NCBI GenBank assembly: GCA_002633005.1 | Contig: NMRA01000068.1 | Location: 160,453-224,452, forward strand | Source: Phoronis australis | Taxonomy: Eukaryota > Animalia > Phoronida | DNA: 64,000 nucleotides | Direction: 5' to 3' | Shown here: one piece after another, positions 1 to 64,000 of the stretch | How the letters are laid out: each line of letters begins with the position of its first letter | How positions within the stretch are numbered: the stretch's first letter is position 1 | The notes under the pieces: generated by a model | Told to the model about the DNA's origin: nothing | The model's input: only the letters and a program-made list of their open reading frames with translations | The model's database searches: none | Made by a program: the position numbers and the translations under genes

Positions 1-301
1 AAATTGGTTCTCAAAATTTTGGCAGGTTATATCCAACCATTACCATTTATTAGGTGTTCATTGGTGATAAGTGCAAAAAGTTCGATCAACTGGTCTTCTG
101 ACTATGCGTTTTGATTGAATATACTAAACAATATTTATGGAAACATTACATCTATGGATGATAGATTAGATATAAACGTGTTTTCCTAAAGTGCAACTGT
201 CTCCTTTTAGTTTTTCATCCTAAATATGTAACGCTTTTGGTTGTTCTTAATTACTGATGCCAGAAAAATGGTGCTTACTGAAATTGTTTTTGCGTGACTA
301 G

Positions 302-3300
302 GATAACCTAAGAAGTGATGGTCGATCGTGTGAGGACTATCGTCCTGTGGAGTTAGAGACAGATGTGGTATCCACTGCTAATGGCTCAGCTCGAGTGAGG
401 CTCGTAAGTTTAAACACACTCTCCACTTTTACCGAGTTCGAATCTACAGTTTTGCAGATATTTGTCTAAATACACAGTATGCAACTTAGTTTCAGTGCTA
501 CACATATGTAACCTTTACAACAGTAGGGGTAACTGGTCTCAATGTTAATTAAACATTTGCAAGATTGGTGTTTATTTAATTAAATGAATTTGCAACATTT
601 AAGGAAAGTTGTATCAGTTGTTGGTTGCAACCAATTGATTTTTTTTTCAGGCAAATACTGATGTTTTGGTTGGAATTAAGGCAGATCTAGTGGCGACTAC
701 TGCTGATAAGCCTAAAGAAGGAAGACTGGAATTTTTTGTAGATTGGTAAATTGCCATATGAAACGAACATCAATTTGGAATCTTATGATCATGTTTAATG
801 ACAGTTTATTGGTTCCGGAAATTCATTGTGTTTGTCAATATTCAAGGTTCCAGTTGTGTTTGTTGGAATGATATTCTGAAAGCAGTGGCTCTATGGCTGT
901 GTAGGTGACTATGTTGTTATCATTTTTAAACCTTGTTAGTAGCTCTGCATGTCACCACTAGGAGAGTTTGGCTTATTTGTAGCTCTGCATATCGCCACCA
1001 GAGGAGTTTAGATTTGTAGCTCTGCATATCGCCACCAGGGGAGTTTAGTTTATTTGTACATCTGCACATCATAATCAAGAGAGTTAAGTTTCCCAATAAT
1101 GGGAAAGTGCAAAATAAGCGATTTTCATTACGAAAGTGGTAGTTTTTTACGTTTATTTAACATCTTGATGACGCAATTCATTAAATATTTGATTGATTAG
1201 GAGCCTCATAGGAAAAAGACTGGTTGTGAGGGTTGTTTTGATAGAGGTGCGGTAGTTACTCACTTTCATCGGCATTATGTATTGTAGTTCTGCTAACGCT
1301 ACTCCAGCTTTTGAGGGTCGCGGTGGTGAAGAGTTGGCCCATCAGATCTGTAACTGTCTGAGTCAAGCCTACAGTACAAGTGTGGACCTAAACCATCTGT
1401 GTGTGTTGGATGGAGAACAGTGTTGGCTCCTTTATGTGGACATAGTGGTGGGTAGAATACGTGTCACTGAGTGGTGGCTGGTATCATACACGTGCGCTAT
1501 AGTTATCTAGCAACCCAGACAAAGGGTGTTCAGCTATGTGGTTTCACGAATTCACAGGAAATCTGCATTAGAATGAATGTGCGTTTCATTTCACAACTGT
1601 TTAGTGCATTCATTGTAATTTGAACTGATTATCAAAACAGACCAAGGGTGACATTTTTTGTTAGTTGTTGCTACCAGCTAATTAGCTAGTTGGTATTCGC
1701 GTAAACTTCAACAAGCTTAAGTGTGGACTGTCACTGTATGTGCTCATCAGAGGCACATGAACTAGGCCGTTGTCAATGATATAGAACTTATGAATTTTAG
1801 TTTCTAGGCTTAAACAACATGAGGGACTGTTTACATTCCAATCACTAAGACAAAACAAAGTATTATAATTGTAAAATAACTTCTATCATGCCGTGAACAC
1901 ATCCACTACCACAAAAAACTGTAGGAACGCTGCATTTATCCACCTTCACTCTTATCAGGCTTCTATTGTGAGTCAGCATGCGTGAATAATTGGCTGATAA
2001 GCCACCTCTGGAACTCCTTTGGGCTGAATGGATGATTAGGCCATAAAATGATAATTAGCCAAGACCAGTTAAATAGTGCTGCATTGAATAGTTAATTCCT
2101 TCATGGCACTTTTGAAAGAGTGGGCATCATCTGCTAGTCTTTCGCCAAAAGTGTTTTAAAAAACTTGATTTACCGACCTCTGATTTTCTGGATTATGCAA
2201 ACATTAAAATTCAAATATGCAACGTTTTCATTTCCGCCATCATTATGCTATAGAAACAAGAAAAATTGGCAACAATCCATACAAGCAACAAAGAATATGT
2301 CGTAGCATCACCTAGCCTTGGTGGAAAGCTGTATACTGGACGCTTACAAAAATTCATTTCACGTGGAGGGGACGCTTATTGTAGCCTAAGGCAGTTGAAA
2401 CCCGGTTTCCGAAACGGGTAAAATCGGAAGCTAGGATTTATCAAATTTTTGCTCTGTGACGTATTTGTAGCCTATGACAGTGTTTCTACAAAATTGTGGT
2501 GCATTGCTATCAAACTCCATTGTTAAATTACGATCATTTTTCAAAAAATTGTGCTGAAATCCCAGGGCGAAAACTTGCCGACTGATACGTAGCTGAATCG
2601 TGATCGTCGATAGGAAACTTGAATTCTTGAATAAAATAGTTTCGACTCAAACTACCTGAAATTCTCTATATGGTTTACAATATTTTAGGCTCATGTGGAG
2701 TCCAGATTAATTGTGATAAAGTCCAAATCTGCGCTACATCGTACCCCGCAACACGACAAAAATCTCTGGATGAACACACATGTTGTTGTCACATGATTTT
2801 TTTTTTGAAGTTCGTCTGCGTATAAGAGAGAGTGCGCATGCGGGTCATCGACGACAGACTTTTGTTACAAAAGGCTGAGGATTATGCAAGAAAATGGCGT
2901 TTATTAGATTGTTTTTTTTACTTAAACGGCTGCAACGTGCAAGGTGAGTGCCGGTTAACTCACAGATTTTGTGTGCACAGGCCGACGGTCGTTTGTTCTA
3001 CCGTGGAGTAAAACATAGACTCGATCTACATGTTGGGGACGAGGTGACGAGGTGAACTACCCGGGCTGTGTGAAATTTCTGGGTCTAACGGAGACACTGA
3101 CGCAGTGGTACCTATAATCAGCCAGCTCGCTGTATCAAGACTATCGTCAAAATCCAAATTTGTTTTTATCGTGTCCCTGTCAATAATAACGGCATGCTAA
3201 AGTTTCTTATTGTTCGTACTTCAGGAACATAACGTATACATACGCGCACGCCGCATATCACATCTCGGAAATTTCCGATTTGACGGATGACAATCAATGA

Positions 3301-6300
3301 CCACAATGAAATTAAACAACGCCGTTTTACATCTTGTAAGAGCTGTATTTTGAATATTGCAATGCATGTGTTCCAAAATCTAAATAATGGGTCCTATATT
3401 TTTGTATTCGTGCGCGCCAAATGAAACTATGTAAAATGCTCTTCATAAAAGGTACGGTCATCTAGGCTAGATTGTAATCAGCGCATGAGCGAAGCCAATT
3501 ATCCTCGCTCGTGACTCGATGAATAGAGGAGCTAGGTGGGATCCCTTTGATCGTGAACTGAGCGCAACGCAGCCAAACTGGATAAATACAGTCTAGTTCA
3601 ATCGGCCAAACCCCACAGTTTTCCCTGATCAGTGGGGTTGTGACATCATCTTGTTTAGTGGGAATGTTCACAGCATGATAAAAGTGCCTTTGATATTCTT
3701 TTCTCTCTAAAATAATATGTAGCGTTCTCACAGTAAACGTCTCCTTGGAGACGTTTTCTCACTGAAGATCACACCTGATTCATGTGAACACGAGAAATAC
3801 AAGCTGGGAATCTGTTACAGAAGTAGGCCTACAAAATGTGTTGCTTTGATCTGAAATCTCAGTTAATGCTCAAATATTCAGACCTCAGTAGCCAGCTTCA
3901 AAATAATGGACAAGTTAATTTTAACGCTGAATTTCACTTGGGACTTCACAGATGTAATCCTGCCTGTCTCTTCATCTTGTCCTCAGTCAGCGAGATCCAA
4001 GTGCTTCCCCTGTAGTGACTGACTTTTTCCATAAGATTTTAGTCTCGTGTTTGTCAGTTATCTTTAAAAAGACATCATATTCAAATTTTAATGTGCATTA
4101 TTAGCAACAAATTCACCAGCTCAGATCCAATTTTTAATCAATTAAATAGAAAATAGCTGCAACTTTGTTAAGTGGTTTGTCTTCCCACCTTAACCACCCT
4201 CTATAGATGACCACAGTTGATTTCATTCACTTCATCACTTGTCATGAGAATTAATGCCCTGTTAGGTCTGCAGAATATTTAAGGGCTGTTCCAGTAAAAT
4301 CTGTATGGGAGAGGGGGGAAGGCACCTTTTTTTCGCACCCACCACCCATATTTTTCACTTATTTCTTCAGCCTACCACCCGTAATTTTTTATAAGTTTGA
4401 AATGCAACCACCCGTAATTTTTTTTTGTTCTTGTGGTTGACTGCACAGGCGCTTGAGTTTATCTGTTCCTCCATCACCACTAACGTCATTCATTACTAAG
4501 AAAACATATGTTTCTTATATATGGTTATTAGCCATCGAGAAATTCGAGCACCTGTGGTTAAATGGTGTTATGGGCATGCCGATGAGATCGGAGGGAGTGA
4601 AAAAGTCGGAGCTTTTTGCAAGTTGCATTTTTGTTTCAGTTTTTGATTCTGAGCGGATTGTTTATAAAATTTACTGAAATTACTCACCATCAAACATTTA
4701 TGGCCCAATGAAACAACAACGACCTGTAAATTTTTATTGTGAAGTACGACCACCAGCCATTTTGAATTTAAATCAAACGCAACCACCCATAAATTTTTAT
4801 TTCAGTTGCCTTCCCCCCCTCCCACACAGATTTTGCTGGAACAGCCCTAACTGGTAAATGTGTACGTGAAGCTTTATTTTTGACGTTTTTAAATGATAAG
4901 TGGAGTGCTTCCGTTAACAATACAAAACTTGTTGGAGATTAGTAGGTATTGATTCGCATATGTTGGATGTTGCTGATTTTGTGTGGTGGTAAAGCAAGCA
5001 TTATTAACTATTAACTTGAAGTGGATATGTATTTGATGTGTATAAATAAGATGTATACATATTTGTGTGTAAAATCAGTACGGTTGCATCTGCGTTTCAG
5101 TTGCTGGAGTGTGGAGGTAATTTGTTCGATGCTGTCTCTTTGGCTGTCAAGGCTGCCTTACATAACGTCAGGTGTGTTGTTGTCTATTTACCTCTGTCAT
5201 TAATTTACTAGGCGTGTTATATCTTAGGAAGCAGTATGGTAAATATGGCGAAATCATTTACTGAGATACTAAAATTGACGCATGGTACAAGAGGTACCGG
5301 CCTGGTTTGCTAAGTATTTTCCGCTATACGCTTGATAAGGATGTCATTGTAGAGGGGAGTTAATTGAATACCACAGTCCTGATTCAAAAGGGGGCGCTGG
5401 ATCCTGATTTTGATAGATTCCTTGATTTTCTGTGCATGCCAGTTCCGCTCCTTGCCAAGGATCTTGGCGGAGGCAAGAGAGACAGGATGTCCAGTGGTCA
5501 ATAATAAACTGCTGGAGATTTCTTTGGTACCCAGTGATTGCGAAAATACACTTTTACAATTAACTTTTGTAGAATTCCCAATGTTACTAGTAGTAAGAAT
5601 GAGAAAGGTGGACTGGAGGTTGAGCTGTCTGATGACCCCTTTGACTGCAAGAGGCTGTCAGTGGACAACGCACCTGTACTTATTACCTTGAATAGGGTGA
5701 GTGGGTCAGTGGACAATCCACCTATAATGATTACCATAAATAGTGCCATTAGACAACACACCTGTACTGATTACTTTGAAATATGTTTTCTGTGGACCAG
5801 TGCATCTGTACTGATTTTTATGGTTTAGCATGACGTCGTTTTAAACCCAGTCAAATAATATTGAAATGCTTAAAACCGATAGCAATGAGGCCAGAATTGC
5901 ATTTCACGGGAAGTCACTATGCACTGGTCAATTTTAATCCTTCTGCACTCCTTAGGAGCATACAATGGGTACAACCATTGTTGGAGCATACTGGTTACAC
6001 CAAACGTATACTTTTGTAAAAATTCAAAGGGCTGAACTGCTCTCGTGGTTAACTGAATTGGACCAAATCAAAGTGCTGCAGTCCTATTTCTGTGTGGGTT
6101 GAAATCATGGTATTTATTGGCACATATGTCATAACTAAACATTTGAATAATGCTGGAAATGAAAGGTAGTAAACAGCCTATTCGTTGTAATGTTATCAAG
6201 GCTTAGGTATTTGTAATCAAGGTACAAAATAGCAAGGATTTTCCAATTGCTTTGTTTAGTTTCTGGAGACTCCTTTATTTGATTTCATCAGAATTAAAAC

Positions 6301-7407
6301 TTTTTTTGTAGCATTTATTATTGATGTGCTCAATCCATTATGGATAATATTTTCATTATTTCTTTCACCTGCTTTGTTGAGTTGTTGGCAAGACTTCTTT
6401 ATTTCATTGCTTATAACTTTTGCAACACATTTTTAGTATAAATATGGTTAAGCCATCGATGGTAGTATTTCAATGATTAACATCAGACTTGCTGGTTCAT
6501 TTAATTCACCTCTTGAATGACTGCCGGTATGGATGATTGGGCATCATTGTAAGGTATGTGCTAGTATGGATGAAATACTGACTACATTGTAGGTTGGCCA
6601 TCCTCATATCGTAGATGCCAGTATGGGTGAAATACTGACTACATTGTAGGTTGGCCATCATCATGTTGTATTTGCTAGTATGGATGAAATACTGACTACA
6701 TTGTAGGTTGGCCATCATCATATTGTATATTCTAGTATGGATGAAATACTGACTACATTGTAGGTTGGTCATCATCATATCGTAGATGCCAGTATGGATG
6801 AAGAGTCCTGTTGCCCAGTCAGGTAATACTCTTTATGTCATGATCTTGTGAACTCGTGTGTAATTTGCTAGTTTGACTAGCATTATCACGGTCACCATTT
6901 ATTTGATGGCTTCACCCAATGGTAATGTAGAAATTTCTGTCTGTATATTGCAATTTTTGCTATTAAGTTTCTCCAGTACAGAGCTTTGTGAAATTTGGCA
7001 AACAAGTTTATGTGAAAGAAATGACAACACCTGCCCAGTTTCAGATCAATTCAGCCATTTTTGTTATTTTCGTGTTTTTTGGCATTTGGCACGTGTGCTT
7101 ACTTGCAAGCTGCTTATTGTTGAAATGATCTAACACGATTTTTCCTAAACATTTTGTGCATTCATTAATTGCATTAAATTTATGTTAACTGTGTTTCAGT
7201 TTAATACTTGGAGTTTGTCAAGATGGAAAGATAACGATCACAAAACTGCACGGCTCTGGTAGCTTAGATCCCAGGAGTATTTCGGAAATGTACGAGACAG
7301 GAAAGACTGTTGGAATACATCTTAATTCTGTGCTGTTACAAAAACTCATCGAAGAAGATAAATTAAAAGATACAAGATCTAAAACTGGGTTTTTGGCATC
7401 AAGTTGA
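302..7407 (+). CDS. EXOSC7: Exosome complex component RRP42 (5'-partial, 7 coding exons visible)
   Basis: Exons read with GT-AG boundaries and consistent phase: 302-403 (DNLRSDGRSCEDYRPVELETDVV..GSARVRL), 651-745 (NTDVLVGIKA..EGRLEFFVDC), 1288-1447 (SANATPAFEGRGG..CWLLYVDIV), 5101-5171 (LLECGGNLFDAVSLAVKAAL), 5573-5696 (IPNV..ELSDDPFDCKRLSVDNAP), 6764-6822 (VGHHHIVDASMDEESC), 7200-7407 (..GSLDPRSISEMYETGK..KTGFLASS*). Matches remembered RRP42 sequence throughout; AATAAA at 7559-7564. Confidence 0.95.
938..1085. repeat. About 40-bp intronic tandem repeat
   Basis: TAGCTCTGCATATCGCCACCAG..GAGTTT, about 4 copies. Confidence 0.75.
4283..4847. mobile_element. PIF/Harbinger-like MITE
   Basis: About 40-bp TIR GGGCTGTTCCAG..CTGGAACAGCCC with TAA on both sides; a partial second copy ends at 17378. 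Confidence 0.8.
5310..5501 (-). mobile_element. Penelope-like element fragment (GIY-YIG endonuclease C-terminus)
   Basis: AKILGKERNWHAQKIKESIKIRIQRPLLNQDCG resembles the end of Penelope ORFs; lies in an EXOSC7 intron. Confidence 0.7.
6527..6802 (+). repeat. 57-bp tandem repeat spanning an EXOSC7 splice acceptor
   Basis: Acceptor-like TTGTAG|GTTGG ending at 6592, 6649, 6706 and 6763; the last is the real exon start. Confidence 0.9.
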
Positions 7408-7597
7408 TGGCTACGTTAAAGAAACTGAGTGGTGGTGCCCTCTGATGTGATGTTATTGAACTAGAACATTTGCTTTTTAATTTGTAAAGGCAAAGAAATG
7501 CAAGTTCTCAGTGAAGTCGACAGCTGTATATTACACAAAAATACTACTTTTTACAATGAATAAATTGTGAAAGAAAACCATTCTGTGCCTTGGTTGT

Positions 7598-10500
7598 TCA
7601 TTTTCGTTTATACCTGCAAAATGAAGTCTAATTAACTCACATTGCACATTATTAAAGCGACTATTGATACTTCTGTCCACTGATTGTCTTAAAAACAAGT
7701 TGAGAACAAAACACAACACCAGAGTGCAGCATGAAAACAACGTTTTGATATTAACCAAATATCATCATCAGGTACAATAGTAGACAGAGAACGACATACC
7801 ATATAAAGAGAAAGTTCACATTGCCATGCAAGGCACATATGTCAACTAAAAACTACCACAGCATTCTGTTAGTATGATATTGCTTACTGTCTACAATTGC
7901 ACCTGATGATAATTGATTAATATTGAAACATCGTTTTCATGCTACACCCGAGCATTGTTTTTGTTCTCCAATTCTTACAATGACTTCAGTTTTAAGGTGA
8001 TGTTGCCTGAATAGCCATGGAATATCACTTTTCATTCAAGCTGCCTAGATTAACAGATGTCAACTATGGTGAACTAATCAATCAGGTGCTGTAAAAACTA
8101 TAAACCCCCAACAGAGTAAACAAAACAATCAATGTTGGTACATTAATGCAGGTAAAACGTGCAAATCTAATAACAGAAAAATCAGAAAATTAGCAACACT
8201 AGTAGTATGATAAAACAAATTTTGGTCCTCGGGCAGCAGTGCTCTGTCTCGGTCCATAAAAGTTCGCACTGTCGTCTGAATCAGTCTGCTTTTGTATTGT
8301 TAGTCCGTGTTTTTGTACTGTTGCTGTTAAATCAGTTATTTTAATATTAATTTACCGGAACATATATTATACCAACTGTTGGGAGACTGTTGTGGGCATT
8401 GCAAGGCTGCCAACTTATTATGCACAAAATCAGTAACCTTCATTTAAAATATGTACTTTGCAATATTTTCAAAAAGTTTAAATTTCAATCAAAAGATGGT
8501 GCAATAACCTCAAAACAACAACTTTGAGTTTCATATGAGGTTTCATTAAAAACTTGACATTATGCAAGAAAAATCTGTTCATCACATCAATGTCATTTTG
8601 ACTTTATTGCCATCGGAATGGTTGATTTCACGCAAAACGAAGCACGGGCCAGCAAATAACGATATCTCATAACTTCCCAATCCATGGAATTCACTATTAT
8701 TTTCAACATGAAAGATGCCACTCAATACCATAATAACAACAGAAATGTCACATCCATCGGCAAGACTTTGAAGGACACCAAAGAACATCTGTTGATGCTG
8801 GTTACTGTGAATAGACAAAAAACGTGACTGAACAGTGTTTTGTGATATGCTTACCTGCTTTTTGATTTGAAAGACTTTTTCTTGGCCCCACCTTTTCTAT
8901 GTTCCTTTTGTGAGGCACTGAAAGTACGACAATGATCCAGATTATTAACAATATCTGAATGAAACAATTTGCAATGGTTGGCAATGGTGGTACATCACTC
9001 CAAGCAACAACTTACCTTGTATTCCACTGAAAGTAAAATTGTAGTTGTGTGTCTTAGCAGTAGCCATTCTCTGTCTCAGTTTACAATGTATTAAGAGTGA
9101 AGTGACACAGTAAGTAGCACAATCCAAGTGACATCAGCATATCTGAACATTGTCTGTCCAGTACTTCTGATCAATGGCTGCCTAGGACATCTGATGATCA
9201 TTGCCCGTCCAGCACATCTGATCACTGCCTGTCCAGAACATCTGATCACTGCCCGTCCAGCACATCAGATCACTGCCCATCCAGAACATCTGATCACTGC
9301 CCGTCCAGAACATCTGATCACTGCCCGTCCAGAAATCTGATCACTGCCTGTCCAGAACATCTGCTCACTGCCCGTCCAGGACATCTGATCATTGCCCGTC
9401 CAGAACATCTGATCACTGCCCGTCCAGAAATCTGATCACTGCCCGTCCAGGACATCTGATCAAAAGCTGTACATCCATTTCTGCCACCTCTGCATATGAT
9501 TTTCTCAATTCACTATTTGTTAGTATGGCAAGAAGAAATTTGCATAATGCCCAACAGAATGGAAGAGTGTTAATTACAGTTATTATAGTTTTCATGACTG
9601 CAAATATATACAGTACAAGGGCAAGTTCCGCAGACATATAACATAAGCTAATGCAATCACAAGCGTGGTAATATTTCGCCAAGACTTGCGTGGTCCTTTT
9701 TTCACAAGATACCTGCTGTACAGAATGTAGTGCTCACAAGTCTCACCTGGCTCTTAACTGTTTGACGGCCTTCTTACTGGTATTGACCAACTCTTGGTCA
9801 AATGAGGACTTCTTGGGCTTCTTCTTGCTTTTAGCAACAGGCTCTGGGTGTAAACAGGTATATATATAGATTAAGGGAGCTCCTTGGAAGTAACAAAGCT
9901 CACAAATAGCAATATGCATCACCATCATTGAAAACTTTTTAGTTTGGATGCCATATTTCTGTGTATTAGACACTATGCCAATTTTTGACACTGCACGAAT
10001 CTGAAATTTGGCGTATTTGTCTGAACGTAGAACGCCCGAATTCAGTTTAGGAGGAATTGAAGATACCATGTGTGCAAAAAGTTCCGACTTATTTCTTACA
10101 AAATAGATTTTGGCAAGTTATCAATGCCAGAATAAAACCCACGACTGCTCACCCAATAGTATGCTTCTAGGGGTGTTTATTAGTATAGTAAAAATGGCAA
10201 AAAGTATGCCAGCCTGTCCATTGTCTCCCTAATAGAAACCTATTTGAAAAATTTCATAAAATACATCAAGGAAATCCAGAGATACAGAGACAAAGAAAAA
10301 AAAATAAAATTGCCATTTCAAATATATTTAAATAGGCTAACTAAACGTATAAATTTTGCAATACAGGTTAAGTTTTTCAAATTTAAAATTTCTGCACTAT
10401 GAACCCAGACAGATGCAGCAAAATAAAAAAATTGAAAACATGGATTGATTACCATATTTGCCGTAACAACCGCCCATGCCCCTATAAGCGCCCCACACGC

Positions 10501-13500
10501 GTTTAAGACTTTGCTAAAATAAGCGCCCAGTCCATGAACGTGCGAAAAATGCCTTACCTACAGTCCTAAAATTCTACAGTAACGTCTTCAATTTATCAAT
10601 AATATCTGACAGTCCTGAAAAAATCCTTGAGCGCAGAATTTGTAGACCACGAGCCTCACCGTTATGTAGGTACTTAGCCGTGACTATACACTTCAAACTT
10701 CCGCCATGCCTCAAAACGAACACAGAAGTTCTGCTGATATTGCGAGGACCAATGGTCTGGCCTTTCAGAACATAAGTAGTGTACTTGTCTACGGGATTGC
10801 TTAGTTTGTAGATATTTCCCGCTTTCAACAGGAATCCAAATTTCGTTGTATGCCTACACGTGAAAACCGCAAATCTTAGACTAATAAACAGCTTGGCCAG
10901 TGTTAAAAGCATGTGGCCAGGAACCGCGCGCTACATACATGAACCTGTCATCAAAGGCATTAGTTAGGAACTATCCATTCATGAAATGGGTAGAATAGAA
11001 TACCATAAAAATGTTTGCGTTATTTTTAAAATGAATTGTTTGATTAACCATAATTGGTGTTTTTAAGCCAAATATCCGATAAAATAACCACTGACAGTGA
11101 ATGCTTACACACCCATACACCGAAAAATAACTGTCAGATAGTCACGTATGCATCCAGCCACTCGGCGACTAATTTGGCTTTACCGAGACAAATGTTTTTA
11201 GCACATGAGACCGGCAAGTGCTGAATGAAACAAGCTCTGGTTGAGGCCTACTGCTTGTGCAAATTTCTTTAGATACAATGCACATCTAGTTCGTTAGATT
11301 GCATGGCTCTGGCCAAAATACGGTCTCTGCTCTGGCAAATGAACTCTGGTGACACCCACGCGCTCGCTTACTCACGAACGCTGACAACTTCAAAACAAAT
11401 ATCACGTGACAACATGTGTGTTCGTTCAAACATTTTTCTCATGTTGCCGGTGTAGATGGCACGATATCAGCACAGATTTGTTCTTAAACCTGCCGTGATC
11501 CAGACTCCACGAGAACTTAAAAAATCTTAGGGACGCCAAACTTGGAAAACTTAAGGAGTATTTCAGGTAAATTGCTTGAGTCGAAACTGTACTTTTATTC
11601 TAGCATTCAAGTCGCCATATTGACAATTGCGAGGCAGGCAGTCGGTGAGAATTCGCCCTGGGATTTCAGCACAATTTTCTGTAAAATGATCGTAATTTAG
11701 CAGCAAAGTTTGATAGCAATGCACCACGGTTTTGTAGAAAGTCTTTCAGAGATTACAGATACGTCACAGAGAGTAAATATAATGAATCTTAGCTTCTGAT
11801 TTCACCTGTTTCGGAGTCCGGGTTTCAATGGCCTTGGGTTATAATAAGCCCCCTCCCCCTGAAACAAACTTTTCTAAGCGCCCTGGGCGGTTATTACGGC
11901 GAATACGGTAATTACAGTCTAACGCTGGTGATGTTAACATGACTGAATATTTTGTTTTGTGTGGCTTTAAGAGTAATTTGGAAAATAACTCGTACAGTAT
12001 TTTTCAGTCATCAACAATCTCTACTGTTACTCATTTAATTTAAAACACTTTCCTTGCTGGCTTCATATGTTAGATTAGACGAATTTAATAATATAGTAAA
12101 TTATCAAAACATTTATGCCAGACGCCATCAACTTACTTGCATCGTCCTCCACAATAGCTCGAATTCTCTTTTGTTTCCGTGATCGTTTGGCTTCACGAAC
12201 CGCGAATGACTGGGATTTTAGTAAGTCAAACTGCACTCGATCTTCAGGCTGTAAAACAGATTCAACTATGGTATCATTTAAACAATTTTACTCAACTACC
12301 TTTAAGTATGATGCAAACATAGAACTTAAAGAAAGTGGAACTTACATGTTCATTCTTTATCTTTGTGGTTGCTCGGTCAAATTAGTTGGAAACACAACAT
12401 ACAGCGATGATGAAAAGTAGGTTGGAAATTGCCAAATGTTTTTAATAACGAGTTTTGTGTTAAAATGATCAGCCATAAATCATTCGACCGTTTCCAGTCA
12501 GTATAGTGACATAGTGTTGAAGACTAACATTCATGATGCGGGTTATGTGAGCCCCCAAGGTACGTCATTAGTGCAAAGGTCACTAATTAGCAGAACTCTT
12601 CATACAAGTTGTCAATGAATACAATTGCGCTTGGTTTAGCATAAATGATGTTCAAACTGTTGTTTAGTTCCTGGGATACAGTAGCAAACTTAGGAGTGTG
12701 CAAATACACATTTAAGGAAACGAATGGGAAGACTGGGAGTTGAAGGATGTAATTATAATTTAAAACAAAAATTTGCATCAGTCAAACACTTGAAACAAAA
12801 CTCACTGTTAAAGTTTTCTTCTTCCTAATGTCTTTTTTAGACTTTGTCAGTTTACCTAGCCTCAGTTGCACTGCAAACATATGAATTTGAGATGAGTACG
12901 CACAACTACATCTGATCAAATAAACACAGAAAAATCAGGAACGCCAACTGGTCTCTAGGTTACCGGTGTAGTGCTCTTACCGCTAAGCTACTAGCACTAC
13001 ACTGGCAATCTAGAGACCTGTGGTTCGATTCCCAGTTGGGGTTCCTGTTTTCTTGTGTTTATTCAATATATTTCAGTACTCAGGGCTTGGAATGACTAAT
13101 GACAAAAAAGCAGAAATTTTTACGGCCCAAAACATGCGCGCACCTAGCCTTGAAATAGTCGATGTGGATCTTTTGCCGACAAAAATCCAGAGGATTAAAA
13201 AAAAAAAGAAATGGTACCACCTCCAGAAGCATGCGTTTGCATCTTTTTACCTCATCCAGCCACTCCCGCCTCCACACATTTTTGGCTGCAGAGTCGTAGT
13301 ATTTGTCACCGTGGTTTACAATCACACGAGACACCATTGAAGAAATCCACCATGCTATCACAGATTCCCCGGCAATGTTGACAATTTACGTTCCTTCGAA
13401 ACATAAAGAGCAACTTCCGCTTTTCGAGGTGAAAGTCGTCGCTTTTCGAGGTGAAAGTCGTCGGCAACGCCGCGGCAAGAAAGAAATTTGCCGCGGAAAT

Positions 13501-16500
13501 TTTATATCAAATCCGATTTTTTTTACGCGGAAATATAATACAATACGCGGACAGAACATTTGAAAAAAGCGGAAATCCGCGTTTCCGCAGAAAATTCCAA
13601 GCCTTGAGTACTGCCAACCTCAGCGTCTATAAATTTACTGTATCAAATAAACACCTACTGGTAAATTGCTGATTGTATATATTATTAATTGTCCAAATCT
13701 TGTGTGAAAAAGATGAAAAGCCGCTCATGGGATGCATGACATAACAGCTGGCTGTAAACAGCAATTACACAGATATCGGCTCCTCAGTAGCTCAGTGGTA
13801 AGAGCACTAGACCAGCAGTCTAGAGACCTTTGGTTCAATTCCCAGTTGGGGTTCCTTATTTTTCTGTGTTTATTTGATATATTTCAGTACTGGCCAACAT
13901 CAGCATCTATATATTTACACAACTACATCAATAGACTAGACACAAAATATCTAAGAATGTCTTGCTGGTGAGCCAACTCCTTGGTCTGTGGAAGTTAGTC
14001 TGTCATGTACATGACTCCTTTCATTTAAGCCTGTTTAATCCTTCATTAAACTACTTAAAAGGTAGCGCGTAACTGGTAAATTCCACTGAGGTAATTTTTT
14101 ATTCAACCATTAAAATGGTTAAGTATTTCAAAATATTCAAATGAAATTACATTTTTATCTTAATACTATATTCTCAGGATTCAATGACAAAATGGACTAG
14201 AATTATCTGTTGTTTCTCTTAATCTACCTTTTTCTTGATTTCTTTCTTTCTGCGTCTGGAACCATGTCCTCTGCATCTGACCACTTTCTTCTTTCTGATT
14301 ATTTAATAGGTTTTGGGCCCTGTTAATTTGTAACTCGGACACGCGCATTTCTTTCTCTTCTTTCTCCATCTGCAGGACTTCCTTTACATCCTTCTCAAGT
14401 TGACTGATTTTGTCACGGAACTTGATGATAACTTCTGAAAACAGTGTAAGCTGTATCATTTAACACTGATTTTGTCACGTAATGATTAGTTCTGAAGACA
14501 GTGCAAGCTTTATGACTAACACTGATTTTGTAATGAAACTTGATTACCTCTGAAGAAAATGCAAGCTGTATGACTAAACATCAAGTTCGTACACTAATAA
14601 TGTTAAAATATTATCATGGTCGTGAACGAAAACAGTCAAATACAACGACCAGTTCTTAAAATTATGCAGGACCCAAGAAAAATGGCCAACTTTGGCTAAC
14701 TTCAGAACATCATATCTCAGAAATGGCTGTTCCGGTTCATGTTAAACTTTCACTGTTCTCTCCAAAATGCTATTAGAAGTTGTCTTTAAAATATTCCATT
14801 TTTCCACGAGGGGCTATCAAAAATAGGACTTCAATGATTTACACAAAAAATCAAGTATCACATAACAAAATGATTACTTAGAAAGCTGAAACAGCATTTT
14901 TGAGATTTCATCTTGAACATTTGCATCTAATGAAACTTAATCGTGGAGATACCCAGACATATCCTCATGTTTTCTTTGCTTGTGAGGTATGCAAGGAGGA
15001 GAGGGTACAGCTCTTCCAGGCACTCGAACAATACCCCAATGTTTATAAAAAATACTCTGAAATTCCGCAATTGTACAACAAAATTAATTTCTTTCTACAT
15101 GGATGTCAAGAACTTAACTCAAACGAAAATATGGTTTTATTTGAAATAGTATCAGAATTTCTTTATAACATTAAATCTCTTTGTGTGAGTGGATAGAATT
15201 TTATACATCTATATGAAAATAAATTATTTTCATTCGTTGTCATATATCATTGTAATCTTAACATCAGTTTTTTTATTTATGTATTTGTATATAATCATTG
15301 TATATAGACTTCTTTGTATTTTTTTACCCAGATCTAATGCCTCTTGGCGCTTTCTGGGTTATGTATATTCATTGTATTCTGAAGATTTCGTAATAAACAT
15401 TAAAAAAAACTTCAAGCGATAAGCTGACACCAGTAATCCATGTTATGAACTGCTGAACAGACTGCGTGCGAAACCGATGACGTCATTGGATAATTTCAAC
15501 ACCTCCGTCTGCCGTCAGGTGTCAGGTAACGCAACCGTACGTGTCGTTTTGGAATAGAACTACTCGTTCTAAATTGATACAACATAGGTTGTTTTTGGGT
15601 GGCATGCTCCTTTAACTGAAATGAACTTTTGATATCTGTTGTTATTTATGAGTTCTACCTTTCGTCACTGACATTTTTATAGCTCGTGTAAACTACCACA
15701 CCATCACTAAAGATCAAAAACTAAACAATAAATTGTCATCACTTTTACAACATTTTTCTTAAAGTAGATCCCTTTATAAACAAGAACACTCATACATCAG
15801 TTTTACAGTTAACTACACACTGAATTTCAAAAATTGATTACGCAAAAATTCTCTAGTTTTGGGCAGTGAATAATTATTTTGATCAAAGTAGGAGCTTTTC
15901 CCAATTTTTAGAAATTCACACAGTTGTCTGTCAGAAATTCAATTGGAATGATAACAATTTATTAAATGTTTGTCATGCGAGTCACTTTTTATGAACTTAC
16001 AGGAGTATTCTTGCAACCTGGTATGCTACAACATAGCGTTAGGAATTTGAGAAGTAAGAAAATATACAAATTACTCAGACCACAAACTTCAGGATGAAAA
16101 AAAAATAAATTTAGGAGACTGTCTCAGTCTGGAGAATTTTAAAGTAATATATCACCGATCTAATTGCTATCATCAACTCTGTCACATTTGCTAAAAATAA
16201 ATGTTAGGTAAAAATAATTACAAGCTATAAATGTGAGCCACCACAAAAATGTTCAAACATACACCATTGCCAGCATGATGACGAATACACGCAGCAGACA
16301 ATAGCCTCTGTATGGCACGTGTTTGAGGGTTTTTGGCAAACATCTACATTTATCCCATACATTATGGTTACAGAGAAGTCATTCTTAGAGCAATATGAAG
16401 TGAATGACCCACAGAAGTGGTAGCCCATGTAGACTATTTTCCACTTCTTTCACAATTTTCCAAAGAAGCGGCTGGTAATCCAGGTCCCTCATGGGAAATA

Positions 16501-19500
16501 TAAGCACACATTTTTCTGAAGTCTTCCAAAGATCATCCAAAGATGTACTGATTTTAAACAACAGTTTCCGATCAAGTTGCTTAGTTGAGTCTTTAGAAAC
16601 GTTTGGCAGGAAAGGGTTGAATTGTTGATAATTCTCAGATACTGAATACCCATGGTCAAATAACTCGGGCTTAAAATTTAGCAATCTCTTTGCTCCTGTT
16701 GGCGTCCTAGAAACAGATGTTGAATCAATTAGTACAGGTTTCTGTCGATCTTCAGACTGAGCAATGAGAATGCTGACATCCCATTCTTGCGGATTTCTGC
16801 AGCTGTGTGTCCAGCAAATCATTGTTAAATTGAATGTAAACGAGTTCAAAAAAATCCAAGTAACTCTGCTTTAATGCAGCTTTTTAAACTTTGTGTGCGT
16901 GGGAGTCGGAGTACAAGAGTTTGCCACATAAAATGCATGTCTTTGACTTCGCGATTTTCAGTGGACTATTATAGTTCACCATCTGAAATTAAATATACGT
17001 AAATAGCAAAGGCTNTTCGTGGAGACAGTTTGAGATTCATAGATCTTTATAATTGAAAAAATGTTCATTGAAATTATAGACACATGGTGAACAGAGACAC
17101 CTGGTGGCTGCCAAAAGTATTGCTCACAGGCTTCTTTAGTTTTTGACAATATTGGACAAGACAACTAGTTCCTGTCTGTCAATCATCCAAGTTCTTAACA
17201 GGACGGTCCTCCTGGAGGCAATTTGTTTGCAAGTGTTAGATTTTATATTTTAACCTATTAAAATAATTTAAAAAATTATGGGTCATGGGTTGGAGAAATA
17301 AATGAAAAATATGGGCGGTGGGTAAGAAATAAAAGTGCCTTCCCCCCCCCTCCCATACAGATTTTGCTGGAACAGCCCTAATTCTTTTTATGGTGGCGAC
17401 AGGACTTTTATCATTCCCCTTGACCACAAGTCATAAAATGAGGGACATAGTGGTCAACATGCACATGCAAGGTATCAGCAATGGAACATAAATTAACAGG
17501 TGTGCACCACCATATTAAACAATTACCAAGTACCAAAACCGGCAAACTAAAGACCCTTCTACATCAACTGTCAGATATTTTTGATACAACATCAAGAATC
17601 ATGTATTCTTAACAACTCAAAGGTATCTTGGTCTTGACAATTGCTTACACAAGATTCTACAAAGCTCTAAAATGAAAAAGCTCTCCAAGTCAAGCTGTCC
17701 TTGTATTAAAATTGACTGCAATCTTTTATTGATTATAATTTAAACAAAGTGACTGGTGCAGGTGTAAAGTGCGCTGCCAGTGTTAAGTTATCTCATTCCC
17801 CCAAAACATGCGACTGACCTGGGTTTGAGACAAGTTTCCGTGAAGTTCACCGACTCTAATCCCGAGTAGTCCTAATAAGATGTGCAGCCTGTGAGCTTGT
17901 ACTTTAGTCTGAATAAAGATCATGCACTTTGACTGGAATGTGCGGCTTACCAAAGCTGAAAATTTGAAAAATCGAATGGTTATATCTGCGACAGACTATT
18001 AGAATCGAATCCATTTCCGTTGTTGTATCTGTTAGAAATTAGACAATTGTTATAAAAAAATATTTGCAGGAATCCATCATGGCTGCTACTGGCAGTAAGA
18101 AGGGGAAAGTAGAGAGATAATGATAAGTCGCATTTAGACATTAACTTTTGGCACGGCGCAACTGACACGGAGTAATATTGATCAGTGTCAAGCGTTCGTT
18201 TACACACATACTCACTAACTGTGGCAAGACGGAAATTGTAGGCTGGAGAGAGGGCTACACATGCGCAGGTTTATGAATGACAGGAGTTGAAGAGACAGAG
18301 AACCTGCATTTAGGTCATTACACAAGCACAGTAGAGATGATCCTTTCCACCTTGCCCCAGTTTCGTGTTTAGACACATAATTGACACGGAGCTAGATGTT
18401 CTAGCGCAAATTGCTCTACCTCACAAACGGGTGGCAAAAGTTGTCACCGCGGTGTCAATTTGCTCCAGTTCAGTCCCGTTTACACACATACTTGTGCTAG
18501 AACAACTCGTTTCGTGTCAGCTGATCCGTGTCAACTTTTGTAACTGTAAACGGCACTATAGGTGGAGTAGAGCTACAGACAATGGGACTGGAGGAGACAC
18601 TACACTGTCTAATTGCTGTATTCAAGAGAGCATCAGCAGCACAAGTATACACAAGTTGTTAGTGGGTAGTTGCAGAACTAAGGATCAACACAAGTAATTA
18701 TACACAGGTTGTTACTGGGTAGTGGCAGAACTAAGGACCAACACAAGTATTCACAGGTTGTTAGTGGGTAGTGGCAGAACTAAGGACCAACACAAGTATA
18801 CACTGGTTGTTACTGGGTAGTGGCAGAACTAAGGATCAACACAAGTATACACAGGTTGTTACTGGGTAGTGGCAGAGCTAAGGAGCAACACAAGTATACA
18901 CAGGTTATTACTGAGTAGTGGCAGAACTAAGGACCAACATAAGTATACACAGGTTGTTAGTGGGTAGTGGCAGAACTAAGGATCAACACAAGTATACACT
19001 GGTTGTTAGTGGGTAGTGGCAGAACTAAGGACCAACAGAAGTATACACAGGTTGTTACTAGGTAGTGGCAGAACTAAGGATCAACACAAGTATACACAGG
19101 TTATTACTGAGTAGTAGCAGAACTAAAGACCAACATAAGTATACACAGGTTGTTACTGAGTAGTGGCAGAACTAAGGACCAACACAAGTATACACAGGTT
19201 GTTAGTGGGTAGCGACAGAACTAAGGACCAACACAAGTATACACTGATTGTTAGTGGGTACCGACAGAACTTAGGACCAACACAAGTATACAGTATAAAA
19301 AGGTTGTTAGTGGGTAGTGGCAGAACTAAGGACCAACACAAAATAAGACTGATAAAAAATTGACTGAAGAAAAATTGGATAAATATTGCCATATAATCCA
19401 GGTGCGAATGAGATTATTTCTGACTGGTCATCAAAGCAATAACAAATAACCAACAGCAGAAGAACGCGGACATTCTCTAGACCTGACACATGATTAGGGC

Positions 19501-22500
19501 TACCTACAGGTACTCAATTACAGGTAAATAATGACAGTAATTATGAAAATACAGTAAAATACTAATAGTACCAGTTTTCTTATCAGCTCTGAATTGTTAA
19601 ACAAGGCTAAATGAAGTAAGTTTAAGAAATCCCATCATCATGTAGTACAGCCCATTTCGAGACCAATAGCGGGTCCCACGGTATGTACACAAACGGCACT
19701 AGAATTTCTTACATGATGTCTTGAAATAAGTGTTTCTCCAGTTAGATGAATGTCCAAATCAGTTAGGCAGATTACCAAATCAGGTGAAGACAAAACTAAG
19801 ATATAGTTCACTACAATATCTACTACCTCCAGTGTACAGGGTGCAGCTAGCACCTTTGCATGATATAAAGTTAACAAAAGCGATAATCTATACCTGCAAT
19901 GATTGCTTCTCTGTCTCCCTCTCTGGTGCTGCGGATACGTACAAACTCCTGGCGCAGATTAGATGCTACGTCAGTGTTCTCATTCACAAACATCTTCACA
20001 GGATTGTTCAGTGATACCGAGGCAAGATCTTTCACCTGTGTGTACATGAAGTAGTGTGAGACAGGTACATTCACACCCAGGGCCCTCAATTTTGAGGCCA
20101 AATATGAGCTCTATTCCCTTTTCAAAAAATATTTAAAAATCATGCAAAATTCCCCTCATCCTCTCATGAGGCCCAAAATTTCCCTCAAGGTTCGACTAAC
20201 ACAGGCGACAATTTGAAACAGCACAAAATGTGTAGTTATGGCTACTTGAGGCAGAGCCTATGAGGGCTAGTGAAAGGGGAGGGCTAATGAAAGGGGAGGG
20301 CTAGTGATGCTGACCACTGAATAGAATTTTCCCCTCATCCCAAAATTCCCTCTCAGAAGGCACAGGCACTTTCTCGTCAAGTGAACGAGAGCCCTGACAT
20401 CATGCCAGCACCAGTATACGTCAAAAGGACCACACAGGCTGCTTGTTTAACAAGACCGACATGGAGCACATAAGAAGGAAAAAAACAAGAAGCAACATTT
20501 ACAGTGAGATGATTACAAAACAGAGTAGAGAAGACGCAGCTTTTCCATAAAGTAATTACGTGTAGTGTGTCTTCAGTTGCAACATGCTACATAACGATGC
20601 TACAAGGGGTCTATATATTAGCACAAACACCACCAGTGCTTACGAGGGTACTGTGATGATTCTGATAATATAAAAGGAATGGCTTTTCATACTTGTCACT
20701 CCAGGATTAAATCCCTAGAGAATACTTTTCCAAGCTTAGCGCAACCCTTAAATGACCTGAACAGATAACTGAAACATTGACATTCAGTCAACTTAATTTT
20801 TCCAAATTAAGGACTTGGTTTACTGTTTTTATTAGGAATACTTTACCGATTCGCTCATGGTTGCTGAAAATAACATCGTCTGACGCGTGCGTGAACATAA
20901 ACGGATGACTTCTTTCATCTGTTCGGCAAAGTATTCATCGAGCATTCTGTAAATTTAATATGTGAATCTCAGCATCGTGTCCAATGTGGTTTAATTCTTA
21001 CGTGTTTTCAGAGTCATAATGGGGTCTAGTCAATAATTTTTTTCATATGTTAAACAATTAGTGCCTGGAGGGCTTCAGAGATGTTGTGCTGGATTGAAAG
21101 GTATTGCTTTTTGATACACATTAAAACCGCATTATAACCAGGGCAAATGACTGTACTTCTCAAAAAATTCACAGTACCACACAAGCTCATCCCACTGACA
21201 TACATTACATATTGATTACTACAGTATTTCAGTGCAATGAAAATTGCATTTGACCAGTATTTACCCAATATACCACATGTTAAAATGCTTGAATCAGCTC
21301 AACTTGTAGCACAATAATGAATGCAGTAAGCAAACACATAACCCAAGATAACATACACATGCCAAACCTCTCAAGTGGAGTGTTGAACACAGAAACTTCA
21401 AATGAGTTTCAATGAAAGAGAATATACAAAATCAAACTTGACAACCCCCCCCCCTCCATGATTCATTGACTAGCCTACCTGTCAGCCTCATCAAGAATCA
21501 GTATCTCTATACTGTGAAGGTTGAAACTTGGAGAATTGTGCACGTGGTCAATAAGACGTCCAGGAGTTGCTATGACAACATCAGGACCAAGTCGAAGTGC
21601 AGCCTCTTGTGTCTTCAGGTCAAGGCCACCTGGTAGTTAAAACAACAAAGTAAGAGGTGTGAAGCTAAGTTTTTCAGATAACTTTCCACTGCAGATGCCA
21701 GAAAATAAACAATAGTAAGAGACAAGACTTGAGAGAAATTTTACAAGGAATACGCCTGTTAAGCATATAGGTGCTCAGTAAAAAAACATTTTACCTGCAA
21801 TTAGGGAATGAGTTAATCATTTTTGGAGCACAACAAGAACCTTAAATTCAAAACATTATCAAAAAGTAAATGTTATGCAATTACTTCAAAAACAAACATT
21901 GAACTGCACCCATGGCTGCACCACAAATGGTATGCTTCTTGGGTTGTTTACTACTATCACAAAAATGGCCATCAGATGGCGCAGAATACGGTAACGGCAA
22001 TATGCACTCAGTGGTCTATGTGAGCACCTAAAATTAAATCAGTGTAATACCTGCAGAGAGTGAAATTTCGATGTTTGTGAACTGAGCAAGCTGCTGTGAA
22101 ACTTGGAAGACCTGGACAGCCAACTCTCTGGTAGGAACAAGCACCAACACACGGGTGACGGGCGCTGACTTGGGCTTGTACAGTAGACGTTCTAACACAG
22201 GTAACATGAAGGCAGCCGTCTTACCTGAAACAGAGTGCAATATTGTAGACTCTTGGTCTCATCCATCCATAAACACAATACAATAATCATAACATTATCT
22301 TGATTCAACTGTTCGGACAGTCATTTTAAAGCAAGATCACAGCGCACGCGCGTGCGCACACTCACACACATACGTACAACCTCGGCCAATCACAGCACAC
22401 GCACAATACCCTACCTCAGCCAATCACAGCCCATGCAAAATATTCTATCTCAGCCAGTCATAGCAAACACACAAACAATGCACTACCTCAGCCAATCACA

Positions 22501-25500
22501 ACACTCACACAATATCCCACGTCAGCCAATCAATGTACACTCGCAACAATGCTTCCCCTGGGTTTTGAAAGGAGCGTGGTGGTGAATGGCCAAAACCGGG
22601 TGCAAAGCCCATTGCTGCACGCGAATATGAGAAGTGGGATCCACCTATAGTCTGGGTTTTGAAAGGAGTGTGGTGGTGAATGCTCTACGCAGATCTGAAA
22701 CCCGTGGGTGGCGTCACTTGCGAGCATGGAGATCCTCCCATCGGGGGGGGAGGGTTGGGAGACATTCCCCAGGCAAAATTTGAAAATTAGATGTAATTGG
22801 GTGAAGTTTGCTCATCATAGACAAGACCTTACTTAACCCGACCATCATATAGTGGAAATATCTGGGTAAAGGACACTTCGCAAGACAAATTGGCAATGAA
22901 GTGTCCGGCATAGTGTGATCTCTGTAACAATTCAGTACAAAAAACAGTGTTAAAATTCAATTATCCACTAAGTGACAAACATAGAACAAAAAATATGTGA
23001 ACTTTGTAGACGTAATAAACTAATTCGTGTTACGAAACTTACGTTGATATCGTCTTGCTAAACATAAACATGGGTGGCGCAGCACCGAAAAAAGTGGGGG
23101 GCTATAGCCCCCTAGCCCCCTATGGTGCGCCGCCCATGATAAATCAGTGACCGGGATTGGTGTTGCCCGGCGTAGCAGACGATGTATAACCCAGTCCATG
23201 CAGACGAATCTGAGACTGGATAACATTCAATATCATCATTTTGGCGCAGGGCTATGGTTGATTAAACAGTTGGATGTCACGCCCTGCAGTATAATTCACA
23301 ATGTCTTTTGTATACTCGGACACGATAAAATGAATGAAGCAGAAATCATACTGTTCCTTACTTCATTAGCGAGCCCTGGCGCTTTCCCATTTTAGAAAAT
23401 TCGTATCGAGGTCATTGCCTGGTCACCGGCTGTATTAATTTTATATGCATTGTCGGATAACCAGGCAGAAACGAGGTACGAAAGGGGATTGGTGATTGAA
23501 AGATTGTGTTTAATGGGGGCACAATTCAAGATCCCATTGTAAAATTATTGTTTTTCCCTTTCGATCCACAACCGGCAAAAGGTGCTGTGCGACTTGAACT
23601 TACTCATTATTACTAGCGATCATTTTTACTTGCAATTCCTTTTACTAGTGATCATTTTACTAGCGATTATTTTTACTAGCGGTCATTTTTACTAGCGATC
23701 ATTTATACTAGCGATTTTTGCATGGCAGAAGTTTCCCCTGACACAATTAGGTGTGTGGCGGTCAATTTGAGTACAATTTACGAGTGGCGGGGCCAAAAAG
23801 GAGCGTGGCGGGCCGTCCAGAACTTTACACGCAGGGGAAACCCTGCACAATACCCTACCTCATCTAATCACAGCACTCACACACAACACACTACCACAGC
23901 CAATCACAACAGTGTTCTCCACATCTGAAAATCTAAACAGGTCGCACGCGTAAAAACTGCAACGTGCCGGAACCGCGCGGTGGTCAACTTCTCCATAAGC
24001 TAGTGTGCAGCTTTTTGTGCACCTTATTTTTACCCACGCATTTTAAAAGTAATGCACAGTAGTGCAAACAAATAACTGTGTTTATTCAAATTTTTATTTG
24101 TAAAAGATAGCCTTATTTACAAACACGTCACATATGTCATAACCCAGTTGCTTAGTCAATGACTTTGAAATGGAAGTCTACAGACGTGTTTGATACAGTA
24201 TGGAGGTTTTAGGCTACTCAATAATTGTGATGTCAATGTCAACTACGTACAAAAAGTCTAACACCGAAGTAAACTTTTCCCATGAAGTAAACAGTCCAAG
24301 TGAAGTGTCTTTGCAAAGTCAGTCACATTTTTATATCTTGATAGCAGAGTCTACGTTTTCCCTCGGTCTGTAAATGTAATGTCACAGCATTCTTATAGTC
24401 TGAATTCGATGTTCTGAAGCTGGTACAACATACTGAACTTCTGCACTACCAGAACTCTTGTAAAAACTGCTCAATATGCGAGTCCTCCCTTATGAATGCA
24501 AATTAGGTAGGGTAAACAAAACAATTCACATGCGTTTTCCATTTACTTGGACGGGAGTGTTAGGCCTGTTGATGACAACCAATATTTCTAAAAAGATATC
24601 AACTGAATTATTAAACGCTTGCAACTACGGAATTCCCATACTTTTCAGGATTGTCACAAACTCATTTTTCCAGATGAAAACCATCTATTCTCAAGTTTCG
24701 TTGACCGAACCTGGCAATATCACCACCATCCGGCCCTGGATTATCTGTCGTATCTGCATCTGAGTCAACGTCAGTATCTGAAACATCTCTCGTTTTTTTA
24801 AAATAATCCTTAGGTTTAGCGGTGCTTCGCTTTCGCGCGGCAGACGACATTTCTAATTATGTAGAATGCGCATGTCACTCAATAACGGAAGCCAGGATAG
24901 AATTCACTAACGTAACGACCATGCTAGGTAAACAAGACTGCGAGATTACGCAAGATATTACCGCTTGATTTCGATGAGATCGCATGATTTTGGCTGCAAT
25001 TTCTCAGCCTGAGACACATATATTTTGAACTTTACTCAGTGACATCACCCGCTGTCCCAAATCTCGGAATACTCCCCCGAAAGCGCAAACGTCACGCACG
25101 GCTACTATTGAGTTTGCAAATGGCTTGGCAGATTTTTAGAGGGAGTATGAACCACAAATATAATATATAAGGCAACGAGATGAACTCTGTCACTCTCAAT
25201 GGGCCGGTGGCACCAAAAGTAACCAATAATATTCATCTAAGTGAGAAATACGCAAACAACAACCAATGAGAGCCACCAAAAGCAGTTTCATGCAAATGCT
25301 TTTGAGACTGGTATCGGTAAAGTCTGTGCCGTGGGGCCCACGGAAAATTGAAAAATGTGCTACGAAAACCAAAATTCTGGCCTCCCAGAAGACGGACGTT
25401 GCATAAACTGCTCCGCAACTGTGTCTTTGCTGACAACATATACTTCACAGAATTAACTACCAAGCCTTAGTTATTTTCAATGGGTAATATGATCAGTTGT

Positions 25501-28500
25501 CCACCGAACACAAAAAGCGAATAGGCCTAAGGCAACGAACAGCGACTTTCGTGCACCTCCAGTGAGCAGGTAGTGGATTAGGCGTACAGGTAGCACAGGG
25601 CCTTTGTTTAAATTGACTAGTTGTTCGAGATGAATTGAAAAGGTAATTGAGAGATTATTTACATGCCGCGTTACACCATAAATAGACTAGAGGCCTGGTC
25701 TGCCGCTTGAGTGGGACTGGTGATTAGGCTGTCCACAACTGACCACCTCCTTAACCTTTATTCAGTTTCGCTAGGCTATGACCAGTTGCTGTCAAGCGTA
25801 ATTTGAACCAGTGAAGACCTTATTAACGAAGACGGCGCCTTTTTTACAAACTAGTCCCTATATTTTTAAACTGGTCACGGGATTTTTAAACAGGACGCTG
25901 AATTTTTAAACAGGACGCGGGACATTTAAACAGGACGCGTGCTCGGCCAAACAGGACGCTGCGACACATTAAAAGTGGTTGTGGAGAACACAGCACAATA
26001 CCCTACCTGAGCCAGTCACAGCACAAGCACATATATCTTTAGCCAGAAGTGCAACAGGAACACAGGCTGCCTGGATGGGAGTTGGAGCATCAAATTTCAT
26101 GGCGCTCAAGGCCTGAAAGACAGATTTAAGGTTTAGAACCAACACTGAATGGAAACACTACTAAAACAAACATGAACATTTAAGTCAAGCTCATATCGTA
26201 TCAGTGCAACAACGGTAAGAAAACATCTAACTATCTGAAGTGGTTACCATGCCTTGCAAGATACTTGCCATGCTTACAAGACAGACAAGTCAAGTTTCAC
26301 TGGTTTATTAGTTTTGCTTTCTATATTACAATGAACATGCACGCTTGGCATACGCAATATCAAGAATAGTAACATAGACGCAGTCAAAGCAGGCCTTAAA
26401 AACTTGCTGATGTGTCAAACTACGCGGCACAAATGACGCTCAAAATCTCGCCTCAAGCTCAACTTGACAGAATCACACAAATGCAGGCTCAGGGTAGATG
26501 CAGCCATTCAAAAGCCACTGACATGCAAATTTTTATTCAGAGCGACACTAGGACTATACATGTACCAGTGCAATGAGTTACACAAACGAGACAATAGATG
26601 TCGTACTGTTAGACTATCCTTTCATATTTGTCTACTGAGAATTGGAAACAAGGAAGAAAACAACAAACTTATATTGTAAAACACACACAAATCACCTCAA
26701 ACCATGTAGCAACAGTAACAATTTAACGTTATGAACTCGCATAAAAAGTAATGAACCCATTTCTAAAACTGAGCCAGCAGGTTTATTGCCCCTTTAACAA
26801 CAAGTTGTTCAAGCCTGCCAATAAATACCCCAACAATTTCTACACGCCGGCATAACAGAATCTTCCTTGTGGCTGACACAAAAACCACAGTTGTCACTTT
26901 ACGAAACCATATAGTAGAACAACCAGTCGTGTGAAGTAGGTTTGTAAGACTAACAGTATTTGGGCATAAAATGAGGTAAAAGTAAAGGTCGCGTGTTCAC
27001 CTTTTTGTTTAGTAAAACGTCTGTACAATAAGAACCAACTAAGCCAATTGTTGAATTGCATCCACGGTATGCTTATAGAGGTGTTTGTTAGTATCAAGGA
27101 CTGGCCACCAGATGGCACAGAATATGTCGAACCCGTCTGAAATGGGCTGACCTTGTCGTCTCCCTCACTAAAACCTATTTGCCACATTTCACATATATGT
27201 GGGGGCATAAAAAGTAAAGATTTCAACTAAGCCATCAGCTCCTTTTAGCAGCAAAGAATAAGCACCTACGATATTAGGCCAACTGAACACGATGTTAACA
27301 GGCGAAAAACCACAGTGGTTTCCAGAATCAATTTTGCCGTTGAAAACTTGCGTACACATAAAAATTAGCTATCAAGTGATGTATATTGTATAATCTGAAT
27401 GTATTATGTTGACGTCAGCTTCATAGCTGAGATTACCTTCAACAAGGGCCTTGATAAATTCATGTCCTGAAAGCCCATGTTTTCATCATATGATGAGATG
27501 TCTTCAGAGAAGGTCACCTTTTCTGCCGGTATGTTCTGCAGAAGAGCAATATAAAGCATTCATGAAATTAACAACACTGTATGTCTACATAGCTATATCA
27601 TCTGAACCATAGAATGTAATGAGTGAAATGCTAAAAATTGGATCACCAGAAGAGCGCTGAGCAGGGTTCCAACTTTTTTTGGTGGCCACTTTTTAAGAGC
27701 CCAAATTCAGAAACATGAGTGCAGATATGCCGTCATTTGTATTTTCGAACAGAATTTTCGCCCGTGATGAGTGTTGCTTAATAATCACACAATTGACATG
27801 AAAACGAAAATTACTATTCAACAAGGGCTACATATCTGAAATTGACGAATACCGCAGATTTTTTCAGTTGTAGTAAAAGTAGAATTTATTTACCAAGATT
27901 AAGTCAATTGTACTTAATTTAGATATTTCGTTTAGCTAGATCTAGTCCACTGTCACTAAAGTAAACTAATTTTGGGGTAAAAATGCTCAATCTGAAATAA
28001 ATTCCAGGAACCTGATATTCAAAAGGAACATTGAGATTTGAACATATGACCTTCCACTCCCAAATGCAGAACCCTAAACCACTGCACAATGGCTGTCACA
28101 AGAACGTAGATAATATGTCATTGTTACATCAGGCCTTGTGTTCACCACTTTATAGTCATTTAAGACAACTTATGATATCATTCAATGAAATAAAGTTTGA
28201 GCACTTTCAGGTCAATTACACTAATAATTTAATGAAATGAAAAAGAATCACTTTCAAGTCAATTACAAGTCATTTTATTATCCAATAAAATGTTCTCATT
28301 TTCAAGTAAATAAATTAATAACTTAAAGGTGAACCATGGTCTGGTGTCAAAACATAAGACTTTCTAAAAAGCCAGTTAGCTCTTCTAAATCAGCTTCATC
28401 GCTTTTGTTTGAACTGATGTAGGTAAAAATGTATCACCTGGAATTCCCCTGATGGCCATAATCCATCATTACTAACGACTTAATGAGGTCTTGTCTGAAG

Positions 28501-31500
28501 CCATAATGACCTGCCAGGTGTTTTCACGCCAAGAAATCATCAAAATTTTAATACGACATTTCTAGCTTCACAGTTAAAGAATGGTTAGCATTTTAATAAA
28601 GTGTCAAAACAAATCAAGATAATTGCGATCGTTTGAAGCATTCTGTCAAAGATAGTAAGCCTTCTTATAGAGTACCTGCCGCTATAAAACTGGTCTCAGA
28701 TTTTTCCTTTCTCATGAAGCGATTTCTAAGCTAACAGAGAACTGACAGTTTGTTATTGCTCAAGACCATGCTCGACCAAAAAATTGACCCACAACAACAA
28801 GTTGACTTGTAGATCCTGGTTCGCTGTAATAGTAAACCGCCAGTTATTAGAAAGCCAAGAATTCACCGCTAATTTACTCAAAGAAAATTTTGAGACCAAT
28901 TTCATAGTGGTAGGTGGTCTACGTCAAACACTGTGTTTTGACATCAGGCTTGTTTCTAACTGTTTTAATATCAAAGCTATCACTTCTTGATAACACATTC
29001 CCTACGTGGTCTGATAGTTAAGAAATAATCCAGCATAACACCAACTTAAGCTGTCATGAACCCAAAACAAAGATGACCTGATGAAAGTTTACAAATAAAA
29101 CATTCCATGAAAAGGAGGTTTTAATCAAACTACACTGCAATGCATGTCTGGAATAGAAAGATGCAAGAAGGTTTCAGACATTTGCCAAAAAGCGCCAAGA
29201 AAATAATCAATATACCTCTTCCTCATCTAACTTCCGCTTCTTTCCTTTCCTGAGTTTTATTCTCAGGGTGTCTGAAACATACAACAATCACTTTAAAAAA
29301 TAACTACACACGGTCCGGCAAACATTGTGCAAGACTAACGCAGGCCGCTTAGGGTGGCCCATGGCACTGATCACATGAAACCACTTGTTGTACTAAAGAC
29401 CAAACTCAAGGGTCTAGCAGCGTGCCCCAGTGGGACTTGAACCCTGGACCTTGAGTAAAGGAAGCAGACATTTATACCACTAGGTCCATCCTCTGGAACA
29501 CAATTTCCAACAGACTTACATTCGATGTGTATTTGAGGGCATGGGGATGGCACAGAATTTATAAAAACACTATGAAATCCGTCTGCTTGAAAACAACCTC
29601 CATTGAAGTCACACATGAATTTTAGGAGCTGAACATTTGTCCACAAAAGGCTCTATCCTCAACGAGTGACCTGGTGCATTTCAAGGTCACCACTACAGTA
29701 AAGAATGGAAGCTTCTGCAACAGAACCCATTGAAACCAACAAGCACTTCAATTAATTTTTACATCCATTTCCCATCTACACAGACCTGCCTTGACATCCT
29801 CGTCACTGGAAGAGTCCACTTCTTCTTCACTGTCTTCACCGTCAGCCTCACATTCAACATTTTCTTTGCTTGCTTCTTCACCATTTTTCTATGGAATTCA
29901 TAAATCATTACTTAAAATATTTATACTTAACAGTCATAACTACTCACATTTATACATCCTAAAAGTGACAAGAACTGACCTACTTTCAAACAACACAACA
30001 AAAAAGAAGCTTCAATGAAAACAGAATGAACCATTCCAGAAGACAGCACATTAACCAATCACAACGCTGCTTGTCTACACTACACACGCTCTGTTGCTCT
30101 ACTTTACCCAAACAATGTAGTCGGTTCGTTAAGAAACCAACACTCGCATTTGAATGTGAGAAATAAGAATGGGAACTAAATAATAATTGGAGACATATAT
30201 TCAAACAATTCTTTGCGGTTTAATTCATCACAGGTGGCTTATATAGATGTTTGAAAATTTTATCATATAAGCAGCACCCTTGCAATAGGCCTGTATACAT
30301 GGGTTTTCAATGTTGTAGACGAACCCACATTAGCTGAAAAAGAGTCTCATTGACAAACTTTAGTCCCATGATAATTATTTCTCAAAGTGCAAAGGGTAGA
30401 GTCAGACAGGAAATCAAATTGTTAACATGGAGCCTGAACTAAAGTCCCAACCAGACATCCTAAGCACAATGCTTTGTGGTATAAGAAAGATAGCATGATA
30501 TTTCACTAACTGTAAACTTTTTTATTTCCAAACAAATGCTACATGCAATTTCACAGTTAACATCAAGATGAAACCACTATTAAGTGACGTTTGAAAACAG
30601 ATCTTTTCCAGGACAGTTCAATAATGACAGACTAATGGACAAAATTTCAGCTTGAAAATTGCACCTTTGGAAAGAGTGTATCAATATGTTTTTTTTAAGT
30701 TCTGAGATATCGAGACCATCTATTTAAAAACACCTCATTTACGGCACGTAACGAACAAAAACAAACTATGAATGGATTTCCATCATCGCTTGCCTAGACT
30801 CCTCTGGCAGATATTTTCTACAGAGCTTGTGAAATCACAGAAGCAGGAACTCTGAAGAGGTCAACACTCATCCAACTGCAGAAAGGTAAAAATTTTATGC
30901 TCCAAAACAAGAAAATTGTATTATTCCCCTTGACAGCGATTAAAGTATTTAATTTTCTATGAACCTTTAAAAACATCTCATGCAAGCAGCCTTGTCACTT
31001 ATTCGTCACTAGGACTCTCAATACTCATCTGTACCACAATACACATGAGCGGCAATACATCACCTACTTAAAACTAAGCCATTAATTCCCTGAATCATCT
31101 TGAATGTTCTAATATTCTTCAACATACAGCCAAATATCGCTGATGTTTCATGGGAAAAAGAAAAAGCAAACCTGTGTTTTCTTCTCTTTTCGTAGCTTAG
31201 CTATTTTTTCATCCAGAGTTGTAGACATAGCTGATGTTGCTTTCTTTGAGTAAAACATGCTGATGTCAGAGTTCCACTCGTTCAAGCCATTCTAAGATTA
31301 TAGCAAACCAACATGAAACAAAGAATCAAGAGGAATCTGAAACTACAATCCAACCATCACAAAGTGTAGTACAGCAAAAATTCTCTAATTAGGGACGGTC
31401 TCTAAAATAAGGGACACTGAAACACCTGCAAAAAATTTAATCATTTTTTTAGTCTGTAATTTGGGACAAATGCGATTTTAATATTCACCATATTTCTGAA

Positions 31501-34500
31501 AATTCAAACGTTTTCAATCTACAAAGTGGGCACTTTTGCCGTCTTTCCGGGGAATCTTGAAGTTAGGAGGGCAAATATTGCCCATTTGGGACACACTCTG
31601 ACCTTGACTAAGATTTTTCACTGTCCTAAATTGGAAAACTTTTCCTGTAACCTTAAAAAGATACTGGCAGCATTCATACTAAAAAACTACACTACCACAA
31701 AATTATGCCCTGGAATATTCTACTTGCAACTTCAATGCAATGCTTTTATCATTACCGATAACTAAGACCAATACTTACCACCTCAGTGAAGTTAAAATCA
31801 TCATTGAAATCTTCATGCTTTCTAGTATTAGCACGTTTCTTCTTTCGTTTTACTGGCAACGGCTGGAAAGATAGTAGACCAGTTAGCTAACAATGAATGA
31901 CTTGTCGTCATTCATACAGTGTAAGGCACCCGGACACTTGCAGGATTAAGCAATGCACATAGCACGGAAATCATTTTTTTGGGATTGAGTCAGAGTGAAA
32001 TGCATGAACTGTGCGGGAGTGAACGCTAAATCGCAGAATTTTGAAGTTACGTTAAAAATTTGGCACACATTGATTTGTGAGTCAAGCGTGTATTGTTCGT
32101 GAACAAGTCATGAGGTGTGCCGTCAATGCTCATCACTTCGCGTCATGGTATCAATGTTCACATCCAGGCCCTGATAAAGGCATGCACACTACACAGCATT
32201 TTGTGTGTAACAACATGCCACTCTGCTCTATTTCTGTGGCAAACAGTGCCGACATTATTTACAAAAAGTGCGCAGATACAACGTAAACACGAACCCTATG
32301 AACTGGCACATATGGCCACAACAAACAGCGGTGCCAGTGCATGCCAAACATTGTGCAAGCATCAGGATGCCTCTATTACAACCTACTCTTTCCCAGTGCT
32401 TTTCATTTATGAACAGCTAAGGAAGCAACATTAAGACACTCCGATTAGCTGATGCCCAGAAATGCACCAGAATACAGCTCTATCTATTGAGAAATGCACT
32501 TGCGGCATGCTACTGACCAACAACAAGATTGAGGTTAAACTAAAGAACTGAGTACAGGTTCATGCTTCTAACAATGTAATAAGGCATCAAACAACATAAC
32601 AAAACAGCTCACAAAACTACAGTGAAAAATCACCCTGACAAGTCTTGAACCCATGACCTCTTTCTTCAAAGCAATCGGCCAAAGATCAATTGCCCTTAGG
32701 GGGCACCGAACATTCATATGTTACATCATCCAAAATTTCTACTTTTCAAATCCCCCCCTCCCCGGTGCAGGTTGCTGCCAACCGCTGCTAATTTAAGCTT
32801 TCAGTGCAGTGATAGACTGAAGATTAGTTCCACCCTATCACTTTATTAATCTCGACCGTATGTTCACAAGTCAACTCAAACAGAACGTCAGATGTAATGT
32901 CTGTGCTATGCTCCAGAGGAGGCAGTGTGGCCTGGTTGATAAGTGCCCACTTTCTCATTACTCGAAGTCGTAGGTTCAAGTCCCACCAGGTCACACTGCT
33001 AAACCCTTGAGCCAGGTTTCTAGCTCCTCAGCTCGGTTTTAACCATATATTAATAAAGCATAAAACTATTTCCAGGTGATCAGTGCAATGGGCCCACATG
33101 CGAGGCCTGCGCACGTCTGGTACAATGTGTATCAGACAGCCTGCAATTATTTTTTTTATATGCTCCAGCCAGTGAAGCGAAGCCTTGATGTATGATGAAC
33201 TTTTAAGACACTTGGAGCAACTGTTAATTCAATAATCTGCTGTCTTTATAGCTAGCTCTCTGTTGACTAACACTGTAACTGACAATTCTTTTTACAGCAA
33301 CTCGACTACAATTTAACCGTAAATTTCAACTCTTAACTGTCACTAATCTGTCACGATCTGTGTATGTGTCTAATACTCATAAACGCTCTCTGTTGGATAG
33401 TCGACACGTCCCAATAGAGTTTATCCCTGACAACTTAGGTGAGGAGGGGTTTGCATTAATTATATGTAATCCCGAGTTGGCGGATGTCTCGTGTATGGAA
33501 AACTGTTTTCAAATCTCCATAGATAGGGATGATCAAACCCCTTGTGTTGCGAGAGTATTGTCGATAGTTAAGGATACTTTGATTGCAAGCAGAGGGAGGA
33601 CACAAATCTGACTTTCTTATTTGACTGGCTAGATAATGGTGTTGAACCTTCACAATTCCGCTTATTTATCGCCAGCGCTACGGCCAAAACCTATTGGCTC
33701 AATAGGGAGCGGTTTGTTGTGTCTAATAACTTATTATATTGGAAGGCTACAGATGTGGAAAATACTCTAAAATTAGCAGATATTATAAAGCATGGTCATG
33801 ACTTACCCTCAGCAGGTCATCATTGACCGTACCAAAGCAAAGTTAAAAAATAAGTATTATTGGCGTGGTGTGGCCACTAGTGTTAAATCTTATATTGAAA
33901 CATGCCGGCTGTAATTTAAATAAGCAAGGTAGAGGCCGCCATGGTAAGTTTCCCTTAACCACATTTCATGAAGGGCTACCCATGGAACGTGTCCATCAAG
34001 ATTTCTTGGGTCCACTTCCTGTATCATATCAGGGCAACGAGTATATCCTCATGATGATAGACCAGTTTACCAAGTGGGTGGAGTGTGTAGCCCTCCCGTC
34101 GCAGATGGCAGAGGTCACGGTGAACACTGCAGTGGGCCAGTTCTTTTGTAGACTTGGGTTACCATTGCAAGTGTTTACCGATCAGGGACAAAATTTTGAA
34201 AGTCACGTGTTGCGTTACATCTGTTCCCTTCTAAAAATTCAGAAAACAAGAACGACTGCATATAGGCCCTCTTCAAATGGACAATGTGAGCATTTCAATC
34301 GAACCCTGATGGATGCAATACGTTGTTATGTCAGTCGTTTCCAAACTGATTGGGATATGTATTTACCCCAGATCGCTGGTGTTATCCGTTCTTGTGTTAA
34401 TCGTTACACTGGCTTTACAGCTAATAAAATGATGCTGGGTCGGGAAATAATTCAGCCAGTAGACCTCATGTATCTACCGCCCTTACAGGATGCTGAGGAC

Positions 34501-37500
34501 CCAATAGGTTATGTAAACCGGCTCAGTAAAGCGATTACTCAGACTCACGAGATAGCTAGAGGAACATTGCAGACTACCCAAGCTATTATGAAACGTGATT
34601 ACGATGTGTCTATGGTCAGACGTTCATATAAAGTTGGAGATTTAGTCTATGTCCTTGATTCAGCTACTGTCAAGGGGAAGTGTAAGAAACTATTACCCCC
34701 TTGGAAAGGGCCGGCCATTGTTCTCGAGGTCAATACTCATCATCTTTTCCGAATTAGACACAAGAATTTTGTGTCGGTAGTCAATCATGACCGTCTAAAA
34801 CTCTGTAAGGATAGGTTTCGAGACCTGCCAATCTGGCTTAAGAGAATGATCCAGGTAAATTCCACAGTGAACCCGGATAGCCTAGCAGAAGGCACTGAAG
34901 TATACTGTTTTTGTAGGAGACCTGATCATGGCGGGTCAATGATTGCTTGTGACGCATGTGATGAGTGGTATCATGGGGAATGTGTAAGCATTACCACTGA
35001 TGACGCACTGCACATTGACAGGTACATCTGTCCTAGTTGTGAATAACATTCACTTTGCAATATTTCAGATGTTTCGATGTACAAATGTACGACTGAAGAC
35101 AAATCCGGACTTGCCTTGCATTACGGATGTCCCAAGTGAGCGGGAGGACTCTACGCAGCCACCGCCTCAACCAAGAGAGCAAGACCAAACCCCGGTGCAA
35201 GAGGTGTCCACCGTAGCAGTAAATACGGGGGAATCGGACATCCACGAGTCAGTTTTAGACGACGACCCGATCGTAACTGTCACACCCTCACGCCCTATTA
35301 CTGTAAATGTGCCCCTGTCAACCCCCGCAGATTTTCTGGCCAGTCCCCCATCCCATATGATGGTAGATTCTGCGGTAGTCTCAACAGGTTCCCCAACTAC
35401 GCCGCTGGCTTTGATTGGAGAGTCTATTTGGGCCCTTCCCGAATACTCCCACGGAGTGCAGATGGCAGAAGTTTTATTACAGCCCACTGACCAGTATCAG
35501 TGTCCCCTGTGTCCTTTTACCGTTCCCCTCGGTGAAGATGAACATCTATGTAAACATATTTTCACTCGTCATCTTCCACCGTTATTTTCGACTAATCAGG
35601 CTGATGTGGTTGCCAGCCCTCAGCTTCATCGAGAGCGATACGAGTCTCTAGCTTATCTTTTTTCCTTGTTGGAGGGACGTAGCATGAAGGACTCGCTGGA
35701 TCCGCTGGATCTTGCGGGGCCTGAGCCAGCTGCCACGGGTACTACCCCTTGATCAGATGGCGAAGTCAGTTATGACTACCACATTTGACTGGGACCGAGT
35801 TCATAGTTTAACTTTAACACCCAGACTCAACTCGCCAGCCGCTTGCTTCCACTGGTATGTGATCACTCTACTGCTCCAGAAATTACCAGAGAGTGACCGT
35901 GCCCGATGGTTTCTGAGTGCCCATAGTGTGAGGCTTCCTCAGTCCTTCCTTGACTCCTCGGCCAGAGAGGTCGGGCCCTCGTCCTTTACAACCCCCAGGC
36001 CTCAGACCTCTACTTTAGCCCTTTCACCCCCCAAAAGATCTCGGACCTATGCCCAGGTTGCCTCCTGCACTGAGGCTCAACCTGTAGGGAGGAGGGGAAT
36101 GTTGTAATCGGCAACATCATTGGCCCTTTGTTTTTCCTGTGGTGTCTTGTGATTGGTGTTCCACATATGTCCCTTAAATAAGTCATTGGCGCCACTGTCA
36201 GATGGGTTTTTTCATGTTTGTGCAGCTTGGCGTCAACTAGGACAGACTTAACCATTCTCAAAAGAAAGTACTCTTCTCGTGCCTAACTAGTGAACCTGTA
36301 GGAATACAACATACGCATAAGCGTCGCGTTTCAACGGCCATTGTTGTGAATGTTGGTTTGTATGGTCTCGTCTTTTGTGTTGTCTCGTGTGTTCGTGTTT
36401 GTTCGGGGATTTCCGTGAGTGGCCGGATGTTGGGAGATCTAGAATTAGCACGTGACTGGGGAATGATGGGAGCTCTGGTCCTGTGACATGCAGGACGTCT
36501 GCGTTTGGCTCGCAAGATTAAGTGTGTATTCAAGGTTCCATATGAGTAAAGGTAAGCTGCACGCGAACCTGTATTGAATTACAACATTTGGCGTAGTCGG
36601 CTACGTGCAGTTTCCACCTTTGCACTGAGTGGCAATTTAAATTTTCGCAAATTATTTTACTCTTGTCATTCGGTACCACCCGTGTCGTAACAGGTTGGTA
36701 ACTGAAAACGTGTGTTCAGTTGTTAAGTTTTTTCATCTCCGCCTGAATTAAATATTTGGTGGTCAGCTCTATGTCATATTTATTTTTTGTGTTATTTGGT
36801 ATTGTTTTCAAGTTCAGTCTTTTCAGACCTGCATTTAATTAGTGCCACAACCTTTGTGGTACCATAACATGGCGTCCAAGATTCTAATCAATTCTTGTGA
36901 CGCTACATCACTGTTAGACCTTCCGGGTATGACTACTGATGTTGCTGCTGCAGTTATCGACTTCAGGGCAGTATCAGCGATTACTCCGGATAATGTAACT
37001 AAAATACATTCTGCTTGGAAGCCGACCAAAATGATGCAGAAACATATAGACTTCTCCATCCCGTCTGGTCTGCCGGAAGATTTGGTGAAAGTTGCAGAAG
37101 TGGTCGACAATTATGGTAAGCAAACACCGTCGAAAATTGTTTCAGCTCCTGCTTTTTTTCCAAAATTAGCAGCTAAGTTTACCCCGTCCAAGGCCAGTAT
37201 TGCTAGTGGTGGTGCTTATGAGAAAACAACCTCATCGCCGCATTTTAGCACATGGTCTAAGCCGTAGGGGTCATCAACTTATTGCCTACAACGTGCTCCA
37301 CGCAACCTAACTTTCAGTGGCAAACTAAGCACATGGGAAAATTTCTTGTGGAAGTTTGAAAATGTAGCCAAGGATAACTGTTGGTCTAGTCAGAAGTGTC
37401 GCACTGAATTAGGTATGTGCTTAGAAGGAGATGCTTCTCGTTGGTTCGCCAACCATATTAGGTCTTTTCCAGATGCTTCTTACAAGCAAATCATCAAAGA

Positions 37501-40500
37501 TATGATATATCGCTTTGGTGCAAATATCGAGTGTAATGAAGTACACCAGCTTAGATTCCAGTCAGCCAAACAAGCTCCTGATGAGTTGCTTGAGCAACGG
37601 GCTGACCGTTTAACCAGCTTATTCTTATTAGCTTTTCCAGATGCTAGGGACTCTGACAAAGCTCAGGCTGTCCTTCGTTTCTGTTTGGGTTTGAGGGATA
37701 AAGATGTTGCTCAGTGGACAATAAATAGTAAATCGGAGTCAGTCATAGAGGCTTTGAATGCCACACGATGGTTTTCAACCACCAAAGACCTTATGACACC
37801 GTCAAGACCGACCAAAGCTGTTTCTTTCTGTAGAGAAACCTTTTCAGACGAAGGTGAGGAAGAAGTTTCGGTTCGTCAGTTAAGTAAGAAACCCACTCTT
37901 AAGTTCACTCCTTGTGGCTCTTTAGAGTCTCGTTTAGATGTTCTTGAGGGTAGGTGTAATGACTTAGATGCATCAGTTTCTTTCCTTAAGACTGATAACG
38001 CTAAGCTTCATAAGAAGATAGACGGGTTGAAATCTGACCTGTCTGAATCTCATGCTGAAGTATCAAGCAATTTTAGTAAGTTGTTTGCAATGCTACAGAC
38101 ACAGTCGCGAAGCAACCTTCTCCGCCTTCACCAAGAGCTTCACCAGATTCATCTCCTGGAAGATCCTCTAATCTTCCCAGGTGTTTCAGGTGCGGTAAGT
38201 TGGGGCATTACCAGTCGAGTTGTAGGAGTTCTCCAGTGGCGGCTCGACGTATGTTCCTCAGTGACGGAGATTTAAACAAGTAGGGACTGGGGGACAAGGT
38301 CTAACCCCAGTTCGTACCAAGTCCAAAGACCTCCCTGATAGCAAGAAAATAGTTGGTCTGTTGGGTTATATGAAGAAACACATGCGTAATTCTTCAATTG
38401 CAGTTCAGTTACTAGTTCAGTCGTTAAAACTAAGACTGCTGAATCGTTTCCTCAGACCGCTAATGAGTTCTCTGTGACTTCAGTTGAAGATGATAACATG
38501 GTATCTAATCCAGTCCATAGCATTGAAGTTCCAGACTTATCAGCTGTTAATATTAGATCTGACTCATTAATCATTCAGACTGTTGCAGGTACTGTTTCAC
38601 AGAATGTCCCTCCAACTCCAAGGGGGATGCCTCAACCTGAAATCATTCCAGATGCGACAATGGGTGGGAACATCTGTGTCTCTCCTGTAGTTTCAGTTGG
38701 TGAGTCCGTTCCAGAGACCGTAAAAATTAAGAAGAGTGCATCGGGAAGTATGTACTACTTACCTGTAACAATTAATGCTACCTTAATCGATGCTGTTATC
38801 GACTGTGGAGCAGATAGTACCATTATCTCTCATCGATTGTTTAAGCTGCTAGAAGGTGTGTCTTTCTCACATTACATTGATGTGCATACGGCTGGTGAAG
38901 ACCTCTCTATGAAAGGTTTTCGGACACATCCTGTCACTGTGTCGATCAGTGACCAGAGTTACAAATCTTCGATAGTTGTGGCTAACATTAATGATGATTG
39001 TCTTCTTAGTCTTGATTTAATGAAGCAGTTAAATGTAGTAATTGATATGAAGTCGGATTCCATAACGTTCGCTAATGAGACGTTAGTTATGAATTATGGA
39101 GTTCCTTCCAAGTACCAGCCCACAGTTTGACTTTCCAAAAGTATTATTATTCCTGCAAATACAGTTAAGCGTGTGGAGTGCATTGATGTTCCAATTTGTG
39201 TTCCAACAGTAATATTTGAACCAAGCTTTACCGTGGATCCTAGGGTAATGATACCTCGTTCACTACTTAACACCGTTACCTCCCCAGTTTTATACATGTT
39301 TAATTCTTCGGAGCATAGTGTCAGGTCGAAAACTGGTTCAACATTGGGCTATTTAGATTGCATAGAAGAGTGTGAAGTGGACTCATTGGATCTGGCATCT
39401 GATGGAAGAAGCAGTACAGTCGTCAAGCAATTGTCTGCCGGTTCCAGTATGACTTCTGAAGGTACAAGGCCATTGGTGGCATTACCCGAAAAGGTAGACG
39501 ATTTATATAATAAGTCAAAAAATTTATTGACTGAAGCACAATCAAAGTTGCATCAGTTATTGCGAAATTATGCAGACGTTTTTGCAACGGACAACCTAGA
39601 TCTTGGTAACTTTACTGCAGTTGACCACGCGATTGACACAGGCGATGCTCAACCTATCAAAATGGCCATGCGACGGACACCAAGTTGTTTCGTGGCAGAA
39701 GAGGAGGGTCACCTTAACAAAATGCTTAAAGCTGGTGTCATTGTTCCTTCATCTAGTGAATGGGCCGCAACTCCTGTTCTGCTTCGTAAGAAAACAAGAC
39801 GGGTCAGTTCGTTACTGCATTGATTATAGGAAACTGAATGTCACTAGAAAAGATTCATGGCCTTTACCTCTCATTGATGAGTGTATTGACTTACTGTCTG
39901 GTAACAAGTGGTTCAGTAAGCTAGATGCCAATTCTGCATATTGGCAAGTTAAAATACATGAGGAAGACCGGAAAAAAAACGGCTTTTATAACCAAGTATG
40001 GGTTATTTGAGTTCAAATCCATGCCATTTGGACTCTGTGGTGCGCCTTCTACATTTTCAAGAGCAATGAGTTTAGTTCTTAGAGGTTTAAATTGGCACAC
40101 ATTTCTTGCATTCCTCGTTGATATCTTAGTACTGGGGTCAACCTTTGACGAGCACATTGCGAACCTGGAGGAAGTTTTTCAGAGATTCCGGAAGTTTCGA
40201 CTCAAATTGAAACCTAAAAAATGCCTCCTCTTCCAGCAACGGGTTGAGTTCTTAGGGAGATGGGTAGGACCATGTGGCTTGGAGATGGGGGATGAAAAAA
40301 AAAACATCGAAAAAGTTAAAAATTGGCCGGTTCCTCGTAGTAAGAAGCAATGTCAGAGCTTCCTTGGGTTTGCAAACTATCACAGGATCTTCATTAAAGA
40401 TTTTGCTGAGATTGCAGTTCCCTTATACAAAGTCACTGGAGCTTCTCTTTTCGTATGGTCAGATGAACAGCAGGTGGCATTTGACAAGTTGAAAGAAGCG

Positions 40501-43500
40501 CTAACATCACCTTCAGTTCTGACTTTGCCGAATTGCTCGGATGAATTTGTGCTAGATTGTGATGTGTCCGACCTGGCAATTGGAGCCAGTCTGTATCAGG
40601 TCTAAAATGGCATAGAACGCGTAATATCTTATGCTAGTTTTGCCCTGGTGGATGAGCATAAGCGTTATTGTACCACGTGTAAGGAATTGCTGGCTGTCGT
40701 TCGTTTTACACACCATTATAGGCACTATCTACTCGGATGACAATTTCGTGTTCGTACCGATCACAACAGCCTCACATGGTTAATGAACTTCAAATCCCCT
40801 AGTGGTCAAATTGCTCCTTGGCTATTGCAGCTACAATTTCCTGGGATGAAGATTGAATACCGTCCGGGCGCAAAACACGTGAACGCAGATGCGCTCTCGC
40901 GTATCCCTGTGGACACGTGAAACAATTATACCTTGGGTGTTCAGCCAAGCGATCCTTGTGGTGGTTGCAGTACGTGCTGGAAATCACATAACGACCAGCA
41001 CAAGTTTTCATCTGAGGTGAACGATTCAACGTCACTTGCATTCTTCCCCAAGGTAGACAAATGTGTTGGCACTAGGCAAGTGACTACGAATCCCAACTCC
41101 AACCCTAGAACAGTAACTAAGTCACTTTTTCCGTGTGACCTTGAAGAGACAGATTTGGCACTGTCCATTACAGCTTCAGATTGTGAGGATAATGTAAAGT
41201 TTGATCTTAAGCCTGATGGTTGTTTTATTTACAACAGTACAACACCTCTAAGTGTTCATTTGAATGTTTTGAATATTTCAGCTAAACAGGTTGCAGATCC
41301 TGATCTTTCTTTCATTATTAATTGGTTCAATAATAGTATAGTGCCATCTGATCATGATTTATTTCTAGCCAGCCCAGCTGCCAAGTTCTACTGGATTAAC
41401 AAAGACTGTTTTCAACGTCGGGATGATATTGTCTACTGGAAACGTCCAGAAGATAATAAGCTGTTAACAGTAGTTCCTGCTGATTTGAAAGGGGCTGTAC
41501 TAGAAATGTGTCATGTTATTCCTTCAGCAGCCCACCAAGGTATTGCTCGTACCAAACTCAAGATCAAGAGTAAGCACTTTTGGTATGGGTTGACCAAAGA
41601 TGTGCAGCTGTTCATCGCATCGTGTTCCGCATGTAACAAGAATAAGCAGGGAACAAGACATGGTCGGTCTCCTATGATTCGTTTTCATGCTGGAGCACCG
41701 ATGGAGCGGGTACACATCGACTTTCTTGGTCCACTACCTGCATCTCCACGTGGTAACCAACATGTGTTGATGATAGTGGATCAATTTACTAAGTGGGTGG
41801 AATGCATTCCCCTACCTTCTCAAACTACAGAAGTATCGGCTACAGCTGTCATTAATGAATTCTTTGCTCGTTTCGGATATCCCTTCCAGATTTTCTCTGA
41901 TCAAGGGAGAAATTTCGAAAGCAATTTATTCCGTGCTGAGTGTGAGCTTTTGCACATCCATAAGGCACATACAACTCCGTATAGACCCTCTGCAAATGGT
42001 CAAGTTGAGCGTTACAATAGAACCCTTACGGATGCGGTAAGATGCTATGTAACTTCCAGATGGATTGGGATCTATACATTCCTCAAATCGCTCACGCGAT
42101 CCGTTCATCAGTAAATCGCCATACAGGTTTGACACCAAATATGATGATGTTGGGTCGTGAGGTCACTCAGCCGGTAGATCTCATGTTTCCTCCACCGTCT
42201 GGTGCTGACAATGACTCTCCGTCAGGGTATGTAGTTAAACTTCGCGCGGCTATTTCAAAAGCACATGAAACTGCACGTAGTGTTCTACAAACTAGTCAAT
42301 CTTCCATGAAGAAAGATTATGACCCATCTGTTTTTAAACATGTTTTTAAGGCAGGCGATCTGGTGTTTATCTTAGACTCTGCTTCAACTAAGGGCGTGTG
42401 TAAAAAATTGTCGTCTCCCTGGAGGGGACCTGGTATTATTATTGAAGTTCTAACACCAGCTCTGTACAGAGTTCGTGTGAAGAATACTGTCTCAGTTATT
42501 CACCATGATCGTATTAAACTGTGTAAAACTCGTCATGCTGACCTACCTGCTTGGCTTCAGCGGATAATGAATGTAGTTAACCAGATTCCTAACACTGACG
42601 ATCAGTTGTATTGTGTGTGTCGTCAGCCTGACCATGGTGGCCTCATGATCCAGTGTGACTCTTGTGACGATTGGTTTCATGGGGAATGTGTTAGTGTTAC
42701 GGCTGATGATGCATGTGATATGGATGATTACTGGTGTCCTCGGTGCAAGCTCTAACTTTTCTTTTTGTTGCAGAAGTTGTGTTCTCTTGTACGGATGTCC
42801 GGCTAAAAACCAACATGGACCTTTCACGGGTGACCTTCTCCGAAGGGGTCCCATGACGTGCAACAGTCTTCTGCTGTGTCTGATAAGACACCTGCGTCTT
42901 CGGAACCTATGGATGCGAGTGATGCTTCTGGCACCCCTGCCGTGTCAGAGGATGTTACTCCATGTGATCATTCCAGTGATGTCTCATTAACGTCACCTGC
43001 TCCAGTTCACAAGAAACCAATCAAGCCAGTTCCTAAAAAAGGGAACCGTGAACGAGGAAAGTTCGCTTGTCCCCTCTGTGGTTTAGTCGCCACGGGTGAA
43101 ATTCTACGGGAGCACAGCTTGACAAACCACCTACCATCAGTGTTCAATGTTGACTCTGTTCAGCGCTTGTCATCTTCCACTCTTCAGTGTGCACGGTTTC
43201 AGGCACTGAAGTCCATTTTCTTGCAAATTGAGGGAAGGGAACTTCAGCTTTATGAAGATATTCTAGACCTTGCAGGCCTGGCAATGAGAAGCGTGCTCCA
43301 CGTTCCTCCTGTAACCATGGAAGACGAACTTCAAGTAACGATCTCCTGTAAAGTTCTGGGTGGCCTACACCTTCAGGCCCTTTTGTTCTCTGTGGGAGGT
43401 TGATCAACCTGAGTCTCTGCATGCACTGGTTCGTAGTGTTGCAGTTGATGGCGAGAGTCCCCGAGCCGAATCGCTCTGTGTGGGCATTGTCTTTTGACAA

Positions 43501-46500
43501 CGGACCATGTGGCATTCCACCTGCACCTATGCCATCCAGCTTTCAGAGGCTCATAGTTTCGTCGATATCGTTGGGACCTCTCCAGTTGGTACCTCCTCAA
43601 CCAGTGTCATCGTCGGCATCTTCAACCCCCACCTTGGAAGGGGCAATCGACTCGCATTTTTATATGTATCGTCTAACATCGGCTTATCGGTCCAAAGGTA
43701 ACGTCTGCGGAAGCTGTATGCTGTCCGTTGCAGATCTTCTAGCAACCAAGCTCCACAGAGTACCTTACCTTCTAGTCAAGCTGTTGGGCGGTGTTCTTGT
43801 ATTTTGTGACCCAACCGAGTACTCCTGTCATCCACTCAAGGAGTACCTAAAAGCTCTTCCCCGGGGGTTCAAGGCAGTCATTGGTGTGCATCCGAAACAG
43901 GAATCCAACTTTTCGGGTAATGCTAGGATTACCTTGTTCCGTCTCTTGCGGGAATCTGAAGTTGCCGGTCTGGGGGAGATCCGGTTTGAACAAGCCTTGG
44001 GAAAGGAAAAGCATCAGCGCCGGTTTGTGGAAGGCCTGATTTCGGAGTTCGCCAGCCTTGGACGTCGTCATAAGAGTGTTCGCGACAAGGTGGTGGTTCT
44101 TCACATCAGGGCAGCGTCACCATGCTCAAATTATGAGTGGGGTTTCCACACTGCTTTCGACATTCTTAGAGAGCAGCTATCTAGATTCCAAAGGATCCAT
44201 CTTCACACCTTCACTGATGATTCCGTGGCAGTGAGTAACTTCCACCGTGAGTTCCCGAACTGCTACTTCGGGTTCTCTGGTATTTGTAACACATTTACTC
44301 GCTGGCAAGTCCAAGCGTTACGGGAGGTGCCCGAAGACCGTCTTCTGTTGGAGACTGATTCGCCTCACCTGTCCTTGCGCGAGCGACCTAACTATCCACA
44401 GTTTATTGGAGAAGTTGCTGAAGTAGCTGCCAAACATCGTGACGTTTCGGTGGCTCAGATCCTCCAGCAGACCACTCGGAACGCTCAGCGCCTCTACAGA
44501 CTTTAGATCTGGGATTAGTAGCATAGTAGTGTATTTACATTAAATTTATATTTCGTTTCAGTGAAAATTATTAGACTGTTCCAGGGATGCTCGTTCACGG
44601 GTAGGTCTGTTCAGCTTCTGTTATATGATCATTAAAAAAAAGAAATTTTGAGAATCCTACTATGCTACCTTGTTGTTTATTGTTGTTCGTTACTATATGT
44701 TTTGTGTTTGTTACTTTTTCATATGGTAGTTTATTTTTCTAAATAGTATATTTTTCTAGTAAACTTTATAACATCTTTTTCTAGTCAACAGATATTTCAT
44801 TTTTTTGTAAATTGTGACCAGTATTTTTCAAATAGCCCCAGTCACGTACTTCTGTGAAGAATTTAGTTTTTTTAATGTAAATCCGGCCATTTAAAATTTA
44901 GTTCATAGTATTTTTCCTAGGGTAATTCATAATCTGTTATTTCTAGTATGTTAGATGTTGGTCAATTCTTCTTGTTTCTTCATTTAAGGGGGGGGGGGTA
45001 AAGGTTGAGTAGTATGTCTTTTTTCAGTAAGGTTTTTGTAATATTTCTCTATTTAGGGAGGGGAGGAATGTTGTGAATGTTGGTTTGTACGGTATCGTCT
45101 TTTGTGTTGTCTCGTGTGTTCGTGTTTGTTCGGGGATTTCCGTGAGTGGCCAGATGTTGGGAGATCTAGAATTAGCACGCGACTGGGGAGCTCCGTCTTC
45201 GTCTGGTCCTGCGACATGCAGGACGTCTGCGTTTGGCTCGCAAGATTAAGTGTGTATTCAAGCTTCCATATGAGTAAAGGTAAGCTGCACGCAAACCTGT
45301 ATTGAATTACAACACCATTTTCTTGTTAACTGCTCATCCAAGTTTTCTGATTTTTGCACCATTTGATTTCTCACACCAAGGACTTTTCAAAAATGTATGA
45401 CACATGGGTATTGTAAAAAAAATTAAAAAACGTCCTTCCTACTAGTTAGTGAACCTGTAGTAATGCAACACGCGCAGGAATAATGTTGTAATCGGCAACA
45501 TCATTGGCCCTTTGTTTTTCCTGTGGCGTCTTGTGATTGGTCTGTTTTTGTGTGTTCCCCGTATGTTCCCTATATAAGTCGTTGGCGCCACTGTCAGATG
45601 TTTTTTTTTTCAAGAACCGGCAAGACAAGTCATCCATGGTTGTCCCGCTTGGCGTCAACTGACCGACTTATCTCTTCATAGAAGAAAGCACTCTTGTGCC
45701 TAACTAGTGAACCTGTAGGAATACAACATTCAGACAAGTCATCCATGGTTGTCCCGCTTGGCATCAACTGACCGACTTATTTCTTCATAGAAGTAAGTAC
45801 TCTTGTGAACCTGTAGGAATACAACATTTGGCGTAGTCGGCACTAGTTAGGAGTATCATAAGAGTATTTGACCGACTAGTTCAGACGGCTTTTACCTGTC
45901 CAGGGCTTTTTCTTTCGTCCGGGGGGGAAAGTTGGAGAATTTAGTTGGTGCCGTGCTAACAGGTGGTTAGTACGGTAGCCAAGGGGTTCTTGGTCTTTAG
46001 GTAGAGTTGGTTTTAGGTTGTTTGGGCCTTATTTTTGGGTTTTTGAGGTTTATTTTTGGGTTTTTGGTATTTTTGGGTTTAGTTGCTGGTTCGAAGTGGG
46101 TGTGGTTCCCTTTTGACTTAAGTCACGTGGTAGGCAGTGTTTTGGTTAAAAACACCGATTCATTCCCTTACCTTTAGCCCTTCTGTACCGGATATATATT
46201 GGCCGTTGATAGTTAACCATGTCAGTAGGTTTCAAAATTCCTATTAACTACTGCCGTGAGTCAGACTTGTTAGATTTGCCGGGAGTTGACGAAGATATCG
46301 TCCTGCAAATAGTTGACTTCCGGGAGAGGTGTCCTATCAGTCGTCACAATATTTACCAGATATCTGACAATTGGATAGTGACCAGCGTGGTGACTGACCG
46401 GGTGGATTATTCCTTAACCCCCAGTTCAGGTTCCCGAAACTCTGATTTGCCGGCGGGGTTACCTCAAGTGGCTGAATAGGTCCCCTAGTCCTGAATTGGG

Positions 46501-49500
46501 TAGAACCACTAGGTACCGAGGGGGCTCCCGATACCAAGTCGATGAGGGTAGACGAGACAGTGGCATAAGTCCTGGCGTCCTCCTCCTAGTAGACGAAGAG
46601 GGTATTCGGGAAACATAGGAGGTAGGTGTGACAGCGGTCTGGATCCCGACACTTTTACTTCTCCTGTTCGCCCAAGGGGGTACTGGGAAAATAGAGAGGG
46701 AAGGCGCGACAGAGGCGGAAGTCCCGGCCCAAGAAATGCCAGGGAGTATAAAGTGGATTCGCATGCTCCTCAACATTTAGTTCTCAAGGGCTTGCGAAAT
46801 ACCTGCAAAGATTTCCACTGGAAGTTTAGCCGTTTTGCTAGGGAAAACTTCTGGTCTGGGGATAACTGTTTAGCAGAGCTAAGTCTTTGCAGTGAAGGGG
46901 ATGCACTCTGCATTCTTTGTAATTTTACAGAAAGTCGGCCAGAGGCATTGTATGACGAAGTAGTGGAAGCAATGAGGAAACGTTTTGGAGTTGCTTCGGG
47001 GGTGCCAGGAGTAGACCAACTACAATTTCACTCCACATCCCGAAAACAGGCCGAGTCCTTACATCAATGGGCTGACAGGCTGAATCATCTGTATTTTTCG
47101 GCCTTTCCAAACCCCTCAGATGGTGACTGCCATCAAGCCATACTCCGGTTTTGTTTGGGGTTAAGTGATCAGGATATAGGCAAGCAGGTGTTAAATGATC
47201 GTCCCGAATCCATAGACCAAGCACTGGTTCTAGCCGTGTGGATCTCTACGACGAAGGGCCTAATGCCATCGCGTAAGAGTGTTACCTTTAGGGGAGATGA
47301 ACTGAGCGAGGATGTTAGTAGGCTACGTCTCGTCTCTAGTCAAAAAAGGTCACCCATTAGGTTTTCGCCAATTTCGGGTCGCCAATCCCCACCTGATTCC
47401 CCCAACAGTTCTCCCAGGTCTAGCAACTTGGCAGAAAGGTACAGAGTGTTAGAGTCACGGTTAGATTTTTTGACAGAGGATAATAAAGCTCTGCATAAAC
47501 AAATGGACAATCTGTCCAAAGAAATGAACCAAAATTTCTCTAAAGTTGAAGGTCGTTTTTCTAAAATAGACACCAATTTAGAGAAAATGCTGGGTTTATT
47601 AGCCTCGGGCCGGGCGTCTCCTAAAAAATCTCCGTCCAGATCACCCAGCAATTCTCCCCGAAGAGTCGGAGAGTGTTTCAAGTGTGGGGAGACTGGTCAT
47701 TTTAAACATCCATGCCCCAATAAACCATCGGCCAATGTCAGACTAGCCTCAACGTCTCCAGATAGTTTAAACTGGAACGGACTGAAGGACTAGGTCTAAA
47801 TGCAGTCCATGATTCCCAATCAGGCCTGCCCAAAGACTATTCAACTCTGATTGGTTTGGTGGGAGGGATCAAAAAGCAGTTAAAACGTGCAAATAAAAAA
47901 TCTAAGAAAACGATTCGTTCCACGGGGGTTGGGACAGATTCTGAAGATTCTTTCTCACTAGCAGATTCCGACAGTGATTCTAATCCGGGTTCTCTTGCTA
48001 GTAAGGATACGTTGACTGTAGATCCACCTATCAAGTCAGATGTAGATCGAGCGCCGGAGGTAGTAAACATATGTAAACTATCTTCAAGTCGTACGTATTA
48101 TATTACCATAGAGTTGAAGGGTTCGAGGATAAATAGTATCCTGGATAGTGGTGCCGACAGTACTGTAATTTCTACCAGGGTATCTAAATTTCTCTCGGGT
48201 GTCCAAGCCGTGCACGATGTAAAGGTGACAACGGCCGCAGAAGGTCTGGCTCTTTGGGGGTTCAGAACCAATAACATTCCCATTACTATTAATTCCAAAA
48301 CATATCGAACCTCAGTGGTAGTTTCGGATATTCAGGATGATTGCCTCTTGGGGTTAGATATCATGAAACAATTGGGATGTGTTCTGAACATGAAAGAGGA
48401 TAAACTGACTATTGAGGGGAGAACAATTCCAATGGAATACGGTATCCCATCCACATATCTTCCTCGAGTGGTAGTGAACTCAAATGTTTTAATTCCTGCC
48501 AATACGGTGAAGAGGTTAAGTGGGATTGAATTTCCAAAGATTTCCCCCATGGTTATGTTTGATCCGTCTCAATCTTTAGATCCACGTATTTCAATCCCCC
48601 GCTCAATACATGACCCCCAATCCTGTTCTTCCCTTTTTGTTTTCAATTCATCGGAACATGGGTTGAGATTAACAGGAGGGACTATCTTAGGTGTAGTGGA
48701 ACCCGTGGAATCTGAAGGGGTAAAAGATACTCAGGTTCGGGAACAGTGCTCAGTTAAGGTAGCTAAGGTAAAGGAAACTCCTTGGGGTGTTGAGACACTG
48801 TCGGAGAGATTACCAAGGCGAACTCCTGGGAATGTTAATGCACTGTCGGGAGGTTTACCAGAAAAGCTGACTTCGCTGTTTGACCAATCTTCAATTCATT
48901 TAAGTGAGGGGGAAAAGTCACAGTTGAAGCTATTGTTAGAATTTGAAGATTTGTTCGCTGCCAGTGATTTGGATCTAGGAAATTTTACGGCAGTAGAGCA
49001 TGTCATAGACACCGGGACAGCAAAATCTATTAAAATGGGTATGCGCCGGACGCCAACCTGTTTTGTGCAGAAAGAGGAGGATAACCTAAAGAAAATGTTA
49101 AATGCAAGAGTAATTGTCCCCTCTATGAGTGACTGGGCCGCAGCACCTGTGTTAATCCGCAAGGCTGACGGGACAGTGCGTTACTGTATTGACTACAGGG
49201 CGTTAAATAGTGTTACCCAAAAAGATGCATGGCCTTTACCATTAATTGAAGAATGTATAGACCTTCTTGCTGGCAATGTTTGGTTTAGTAAGTTAGATGC
49301 AAACTTATTGGCAAATCAAAATCAGTGAGGAGGACCGTAAAAAAAACTGTATTCATTACAAAATATGGTTTGTATGAGTTTAGCTCTATGCCTTTTGATT
49401 TATGTGGAGCTCCTAGTACATTTTCTCGGGCCATGAGTCTTGTTTTAAGAGGTTTGAACTGGAACACGGTATTGGCATTTCTAGACAACATATTAGTGTT

Positions 49501-52500
49501 GGGTACCAGTTTTGAGGACCACCGGTCTAATCTTACAGGCATTCTTGCTCGTTTTCAGGAGTTCGGCCCGAGATTGAAACCCAGAAAGTGTGCCCTGTTC
49601 CAAAAGAAAGTAGAATTTCTGGGTAGGACGGTGGGTCCGGAAGGGTTAGAGATGTGAAATGACAACATTAAGAAAGTCCAAGAATGGCCTATTCCCTACA
49701 GTAAGAAACAGTGTCAAAGTTTCTTGGGTTTCGCAAATTACCATAGGCTATTCATCAAAGATTTTGCAAAATTAGCTGTATCTCTTTATGAGATTACAGG
49801 GTCGAAGAAAACCTTTCAGTGGGACGATGCACAACAGAATGCTTTCGATCAATTAAAGGTAGCTCTAACATCACCACCTGTTTTAGCCTTACCGAACAAA
49901 AATGACGAATTTATTCTTGATTGTGACGTCTCTGATAAGGCTATTGGCTGTTGTCTTTCCCAAGTCCAGAACGGATTGGAGCGAGTTATCTCGTACTCCA
50001 GCTTCGCTTTAGTGGACGAACAAAAACGTTATTGTACTACTCGAAAGGAGCTGCTGGCTGTTGTACGATTTACACACCAGTTCAGACATTACCTCTTGGG
50101 TAGGAAATTTAAAGTACGGACGGATCACAGTAGTTTGAGATGGCTGTTAAACTTTAAATCTCCTTCGGGACAATTAGCTCGTTGGATATTACAGTTACAG
50201 CAGTTTTCGGGTATGGAAATAATATACCGTCCCGGAGTTAAACATATCAATGCTGATGCTCTGTCACGTATTCCTTCGTCCTCCTGCCCTGCTTACAAGC
50301 TAGGGGTAGAACTCAAAGACCTTCCTTGTGGGGGTTGTCCCACTTGTTGCAAATCTCATAATGAATGGTATAATTTCGTACAGGAAGTTGATGACACTCT
50401 TCCTCTTGCACAACGCCCCAAGGCAGCCATGGCTGACAAAAGTACCAGTACCCGTGCGCGATCTGTGTATGTGTCCGATACGCACAAACACTCGCTATCA
50501 AATACGCTGTGCTAACAACGTCATTGCGGAGGATAGTGGCTGCCACCATATATACACAAGCAGTACGCGGATGGAGTTTAAGGCTATACAACGTGCCCTA
50601 ACCAAGCTGTCACTCCTAGACCTGGAGAATCACACCATTATCTTTGCCACCGATTCCATGGCAGTGTTGATGAAAGTTCAATCTGGAAACCTCCCAGCCA
50701 ACTGGGGTGTCTTCCGATCACGCCACCCTCATCATGTGGTGATCTGGTCTTTCGTACTTGGCCACGCCGGTGTCTTGATTAATGAGTGTGCAGATTACCT
50801 CGCTGGCTCATGCACCACCAACCAACCCCTCTACTTATATTCGGCTGACGTTAAGCTGCTGGCTCGCAAACGCAACCTCGAGCAGACTGCATCCCAGCTG
50901 GCTGAGTTCAATGATGGCAGCCGCCTGCTCGAAGCTGGTATTATTTATGGCCATGCTGCGAAGAGTCACAAGAAGGGCCGTGCCCGAGTGCTGTCTAATC
51001 AAATGCTTACAGGCAACGTCAGCCCTGGAGTTTTGCGCCTTCTGCTGTCACGGGGATGGTCTGGGGAGGGGATTAATGCACCAGCATATCCCCAATGATC
51101 CTGTCCGGAACAGGTATTATTACAGGTATTATTACAAACACTCGCTGTTGGATAGTCAAAACGTCCCAGAAGAGTTTATCCCTGACAACTTTGGAGAGGA
51201 GGGGTTTGCATTAACTATATGTAATCCCGAGTTGACGGATGTCCGTTGTATGGAAGACTGTTTTCTAATCTCCATAGATAGGGATGATCGAAACCCTTGT
51301 TTTGCGAGAGCATTGTCGATAGAGGATGAAACAGACTTTGACCGCCAACAGAGAGAGGACACAAAACTGACTTTCCCATTTGACTGGTTAGATAATGGTG
51401 TTGAACCTTCACAATTCCGCTTGTTTATCGCCAGCGCTACGGCCAAAAACTATTGGCTCAATAGGGAGTGGTTTGTTGTGTCGAATAATTTATTATATTG
51501 GAAGGCTCCAGATGAGGAAGATATTCTAAAATTAGTAGTGCCGGAGTCTTGCAAATCAGATATTATAAAGCAATGTCATGACTTACCCTACGCAGGTCAC
51601 CAGGGAATTGACCGTACCAAAGCGAAGTTGAAAGCTAAGTATTATTGGTGTGGTATCGCCGCGAGTGTAAAATCTTATATTGAAACATGTGCTGGATGTA
51701 ATTTAAATAAACAAGGTATAGGCCGCCATGGTAAGTTTCCCTTAATTACATTCCATGCAGGGGTGCCCATGGAACGCGTCCATTTAGATTTCCTGGGTCC
51801 ACTCCCTGTATCCGATCAGGGCAATGAATATATCCTCATGATGGTAGACCAGTTCACCAAGTGGGTGGAATGTGTAGCCCTCCCGTCGCAGATGGCAGAG
51901 GCCACGGCGAACGCTGCAGTGGGCCAGTTCTACCCTCAGTCCTTCCTGGACTCCTCGTCCAGAGAGGTCGGGCCATCGTCCTTTACAACCCCCAGGCCTC
52001 AGACCTCTACTTTAGCCCCTTCACCCCCCAAAAGATCTTGGACCTATGCCCAGGTTGCCTCCTGCACTGAGGCTCAATCTATACCACTCCATCCTGTACC
52101 GCCCAAGTCCCCAGTGGAGCGGAAACAGGTTCGTCCAAAGCGGTTGGCACCGGCAACCACCTCCTCGGCGAAATTGCCCTCTTTGTATGGTCCACCGTCA
52201 ACCGCCAACCTGCAGCCTGCTGCATCAGCCCCAAAACCAGAGACAGTCGATTCGCATTTCCACCTAGATCAGCTGACCTTTGCTTGCCAACGTTTTTCCC
52301 CTGACTTGGCAGGCCGGCTGCTTACCATTCCTGAAATCACTAATATGACGGCAATGCTCCCTTGTCCCTCAAAAAATCCCGTCCATTTAACAGGGGGCAT
52401 AGCGGTATTTTGTGATCCTATTCATTACAAGTTTGTGGAGAAATCCACTGAGGCGTTCCGTCGGGCTAGAAGGCTGCAATTGGCATCCATCCAAAAAACA

Positions 52501-55500
52501 CCAAGTCTTACAATCCGGCCATGGAGAAGGAAATTTTCAGGCTCCCTCAGTTGCCCAATGTTGTTGCACTAGGTGAATTGGTATTGGAAGAAGGCCACGG
52601 TAGCGCTGAAGTACAGCAGCAAGTGGTCGTGTCGCTGCTGCGCGCTCTTGCCCGCTTCCAGACGGTTCACGGCACTCGAGTGCTTGTAATGCACTTTCGC
52701 GCCCGGGAGTCTACTTCACCCTTTCACTCTGGTCATCAGTACATGAAACGGTTGCTGAGTGACGTCTTGCCCAGAGCCCAACCAATCCAACTCCATTGTT
52801 TTTCTAGTAACCCTCAGGAGGTGCGATCATGGATGAAGGCTTTCCCTAATGTCTATTTCGGTTTTGCTGCCATTGCTTGCCATTTTTCCTCCCCCCAATC
52901 CAAAGCTCTGGCGGCCGTGCCCCTCAATCGGCTTCTATTGGAGACCGATTCCTTCCATTTAGCAACGTCCTCTCGACCTATGGCCCCATATTTCATCGGG
53001 GAAGTGGCCTGGAAGATAGCACGCCTGCGTCACTGTAATGCTGACTATACTTGTTGGAGCACTCGGCCAAGAACGCTGGTGTTTTATACAGATTGCAAGT
53101 CCGGAAAGGGTCTCTAGTGAGTATTTTTACCACTAGGTGTCTGCTCTCCAGTCCGGGGGGGGTGGGTGGTTCCCCATAAGGTTCCTATTTATTATTCATT
53201 TCATGTGTTCAAGGGTGCTGGCTCTTTGAACTTCTATATTATTTGATGGTACTTCTGTTCTTAACCCATATGTATTATGCTCTCATTCTGGGGGAACTGT
53301 CCTTGTGCTAGTAACATAATGGAGTTCCTCCTTTTTTTGGAGGGGGGAGAAGGGTCAAATTTTTCGGGCATTTTTTGATAAATTGGCAATGATGTTTCCC
53401 GGGTGGGTCCCACGCTTTTTAGGGAGGAGGGGAATGTTGTAATCGGCAACATCATTGGCCCTTTGTTTTTCCTGTGGCGTCTTGTGATTGGTCTGGCTTT
53501 GTGTGTTCCCCATATGTCCCATATATAAGTCGTTGGCGCCACTGTCGGATGAGTTTTTTTTCAAGAACCGGCAAGTCGTCCATGGTTGTCCCGCTTGGTG
53601 TCAACTGACAGACTTATTCCTTCATAAAAGTAAGTACTCTTGTGCCTAACTAGTGAACCTGTTGGAATACACATTCGTTCTCAATGAATTGCGACAAATG
53701 CTGAAGCCAATGTTCAGCTCACCACAGAGAATTCCGAAGTCATGAAACAATGTCAAAAGACCTTTAAAATAAAGAATAATATGTCTAACGTGGGTGCTGT
53801 GTCTTATGACCGGCTACAGTTTACATGGTAGGTGTCACAATGCACCATGTAGCCTAGGGTTCCATAAAATTGCGTGAAGCTGAAAAAACGACAAAGTAGA
53901 AACAGGCTCTCTTTTATTATAATAACTTGTCCAATCAAAAAGAATAATTGCATTTTGGAAACTCAGCGAGACATATTTAAAGAGAAAGTCAACGTTTTTT
54001 ATCAACAAAAAATAAATTTTAATTTCCACCATGTTTACTGAGTGAAGCCAAATCTCAAATCATTTACGAGACCTCATTGGCGTGCTTCTTGAAAAAGAAG
54101 TTTCAAGAGATATTTTAGTGAATTTGTGATTTATAATTTGTAATACACAAAAAACGGCAATAGCATTATTTTTTTAAACCTTTGCCTTATCTGAAATTGG
54201 CTGTGTGGCACTGCTTTTCAAGAAGCGCAGTGGAATTTTTTTGGAATCATTTACGAGACGTGCATAAATTCAACAATAGTGCGTTGATAAGGAAGATGTG
54301 GAAACTCAAATAACTCTACAAAGCTATGGTGATGTGTGAAATCATTGCAGTTTTGAAAGTTTTTGGTGAACATTTATGAAAAAATTGGCATTTGAAATCG
54401 GTTGCTTATCATTTACGAGCCTTCATTTACGGGACGACAATTTTATAATTAGGTCAAGTCCAATTAATTTCACCTACTATTGGCATGTGTGACATGAATA
54501 TAGGTCAATTTTTCAAGAACGAGCACGTGCGCTTCAGCTGACATCGATACTGTCTGAAAATATTCGCTAAAGAAGTCAACAGAACTTTTGGGTAAGTTTT
54601 CAGTAATGTCACTTTTATAATTCACATGTTTTAGGGTCGTTATTAACGTACTAGAAGAAGTGACGAAATACTTCCTGTGAAACATACTTTGATTAGAATT
54701 TGCTTGACATTGGTCGTACTAAATTCTTGTAAAAAATTGTCACGTAAATGATATCCAGTGTCCCGTAAGTGATTTGTTCTATTTTCACTCAAATTCATTT
54801 CATCTTTAAGTAGTAATTAAATTATTATCTGTGACGATACATAACTTAATGCAGCTGACCTTGCAAAAATAATGACATCTTTTATTTTATTTAATACCTA
54901 TTAATTAGAGTTTGTCACTTTGGTTTGCGTTGCGGAGTGCCAAAATACAAGTCTCAGCGGATGAAGGAATAGTCTAGAGAGCCCGTAAAAAGGCACAACT
55001 CGGTCACGAATGGCTTAGAAGAGAAAGTGAACGAGTTACGGGTATTTCGTACCAGTGTCAAAACTGACAGAAGTACAAAAAGTCGGAAGACAAGAAACCA
55101 ACAGAGTGTTAGCTGAGACCAAAGAAGTCAATATATAAGTGAAGCAAGGCAATTTTGTTTGTAAATATGAAGGTCGCCGATATCTCGGACAAGTCGTGGA
55201 CACAGATGATGTCGACTAGCCTGTGGAGGTCAACTTCTTGCAGCCGTCCATTAAAATGAGTGGATTGTTTATGTGGCCAGCCGAAGGAAACAAGATTTGG
55301 CTACGGAAAGATGACATCCTGAATCTCGTCCTGGACCTCGCACCAACTGGGAAAGCTGCAGAGTGTTCAAGGCGTCAGATGAATTGCTGGACTACCTTGA
55401 TTTTTCCTAATGACGTTTAAAGCCCAGTTAAAATTGCCGTTAAAAGGTTTTAACCTTAACAGTCTTTAGCCCAATTGTCAACGCTTAAGTTGTCATTTAC

Positions 55501-58044
55501 GGGACGTGACATGTGACGTGTTAGATGTCAGGCACAATTGTATAGCAAATGTAAAAATGTTGAATGCAAACTTTTGGATTTACCTGTACATGTACATGTG
55601 AGTTGTGTTACAAATGTCTCCACGTGCCTTCTTGCATCAGACAGTTGAATTGTAATCTGTTGTCATTTTTATTACGTAATCAGTTACATCAACTCATACA
55701 AGTGACAACAAATAGCCTTCAATACGTATACTATCCGTCATTATTTCATACCAGTTTTTCCTGAAGTGTAGGTGGTCAGAAATAATTTCCACCGACACAA
55801 TATCACTTGCCCCTCACTTACGGGACATGTTGTGTCATTCACGAGACTTCTTTAAATTCACTTAAGGATTTTTTAGTCATCGCATTACCGGATATTGGAT
55901 ACCAGTTTTTGAATGATCGATAGTCGCTAATGAAAATTAAGACAAGTGTAAACACCACGGCACCTGTTTTTATAAAACAGTTATAAACAAACGACGTGTT
56001 TTGAAAAAGTAAAAATTTAGTTCAAAAGTTAAATTTCTATATGTCCACGAAAAATACACAAGAAAGTAGAAAATACTAAGAGCTGTTTTTCTCGATTTTA
56101 ACAAGCATGCTGATTAATAAAATTGCACAATGAGATTGTTCGTTGTCAGTGATAACAAACTAGACCGAAAATTAACCCAACGAACGCGTTTTTATGTTTT
56201 CAAATAAATTATCCAGTTTCTCTAATAAAACAACAAAATAACTCTATAACTGCACTTGCTGAGCTGAGGAAATTGTTCAAAACTTATCATTCATACATTA
56301 AACTAAGAAAAAATAATACCTTAGCTCCAGATGAAGATACTTGAAAATCGAGTGTCTCAGGTGTCGAATTGTCGCGATTCATTGAGAATGGCTCTACAAC
56401 AAAACGTTGTCCTCCCTACTAATAGGGAGGACAATCAAAAAGTAGGTCACGGTGCTCCATATCTGCCTCCGTGTAAAACCCACGTCGGTAAATTACCCGA
56501 TTTCAGACTTCAAAGTTAACTATAAGACAATTTTGTGTTATAACTCGTTACCTTAGTCTTTATTTGTAAGTTTGTAATCTTTTTGTATCAAATTAGCGCT
56601 GATAAATCATTTTCTGTAAGCATTTTTTAGCGCACGATTTTCCGCCATGCGATCAACTTTCGAAAAAGTACCTCTTGTTCCTCCTATCCAAAAGAACACT
56701 ATACTCTCAAATACAAACATGAAATTTGGACAGGATGTAGTTTAGATGCGTGCGCATCTCCTCAAGTTGTTTTCTTGAAGTCAAGGCCAAGTTTTCATGG
56801 CGAGTTTTCGATCGTCCGGAAGGCCTAATTTTGGTCGGTCGGGAGATTGATGTTTTTCCAGTTGCGCAATATGCCCCCCCGATTTTTAGATGAGGAATTT
56901 ATCACTCTTGTAATTGGTAATTATTTAAATTTCAGAAATTCTGTCAAACTGCTGCGCATTGGCACTTTTCAAACAGCAGTCGTTAGTTCACTAAGTCGCC
57001 ACATGTCAGCGCCACCATCGGCTACGTTGAAGTTCAATGGCATCGCAACTTCACCGTTCGAAATAAAGTTATTACAAAGTTTTTGTTGCGTAAATGATGA
57101 AATCCTTTATGTTAAGAGTGATTTGTTTTCCCAAATGGTCTTTTGTCTACTTTCTGATGTTTTTTGCCATGATACGATCTAATAGTACATGGGTGGCACC
57201 CAGCACTGAAAAAAGTGGGGGAGCTATAGCCTCCCCCAGCCCCCTGTCACTGTCAGGCAATGATGTGTTGCCCATGTAGTAGTATTCAGGGGCAGATCTA
57301 GGATTTTTAGATAGGAGGGGAGGGCAGGGCAGAATATTACGCAGGATTTTATCCGTAAGATATTTGCACCCTCAAACTGCCAAATGAAATATGGGAGTTT
57401 TAGGGGGGCCACGGGCCAGGCCCCCTTGCCCCCCCCCAAATCCACCAATGTGATCTTGTGATTTGATGTGAAATTTCCTCCTAGCTCAGATGTATTTATT
57501 TCTGAGCTGATGTGGTGTCTTTGCTCTTTACCTTTTAAGCTGTGTAATCCATTGTTTTCATCAAACATGATGAGCCTGTTCTATATGCTATAACAACACA
57601 CTTAAACAGCAATATCTCTGTAGAAATCGACCCAAATTTCATATAATACACACCACCATGTTTGTCTCAATTAGACGAATCTTTTTATATGCAGCACATG
57701 TATACATTCTTTTATTTTTTACGAAATTATGTAAAAAGGCAGATATTTTACGCATAATCGTCGCGTTTCAACGGTCATTTTCTCGTCAACCGCTCATCCA
57801 ATTTTTCTGATTTTTGCACCATTTCATTTCTCACACCAAGGGCTTTTCAAAAATGTATGACACATGGATATTGTAAAAAAATTTAAAAAGCGTTGTCCTC
57901 CCTACTACTAACTAGTGAACTTGTAGTAATACAACACGCGCATGAATAACTTGGTCATACCTCAGCATCACTGTCAGAACTTTCTGAAAGAACTACAACG
58001 TCTTCGTCCTCTCCAATTGTACCAATATAATCCAGCCGTGACAT
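7598..58044 (-). CDS. DDX27: DEAD-box RNA helicase DDX27/DRS1 (18 coding exons visible, about 90 aa missing)
   Basis: Exons in transcription order: 57961-58044 ([15 protein letters not shown]), 31779-31862, 31172-31291 (TTLDEKIAK), 29786-29888, 29216-29271, 27437-27535 ([12 protein letters not shown]), 26007-26112 (PTPIQ..CAVTGSG), 22051-22224 (GKTAAF..PTRELA), 21479-21629 ([14 protein letters not shown]), 20847-20946 (QTMLFSAT), 19894-20035, 17819-17955 ([10 protein letters not shown]), [gap], 14228-14434, 12806-12870, 12137-12248, 9747-9843, 8855-8917 (FKSKSR), 7598-7613 (YKRK*). All GT-AG and phase-compatible except across the gap. Confidence 0.95.
9138..9461. repeat. 24-bp minisatellite
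   Basis: Unit ACATCTGATCACTGCCCGTCCAGA, about 13 copies, intronic. Confidence 0.92.
10452..11908. mobile_element. Tc1/mariner(pogo)-like non-autonomous element with a HIRAN-like remnant
   Basis: TIRs CCATATTTGCCGTAACAACCGCCCA / TGGGCGGTTATTACGGCGAATACGG with TA TSD; a related inverted segment lies at about 2340-2810. Confidence 0.75.
13081..13606. mobile_element. hAT-like non-autonomous element inserted in a SINE
   Basis: TIR CAGGGCTTGGAAT / ATTCCAAGCCTTG; 6-bp TSD AGTACT; empty site seen in the SINE copy near 13885. Confidence 0.75.
13778..13912 (+). mobile_element. tRNA-derived SINE
   Basis: A-box-like TAGCTCAGTGGTA and B-box-like GGTTCAATTCC, followed by a body shared with copies at about 12915-12992 (-) and 12994-13080 (+). 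Confidence 0.7.
14403..14577 (-). repeat. About 57-62-bp tandem repeat spanning a DDX27 splice acceptor
   Basis: Three copies of ACTGATTTTGT..TCTGAA..AGTG(T/C)AAGCT; the first overlaps exon 14228-14434. Confidence 0.8.
14940..15409 (+). mobile_element. 3' end of a CR1/L2-like LINE
   Basis: [31 protein letters not shown] resembles the ORF2 C-terminus, followed by an AT-rich UTR, AATAAA and an A run. Confidence 0.6.
18640..19341. repeat. 49-bp minisatellite
   Basis: Unit TACACAGGTTGTTAGTGGGTAGTGGCAGAACTAAGGACCAACACAAGTA, about 14 copies, intronic. Confidence 0.93.
22547..23845. mobile_element. hAT-like non-autonomous element (5-bp TSD)
   Basis: Imperfect TIR CAATGCTTCCCCTG / CAGGGGAAACCCTG; flanks CGCAA / CACAA; contains a 70-bp MITE at 23069-23138. 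Confidence 0.6.
23910..25993. mobile_element. hAT-like non-autonomous element (5-bp TSD)
   Basis: TIR CAGTGTTCTCCACA / TGTGGAGAACACAG; CACAA on both sides; subterminal AAACAGGACGC repeats at 25888-25960. Confidence 0.7.
32918..33155 (+). mobile_element. tRNA-derived SINE (second family)
   Basis: GTGGCCTGGTTG..GGTTCAAGTCCC head, CCCTTGAGC core, T-rich tail; related inverted copy at about 29300-29490. Confidence 0.6.
33865..35046 (+). pseudogene. Integrase (rve core, SH3-like C-terminus) with C-terminal PHD finger, copy A
   Basis: [34 protein letters not shown]; WKGP; [35 protein letters not shown]. Confidence 0.92.
35069..36079 (+). pseudogene. ORF3 N-terminal part (C2H2 finger + unknown conserved domain), copy A
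   Basis: ATG directly after a tttcag acceptor; CPLC..HIFTRH finger; DLAG and CFHWYV blocks match ORF3 of copy B; frameshift near 35715; TatD part deleted. Confidence 0.8.
36869..38283 (+). pseudogene. gag of copy B (HhH-like N-terminus, capsid, coiled coil, CCHC knuckle)
   Basis: [26 protein letters not shown]; [22 protein letters not shown]; [14 protein letters not shown] in a shifted frame; premature TAG at 37265. Confidence 0.88.
38271..42755 (+). pseudogene. pol of copy B: protease, RT, RNase H, integrase, PHD finger
   Basis: IDCGAD protease; [28 protein letters not shown] (catalytic DD mutated); LDCDVSD RNase H; CH..AHQG..CSAC; rve core; [33 protein letters not shown]; several stops and frameshifts. 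Confidence 0.95.
42774..44506 (+). pseudogene. ORF3 of copy B: C2H2 finger + unknown domain + TatD-family deoxyribonuclease
   Basis: TatD motifs in order: [53 protein letters not shown]; upstream CPLCG..HSLTNH; frameshifts present. Confidence 0.92.
46219..47793 (+). pseudogene. gag of copy C (HhH-like N-terminus, RS-rich linker, capsid, CCHC knuckle)
   Basis: [29 protein letters not shown]; [13 protein letters not shown]; [14 protein letters not shown]; internal stops. Confidence 0.88.
47766..51930 (+). pseudogene. pol of copy C (protease, RT, RNase H, N-terminal integrase)
   Basis: LDSGAD; YCIDYRALN; FLDNILV (DD mutated); LDCDVSD..RTDHSSL; [15 protein letters not shown]; truncated by a deletion after AAVGQF. 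Confidence 0.93.
50497..51133 (+). mobile_element. 5'-truncated non-LTR retrotransposon with C-terminal RNase H (Ingi/I-group-like), nested in pol of copy C
   Basis: 13-bp TSD ACAAACACTCGCT (50484-50496, 51134-51146); RNase HI motifs [32 protein letters not shown]; short repeated tail CAGGTATTATT(A); copy A shows the empty site. Confidence 0.88.
51934..53117 (+). pseudogene. ORF3 C-terminal TatD-family nuclease of copy C
   Basis: [23 protein letters not shown] (shifted frame), [34 protein letters not shown]. Confidence 0.9.
53676..56394. mobile_element. Degenerate DNA transposon with TIRs (Sola-like GAG..CTC terminus, tentative)
   Basis: Inverted repeat TTCTCAATGAATTGCGACAA (53678) / TTGTCGCGATTCATTGAGAATGGCTC (to 56394); many internal CATTTACG(A/G)GAC motifs; coding remnant [23 protein letters not shown] near 55150-55350. 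Confidence 0.65.
57188..57276. mobile_element. Tiny CATGGG..CCCATG MITE
   Basis: 5-bp TSD TAGTA; the sister copy 23069-23138 has TSD ATAAA; another MITE-like element (CAGGGGCAGATCTAGG..) follows at about 57287-57450. Confidence 0.7.
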
Positions 58045-58390
58045 TGTATCTAACCAGCTAACCTCCTCACGCTAACACGAACCCTACCACATACCAAACC
58101 GCTACCAAACATGAAACATGTGGAGTACGGAACCCGGAAATTACGTTCAGAGGAGAATTCGGGAGAGTCATTAATAATAGAAATGCGACTAGATCAGTGT
58201 AATTGAAAAAAGTAAATGATAATTTCTTGCTATTTTGTTTCTCACACACAAGTCTAACACACTTTATTACTAGAAATTAATTCATAATCATTTTGGCGCG
58301 AAATTTATCGTGGTGATTTTGCACAACTTCCGGTCGTTGATCTCTCATTTTTCCATTTTCACAGTGTTTGAGAAGTGTTTGCTGAAAAGT
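58045..58390. promoter_or_regulatory. Putative bidirectional promoter DDX27/FEN1
   Basis: 346 bp between divergent ATGs; E2F-type site TTTTGGCGCGAAA at 58291-58303 and ETS-like ACTTCCGG near 58326. Confidence 0.65.
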
Positions 58391-61300
58391 ATGGGAATTC
58401 AAGGACTCGCGAAATTGATTGCTGATGCTGCTCCAAGTGCAGTAAAAGAGAACGAAATTAAAAATTACTTTGGTGAGATGATTTGACCTATGCTCACGTG
58501 AAAAATTAGCGAACATGAGCTTTGTGACTTTGTGTAGTAACTGGTGCAGACTCATTTATTATTATTAGTAGTAGTAGTGGTACACTGACTATATATGTAA
58601 ATAAAATAACGTATAATTCAACTAATCTTTTTTTCAACTATTGGCGATCTTATTCACCAAACAATTGTCTTAACCAATCACAAATTCCTCCGATTCTTTG
58701 ACACAAGTTACGGTAAAGGAGAAAATGAGTGATCATGAGGCAAATAATTACAAAAATTCTTTACCGTGAGTGAACAAAAAATTTCACCTGATTGCCCAAA
58801 TATATGTCACCTGATTGCCCAAATATATGTTCAGGATTTCAAGTTCACGCACAGCAAGTCAACCAAATGCGCTCTAGACCCAGTGCTTCTAATGCAGCTT
58901 ACCTGATGTCCTGGTGATTCTGGCATCATCAGGTAAGCTGCAGTATAGTAATGTGGTAAAAGGGCCACACAACAAACGGTTGTAGAAAACATGTTCACAA
59001 ACTCTGAATAATAGTCCATTTCTGGCCCTGGCAGTGTACATATATAGTGTACCTAATTATCGGACAGACCCTAAATGTCACACATTACATAAAACCTTAC
59101 TTAAAGCATAATCTGAGAATTAAATGACAGCAATTTTTTGTTGCACTGTAATGCATTCAATGTCAGGCACTGTCTCGTTTTTTATAGCGTTGCCTAGTTT
59201 TGATTTTATGGAGAGAGGGTGTAATTTAGATCCCCAAGTCGGCCTAAAATGGACGATCACATAAATCGGTTATTAGAGTTGAAAACAAAATCTTTTTCCA
59301 CAATGAAGTCACCTAAATGAACTGAAAGTAAGTCACTTGTTACATTTTTTCTTTTGTTTTTAAATTCAAGTCAAACCCCGGCCATGCACGCTTGTGTCAT
59401 ATCAAGAAGGCAAAGAGATACTAAAAACTGCCGTGAGGTTGCATGTGCTTAAGTTGTCTGCGCTGATTCATCGAAACAACTTGGCGCTGTTATCAAATTT
59501 CATTTTATGGATGATTTTGTTGCGAACGGAGCTGTGTTCTAGCAGCAAATGTATCAAAACACTCGAGCAGCAATTTGGCGACAAGATGCCCGCGGCCATC
59601 ACTTGGTTAGTCAGTTTTCCAGGGTGTGTTGTATGGGGAAACATGGTGTCTTTAGGTTCTCCAAAAGTTTTCTAGTTGTGTTTTTTAAAGATCAGTCAGA
59701 ACATAAATGTGGCTTTCGGTGACAAGATATAGTAATAGAATAATTCCGTAAAGGTTAGTCTTTATTTCAGTATAGAATTTACAACAATCCGTAGTATTTT
59801 CAATTATATATATGTGCCAAAACATTCAATAATTAGGTCACTTGACTGTAGTGAGATGTATTCCGCAGACATGAGAACCTCCAAAAATGCAAGATTTTGT
59901 CAAAGATAAGATTTGTTTTGATAAGATTCTTTTTTAGAGAGAATAAAAACATGTTTAGCATCAGCTTGTCTATCACATGGTTATCTAAAACAATAAACAA
60001 GGTAAAGAATATTAATAATTAAAAATGAATAAGAATAATTTTAAGATAAGATATAAACAGATGAGAATGACTAAGTAAAATAGAATGATTATAAATATTA
60101 AATGTTAGATTACATATACAATTAAGTGAGAGATAGGTAAGAGGGATTGTTTTATAAATAATTTAAGAGACGCAATCTGTCCAATGTAGTCTGGTAAAAA
60201 ATCCATTTTTTGACAGAGTCAGCTATAAAATGCTTGCTTAACAATGAGGCCCTGTGTCTGTATCACGAAATTATGTAATAAAGCATGTCTAGTTCTAATA
60301 CTGTGACTCTCACAGACAGATACCATTTCAGATACCATGATGAGTAAAGAAGGGAGTACAACGTACACCATTACATGATTATTTAGAACTGCAGGAAATC
60401 TGGCTAGGTTATCGCTGTGGTTGGGTACTGCTTGACCTTGAACAAAGGTCAATCATAGTCTGACCCCAATCAAAGGTCAAGCAGCAGTCAATCATCCGTG
60501 TTACGTAGTGGCGAGATTGTGAGCTTTGCCATACTCCTGGCAGTTCTATGTTGCAATGTAACGACTTATGCTACTCCATGGTTTACCATGCTTACTTAGT
60601 GTGTATACTGGCTGGAGGTATCTTCTCAGAGAACAAAATAGGCTCTCATACACCGTATTTACGCAGTCGCTATTTTAAAAGTGAGCCTCTTTTTAGGTTT
60701 TAAAAACAATGCATTTTGCGCTTAAGTACAGCACACAGCATGATTTTTTTGGCGTGCCTCGTTATATTCTTGTCTCAAGTACATTGTTTTTTAAATCTAC
60801 TAAAATGGCGACTGCGTGAATAAAGTCTATAGGTGTAGTAATTACCATATCTTCACACAGTACAAAGGTAGACATGTTCAAACTTCCACGTCATGTCATG
60901 TCAAATGAGAAATTGTTCATCAAAACACTCCTATTTGTCAAGTGAAGCTTATGTTACTCACTTTAATTTTCATTTGAAATCCTCATAAACTACTGTCTTC
61001 ATTGCTGAATGTACAGAAATGCCAAGCGGACCTCACGAAATGGCTACTTCGCAGCATTGGCCAAGAAAATGGGCTAAAAGCAGATATCTGTACATCACCA
61101 TGAACTGATAAAGTAGCTATAAACTTGCCTTCCATCAACAGGACCAAACTTTCATTTGCACTTACCGTTAGGAAATTGGTCTCAAAATTTTCCTTACTAC
61201 CATTTGAGGTGACAGTTTCATAGAACTGATAATTCGTTATTGTTTGAGACCAGGCTCTAAAAGTTTGTCATTTTATCTGCCGTGTTATAAAAACCTCCCG

Positions 61301-63268
61301 TTTGGTTTCAACTCTAGACGACATCCATTTCCTAGTGCTAAATGCTAAAATCAGATATCAATCTAATCAATTGTTAAGTGTTCTCACGTTTTTTGCCCGG
61401 CATTACAACTTGTAGATCAATTATCTTCCACAGTTTAAAGAATTACTGAATTGGGTTCCAGAGAACAAAAGCCTAACACATTTATTTCTTTGAATTTTTG
61501 TTCAATTTCTTGTGCTAAAAATTGCTATCCTATTGTAAATTTTCACTTCAATTTCAGAACCTAAACATTTTGAAAAAATCAACAGTTTTAGTCCACATTA
61601 TATCAAGTTATTTTATGTTTGGAATATGTCCCGAAAATAATTTGTGCGTCGCAAGCTCTGTTTCCAGAGATACAAAGGAGACCGTGTATAGGCGATATAA
61701 GGTCATTTATTATGACTGAATATTATTGCCAGGAAATCATCACTAATGTGGTGAATGATCTGCTCCAAACGATGCAACCTTAGATCAGTGCTCGTGATAA
61801 ACGTCTTGGCGACAATGGCTCTAGTGCAAATCTATTGACGAGGTATAAGGTGCCATGGAACATGTTGAGTTGTGATTGGATATGGTCTCAAAGAATAACA
61901 GTGCCAGTTCTTTGCAAAACCTCAAAGCACTTCCAGTTTGAATAAGGAACAAGTTTGTCACTACTTTAAGAAATATTATTGGTCGAAGTCATTGGGTGTT
62001 ACCAAAGATGCATAATTCAAAACCTGTCATACCTGGCTCGATTTGGCAACTTGCAGGTCACCAATGTGACCTCAAATTTATGTTTTACGACTCGGTAGAA
62101 ATCCCAAGTAATCATTTTAAGTGTTCAAGGCTTTTCTTTAAGGAAAAACACGTTTATGGCTTATCTGCAAAATGAAGTTGATCGATGGTATCATTAATAC
62201 TGCAGAGTCTAAACTACGCATATTGGTTCTTAGTAGCTGTTGATGTTTCTGCCATTTTACTGTTTACGAGCACCCAGGCTTATATTTCAGGTACTGGACA
62301 GATAAGGAATACATAAGATTCCGAATATATGCCCTGAGGTTTCTATCACAAATTCCCAGTTAGAGAATCTGATTGTTTCCGCCGGTTATGTTTTAGGCCG
62401 CAAAGTAGCAATTGATGCGTCCATGTGTATCTATCAGTTTCTGATCGCTGTACGGCAGCAAGATGGCAGTCAGCTAACAAATGAACAAGGAGAAATCACC
62501 AGGTATGGAGTAGTGTTAAGATCCTTGTGCTCCGTTTATGTTCTGTACATTAGGATCTCAAGTTATGAACGTATACAGTGTTGACATCTAAATCCTTATC
62601 AGGTGTCGGATAGAATGTGAATCTGCCATTGGATGGATAGCTCTCAGTTTTAGGTGGGTGTCGAACATAATTTGTCCAACTGCCTACAATTGTTTGAAAA
62701 CTTGTGTGTTCAGATTGGACCAAAAAATGCTAGCGAACGCATTTGATTTGTCGGCAGTGTTTTTGCTAAGTTAGGAACCCCTAATTAACGCTGAAAGATT
62801 TGTTGTTACTTTAAATGCTACATAATGAGTTGTTTACTGGATTTAATCATCCCTTGCCATCCACACTCGATCACAAAGCATGGTTACATTCTAAACAAAC
62901 CCAACTAGAGTTTGATACAAGGTGCCCTCATTTTGAGAACGAGTTTGGTGCCTGTTATTGAGTGGAGAAAACTGGTTCTCAAAATGCCGGCATCTTATAT
63001 CTGAGTATTACCCAGCTAGTCTTAAATTCTGACACCCTGTGGATATTATTCGTGTCTGTAGCATTTCATTATAGCTCACAGAAGTGATTAACGACTTCAT
63101 TGTTGAATTTTTGAAATGTTACTGCTAGGTTTATAATTGGGTGTGGACTTACTTTTTTCTTTCAGTCACTTAATGGGCACATTTTATCGTACTATACGAA
63201 TGGTAGAAAATGGTATCAAGCCTGTGTATGTATTTGATGGGAAACCACCTGAAATGAAGTCGGGAGAG
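58391..63268 (+). CDS. FEN1: Flap endonuclease 1 (first three coding exons; gene continues beyond the window)
   Basis: Exons 58391-58472 ([28 protein letters not shown]), 62397-62502 ([24 protein letters not shown]), 63166-63268 ([34 protein letters not shown]); GT-AG, phases consistent. Confidence 0.96.
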
Positions 63269-64000
63269 GTAAGTTTTCCTCATGTTCCTCAGCTAACAGG
63301 TCAATCATATTATGTTGCTACCTGGCCTTGAATCTTTGTGTGGACTAATTTTCTGTAAATTTGCATTTGCTGGGTGTTAGAACAAGTGTGTGGTTAGTCA
63401 ACTTGTAAACTGGGAGATGTCAAAATGGTTGAAAGTAAGATACAATGGGTTCAACCGAATACACTGATTTATAATATCGCAATCTTGAACAGTTTGAAAT
63501 ATCAACGCAATAAGCTGTGGTAGGTTTTCGTAAATAGATCAAACTTTGAACTGTTTAATTCCCTGTTTTGAATGGCAACAGTCTTGTAGTAAATGATATA
63601 CAAACTTTCAAGGCAACCCATGGCTAGTGCGGCAATTCTCAAGTTGTTCCGCACAAAAATGTTTACCAAAAGTTGTCAAATTTCCATGTTTAAAAGGCAC
63701 CTTTTTGCAAATAGTGAGCGCTTTTACCAAATATTGTTCTTTGACATCTACACGGTACAGATCGAGCTATAAATAATGGACTGGGCTTTTCTTAATACTG
63801 GAAAAATAAAACTTTGTGTGCCTGTCATGTTGGGTAAATAGTCTTTGAAGTATTATGGTGTCTCAGAATGTGCGTCAGATCTCATTCTTGACTTTATTTA
63901 TGCAACACAAGTTCTTTACCTTAATTGTAGTGGTCAAAACCTACATAATGTCAACAAGAGCAGGACTTGCATTTTCTTAAGGATGGATCTGACTACTGCC

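Follow-up and report, generated by a model that had tools for sequence, protein, structure and literature searches.

A third gene with finger, HW and predicted TatD nuclease domains behind pol in a clade of animal Ty3/gypsy retrotransposons

A clade of animal Ty3/gypsy retrotransposons keeps, under purifying selection, a third gene (ORF3) behind pol, which encodes a C2H2-type finger, a helical HW domain and an HxH-type TatD domain. We regard as virtually certain the architecture, the existence of intact relatives, the co-descent with pol, the selection, the conservation of metal-site residues and the predicted TatD fold. Genomic context was taken from the window (the whole 64-kb stretch of DNA analysed here), two metagenome contigs and two MAGs. 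The three copies in the window (A, B and C) are decayed members of this TatD-bearing clade. Copy B has the following features:

36342-45314, + strand: copy B, a full-length but decayed Ty3/gypsy element
36342..36586, + strand: 5' LTR, with a donor-like site AAG/GTAAGC at 36551/36552
36589..36601, + strand: PBS, 13 nt
36869..38380, + strand: gag, broken, with a weak N-terminal HhH and Retrotrans_gag
38390..42755, + strand: pol (PR-RT-RH-IN-PHD), interrupted by stops and frameshifts; PHD at about 42612-42746
42756..42773, + strand: likely splice acceptor of ORF3, a pyrimidine tract and CAG immediately 3' of the pol stop
42779..44506, + strand: ORF3 with two frame changes, in the order RLKT motif, linker, basic patch, finger, HW domain, linker, TatD
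43068..43470, + strand: C2H2-type finger (43068-43139) and helical HW domain (HW motif 43424-43429), split by a frame change
43640..44506, + strand: TatD domain, 288 codons open, second His of HxH replaced
45055..45068, + strand: polypurine tract (PPT)
45069..45314, + strand: 3' LTR, with the donor-like site at 45279, where 26 RNA reads of run X7 depart from it

Copy B bears the marks of Ty3/gypsy (Metaviridae) elements, namely LTRs with TG...CA ends, a target duplication in the 4-6 bp range, a PBS, which we take to be a tRNA-Ser match, and a PPT; the Ty3/gypsy pol order PR-RT-RH-IN was recognized by Pfam in copy B and its relatives. The LTR pair is identical at 229 of 245 aligned bases, the element is flanked by a CCAT duplication (4 bp), and an empty-site copy of its flanking repeat at 57749-57949 carries a single 4-bp target. 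Membership in Troyka, whose elements have CG...CG termini and a 3-bp target duplication according to the cited part of PMC12440569, was rejected on the TG...CA ends and 4-bp duplication of copy B, and membership among the chromoviruses was rejected as Pfam shows a PHD and no chromodomain in copies A and B and in the relative L002.

The first-pass annotation had read the ORF3 of copy B as a finger, an HW domain and a complete set of TatD motifs. All three domains were recovered by Pfam and by tblastn against copy A, the frame 43352-44503 matching Pfam TatD_DNase with an E value of 1.8e-27; the motif set is incomplete: HxH has lost its second His to a replacement, the remaining six catalytic-site residues being kept. 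TatD was the sole match in the Pfam search of ORF3, which returned no envelope glycoprotein. The other two copies are laid out as follows:

33354..36311, + strand: copy A, 5'-truncated, with IN-PHD, acceptor 35067-35068, ORF3 ATG 35069, PPT and LTR 36100-36311
45484..53670, + strand: copy C, of the family of A, with LTRs, gag and a pol that carries a 650-bp insertion; a deletion extends from the IN core as far as the ORF3 linker
52243..53114, + strand: TatD domain of copy C, frameshifted, HxH kept

Copies A and C are complementary pieces of one second family with LTRs dissimilar to those of copy B, as had been proposed: no blastn match was found between the two sets of LTRs. The ORF3 of copy A retains the finger and HW domain at the same position, matching those of copy B (tblastn E 5e-9 and 2e-8), and its TatD is deleted. 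Copy C has lost finger, HW and PHD by deletion and holds the expected diverged TatD homologue (frame 52470-53114, Pfam TatD_DNase E 3.2e-19), which is 35% identical to that of copy B, compared with 69% identity between their pol sequences; a target duplication was looked for around copy C and none was seen. As copy B is frame-shifted twice, copy A is devoid of TatD and copy C is both deleted and frameshifted, no copy in the window has a whole ORF3. A 597-aa frame at 50779-52569 was rejected as a gene because it starts inside the 650-bp insertion, which is high-copy.

Elements with intact gag, pol and ORF3 were found elsewhere (L002, L156-L160, L163 and L166). ORF3 lies at the same position in 16 elements, mostly with open frames. 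In two symbiont MAGs with animal-type retroelement contigs, IN+PHD was matched in full on 11 distinct contigs, and every one of them carries finger-HW-TatD downstream on the same strand. In a pol tree of 39 elements, all of them unnamed and without GyDB or Repbase references, the 15 TatD elements (copies B and C included) formed a single clade (SH-aLRT 100). The TatD and pol trees had 7 of 8 supported splits in common and none in conflict, the Mantel correlation between the two was 0.76 (0 of 5000 permutations as high), and the dN/dS of TatD was 0.14-0.17 in the five measurable pairs. Moreover, the element TatDs formed a branch of their own (SH-aLRT 98-99), apart from host TATDN2. The earlier description of a stable, selected module is borne out by these results. 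The decay of the window copies would suit a host gene fragment that is passively carried, or a chance neighbour, but the recurrence of TatD at one position in 16 elements and its separation from host TATDN2 speak against such an origin, and purifying selection together with tree congruence refutes it, leaving it a negligible probability. A family-type TatD was also seen in L007, with no pol match within 3.5 kb upstream. Named homologues, known without genomic context, occur in sea urchins, abalone and bivalves, and the viral contigs searched contained no related element.

An HhH Gag, a PHD integrase and TatD had together been taken to define an element type. The PHD was found by Pfam at the pol end of copies A and B, and the Gag HhH gave a weak match in the window (E 0.005, below the Pfam cut-off) that recurs in four relatives at E 2.5e-5 to 0.005. 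As a neighbouring lineage that lacks the PHD (L171) has the ORF3 TatD as well, the three do not constitute one obligate package.

Structure prediction yielded a TIM barrel for the TatD domain (pLDDT 89.7), with YcfH as the best match in a structure search (E 1.6e-13, TM 0.74). The profile match and this fold agree with TatD Group II nucleases, whose HxH and further metal-site residues are present across the family, with HxH altered in copy B. All seven catalytic-site residues are kept in 118 of the 136 homologues covering the site, at an overall identity of about 30-35%, and HxH and the GE glutamate are kept in 22 of 22 element-borne open frames. The ORF3 TatD is predicted to be an active nuclease, which we consider likely. 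The altered site residues of the other 18 homologues would fit a non-catalytic scaffold that binds nucleic acids or metal; such a role is very improbable given that the site is kept in so many homologues of such low identity and that HxH and the glutamate persist in every element-borne frame.

The finger-HW region was predicted to form a well-folded domain of 150 residues (pLDDT 93.3) without a structural match: fold searches with its model gave no hit at E 0.001 in either PDB or BFVD, and the best VIA match had a Z of 3.6, results that neither establish nor rule out a new fold. The domain was not found in 123 TATDN2 and bacterial proteins. At least four K/R within 12 residues, a basic patch, lie N-terminal of the finger in 47 of 87 sequences, against a background of 343 in 3600.

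ORF3 would be translated from a spliced mRNA of its own. A splice acceptor precedes the ORF3 ATG in 11 of 15 elements, compared to 63 of 791 control ATGs (8%), and the donor-like site at which the X7 reads leave lies inside the LTR. With a donor upstream of the PBS and an acceptor behind pol, the message would lack the PBS, and we infer that ORF3 is very probably spliced in this manner, from the LTR to the acceptor behind the pol stop. Reads across the donor-acceptor junction were looked for in the RNA runs, which were assigned by species label alone, and none were found. Run X7 covered the ORF3 of family C at a depth of 6.5-7.8 versus 0-1.4 over gag-pol, an excess for which a truncated copy or a 3' bias might be responsible, and in runs X5 and X6 antisense reads over this ORF3 were as many as sense reads. 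For family B, all three runs read gag-pol in sense, with an ORF3 depth of 0 to 2.

As the best explanation of the whole, which we hold tentatively and at rather less than even probability, this selected third gene would encode, through its own spliced mRNA, a nuclear two-metal nuclease that strips RNA from RNA:DNA hybrids and cleans damaged ends at the transcribed or integrating DNA of the element. Nuclear action, suggested by the basic patch, and the hybrid- and end-cleaning role, drawn by analogy from TATDN2 and other TatDs, are jointly plausible without being probable. The eight long open pol frames checked all contain RNase H motifs, so TatD is no stand-in for a dead RNase H, an idea that was rejected, and the elements already have the means to remove hybrids in reverse transcription, which counts against the best explanation. 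Most gypsy elements also manage without a TatD gene (23 of 39 in the pol tree, some of them incomplete), and this likewise counts against it.

Identical enzymology would serve a counter-defence factor, with ORF3 destroying the hairpin or hybrid nucleic acids that supply piRNA/siRNA silencing or the innate nucleic-acid sensors, and finger-HW docking on a host factor. A separate message and the absence of pol-ORF3 fusions among 169 proteins suit an accessory factor over a replication enzyme, and ORF3 diverges faster than pol between copies B and C. In the cited parts of the sources, double-stranded hairpin RNA is another substrate that TATDN2 cuts (PMC10711561), and a bacterial anti-phage system co-opts a TatD-family nuclease (PMC13434339). 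Nevertheless, the uniformly low dN/dS of the TatD domain does not point to an arms race at that level and no host target is known, and we judge counter-defence rather unlikely. Packaging of ORF3 in the particle, where it would, before integration, trim or repair cDNA (primer remnants, AP sites, 3' ends), is less likely still: it would agree with the strict co-descent of TatD and pol and with the 3'-5' exonuclease and AP endonuclease activities of TatD proteins (PMC10085689, part cited), but the ORF is separate and never fused to pol in those 169 proteins, pol has its own RNase H motifs and the basic patch suggests nuclear import. Also doubtful is a broader history, in which an old mollusc/echinoderm Gypsy lineage would have captured a TATDN2-like RNA/hybrid nuclease and fused it to a zinc-finger domain of undescribed fold as an LTR-spliced anti-silencing factor, hosts would since have domesticated copies whose catalytic site is altered, and many of the genes annotated as 'YcfH-like' in marine invertebrates would be these elements.

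With ORF3, animal LTR retrotransposons gain an accessory gene that is large and conserved and has apparently not been described before. A nuclease ORF3 as such has precedent, a 3'-5' exonuclease in the env position being described for Juno and Vesta in the cited part of PMC5408684; a TatD ORF3 in LTR elements is apparently undescribed, as the literature searched, Repbase lying outside it, yielded no paper on TatD in such elements. The TatD mentioned in a squid paper was rejected as a precedent, being host TATDN2. With cellular relatives of known substrate and intact natural copies, the role of non-envelope ORF3 enzymes becomes testable. Several annotations are in error: proteins called 'YcfH/YabD-like hydrolase' in sea urchin and abalone, and 'TatD family hydrolase' in bacterial MAGs, belong to this family.

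The element TatD resembles Group II (HxH) TatDs and TATDN2, as these are described in the source excerpts, in its HxH motif, GE and ETD acidic residues and TIM-barrel model, and a CDP motif is common to it and to cnidarian and fungal TATDN2. TATDN2 is an R-loop RNA nuclease, the human enzyme requiring E593 and E705 for R-loop RNA removal (cited part of PMC10711561), and deer TATDN2 has the same GE-to-ETD glutamate spacing of 112. The nearest sampled cellular branch was TATDN2 plus one metagenome row, in a quick tree of 90 rows with long branches and without TATDN1, TATDN3 or YjjV. Free trees, with TATDN1 and TATDN3 likewise unsampled, placed the element TatD outside animal and fungal TATDN2, and an AU test did not reject its union with animal TATDN2 (p 0.34); the link suggested by these sequences would be a loose one. 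Unlike TATDN2, the gene is element-borne and intronless, with about 30% identity and an added finger-HW domain.

The env of errantiviruses, which are env-bearing Ty3/gypsy elements, is made by splicing. The present elements share with them a gag-pol-ORF3 layout, their third gene would probably be read from a spliced message too, and they differ in having no envelope match, a predicted soluble nuclease as ORF3 and a donor-like site inside the LTR (compared with the part of PMC13524379 cited, whose main text mentions neither TatD nor PHD).

In the bdelloid rotifer elements Juno and Vesta, too, the ORF3 in the env position encodes an enzyme and no envelope protein, namely a DEDDy 3'-5' exonuclease with intact catalytic residues; according to the cited part of PMC5408684 these ORF3s are family-specific, go back to at least two acquisitions and do not depart significantly from neutrality. 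In contrast to what is described there, the predicted nuclease of the present elements has the TatD TIM-barrel fold and is attached to a finger-HW domain. Its gene has descended with pol across a deep clade and is under purifying selection, and its homologues come from two phyla.

Three Ty3/gypsy copies (A, B and C) lie in tandem within the window; all are decayed, and none of the three is a whole element. Pfam domains of these copies include PR, RT, RNase H, integrase and a C-terminal PHD, while the HhH match at the Gag start is weak. The features that define copy B and the TatD domains are as follows.

36342-45314: copy B, LTRs bounded by TG...CA and identical at 229 of 245 aligned bases, CCAT target duplication, 13-nt PBS, PPT
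43352-44503: TatD_DNase domain, copy B (Pfam E 1.8e-27)
52470-53114: TatD_DNase domain, copy C (Pfam E 3.2e-19)

The AlphaFold model of the copy B TatD domain (pLDDT 89.7) ranked TatD structures first, with YcfH at E 1.6e-13; the TatD assignment of the first-pass annotation is borne out by profile in both copies and by predicted structure in B. Its description of the copy B motif set as complete has to be withdrawn, as HxH has another residue in place of its second His; this ORF3 (the third gene, behind pol) also carries two frame changes. Copy A keeps the finger and HW domain and lacks TatD; copy C keeps TatD and has lost PHD, finger and HW.

The flanking repeat also occurs without an insertion at 57749-57949, where the CCAT target is present once. 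Copy A with its 3' end, copy B and copy C all lie within about 200 bp of this repeat, which is short, present in high copy number and equally oriented each time (36312-36341, 45315-45483), reflecting either target preference or chance nesting; the end of the repeat resembles that of the A/C LTR. A very high-copy 650-bp insertion (50484-51134) interrupts pol of copy C and is absent from the other copies. Elsewhere in the window are an inverted repeat pair (2338-2650 and 11576-11883; 78%, 9 kb apart), tandem arrays of 57, 24 and 49 bp (6514-6802, 9168-9453, 18549-19430) and a tRNA-Ala gene (13781-13855).

Relatives were found in metagenomes, where a scan kept 80 of 508 loci, four of them family-type. 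L002 is an intact element with gag, a 1415-aa pol ending in PHD and a 712-aa ORF3; L006 is frameshifted, the L003 contig is too short to show context, and the 3.5 kb upstream of the truncated TatD of L007 (3509-4171) gave no pol match. A motif scan of genome contigs returned 14 matches, eight of them in two bacterial MAGs, G001 and G002 (Sedimenticola sp. MAG), which evidently carry animal retroelement contigs and in which ORF3 products are named as bacterial 'TatD family hydrolase'. An integrase query gave 122 matches to animal-type retroelements there, and mapping covered 35 integrase-matching contigs plus five more picked by TatD. Twelve rows covering integrase and PHD (54-60% identity) fell on 11 distinct contigs, every one with a same-strand downstream ORF3; the MAGs had been found through the TatD motif, and the 11 contigs were picked by integrase similarity.

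An RT-RH-IN tree was built from 39 elements. It unites 15 TatD-bearing ones, among them window copies B and C, in one clade (SH-aLRT 100); 23 lack TatD, some owing to an early contig end. L171, in a neighbouring clade, has TatD without PHD. Its ORF3, which follows the PHD-less pol, is of a second, compact type of about 500 aa (finger, HW, TatD) seen also in L146, L148 and L190; L167, a complete relative, lacks an ORF3. In other gypsy lineages of the same bin (L172, L174, L177, L179, L184, L185) the ORF3s are of different, unnamed kinds, 250-550 aa long, and several of them contain a C2H2-type finger.

Word-index searches found 22 and 6 proteins. When 1.84 billion cluster representatives were searched with a profile, 1055 matched at E 1e-30, some of them perhaps cellular TatDs. 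Among the best 150 (all E 1.3e-74 or better, query rows included), the finger-HW domain occurs in 113, and in 97 of the 101 of at least 450 aa; all 123 TATDN2 or bacterial proteins compared lack it. Its model is confident (pLDDT 93.3), and fold searches found no structural match to it. Named members, known from protein sequences alone, come from Strongylocentrotus, Lytechinus, Haliotis, Tegillarca, Ostrea and Pecten; none of 169 proteins matched pol or gag. Among the 136 homologues of the best 150 that cover the site, all seven residues of the TatD site are kept in 118, the GE glutamate in 129 and the ETD glutamate in 132, and we regard a purely scaffolding role of the domain as very improbable. 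Judged by sequence, five members with altered catalytic residues (P0027, P0028, P0099, P0060, a cluster that contains an Ostrea edulis protein, and P0132, a Lytechinus 'mucin-17-like' protein), two of them with a doubled finger-HW domain, are possibly domesticated host genes.

Purifying selection on ORF3, proposed earlier, was supported: among 231 not wholly independent pairs from 22 open ORF3s, eight exceeded 55% identity, of which five with measurable dS gave dN/dS 0.14-0.17 and three were saturated (dN about 0.31). Between expressed relatives and copy B, four of five differences in the HW motif are synonymous. TatD and pol trees of the 15 elements agree in seven of eight supported splits, with no conflicts (Mantel r 0.76). 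A quick tree built from 90 TatD domains puts element-borne and family proteins together on one side of a branch (support 99), with 18 TATDN2 and 35 bacterial-type rows outside; in this sampling, which comprised neither TATDN1, TATDN3 nor YjjV, the nearest branch is TATDN2 plus one metagenome row, and union with animal TATDN2 is not rejected (AU test, p 0.34). The TatD ORF3 module is real, ancient and selected.

Of 15 elements, 11 have a pyrimidine tract and YAG no more than 20 nt upstream of the first open ATG past the pol stop; among intra-pol ATGs, 63 of 791 are preceded in this way. Copy B has the tract, with GTG in place of copy A's ATG. Donor-like sites are present in each LTR of copies B and C and, 17-57 nt upstream of the PBS-like site, in L002, L160, L161 and L166; the chance control covered acceptors only. 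About 18-19% of each of three RNA runs, chosen by species label, was examined. In X7, 26 reads depart the LTR at the donor position, 45279, into sequence outside the window, and family-C ORF3 has a sense depth of 6.5-7.8 versus 0-1.4 for gag-pol, assuming the usual library orientation. Against a spliced ORF3 message count the lack of any donor-acceptor joining read among those examined, the scarcity of family-B ORF3 sense reads, and antisense as abundant as sense over family-C ORF3 in X5 and X6. Reads of all three runs also skip 2294 pol bases (38738-41033) with non-canonical ends, a skip absent from the DNA contigs examined and probably marking a relative of B that is expressed and has an internal deletion. 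A second acceptor-like site (36810-36828) lies directly upstream of the copy B gag start, through which gag may also be reached from the LTR donor.

As to function, TatD proteins are described as having 3'-5' exonuclease and AP endonuclease activity, with an HxH motif in Group II (PMC10085689, in part), and human TATDN2 degrades R-loop RNA and cuts hairpin RNA, requiring E593 and E705 (PMC10711561, in part). The GE and ETD glutamates correspond to these by spacing, all eight pol frames examined have RNase H motifs, and the finger follows a basic patch in 47 of 87 cases (background 9.5%). Because of these activities and features we tentatively favour, over its rivals, an ORF3 product that would be made separately and, as a nuclear nuclease acting at the element's own DNA, would clear hybrids and damaged ends there. 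A counter-defence factor seems a somewhat less probable reading, and action inside the particle an unlikely one.

We found no published description of TatD as an LTR-element ORF3; Repbase, GyDB and subscription journals, which lay beyond the search, may name the clade. Supplements aside, the main text available for surveys of env-bearing gypsy (PMC13524379) and annelid elements (PMC8220671) does not mention TatD, and that for mollusc elements (PMC6238403) mentions neither PHD nor ORF. The novelty suggested at first may hold for TatD itself and does not hold for a nuclease ORF3 in the env position, which is already known from the bdelloid Juno and Vesta elements (PMC5408684, as far as its available text goes). 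Both groups place a nuclease there, a DEDDy exonuclease in Juno/Vesta and TatD here; the TatD elements are nuclease-ORF3 LTR retrotransposons of an apparently unreported type, with a predicted ORF3 function.

Follow-up and report, generated by a model that had tools for sequence, protein, structure and literature searches.

A TatD nuclease gene in the env position of a Phoronis australis Ty3/gypsy element: probable expression from a spliced message, with a start codon likely supplied by gag

Cer1 CERV of C. elegans and the env genes of idefix-type elements appear to be the closest precedents for the spliced third open reading frame (ORF3) considered here. CERV is assembled from five exons and exports genomic RNA, with no nuclease homology reported in the part of the source consulted (PMC10309623), whereas the element described below, of family 2, would use a single intron and carries a TatD domain. 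Errantivirus messages deliver env (bioRxiv 10.1101/2023.08.03.551782; PMC13097621), in contrast to the TatD cargo found here, which is accompanied by no envelope family, and the donor of Springer lies behind the LTR (PMC13097621), that of family 2 inside it. The bdelloid elements Juno and Vesta resemble our element in that enzymes, a 3'-5' exonuclease among them, occupy the place of env, and their ORF3s are described as typically expressed via spliced messages; however, these have DEDDy and GDSL folds, the main text of that paper does not mention TatD, and the part of it consulted maps no junctions (PMC5408684). A donor within the LTR, as in family 2, is found in MaLR/ERVL LTRs (PMC5538554) and foamy viruses (PMC5294762), and MaLR LTRs may also hold a functional AUG near their 3' end; yet both are retroviral lineages, and according to the cited text the MaLR AUG serves host-gene fusions rather than an ORF3 of the element itself (PMC5538554). 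The TatD fold and motifs of the element ORF3 are shared with E. coli YcfH (PDB 1yix) and human TATDN2, the latter described as degrading the RNA strand of R-loops (PMC10711561). A literature search on gypsy elements with a TatD nuclease in place of env returned no relevant paper. Splicing of this kind has precedents in env and Cer1 CERV; the TatD cargo and its wiring seem to be undescribed.

The window, that is, the whole 64,000-nt stretch of DNA analysed, contains a Ty3/gypsy element of family 2 at 36342-45314, made up of gag, a pol with a PHD finger at its end and an ORF3 with a TatD domain, along with family-1 elements. The features are as follows.

35046..35752, forward strand: family-1 element A, with pol stop, CAG acceptor (35068) and ORF3 start, whose own ATG opens the exon
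36342..36586, forward strand: 5' LTR of family 2, 245 nt, TG...CA, 93.1% identical to 45069-45314
36542..36551, forward strand: LTR ATG and possible coding exon of 10 nt, the start proposed in the earlier note
36552..36557, forward strand: LTR splice-donor motif (AAG/GTAAGC), phase 1, rank 2-3 of 694 GTs
36589..36601, forward strand: primer-binding site, with an identical motif behind the family-1 LTR at 45829
36869..37115, forward strand: gag start, ATG plus 82 codons with a helix-hairpin-helix (HhH)-like motif, 247 nt, phase 1
37116..37121, forward strand: gag-internal splice donor, phase 1, rank 7 of 694 GTs, or 2 of the 97 within the first kilobase
37268..42755, forward strand: rest of gag, protease, RT, RNase H, integrase and C-terminal PHD finger, disrupted by stops and frameshifts
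42752..42773, forward strand: branch-point-like CTAAC, pyrimidine tract and CAG acceptor, the top-scoring of the 566 AGs
42774..44506, forward strand: ORF3 of family 2, with conserved start motif, low-complexity stretch, Cys/His (zinc-finger-like) region and TatD, in three pieces
45069..45314, forward strand: 3' LTR of family 2, repeating the ATG (45270) and the donor motif (45280)
45793..45798 (also 53630), forward strand: family-1 LTR donor motif GTAAGT, missing in the other two family-1 LTR segments
52230..53117, forward strand: TatD domain of family-1 element B, in two frames (Pfam TatD_DNase E 3.2e-19 for 52470-53114)

The family-2 element has two TG...CA LTRs, a CCAT target-site duplication at both ends, a polypurine tract and a primer-binding site that we take to be of the tRNA-Ser type. 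The coding parts follow the order gag, protease, RT, RNase H and integrase, the RNase H match being confined to the first 48 profile positions in family 2 and full in family 1. Given that the frame joined across the proposed splice runs into a stop at 42854 and that ORF3 is split into three pieces, this copy is decayed.

Pfam returns only TatD from the ORF3 pieces (E 1.8e-27 in family 2) and no envelope family; thus, the F-type envelope glycoprotein that marks ORF3 of errantiviruses was not found. The TatD matches (PF01026) reach 96.8 and 69.8 bits in the window against a curated cut-off of 27, and 130.1 and 76.3 bits in the ORF3s of metagenome loci L002 and L020, both of which lack the 5' end. 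Four of 80 metagenome loci were inspected in detail: two carry pol-PHD-TatD, and the other two (L001, L028) show a long match to TatD without pol; the viral contigs scanned gave no match. Relatives number 400 at E up to 1e-10, not all of them element-type. Each of the metal-binding and catalytic motifs HxH, ExG, H, H and ETD is retained in 114-133 of 136 element-type relatives, and the element-type domains form a separate group of 54 rows in a quick tree (SH-aLRT 98). Family 1 retains all of these motifs, and in the present family-2 copy HxH is missing its second His. The element TatD may be akin to TATDN2, with which it shares a motif. The ORF3 product may be a nucleic-acid-binding 3' exonuclease acting on element RNA, RNA:DNA hybrids or cDNA ends, an accessory factor rather than a coat protein.

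The earlier note had proposed that ORF3 is translated from an env-like spliced message whose ATG lies in the LTR. Its acceptor, a CTAAC, a polypyrimidine tract and a CAG right behind the pol stop, was borne out: the AG ends at 42773, 18 nt behind a TAA (42753-55) that itself sits within the CTAAC, and no AG of the element scores higher. As in env-type arrangements, a canonical CAG acceptor is kept between pol and ORF3, 18-58 nt behind the pol stop, in each of the four elements whose pol/ORF3 boundary is intact (two in the window and two from metagenomes), ranking 1/566, 16/188, 21/417 and 6/594; all splice-site scores come from simple weight matrices with textbook-type frequencies. The claimed likeness of the phase-1 family-2 exon to the family-1 ORF3 start was likewise recovered by translated comparison. 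Ahead of the first in-frame ATG of family 2 (42815), 9 of 12 residues are shared with family 1, 8 of these 9 being encoded by different codons in the two families; since the residues are kept despite the codon change, this stretch is likely translated, which calls for an ATG further upstream. The exon-start motif recurs at residues 105-116 of ORF3 in L002, L020, P0133 and P0137, of which only P0133 had not been seen when the pattern was written, and is found in 2 of 71 long relatives versus 0.005 expected from shuffles. When proteins were searched for the motif of the exon start that contains a cysteine, a single match resulted, a short bacterial-like protein.

Family 1 carries its ORF3 start directly behind the acceptor, as described before (the AG ends at 35068, the ATG follows at 35069). 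In family 1 and the two metagenome relatives alike the ATG lies 0-3 nt behind the acceptor, so that a non-coding first exon would suffice. The family-1 LTR ATG, in phase 0 (45745, 53582), was discarded as an ORF3 start because it meets an in-frame TGA at codon 9, and family-1 gag contains no donor comparable to that at 37116.

For family 2, coding in the ORF3 message likely begins with an exon formed by the gag start (36869..37115). Its ATG stands in a strong context (A at -3, G at +4), and the HhH match (Pfam HHH_3, E 0.0018, under the curated cut-off) is also present in the Atlas clusters nearest to the gag start. Transcript evidence came from four sequencing runs, X1-X4, chosen by species label; 18-19% of X1-X3 was analysed, and the RNA status of X4 is a guess. 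The sole junction-like record is a 201-nt contig of X4 (record 4, depth 43.6) from a sister copy, which aligns to 37062-37113 with seven differences and exits gag exactly at donor 37116. Its 97 loose letters cover 37114-15 and then agree, by eye, at 21 of 28 ungapped positions with the beginning of the exon that follows acceptor 42773 (binomial p 1.7e-7 at a single place, ~0.02 over 128,000 places). The join has GT and AG at its two ends and keeps the reading frame of the gag ATG; the predicted product is an HhH Gag piece of 82 residues fused to ORF3. The displayed tail comprises 30 letters, under the 31-letter bridging rule, and its ORF3 side failed to align at 85%; no gag/ORF3 joint was found in raw reads, the join being seen in this one contig. 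The seven differences (37084-37105) recur in X1 reads that continue unspliced beyond the donor, and joined and unjoined forms therefore belong to the same subfamily. Most X1 and X2 reads continue across the gag donor (between 37105 and 37121 the sense reads go from 17 to 15 and from 4 to 5), and X3 coverage there is zero. A set of 196 proteins and a separate protein search yielded no HhH-TatD fusion, which is a weak negative because most entries were probably predicted on unspliced DNA. Sense depth rises between integrase and family-1 ORF3 in all three read sets (X1, 0.6-1.5 to 3.8-4.2; X2, 0-0.8 to 6.3-6.9; X3, 0-1.4 to 7.9-10.6), which could alternatively reflect 3' bias or deleted copies.

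The LTR signals themselves are present as the earlier note had described them: the ATG at 36542 opens 10 nt of coding sequence, which places the donor at 36552 in phase 1, and both recur in the 3' LTR. A message joining this donor to acceptor 42773, with ORF3 beginning at the LTR ATG and gaining three extra codons, whether alone or as a second isoform, is nevertheless unlikely in our view. Its donor is the strongest in the first kilobase, above the gag donor (7.09 vs 4.97), is aligned with the family-1 donor position, and lies in a segment (36539-36563) without differences among the rows listed for reads that are 10-20% diverged. Short peptides encoded upstream of gag start env in ZAM/Beagle (bioRxiv 10.1101/2023.08.03.551782), and an AUG with a donor inside the LTR is described for MaLR (PMC5538554). 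Against this, the ATG context is weak (C at -3, A at +4), and shuffled LTRs yield an in-frame ATG within 12 nt of the donor in 5.7% of cases and within 30 nt in 14%. The GTAAGT that the earlier note had pointed to in family-1 LTRs is indeed at 45793 and 53630, but the GT is intact in only two of the four LTR segments. The predicted LTR-to-ORF3 junction was found in none of the four runs, a weak negative because coverage at the family-2 ORF3 start is near zero (depth <1 over 42732-43517), and depth stays steady at the donor in X1 and X2 (12/12, 18/18). In X3, groups of four and three reads leave the LTR at 36552/36554 as sense depth drops from 17 to 10, which suggests that the donor is used, but their tails, which enter at least two unrelated sequences, resemble neither ORF3 start by eye (the four-read cell, at 0.68 agreement, could mask one). 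Probably, then, the LTR donor is used in RNA, but it has been seen leading only to non-ORF3 sequence. We also considered and rejected a leader intron between 36552 and a CAG at 36826: it has no joint in the reads, and with it the LTR ATG would not share the frame of gag.

In line with these X3 exits, another role of the donor has nearly even chances: it may work mostly in solo or 3' LTRs, which splice to adjacent host sequence, the in-frame ATG being incidental to ORF3. Similar behaviour is described for MaLR LTRs (PMC5538554) and for Springer, whose donor lies 43 nt behind the LTR (PMC13097621); however, the seven reads come from one run, the three-read group may represent a truncated or diverged LTR copy, and use for ORF3 stays compatible with such a role. 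Host splicing from the LTR is also compatible with a gag donor for ORF3. ORF3 might instead be translated without any splicing, from the ATG at 42815 within it, on RNA that is full-length or starts internally, the X4 join being a DNA deletion or an assembly chimera. This ATG has a strong context, and transcribed deleted copies do exist: a joint at 38738-41033, discarded as splicing for its CA..GT ends, occurs in all four runs. Yet such deletion joints are non-canonical, while the X4 join falls on GT/AG and keeps the frame; with the protein-level conservation ahead of 42815 and the acceptors in all four elements, this makes expression without splicing very improbable.

Collectively, the motifs, the acceptor rank and the X4 join make a spliced ORF3 message likely and its ATG more likely to come from gag. 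Of the env-like strategy proposed earlier, the spliced message stands, on the acceptor rank, its presence in four of four elements, the junction-like contig and the depth rise; the LTR ATG does not figure in the one junction found. We therefore consider it fairly probable that the TatD ORF3 is made from a spliced subgenomic RNA, with the family-2 start codon provided by gag and not by the LTR. The transcript would begin in the 5' LTR and lose a 5658-nt intron (37116-42773); family 2, with no ATG of its own behind the acceptor, would borrow its start codon, and the product would comprise 82 Gag residues with a DNA-binding-like HhH, followed by the ORF3 start motif, the zinc-finger-like region and TatD. 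An LTR-ATG form made alongside this gag form, as an additional isoform, is possible, with the chances somewhat against it.

Genomic-ORF annotation alone would miss the true N-terminus of such a protein. If true, a fusion of Gag-HhH with TatD would provide a defined accessory enzyme. It would also inform the question of why exonucleases are captured by LTR elements, to which the cited text gives no answer for the DEDDy ORF3s of rotifers (PMC5408684). More speculatively, and with odds well short of even, there may be a widespread invertebrate Ty3/gypsy group with an active TatD as a spliced third gene, within which family 2 lost its own start and N-terminal part and rebuilt them via alternative donors, the gag donor giving a nucleic-acid-binding HhH-TatD fusion and the LTR donor a short form. 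Were this so, the element would switch the targeting of its nuclease by splicing.

ORF3 of the family-2 element, a third gene that occupies the env slot and carries a TatD domain, likely begins ahead of ATG 42815. Nine of the residues encoded by the 12 codons before this ATG are common to the related family-1 elements, 8 of them via different codons, and the encoded motif recurs approximately 105–116 residues into other ORF3s. This conservation of residues despite codon change, together with the recurring motif, argues that family 2 likely translates these codons and must then draw its start from an upstream exon. The ORF3s of two metagenome loci, L002 (2311-2630) and L020 (5294-5600), have about 100 residues before the shared motif, and both families in the window are without them; similar stretches are visible by eye in the protein relatives P0002, P0003, and P0068.

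The setting is an AT-rich genome, in which decayed Ty3/gypsy elements form a cluster. The LTRs of the family-2 element (36342-45314) are 93.1% identical to each other, its target-site duplication is CCAT, and its genes are gag, protease, RT, RNase H, integrase ending in a PHD finger, and ORF3 with TatD at the end, each broken by stops or frameshifts. The flanking family-1 elements A and B have 150 nt in common (95% identity); in A the end of pol and the start of ORF3 survive and TatD is missing, and B keeps TatD and has lost the pol/ORF3 boundary. Sequencing runs contain empty-site reads for the family-2 insertion, and in all four runs a joint with non-canonical ends (38738-41033; 21, 4, and 6 reads plus one contig) marks a family-2 copy with an internal deletion, probably transcribed and non-autonomous. 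The window also contains the following features:

36312-36341 and 45315-45483: small repeat into which the family-2 element is inserted (further copy at 57776-57949, 88.5%)
45626-45834: tandem duplication of the 3′ portion of the 5′ LTR of family 1, ahead of the primer-binding site
50497-51133: insert of ~640 nt in element B pol, likely a truncated LINE; it contains a frame resembling RNase H (Pfam E 3e-5) and a short tail of repeats, and is flanked by a 13-nt duplication (50484-50496, 51134-51146)
51931-51934: direct joint of integrase to mid-ORF3 in element B (the same joint, 34144 to 35937 when placed on element A, is seen in reads of runs X1 and X2)
6514-6802, 9168-9453, 18549-19430, and 13781-13855: tandem arrays (units of 57, 24, and 49 nt) and one tRNA-Ala gene

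A metagenome scan yielded 80 loci, 2 of which, L002 and L020, share the integrase-PHD-TatD layout. All 4 elements whose boundary is intact have a CAG, preceded by a pyrimidine-rich stretch, 18–58 nt past the pol stop, ranking 1 of 566, 16 of 188, 21 of 417, and 6 of 594 among AGs; the top rank is that of family-2 acceptor 42773 (simple weight matrices). In family 1, L002, and L020, the distance from the acceptor to an in-frame ATG is 0, 2, and 3 nt, respectively, and in family 2 the first comes only at 42815. The TAA pol stop lies inside a branch-point-like motif in family 2 (42752-42756) and L002 (2282-2286); in family 1 (35043-35047) the motif around it is a weaker match.

The earlier note had joined this acceptor to an ATG in the LTR, and all its coordinates for the ORF3 splice motifs are correct. 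By the same matrices, LTR donor 36552 ties for second to third among the element's 694 GTs; of the 4 family-1 LTR segments, 2 retain an intact donor. The in-frame LTR ATG (36542) is weaker evidence than the splice sites, since its context is poor and shuffled LTRs provide one within 12 nt of the donor in 5.7% of cases and within 30 nt in 14%. The hexamer immediately 5′ of the donor (36545-36550) resembles a variant poly(A) signal, so in the 3′ LTR the motif may serve another purpose as well. A second phase-1 donor, missed previously, lies within gag at 37116, 247 nt past its ATG (36869), and ranks second among the 97 GTs of the element's first kilobase.

The search for junctions covered four runs with the same species label (read sets X1–X3, 18–19% of which was read, and the contigs of X4, RNA by guess). 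The joint from LTR donor to ORF3 (36551-42774) is absent among the joints listed in the four runs, which says little because depth over 42732-43517 is below 1 in X1–X3 and 0 in X4. At the LTR donor, 7 of 17 sense reads are lost in X3 (4 at 36552 and 3 at 36554, among the loose ends listed) and none in X1 or X2; the X3 reads enter sequence unlike either ORF3 start. A 201-nt X4 contig (depth 43.6) aligns to gag 37062-37113, and its loose part fills 37114-15 with two letters and from there agrees, ungapped and by eye, with 21 of the first 28 nt behind acceptor 42773 (p 1.7e-7 at that place, about 0.02 window-wide). These letters place the join from GT 37116 to AG 42773, keeping the gag frame, in what is a single contig, RNA by guess, with 30 loose letters visible and its ORF3 side unaligned at 85%. 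Seven differences of this contig recur in X1 reads, which continue unspliced (sense reads: 17 at position 37105 and 15 at 37121). Most likely, with moderate confidence, family-2 ORF3 is made as a Gag-ORF3 fusion; an additional form starting at the LTR ATG is possible, though we lean against it, and that form as the sole product is unlikely. The interpretation in the earlier note is partly supported: the logic that ORF3 draws its start from an upstream exon holds, and a start in the LTR is less likely than one in gag. In family 1, sense depth climbs between integrase and ORF3 in all three read sets, which fits a subgenomic RNA, although 3′ bias or deleted copies could give the same; no donor for such an RNA was seen in the portion of the runs read.

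The mode of working resembles that of env splicing in errantiviruses, in which env reportedly takes its start from a Gag peptide, from a short peptide lying upstream, or from a split AUG (bioRxiv 10.1101/2023.08.03.551782). The family-2 element is not an errantivirus, because its ORF3 is no envelope protein; the closest likeness is Cer1 CERV, in which a non-env ORF3 is spliced to Gag exons (PMC10309623). Splice donors inside LTRs are known in MaLRs (PMC5538554) and foamy viruses (PMC5294762), and enzymatic ORF3s in rotifer elements (PMC5408684). By title and start of abstract, with subscription journals and Repbase outside the search, nothing was found on TatD in LTR retrotransposons, gypsy, or transposable elements.

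The fusion would open with 82 residues of Gag, including a helix-hairpin-helix-like motif, and continue through the ORF3 motif and a Cys/His region to TatD. The Gag piece matches Pfam HHH_3 below cut-off (E 0.0018), its Atlas neighbours are HHH_3 (best score 0.91, 149 shared features; a lead), and it has a homologue in family 1 (36%). Relatives share the Cys/His region, and the named TatD relatives come from sea urchins and molluscs, which makes the host genome probably an invertebrate one. In a quick tree of 83 rows, element-type TatD domains form a group (SH-aLRT 98) apart from three others and 26 short proteins that we label bacterial-like, and each catalytic motif is kept in 114–133 of 136 element-type relatives. 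Human TATDN2 is reported to degrade the RNA of R-loops (PMC10711561). Judging from the family, the TatD protein may serve as an accessory nuclease whose substrates would be element RNA, RNA:DNA hybrids, or cDNA ends.

Follow-up and report, generated by a model that had tools for sequence, protein, structure and literature searches.

Integrases with a built-in chromatin reader are known for repressive marks. The closest described systems are the chromoviruses, Ty3/gypsy retrotransposons such as MAGGY whose integrase carries a C-terminal chromodomain (10.1101/2021.11.30.470311, available part). PHD fingers on transposons have likewise been published in general. According to the accessible parts of the sources, TE–PHD fusions were surveyed in 172 eukaryotes and PYGO-type PHDs were found on cnidarian retrotransposons (10.1101/2021.11.30.470311), the transposase of Ginger1-9_HM carries Ulp1 together with a PHD (PMC2836005), and PHDs also occur in Chlamys, CR1 (ORF1) and Rehavkus elements (PMC8557442). 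Gypsy-7a_cRei of Chlamydomonas encodes a Gag-Pol with a PHD, and its insertions are enriched in intergenic DNA (10.1101/2022.06.16.496473, available part). The targeting of active chromatin has been argued to be detrimental to a transposon (Grau-Bove et al., 10.1101/2021.11.30.470311, in the part available).

We analyzed 64,000 nucleotides of Phoronis australis contig NMRA01000068.1 (the window, meaning the whole stretch, in whose positions all coordinates are given) and compared its retrotransposons with these systems. What appears to be new is a clade with a PHD finger at the integrase end and a linked TatD-like ORF. As in the chromoviruses, a module of histone-reader type stands at the integrase C-terminus after a GPY/F-SH3-like part, with the same pol order; unlike in the chromoviruses, as far as the available descriptions go, the reader is a PHD of H3K4me3 class, the predicted target is active rather than repressed chromatin, and a TatD-like ORF is added. 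The PHD clade would function in the manner of a chromovirus without belonging to that group, and no chromo family was detected by Pfam in the 19 window proteins and 56 relatives scanned. A transposon-captured PHD, in some cases of an H3K4me-reading class, is shared with the fusions of Grau-Bove et al., Ginger1-9_HM and CR1, but as far as the available parts of those reports go, they differ in element class, in position or in PHD subfamily. The resemblance to Gypsy-7a_cRei lies in a gypsy pol PHD proposed to influence insertion; the green algal finger is located between RNase H and integrase, not C-terminally, and TatD is not mentioned in the available part of that report (10.1101/2022.06.16.496473). 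We found no publication on a clade with a C-terminal integrase PHD in marine invertebrates, which Repbase, subscription journals or the Grau-Bove supplement may list; the main text of De Mendoza 2018 does not contain "PHD", and a survey of mollusc LTR elements (PMC6238403) contains neither "PHD" nor "TatD".

Both families in the window are decayed Ty3/gypsy LTR retrotransposons, represented by three forward-strand copies, and all 28 tblastn matches of ten element frames fell within 33300–53700. Copy 1 (family A, 33354–36311; tblastn and LTR comparison) is 5'-truncated, starting in pol, and ends with a polypurine tract and the 3' LTR (36100–36311), without the TatD part. Copy 2 (family B, 36342–45314; LTR pair and Pfam) contains gag and PR-RT-RH-INT in several broken frames, with several stops and frame changes in pol, and has a primer-binding site, a purine tract and a 4-bp target duplication, CCAT; its LTRs (36342–36586 and 45069–45314) differ at 7 of 236 columns (0.03). 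The Pfam order of gag followed by PR-RT-RH-INT, running along 37268–42755, is also that of the relatives' whole pol proteins. Copy 3 (family A, 45484–56401; tblastn, Pfam and LTR comparison) consists of gag, a broken pol and a TatD part (52470–53117), has no target duplication, and lacks the integrase core and PHD, which an internal deletion at 51931/51934 has removed. Its 5' LTR (45484–45728) is followed, ahead of the primer site, by an incomplete tandem copy of the LTR's 3' portion (45735–45826). The 3' LTR (53435–53671) is completed by its last 7 bases at 56395–56401, behind an inserted 2.7-kb repeated element with imperfect inverted ends (53672–56394), relatives of which are transcribed in RNA run X7. 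In a three-way LTR comparison directed at a possible chimeric origin of copy 3, the numbers of unique sites were 11, 7 and 5 of 204. RNA reads covered family B at a depth of about 5 or less and came from both strands.

An RNase H-like frame at 50310–51098 was rejected as a second RNase H of the element, as 11-bp direct repeats flank it, it carries a short tandem tail, and copy 1 lacks it. At about 50498–51146, the pol of copy 3 contains an inserted LINE-like RNase H fragment flanked by these repeats. The two families have a common primer-binding site (36587–36600 and 45827–45841), which we take to match tRNA-Ser. The N-terminus of the copy 2 gag (36839–37267) shows a helix-hairpin-helix-like motif below the Pfam cut-off (HHH_3, 17.4 bits), and a similar gag start was seen by eye in two related loci, L003 and L005.

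The preliminary description had claimed that both families end pol in a PHD finger with the methyl-lysine cage of Cfp1, BPTF and DIDO, and had proposed a Pfam search and a structure model as checks. The motif was found as described, and the PHD scores of both families are far above chance. In copy 1, the finger (34903–35043, stop codon 35044–35046) matched PF00628 over its full length with 43 bits (E 4.5e-11, cut-off 24), and the family B finger (42609–42752), at the end of the frame 42021–42755, scored 39 bits (E 8.2e-10). The ligands of the family A finger are Cys4-His-Cys3, and its cage positions are Tyr 34903–34905, Met 34939–34941 and Trp 34966–34968, with an Asp at 34924. Among 59 PDB sequence matches, the highest-ranking were Cfp1 (9c0o), BPTF, PHF2, PHF8, DIDO and Spp1. 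Alignment with Cfp1, BPTF and PHF2 shows agreement at the Tyr that precedes the first Cys, at the Met three residues ahead of the third Cys and at the Trp two residues ahead of the His, and both window copies have Asp at the position of the DIDO His and the TAF3 Asp. The Tyr and Trp positions are, we assume, members of the methyl-lysine cage. In DIDO1 and TAF3, the Met forms the back face of the cage and an Asp or His occupies a further position at its side (PMC8246079, available part). The resemblance to the Cfp1/Spp1, BPTF, DIDO, PHF2 and TAF3 fingers thus includes the ligand pattern, the Tyr, Met and Trp positions and the Asp; unlike the Cfp1, BPTF, DIDO and TAF3 fingers, the one described here is fused to an integrase, and its likeness to them is known from sequence and model.

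The finger of copy 1 closes an open frame of 399 amino acids (33847–35046) in which Pfam, the model and a fold search place an integrase core (rve, 48.1 bits), a long helix, a GPY/F-SH3-like module and a linker of about 35 residues before the PHD. We modeled the last 200 residues from a 39-row alignment (mean pLDDT 89.1). In the model a long helix is followed by an SH3-like sheet, and a linker of lower confidence connects this part to a finger of PHD fold. Foldseek matched the finger to the structures of BPTF, DIDO, PPS and PHF2 solved with H3K4me3, at 1.0–1.4 Å over about 50 residues, and the part upstream of it to the PFV and Ty3 integrases. The linker between integrase and finger varies from 23 to 71 residues among the relatives, and this variability and the low model confidence are as expected of a tether. 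By its sequence and modeled fold the integrase-terminal finger is a genuine PHD of the H3K4me3-reader class, a statement about class rather than binding; we consider binding to H3K4me2/3 very probable.

To place the finger among related elements, we collected 18 relatives by a word search, those named being from Mytilus and Strongylocentrotus, and took the 150 best-ranked of the 363 proteins that a profile search found at E 1e-30; matching clusters were also present in the Atlas, most commonly from Mollusca. Together with two window rows these made 170 rows. The complete finger pattern was present in 57 of them, one of which (P0180) is not an element, and among these 57 the Trp was retained in 56, the Met in 51, Tyr or Phe in 54, and all three cage positions in 50. 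At the DNA level, a pattern that fixed the Trp, which is hence not counted, found the finger in 30 of 33 loci, with the Met in 30 and Tyr or Phe in 29. Since the search profile included the PHD and the scan pattern fixed the Trp, these counts are biased upward and favor intact fingers. Between the fingers of the two window families, 25 of 45 base differences fall on third codon positions. Classing of the 170 rows by HMM gave 71 with a whole or partial finger, 56 with a tail without a finger and 43 that were too short.

We computed two trees with the PHD excluded, both from relatives and window rows without named reference elements. In the first, a midpoint-rooted tree of 101 rows with FastTree local supports, from which short and unanchored rows were left out, 41 PHD and 6 PHD-less rows formed a clade at 0.999 and five PHD rows fell outside it. 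The second contained 21 long pol proteins and two unaltered window frames over 1038 columns, one window row being labeled by its element since its frame ends before the finger. Eleven PHD rows grouped together with support 1.0, and two PHD rows were placed among 10 PHD-less ones. As judged from these sequences, the finger marks an old Ty3/gypsy clade with mollusc and sea-urchin relatives.

The relatives without a PHD finger have other sequences at the integrase end. A tail motif of the form basic-Pro-x-x-Leu-x-Asp-Tyr was found in 23 of 56 PHD-less rows versus 2 of 69 PHD rows (windows of 45 and 120 residues), the tails in those 23 being an acidic stretch that ends in the basic motif (Thr-Arg-x-Gly-Arg ... 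Pro-x-x-Leu-x-Asp-Tyr). We presume a resemblance of such tails to nucleosome acidic-patch binders. One PHD-less relative (P0171) ends in a CW finger (residues 253–297, Pfam 48.9 bits), the CW finger being another H3K4me reader. Outside the main clade, the finger of P0144 stands at the integrase C-terminus with a different spacing, which we take to be ING-like. The CW finger and the differently spaced PHD, both in relatives outside the main clade, could possibly reflect repeated capture of H3K4me readers. The basic tails and the CW finger indicate that the integrase end holds alternative modules, an arrangement that fits a tethering role and is not proof of it.

The elements lie in the first intron of a DEAD-box helicase gene. 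The coding part of its exon 1 (57961–58044, reverse strand) was recognized by motifs and PDB matches, and we assume from the N-terminal motifs that the gene is DDX27/Drs1-like. By sequence reading, the exon 1 donor is at 57961 and exon 2 at about 31790–31863, with continuous reading phase. Head to head with the helicase lies FEN1, whose ATG is at 58391 and whose exon 1 coding part (58391–58474, forward strand) matched PDB FEN1 at E 5e-10; its RNA splice 58474>62399 was seen in 17 reads and a second splice in 15. The 346 bp between helicase exon 1 and the FEN1 ATG (58045–58390) form the divergent promoter region, with low opposite-strand RNA on either side, and presumably contain an E2F-like site at 58292 and an ETS-like site at 58326. 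The preliminary description had placed three PHD-element insertions in a first intron next to a bidirectional housekeeping promoter, and proposed a PHD-guided integrase targeting active-promoter chromatin. The intron and the head-to-head setting with FEN1 held, but the copies are now 1.6–25 kb from exon 1 (element bodies 4.3–25 kb) rather than directly beside the promoter, and the finger is kept in only copies 1 and 2, the third having lost integrase core and PHD alike.

We mapped the element junctions to the start of the host intron. Two with locus-specific host flank map 24 and 11 bp from the exon 1 donor: the first is a 29-bp family A LTR end (57908–57936, forward strand, 27 of 29 bases identical to the family A LTR end) and the second the 5' LTR of copy 3. 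The 3' LTR of copy 1 maps to +212, family B to about +185 and the 3' LTR of copy 3 to +1560; these three lie inside or map to a MITE-like repeat of high depth with short terminal inverted repeats (56423–57907). Run X1, from which the assembly may have been built, cannot serve as an independent check on it. About 200 bp of the intron start (57749–57949), consisting of repeat end, 29-bp LTR end and 13-bp host flank, recur as 45315–45483 together with 36312–36341 (15 of 169 columns different, divergence 0.089). We rejected the 29-bp LTR-like piece as a part of the high-copy repeat, as in the summed contigs the depth has dropped from about 5200 to roughly 100, and loose ends have become heterogeneous, before this piece is reached. 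As the high-depth repeat stops before the last 42 bases, the LTR end and the 13 bp of flank that are shared indicate that the segment was duplicated locally.

In the simplest history that we infer, family A inserted twice, at +24 and at +11, and a further insertion entered the repeat; the segment was then duplicated by unequal exchange, deletions followed, and family B inserted last. Copies 1 and 3 differ by 0.106 in the integrase and 0.088 in the LTR, close to the divergence of the duplicated segment, and may therefore descend in part from one insertion. The family B LTRs differ by so little that this copy probably arrived once the segment had already been duplicated, at a site over 12 kb away from the promoter. 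Given the segment duplication, the missing target duplication of copy 3 and the divergence of copies 1 and 3, the copies in the cluster do not count as independent promoter-proximal insertions.

In the mechanism that best explains the fusion of a PHD to a Ty3/gypsy integrase, the terminal finger would bind methylated H3K4 and would hold the integration complex at nucleosomes beside active promoters. We consider this tethering to promoter-proximal nucleosomes somewhat more probable than not as a whole, and we lean, by a similarly slight preference, toward use of the finger during integration with a promoter-proximal bias. The two junctions close to the exon 1 donor speak for such targeting; the youngest copy, family B, which probably inserted far from the promoter, speaks against it. 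In a genome with thousands of H3K4me3 promoters, moreover, the mark alone leaves repeated insertion at one of them unexplained. If true, promoter tethering by the finger would be a natural case of direct H3K4me3-guided integration, and an active-mark reader kept across molluscs and echinoderms would go against the published argument that active chromatin is a costly target. The sister families with and without the PHD permit a controlled comparison of insertion sites.

The most serious alternative, which we judge unlikely but well short of negligible, is that the finger reads H3K4me without promoter bias, as a general chromatin dock, at the element's own LTR promoter or in other marked chromatin, and that the cluster arose by nesting and rearrangement. 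The position of family B between two family A LTRs agrees with it, as do the three junctions within the repeat; with these junctions, and with a FEN1 intron 1 that is also rich in high-depth repeats, the region may simply tolerate insertions. The basic tail, which stands at the same place in PHD-less relatives, would fit a generic tether, and locus L003 adjoins an LTR to an element instead of a host flank. Against the absence of bias stand the junctions at 11 and 24 bp and the surroundings of L008, the sole related locus with a recognizable 3' LTR end and more than 1 kb of flank, where promoter-type motifs, which we take to be NRF1-like and YY1-like, occur 1.3 kb away. This pair was present in 1 of 31 loci scanned, a post-hoc case with an inferred LTR end, and the L008 flank is an anecdote. 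The ends of L003 (1–99 and 8831–8929) are identical, making it a circular contig, either a one-LTR circle or a collapsed tandem assembly.

Clearly less probable, and improbable in our view, is a finger whose ligand is not a histone, or which contributes to the structure of the integrase or the particle, its cage being kept for a methyl-lysine mimic. PHDs of H3K4me3 type do bind H3-mimic peptides in vitro (PMC8166343, available part), and PHF2–VRK1 structures were among the PDB and fold matches, but every feature compared matches histone readers and the variable, low-confidence linker is tether-like. That the PHD is a host exon or chance neighbor outside the element can be dismissed despite its 47–63% identity to host-type PHD fingers, since it is in frame with the integrase in two families only 57% identical over the 237 residues of their integrase C-terminal regions, lies inside the LTR-bounded copy 2 and ends the uninterrupted pol proteins of relatives.

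Besides the PHD finger of its integrase, the clade has a second distinguishing feature in the ORF that follows pol. In family B this ORF spans two frames (42834–44506) and encodes a C2H2-like motif followed by a TatD-like nuclease domain; in copy 1 its start (35065–35752) consists of an acceptor-like site, an ATG directly after it and the C2H2-like motif, with presumed splicing. Pfam found the TatD domain in both families (TatD_DNase, 96.8 bits in family B and 69.8 in family A, cut-off 27), the C2H2-like part is common to the ORFs of both (E 1e-12), and YcfH was a PDB match to the ORF (E 1.4e-10). The metal-binding Glu, His, His and Glu-Thr-Asp were invariant in 23 of 23 TatD-like rows; of the window copies, copy 3 retains the N-terminal His pair, which is altered in copy 2. 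Named relatives of the ORF came from Strongylocentrotus, Lytechinus, Haliotis and Tegillarca. Among the 14 of 33 clade loci with at least 2 kb after the finger, 11 had a same-strand TatD match starting 1.5–2.5 kb downstream of it, one of them weak (L002, L003, L005, L006, L008, L009, L010, L014, L021, L030 and L031). The 11 loci belong to four contig-name series and therefore do not represent as many separate genomes.

An acceptor-like site with an ATG within 100 bases after the finger was present in 18 of 33 loci compared with 17 of 194 controls, for a pattern chosen after inspection, and a stricter splice-acceptor pattern in 9 of 33 loci compared with 3 of 96 controls. Such sites suggest a spliced subgenomic RNA as for other ORF3s (PMC5408684, available part), from which we infer that the TatD-like ORF would be expressed. 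The closest parallel is in the bdelloid LTR elements Juno and Vesta, which carry an enzymatic ORF3, a DEDDy exonuclease or GDSL esterase (PMC5408684, available part). In both cases pol is followed by a gene that encodes an enzyme rather than an envelope protein and is of a kind usually expressed from spliced RNA; unlike that of Juno and Vesta, as far as that source describes them, the enzyme here is TatD-like with a C2H2-like N-terminal part and is linked to the PHD clade. The putative nuclease would perhaps trim or clear element DNA. Among the publications listed in our searches we found no retrotransposon paper about TatD, though Repbase or subscription journals may contain one, and a TatD-like ORF at the place of an envelope gene seems to be an accessory gene of a kind not described before. 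The full picture, of an old and widespread animal clade that mirrors the chromoviruses, with an integrase that reads H3K4me3 directly and delivers new copies to the first nucleosomes at active promoters, and with its own TatD gene in the envelope position, we put forward tentatively, as a possibility falling just short of probable.

Elsewhere in the window, tandem arrays with units of 49, 24 and 57 bases occupy 18549–19430, 9168–9453 and 6514–6802, respectively, and a pair of 220-base inverted repeats lies at 2365–2584 and 11639–11858. ARAGORN predicted a tRNA-Ala(AGC) at 13781–13855, which may be a gene or the head of a SINE.
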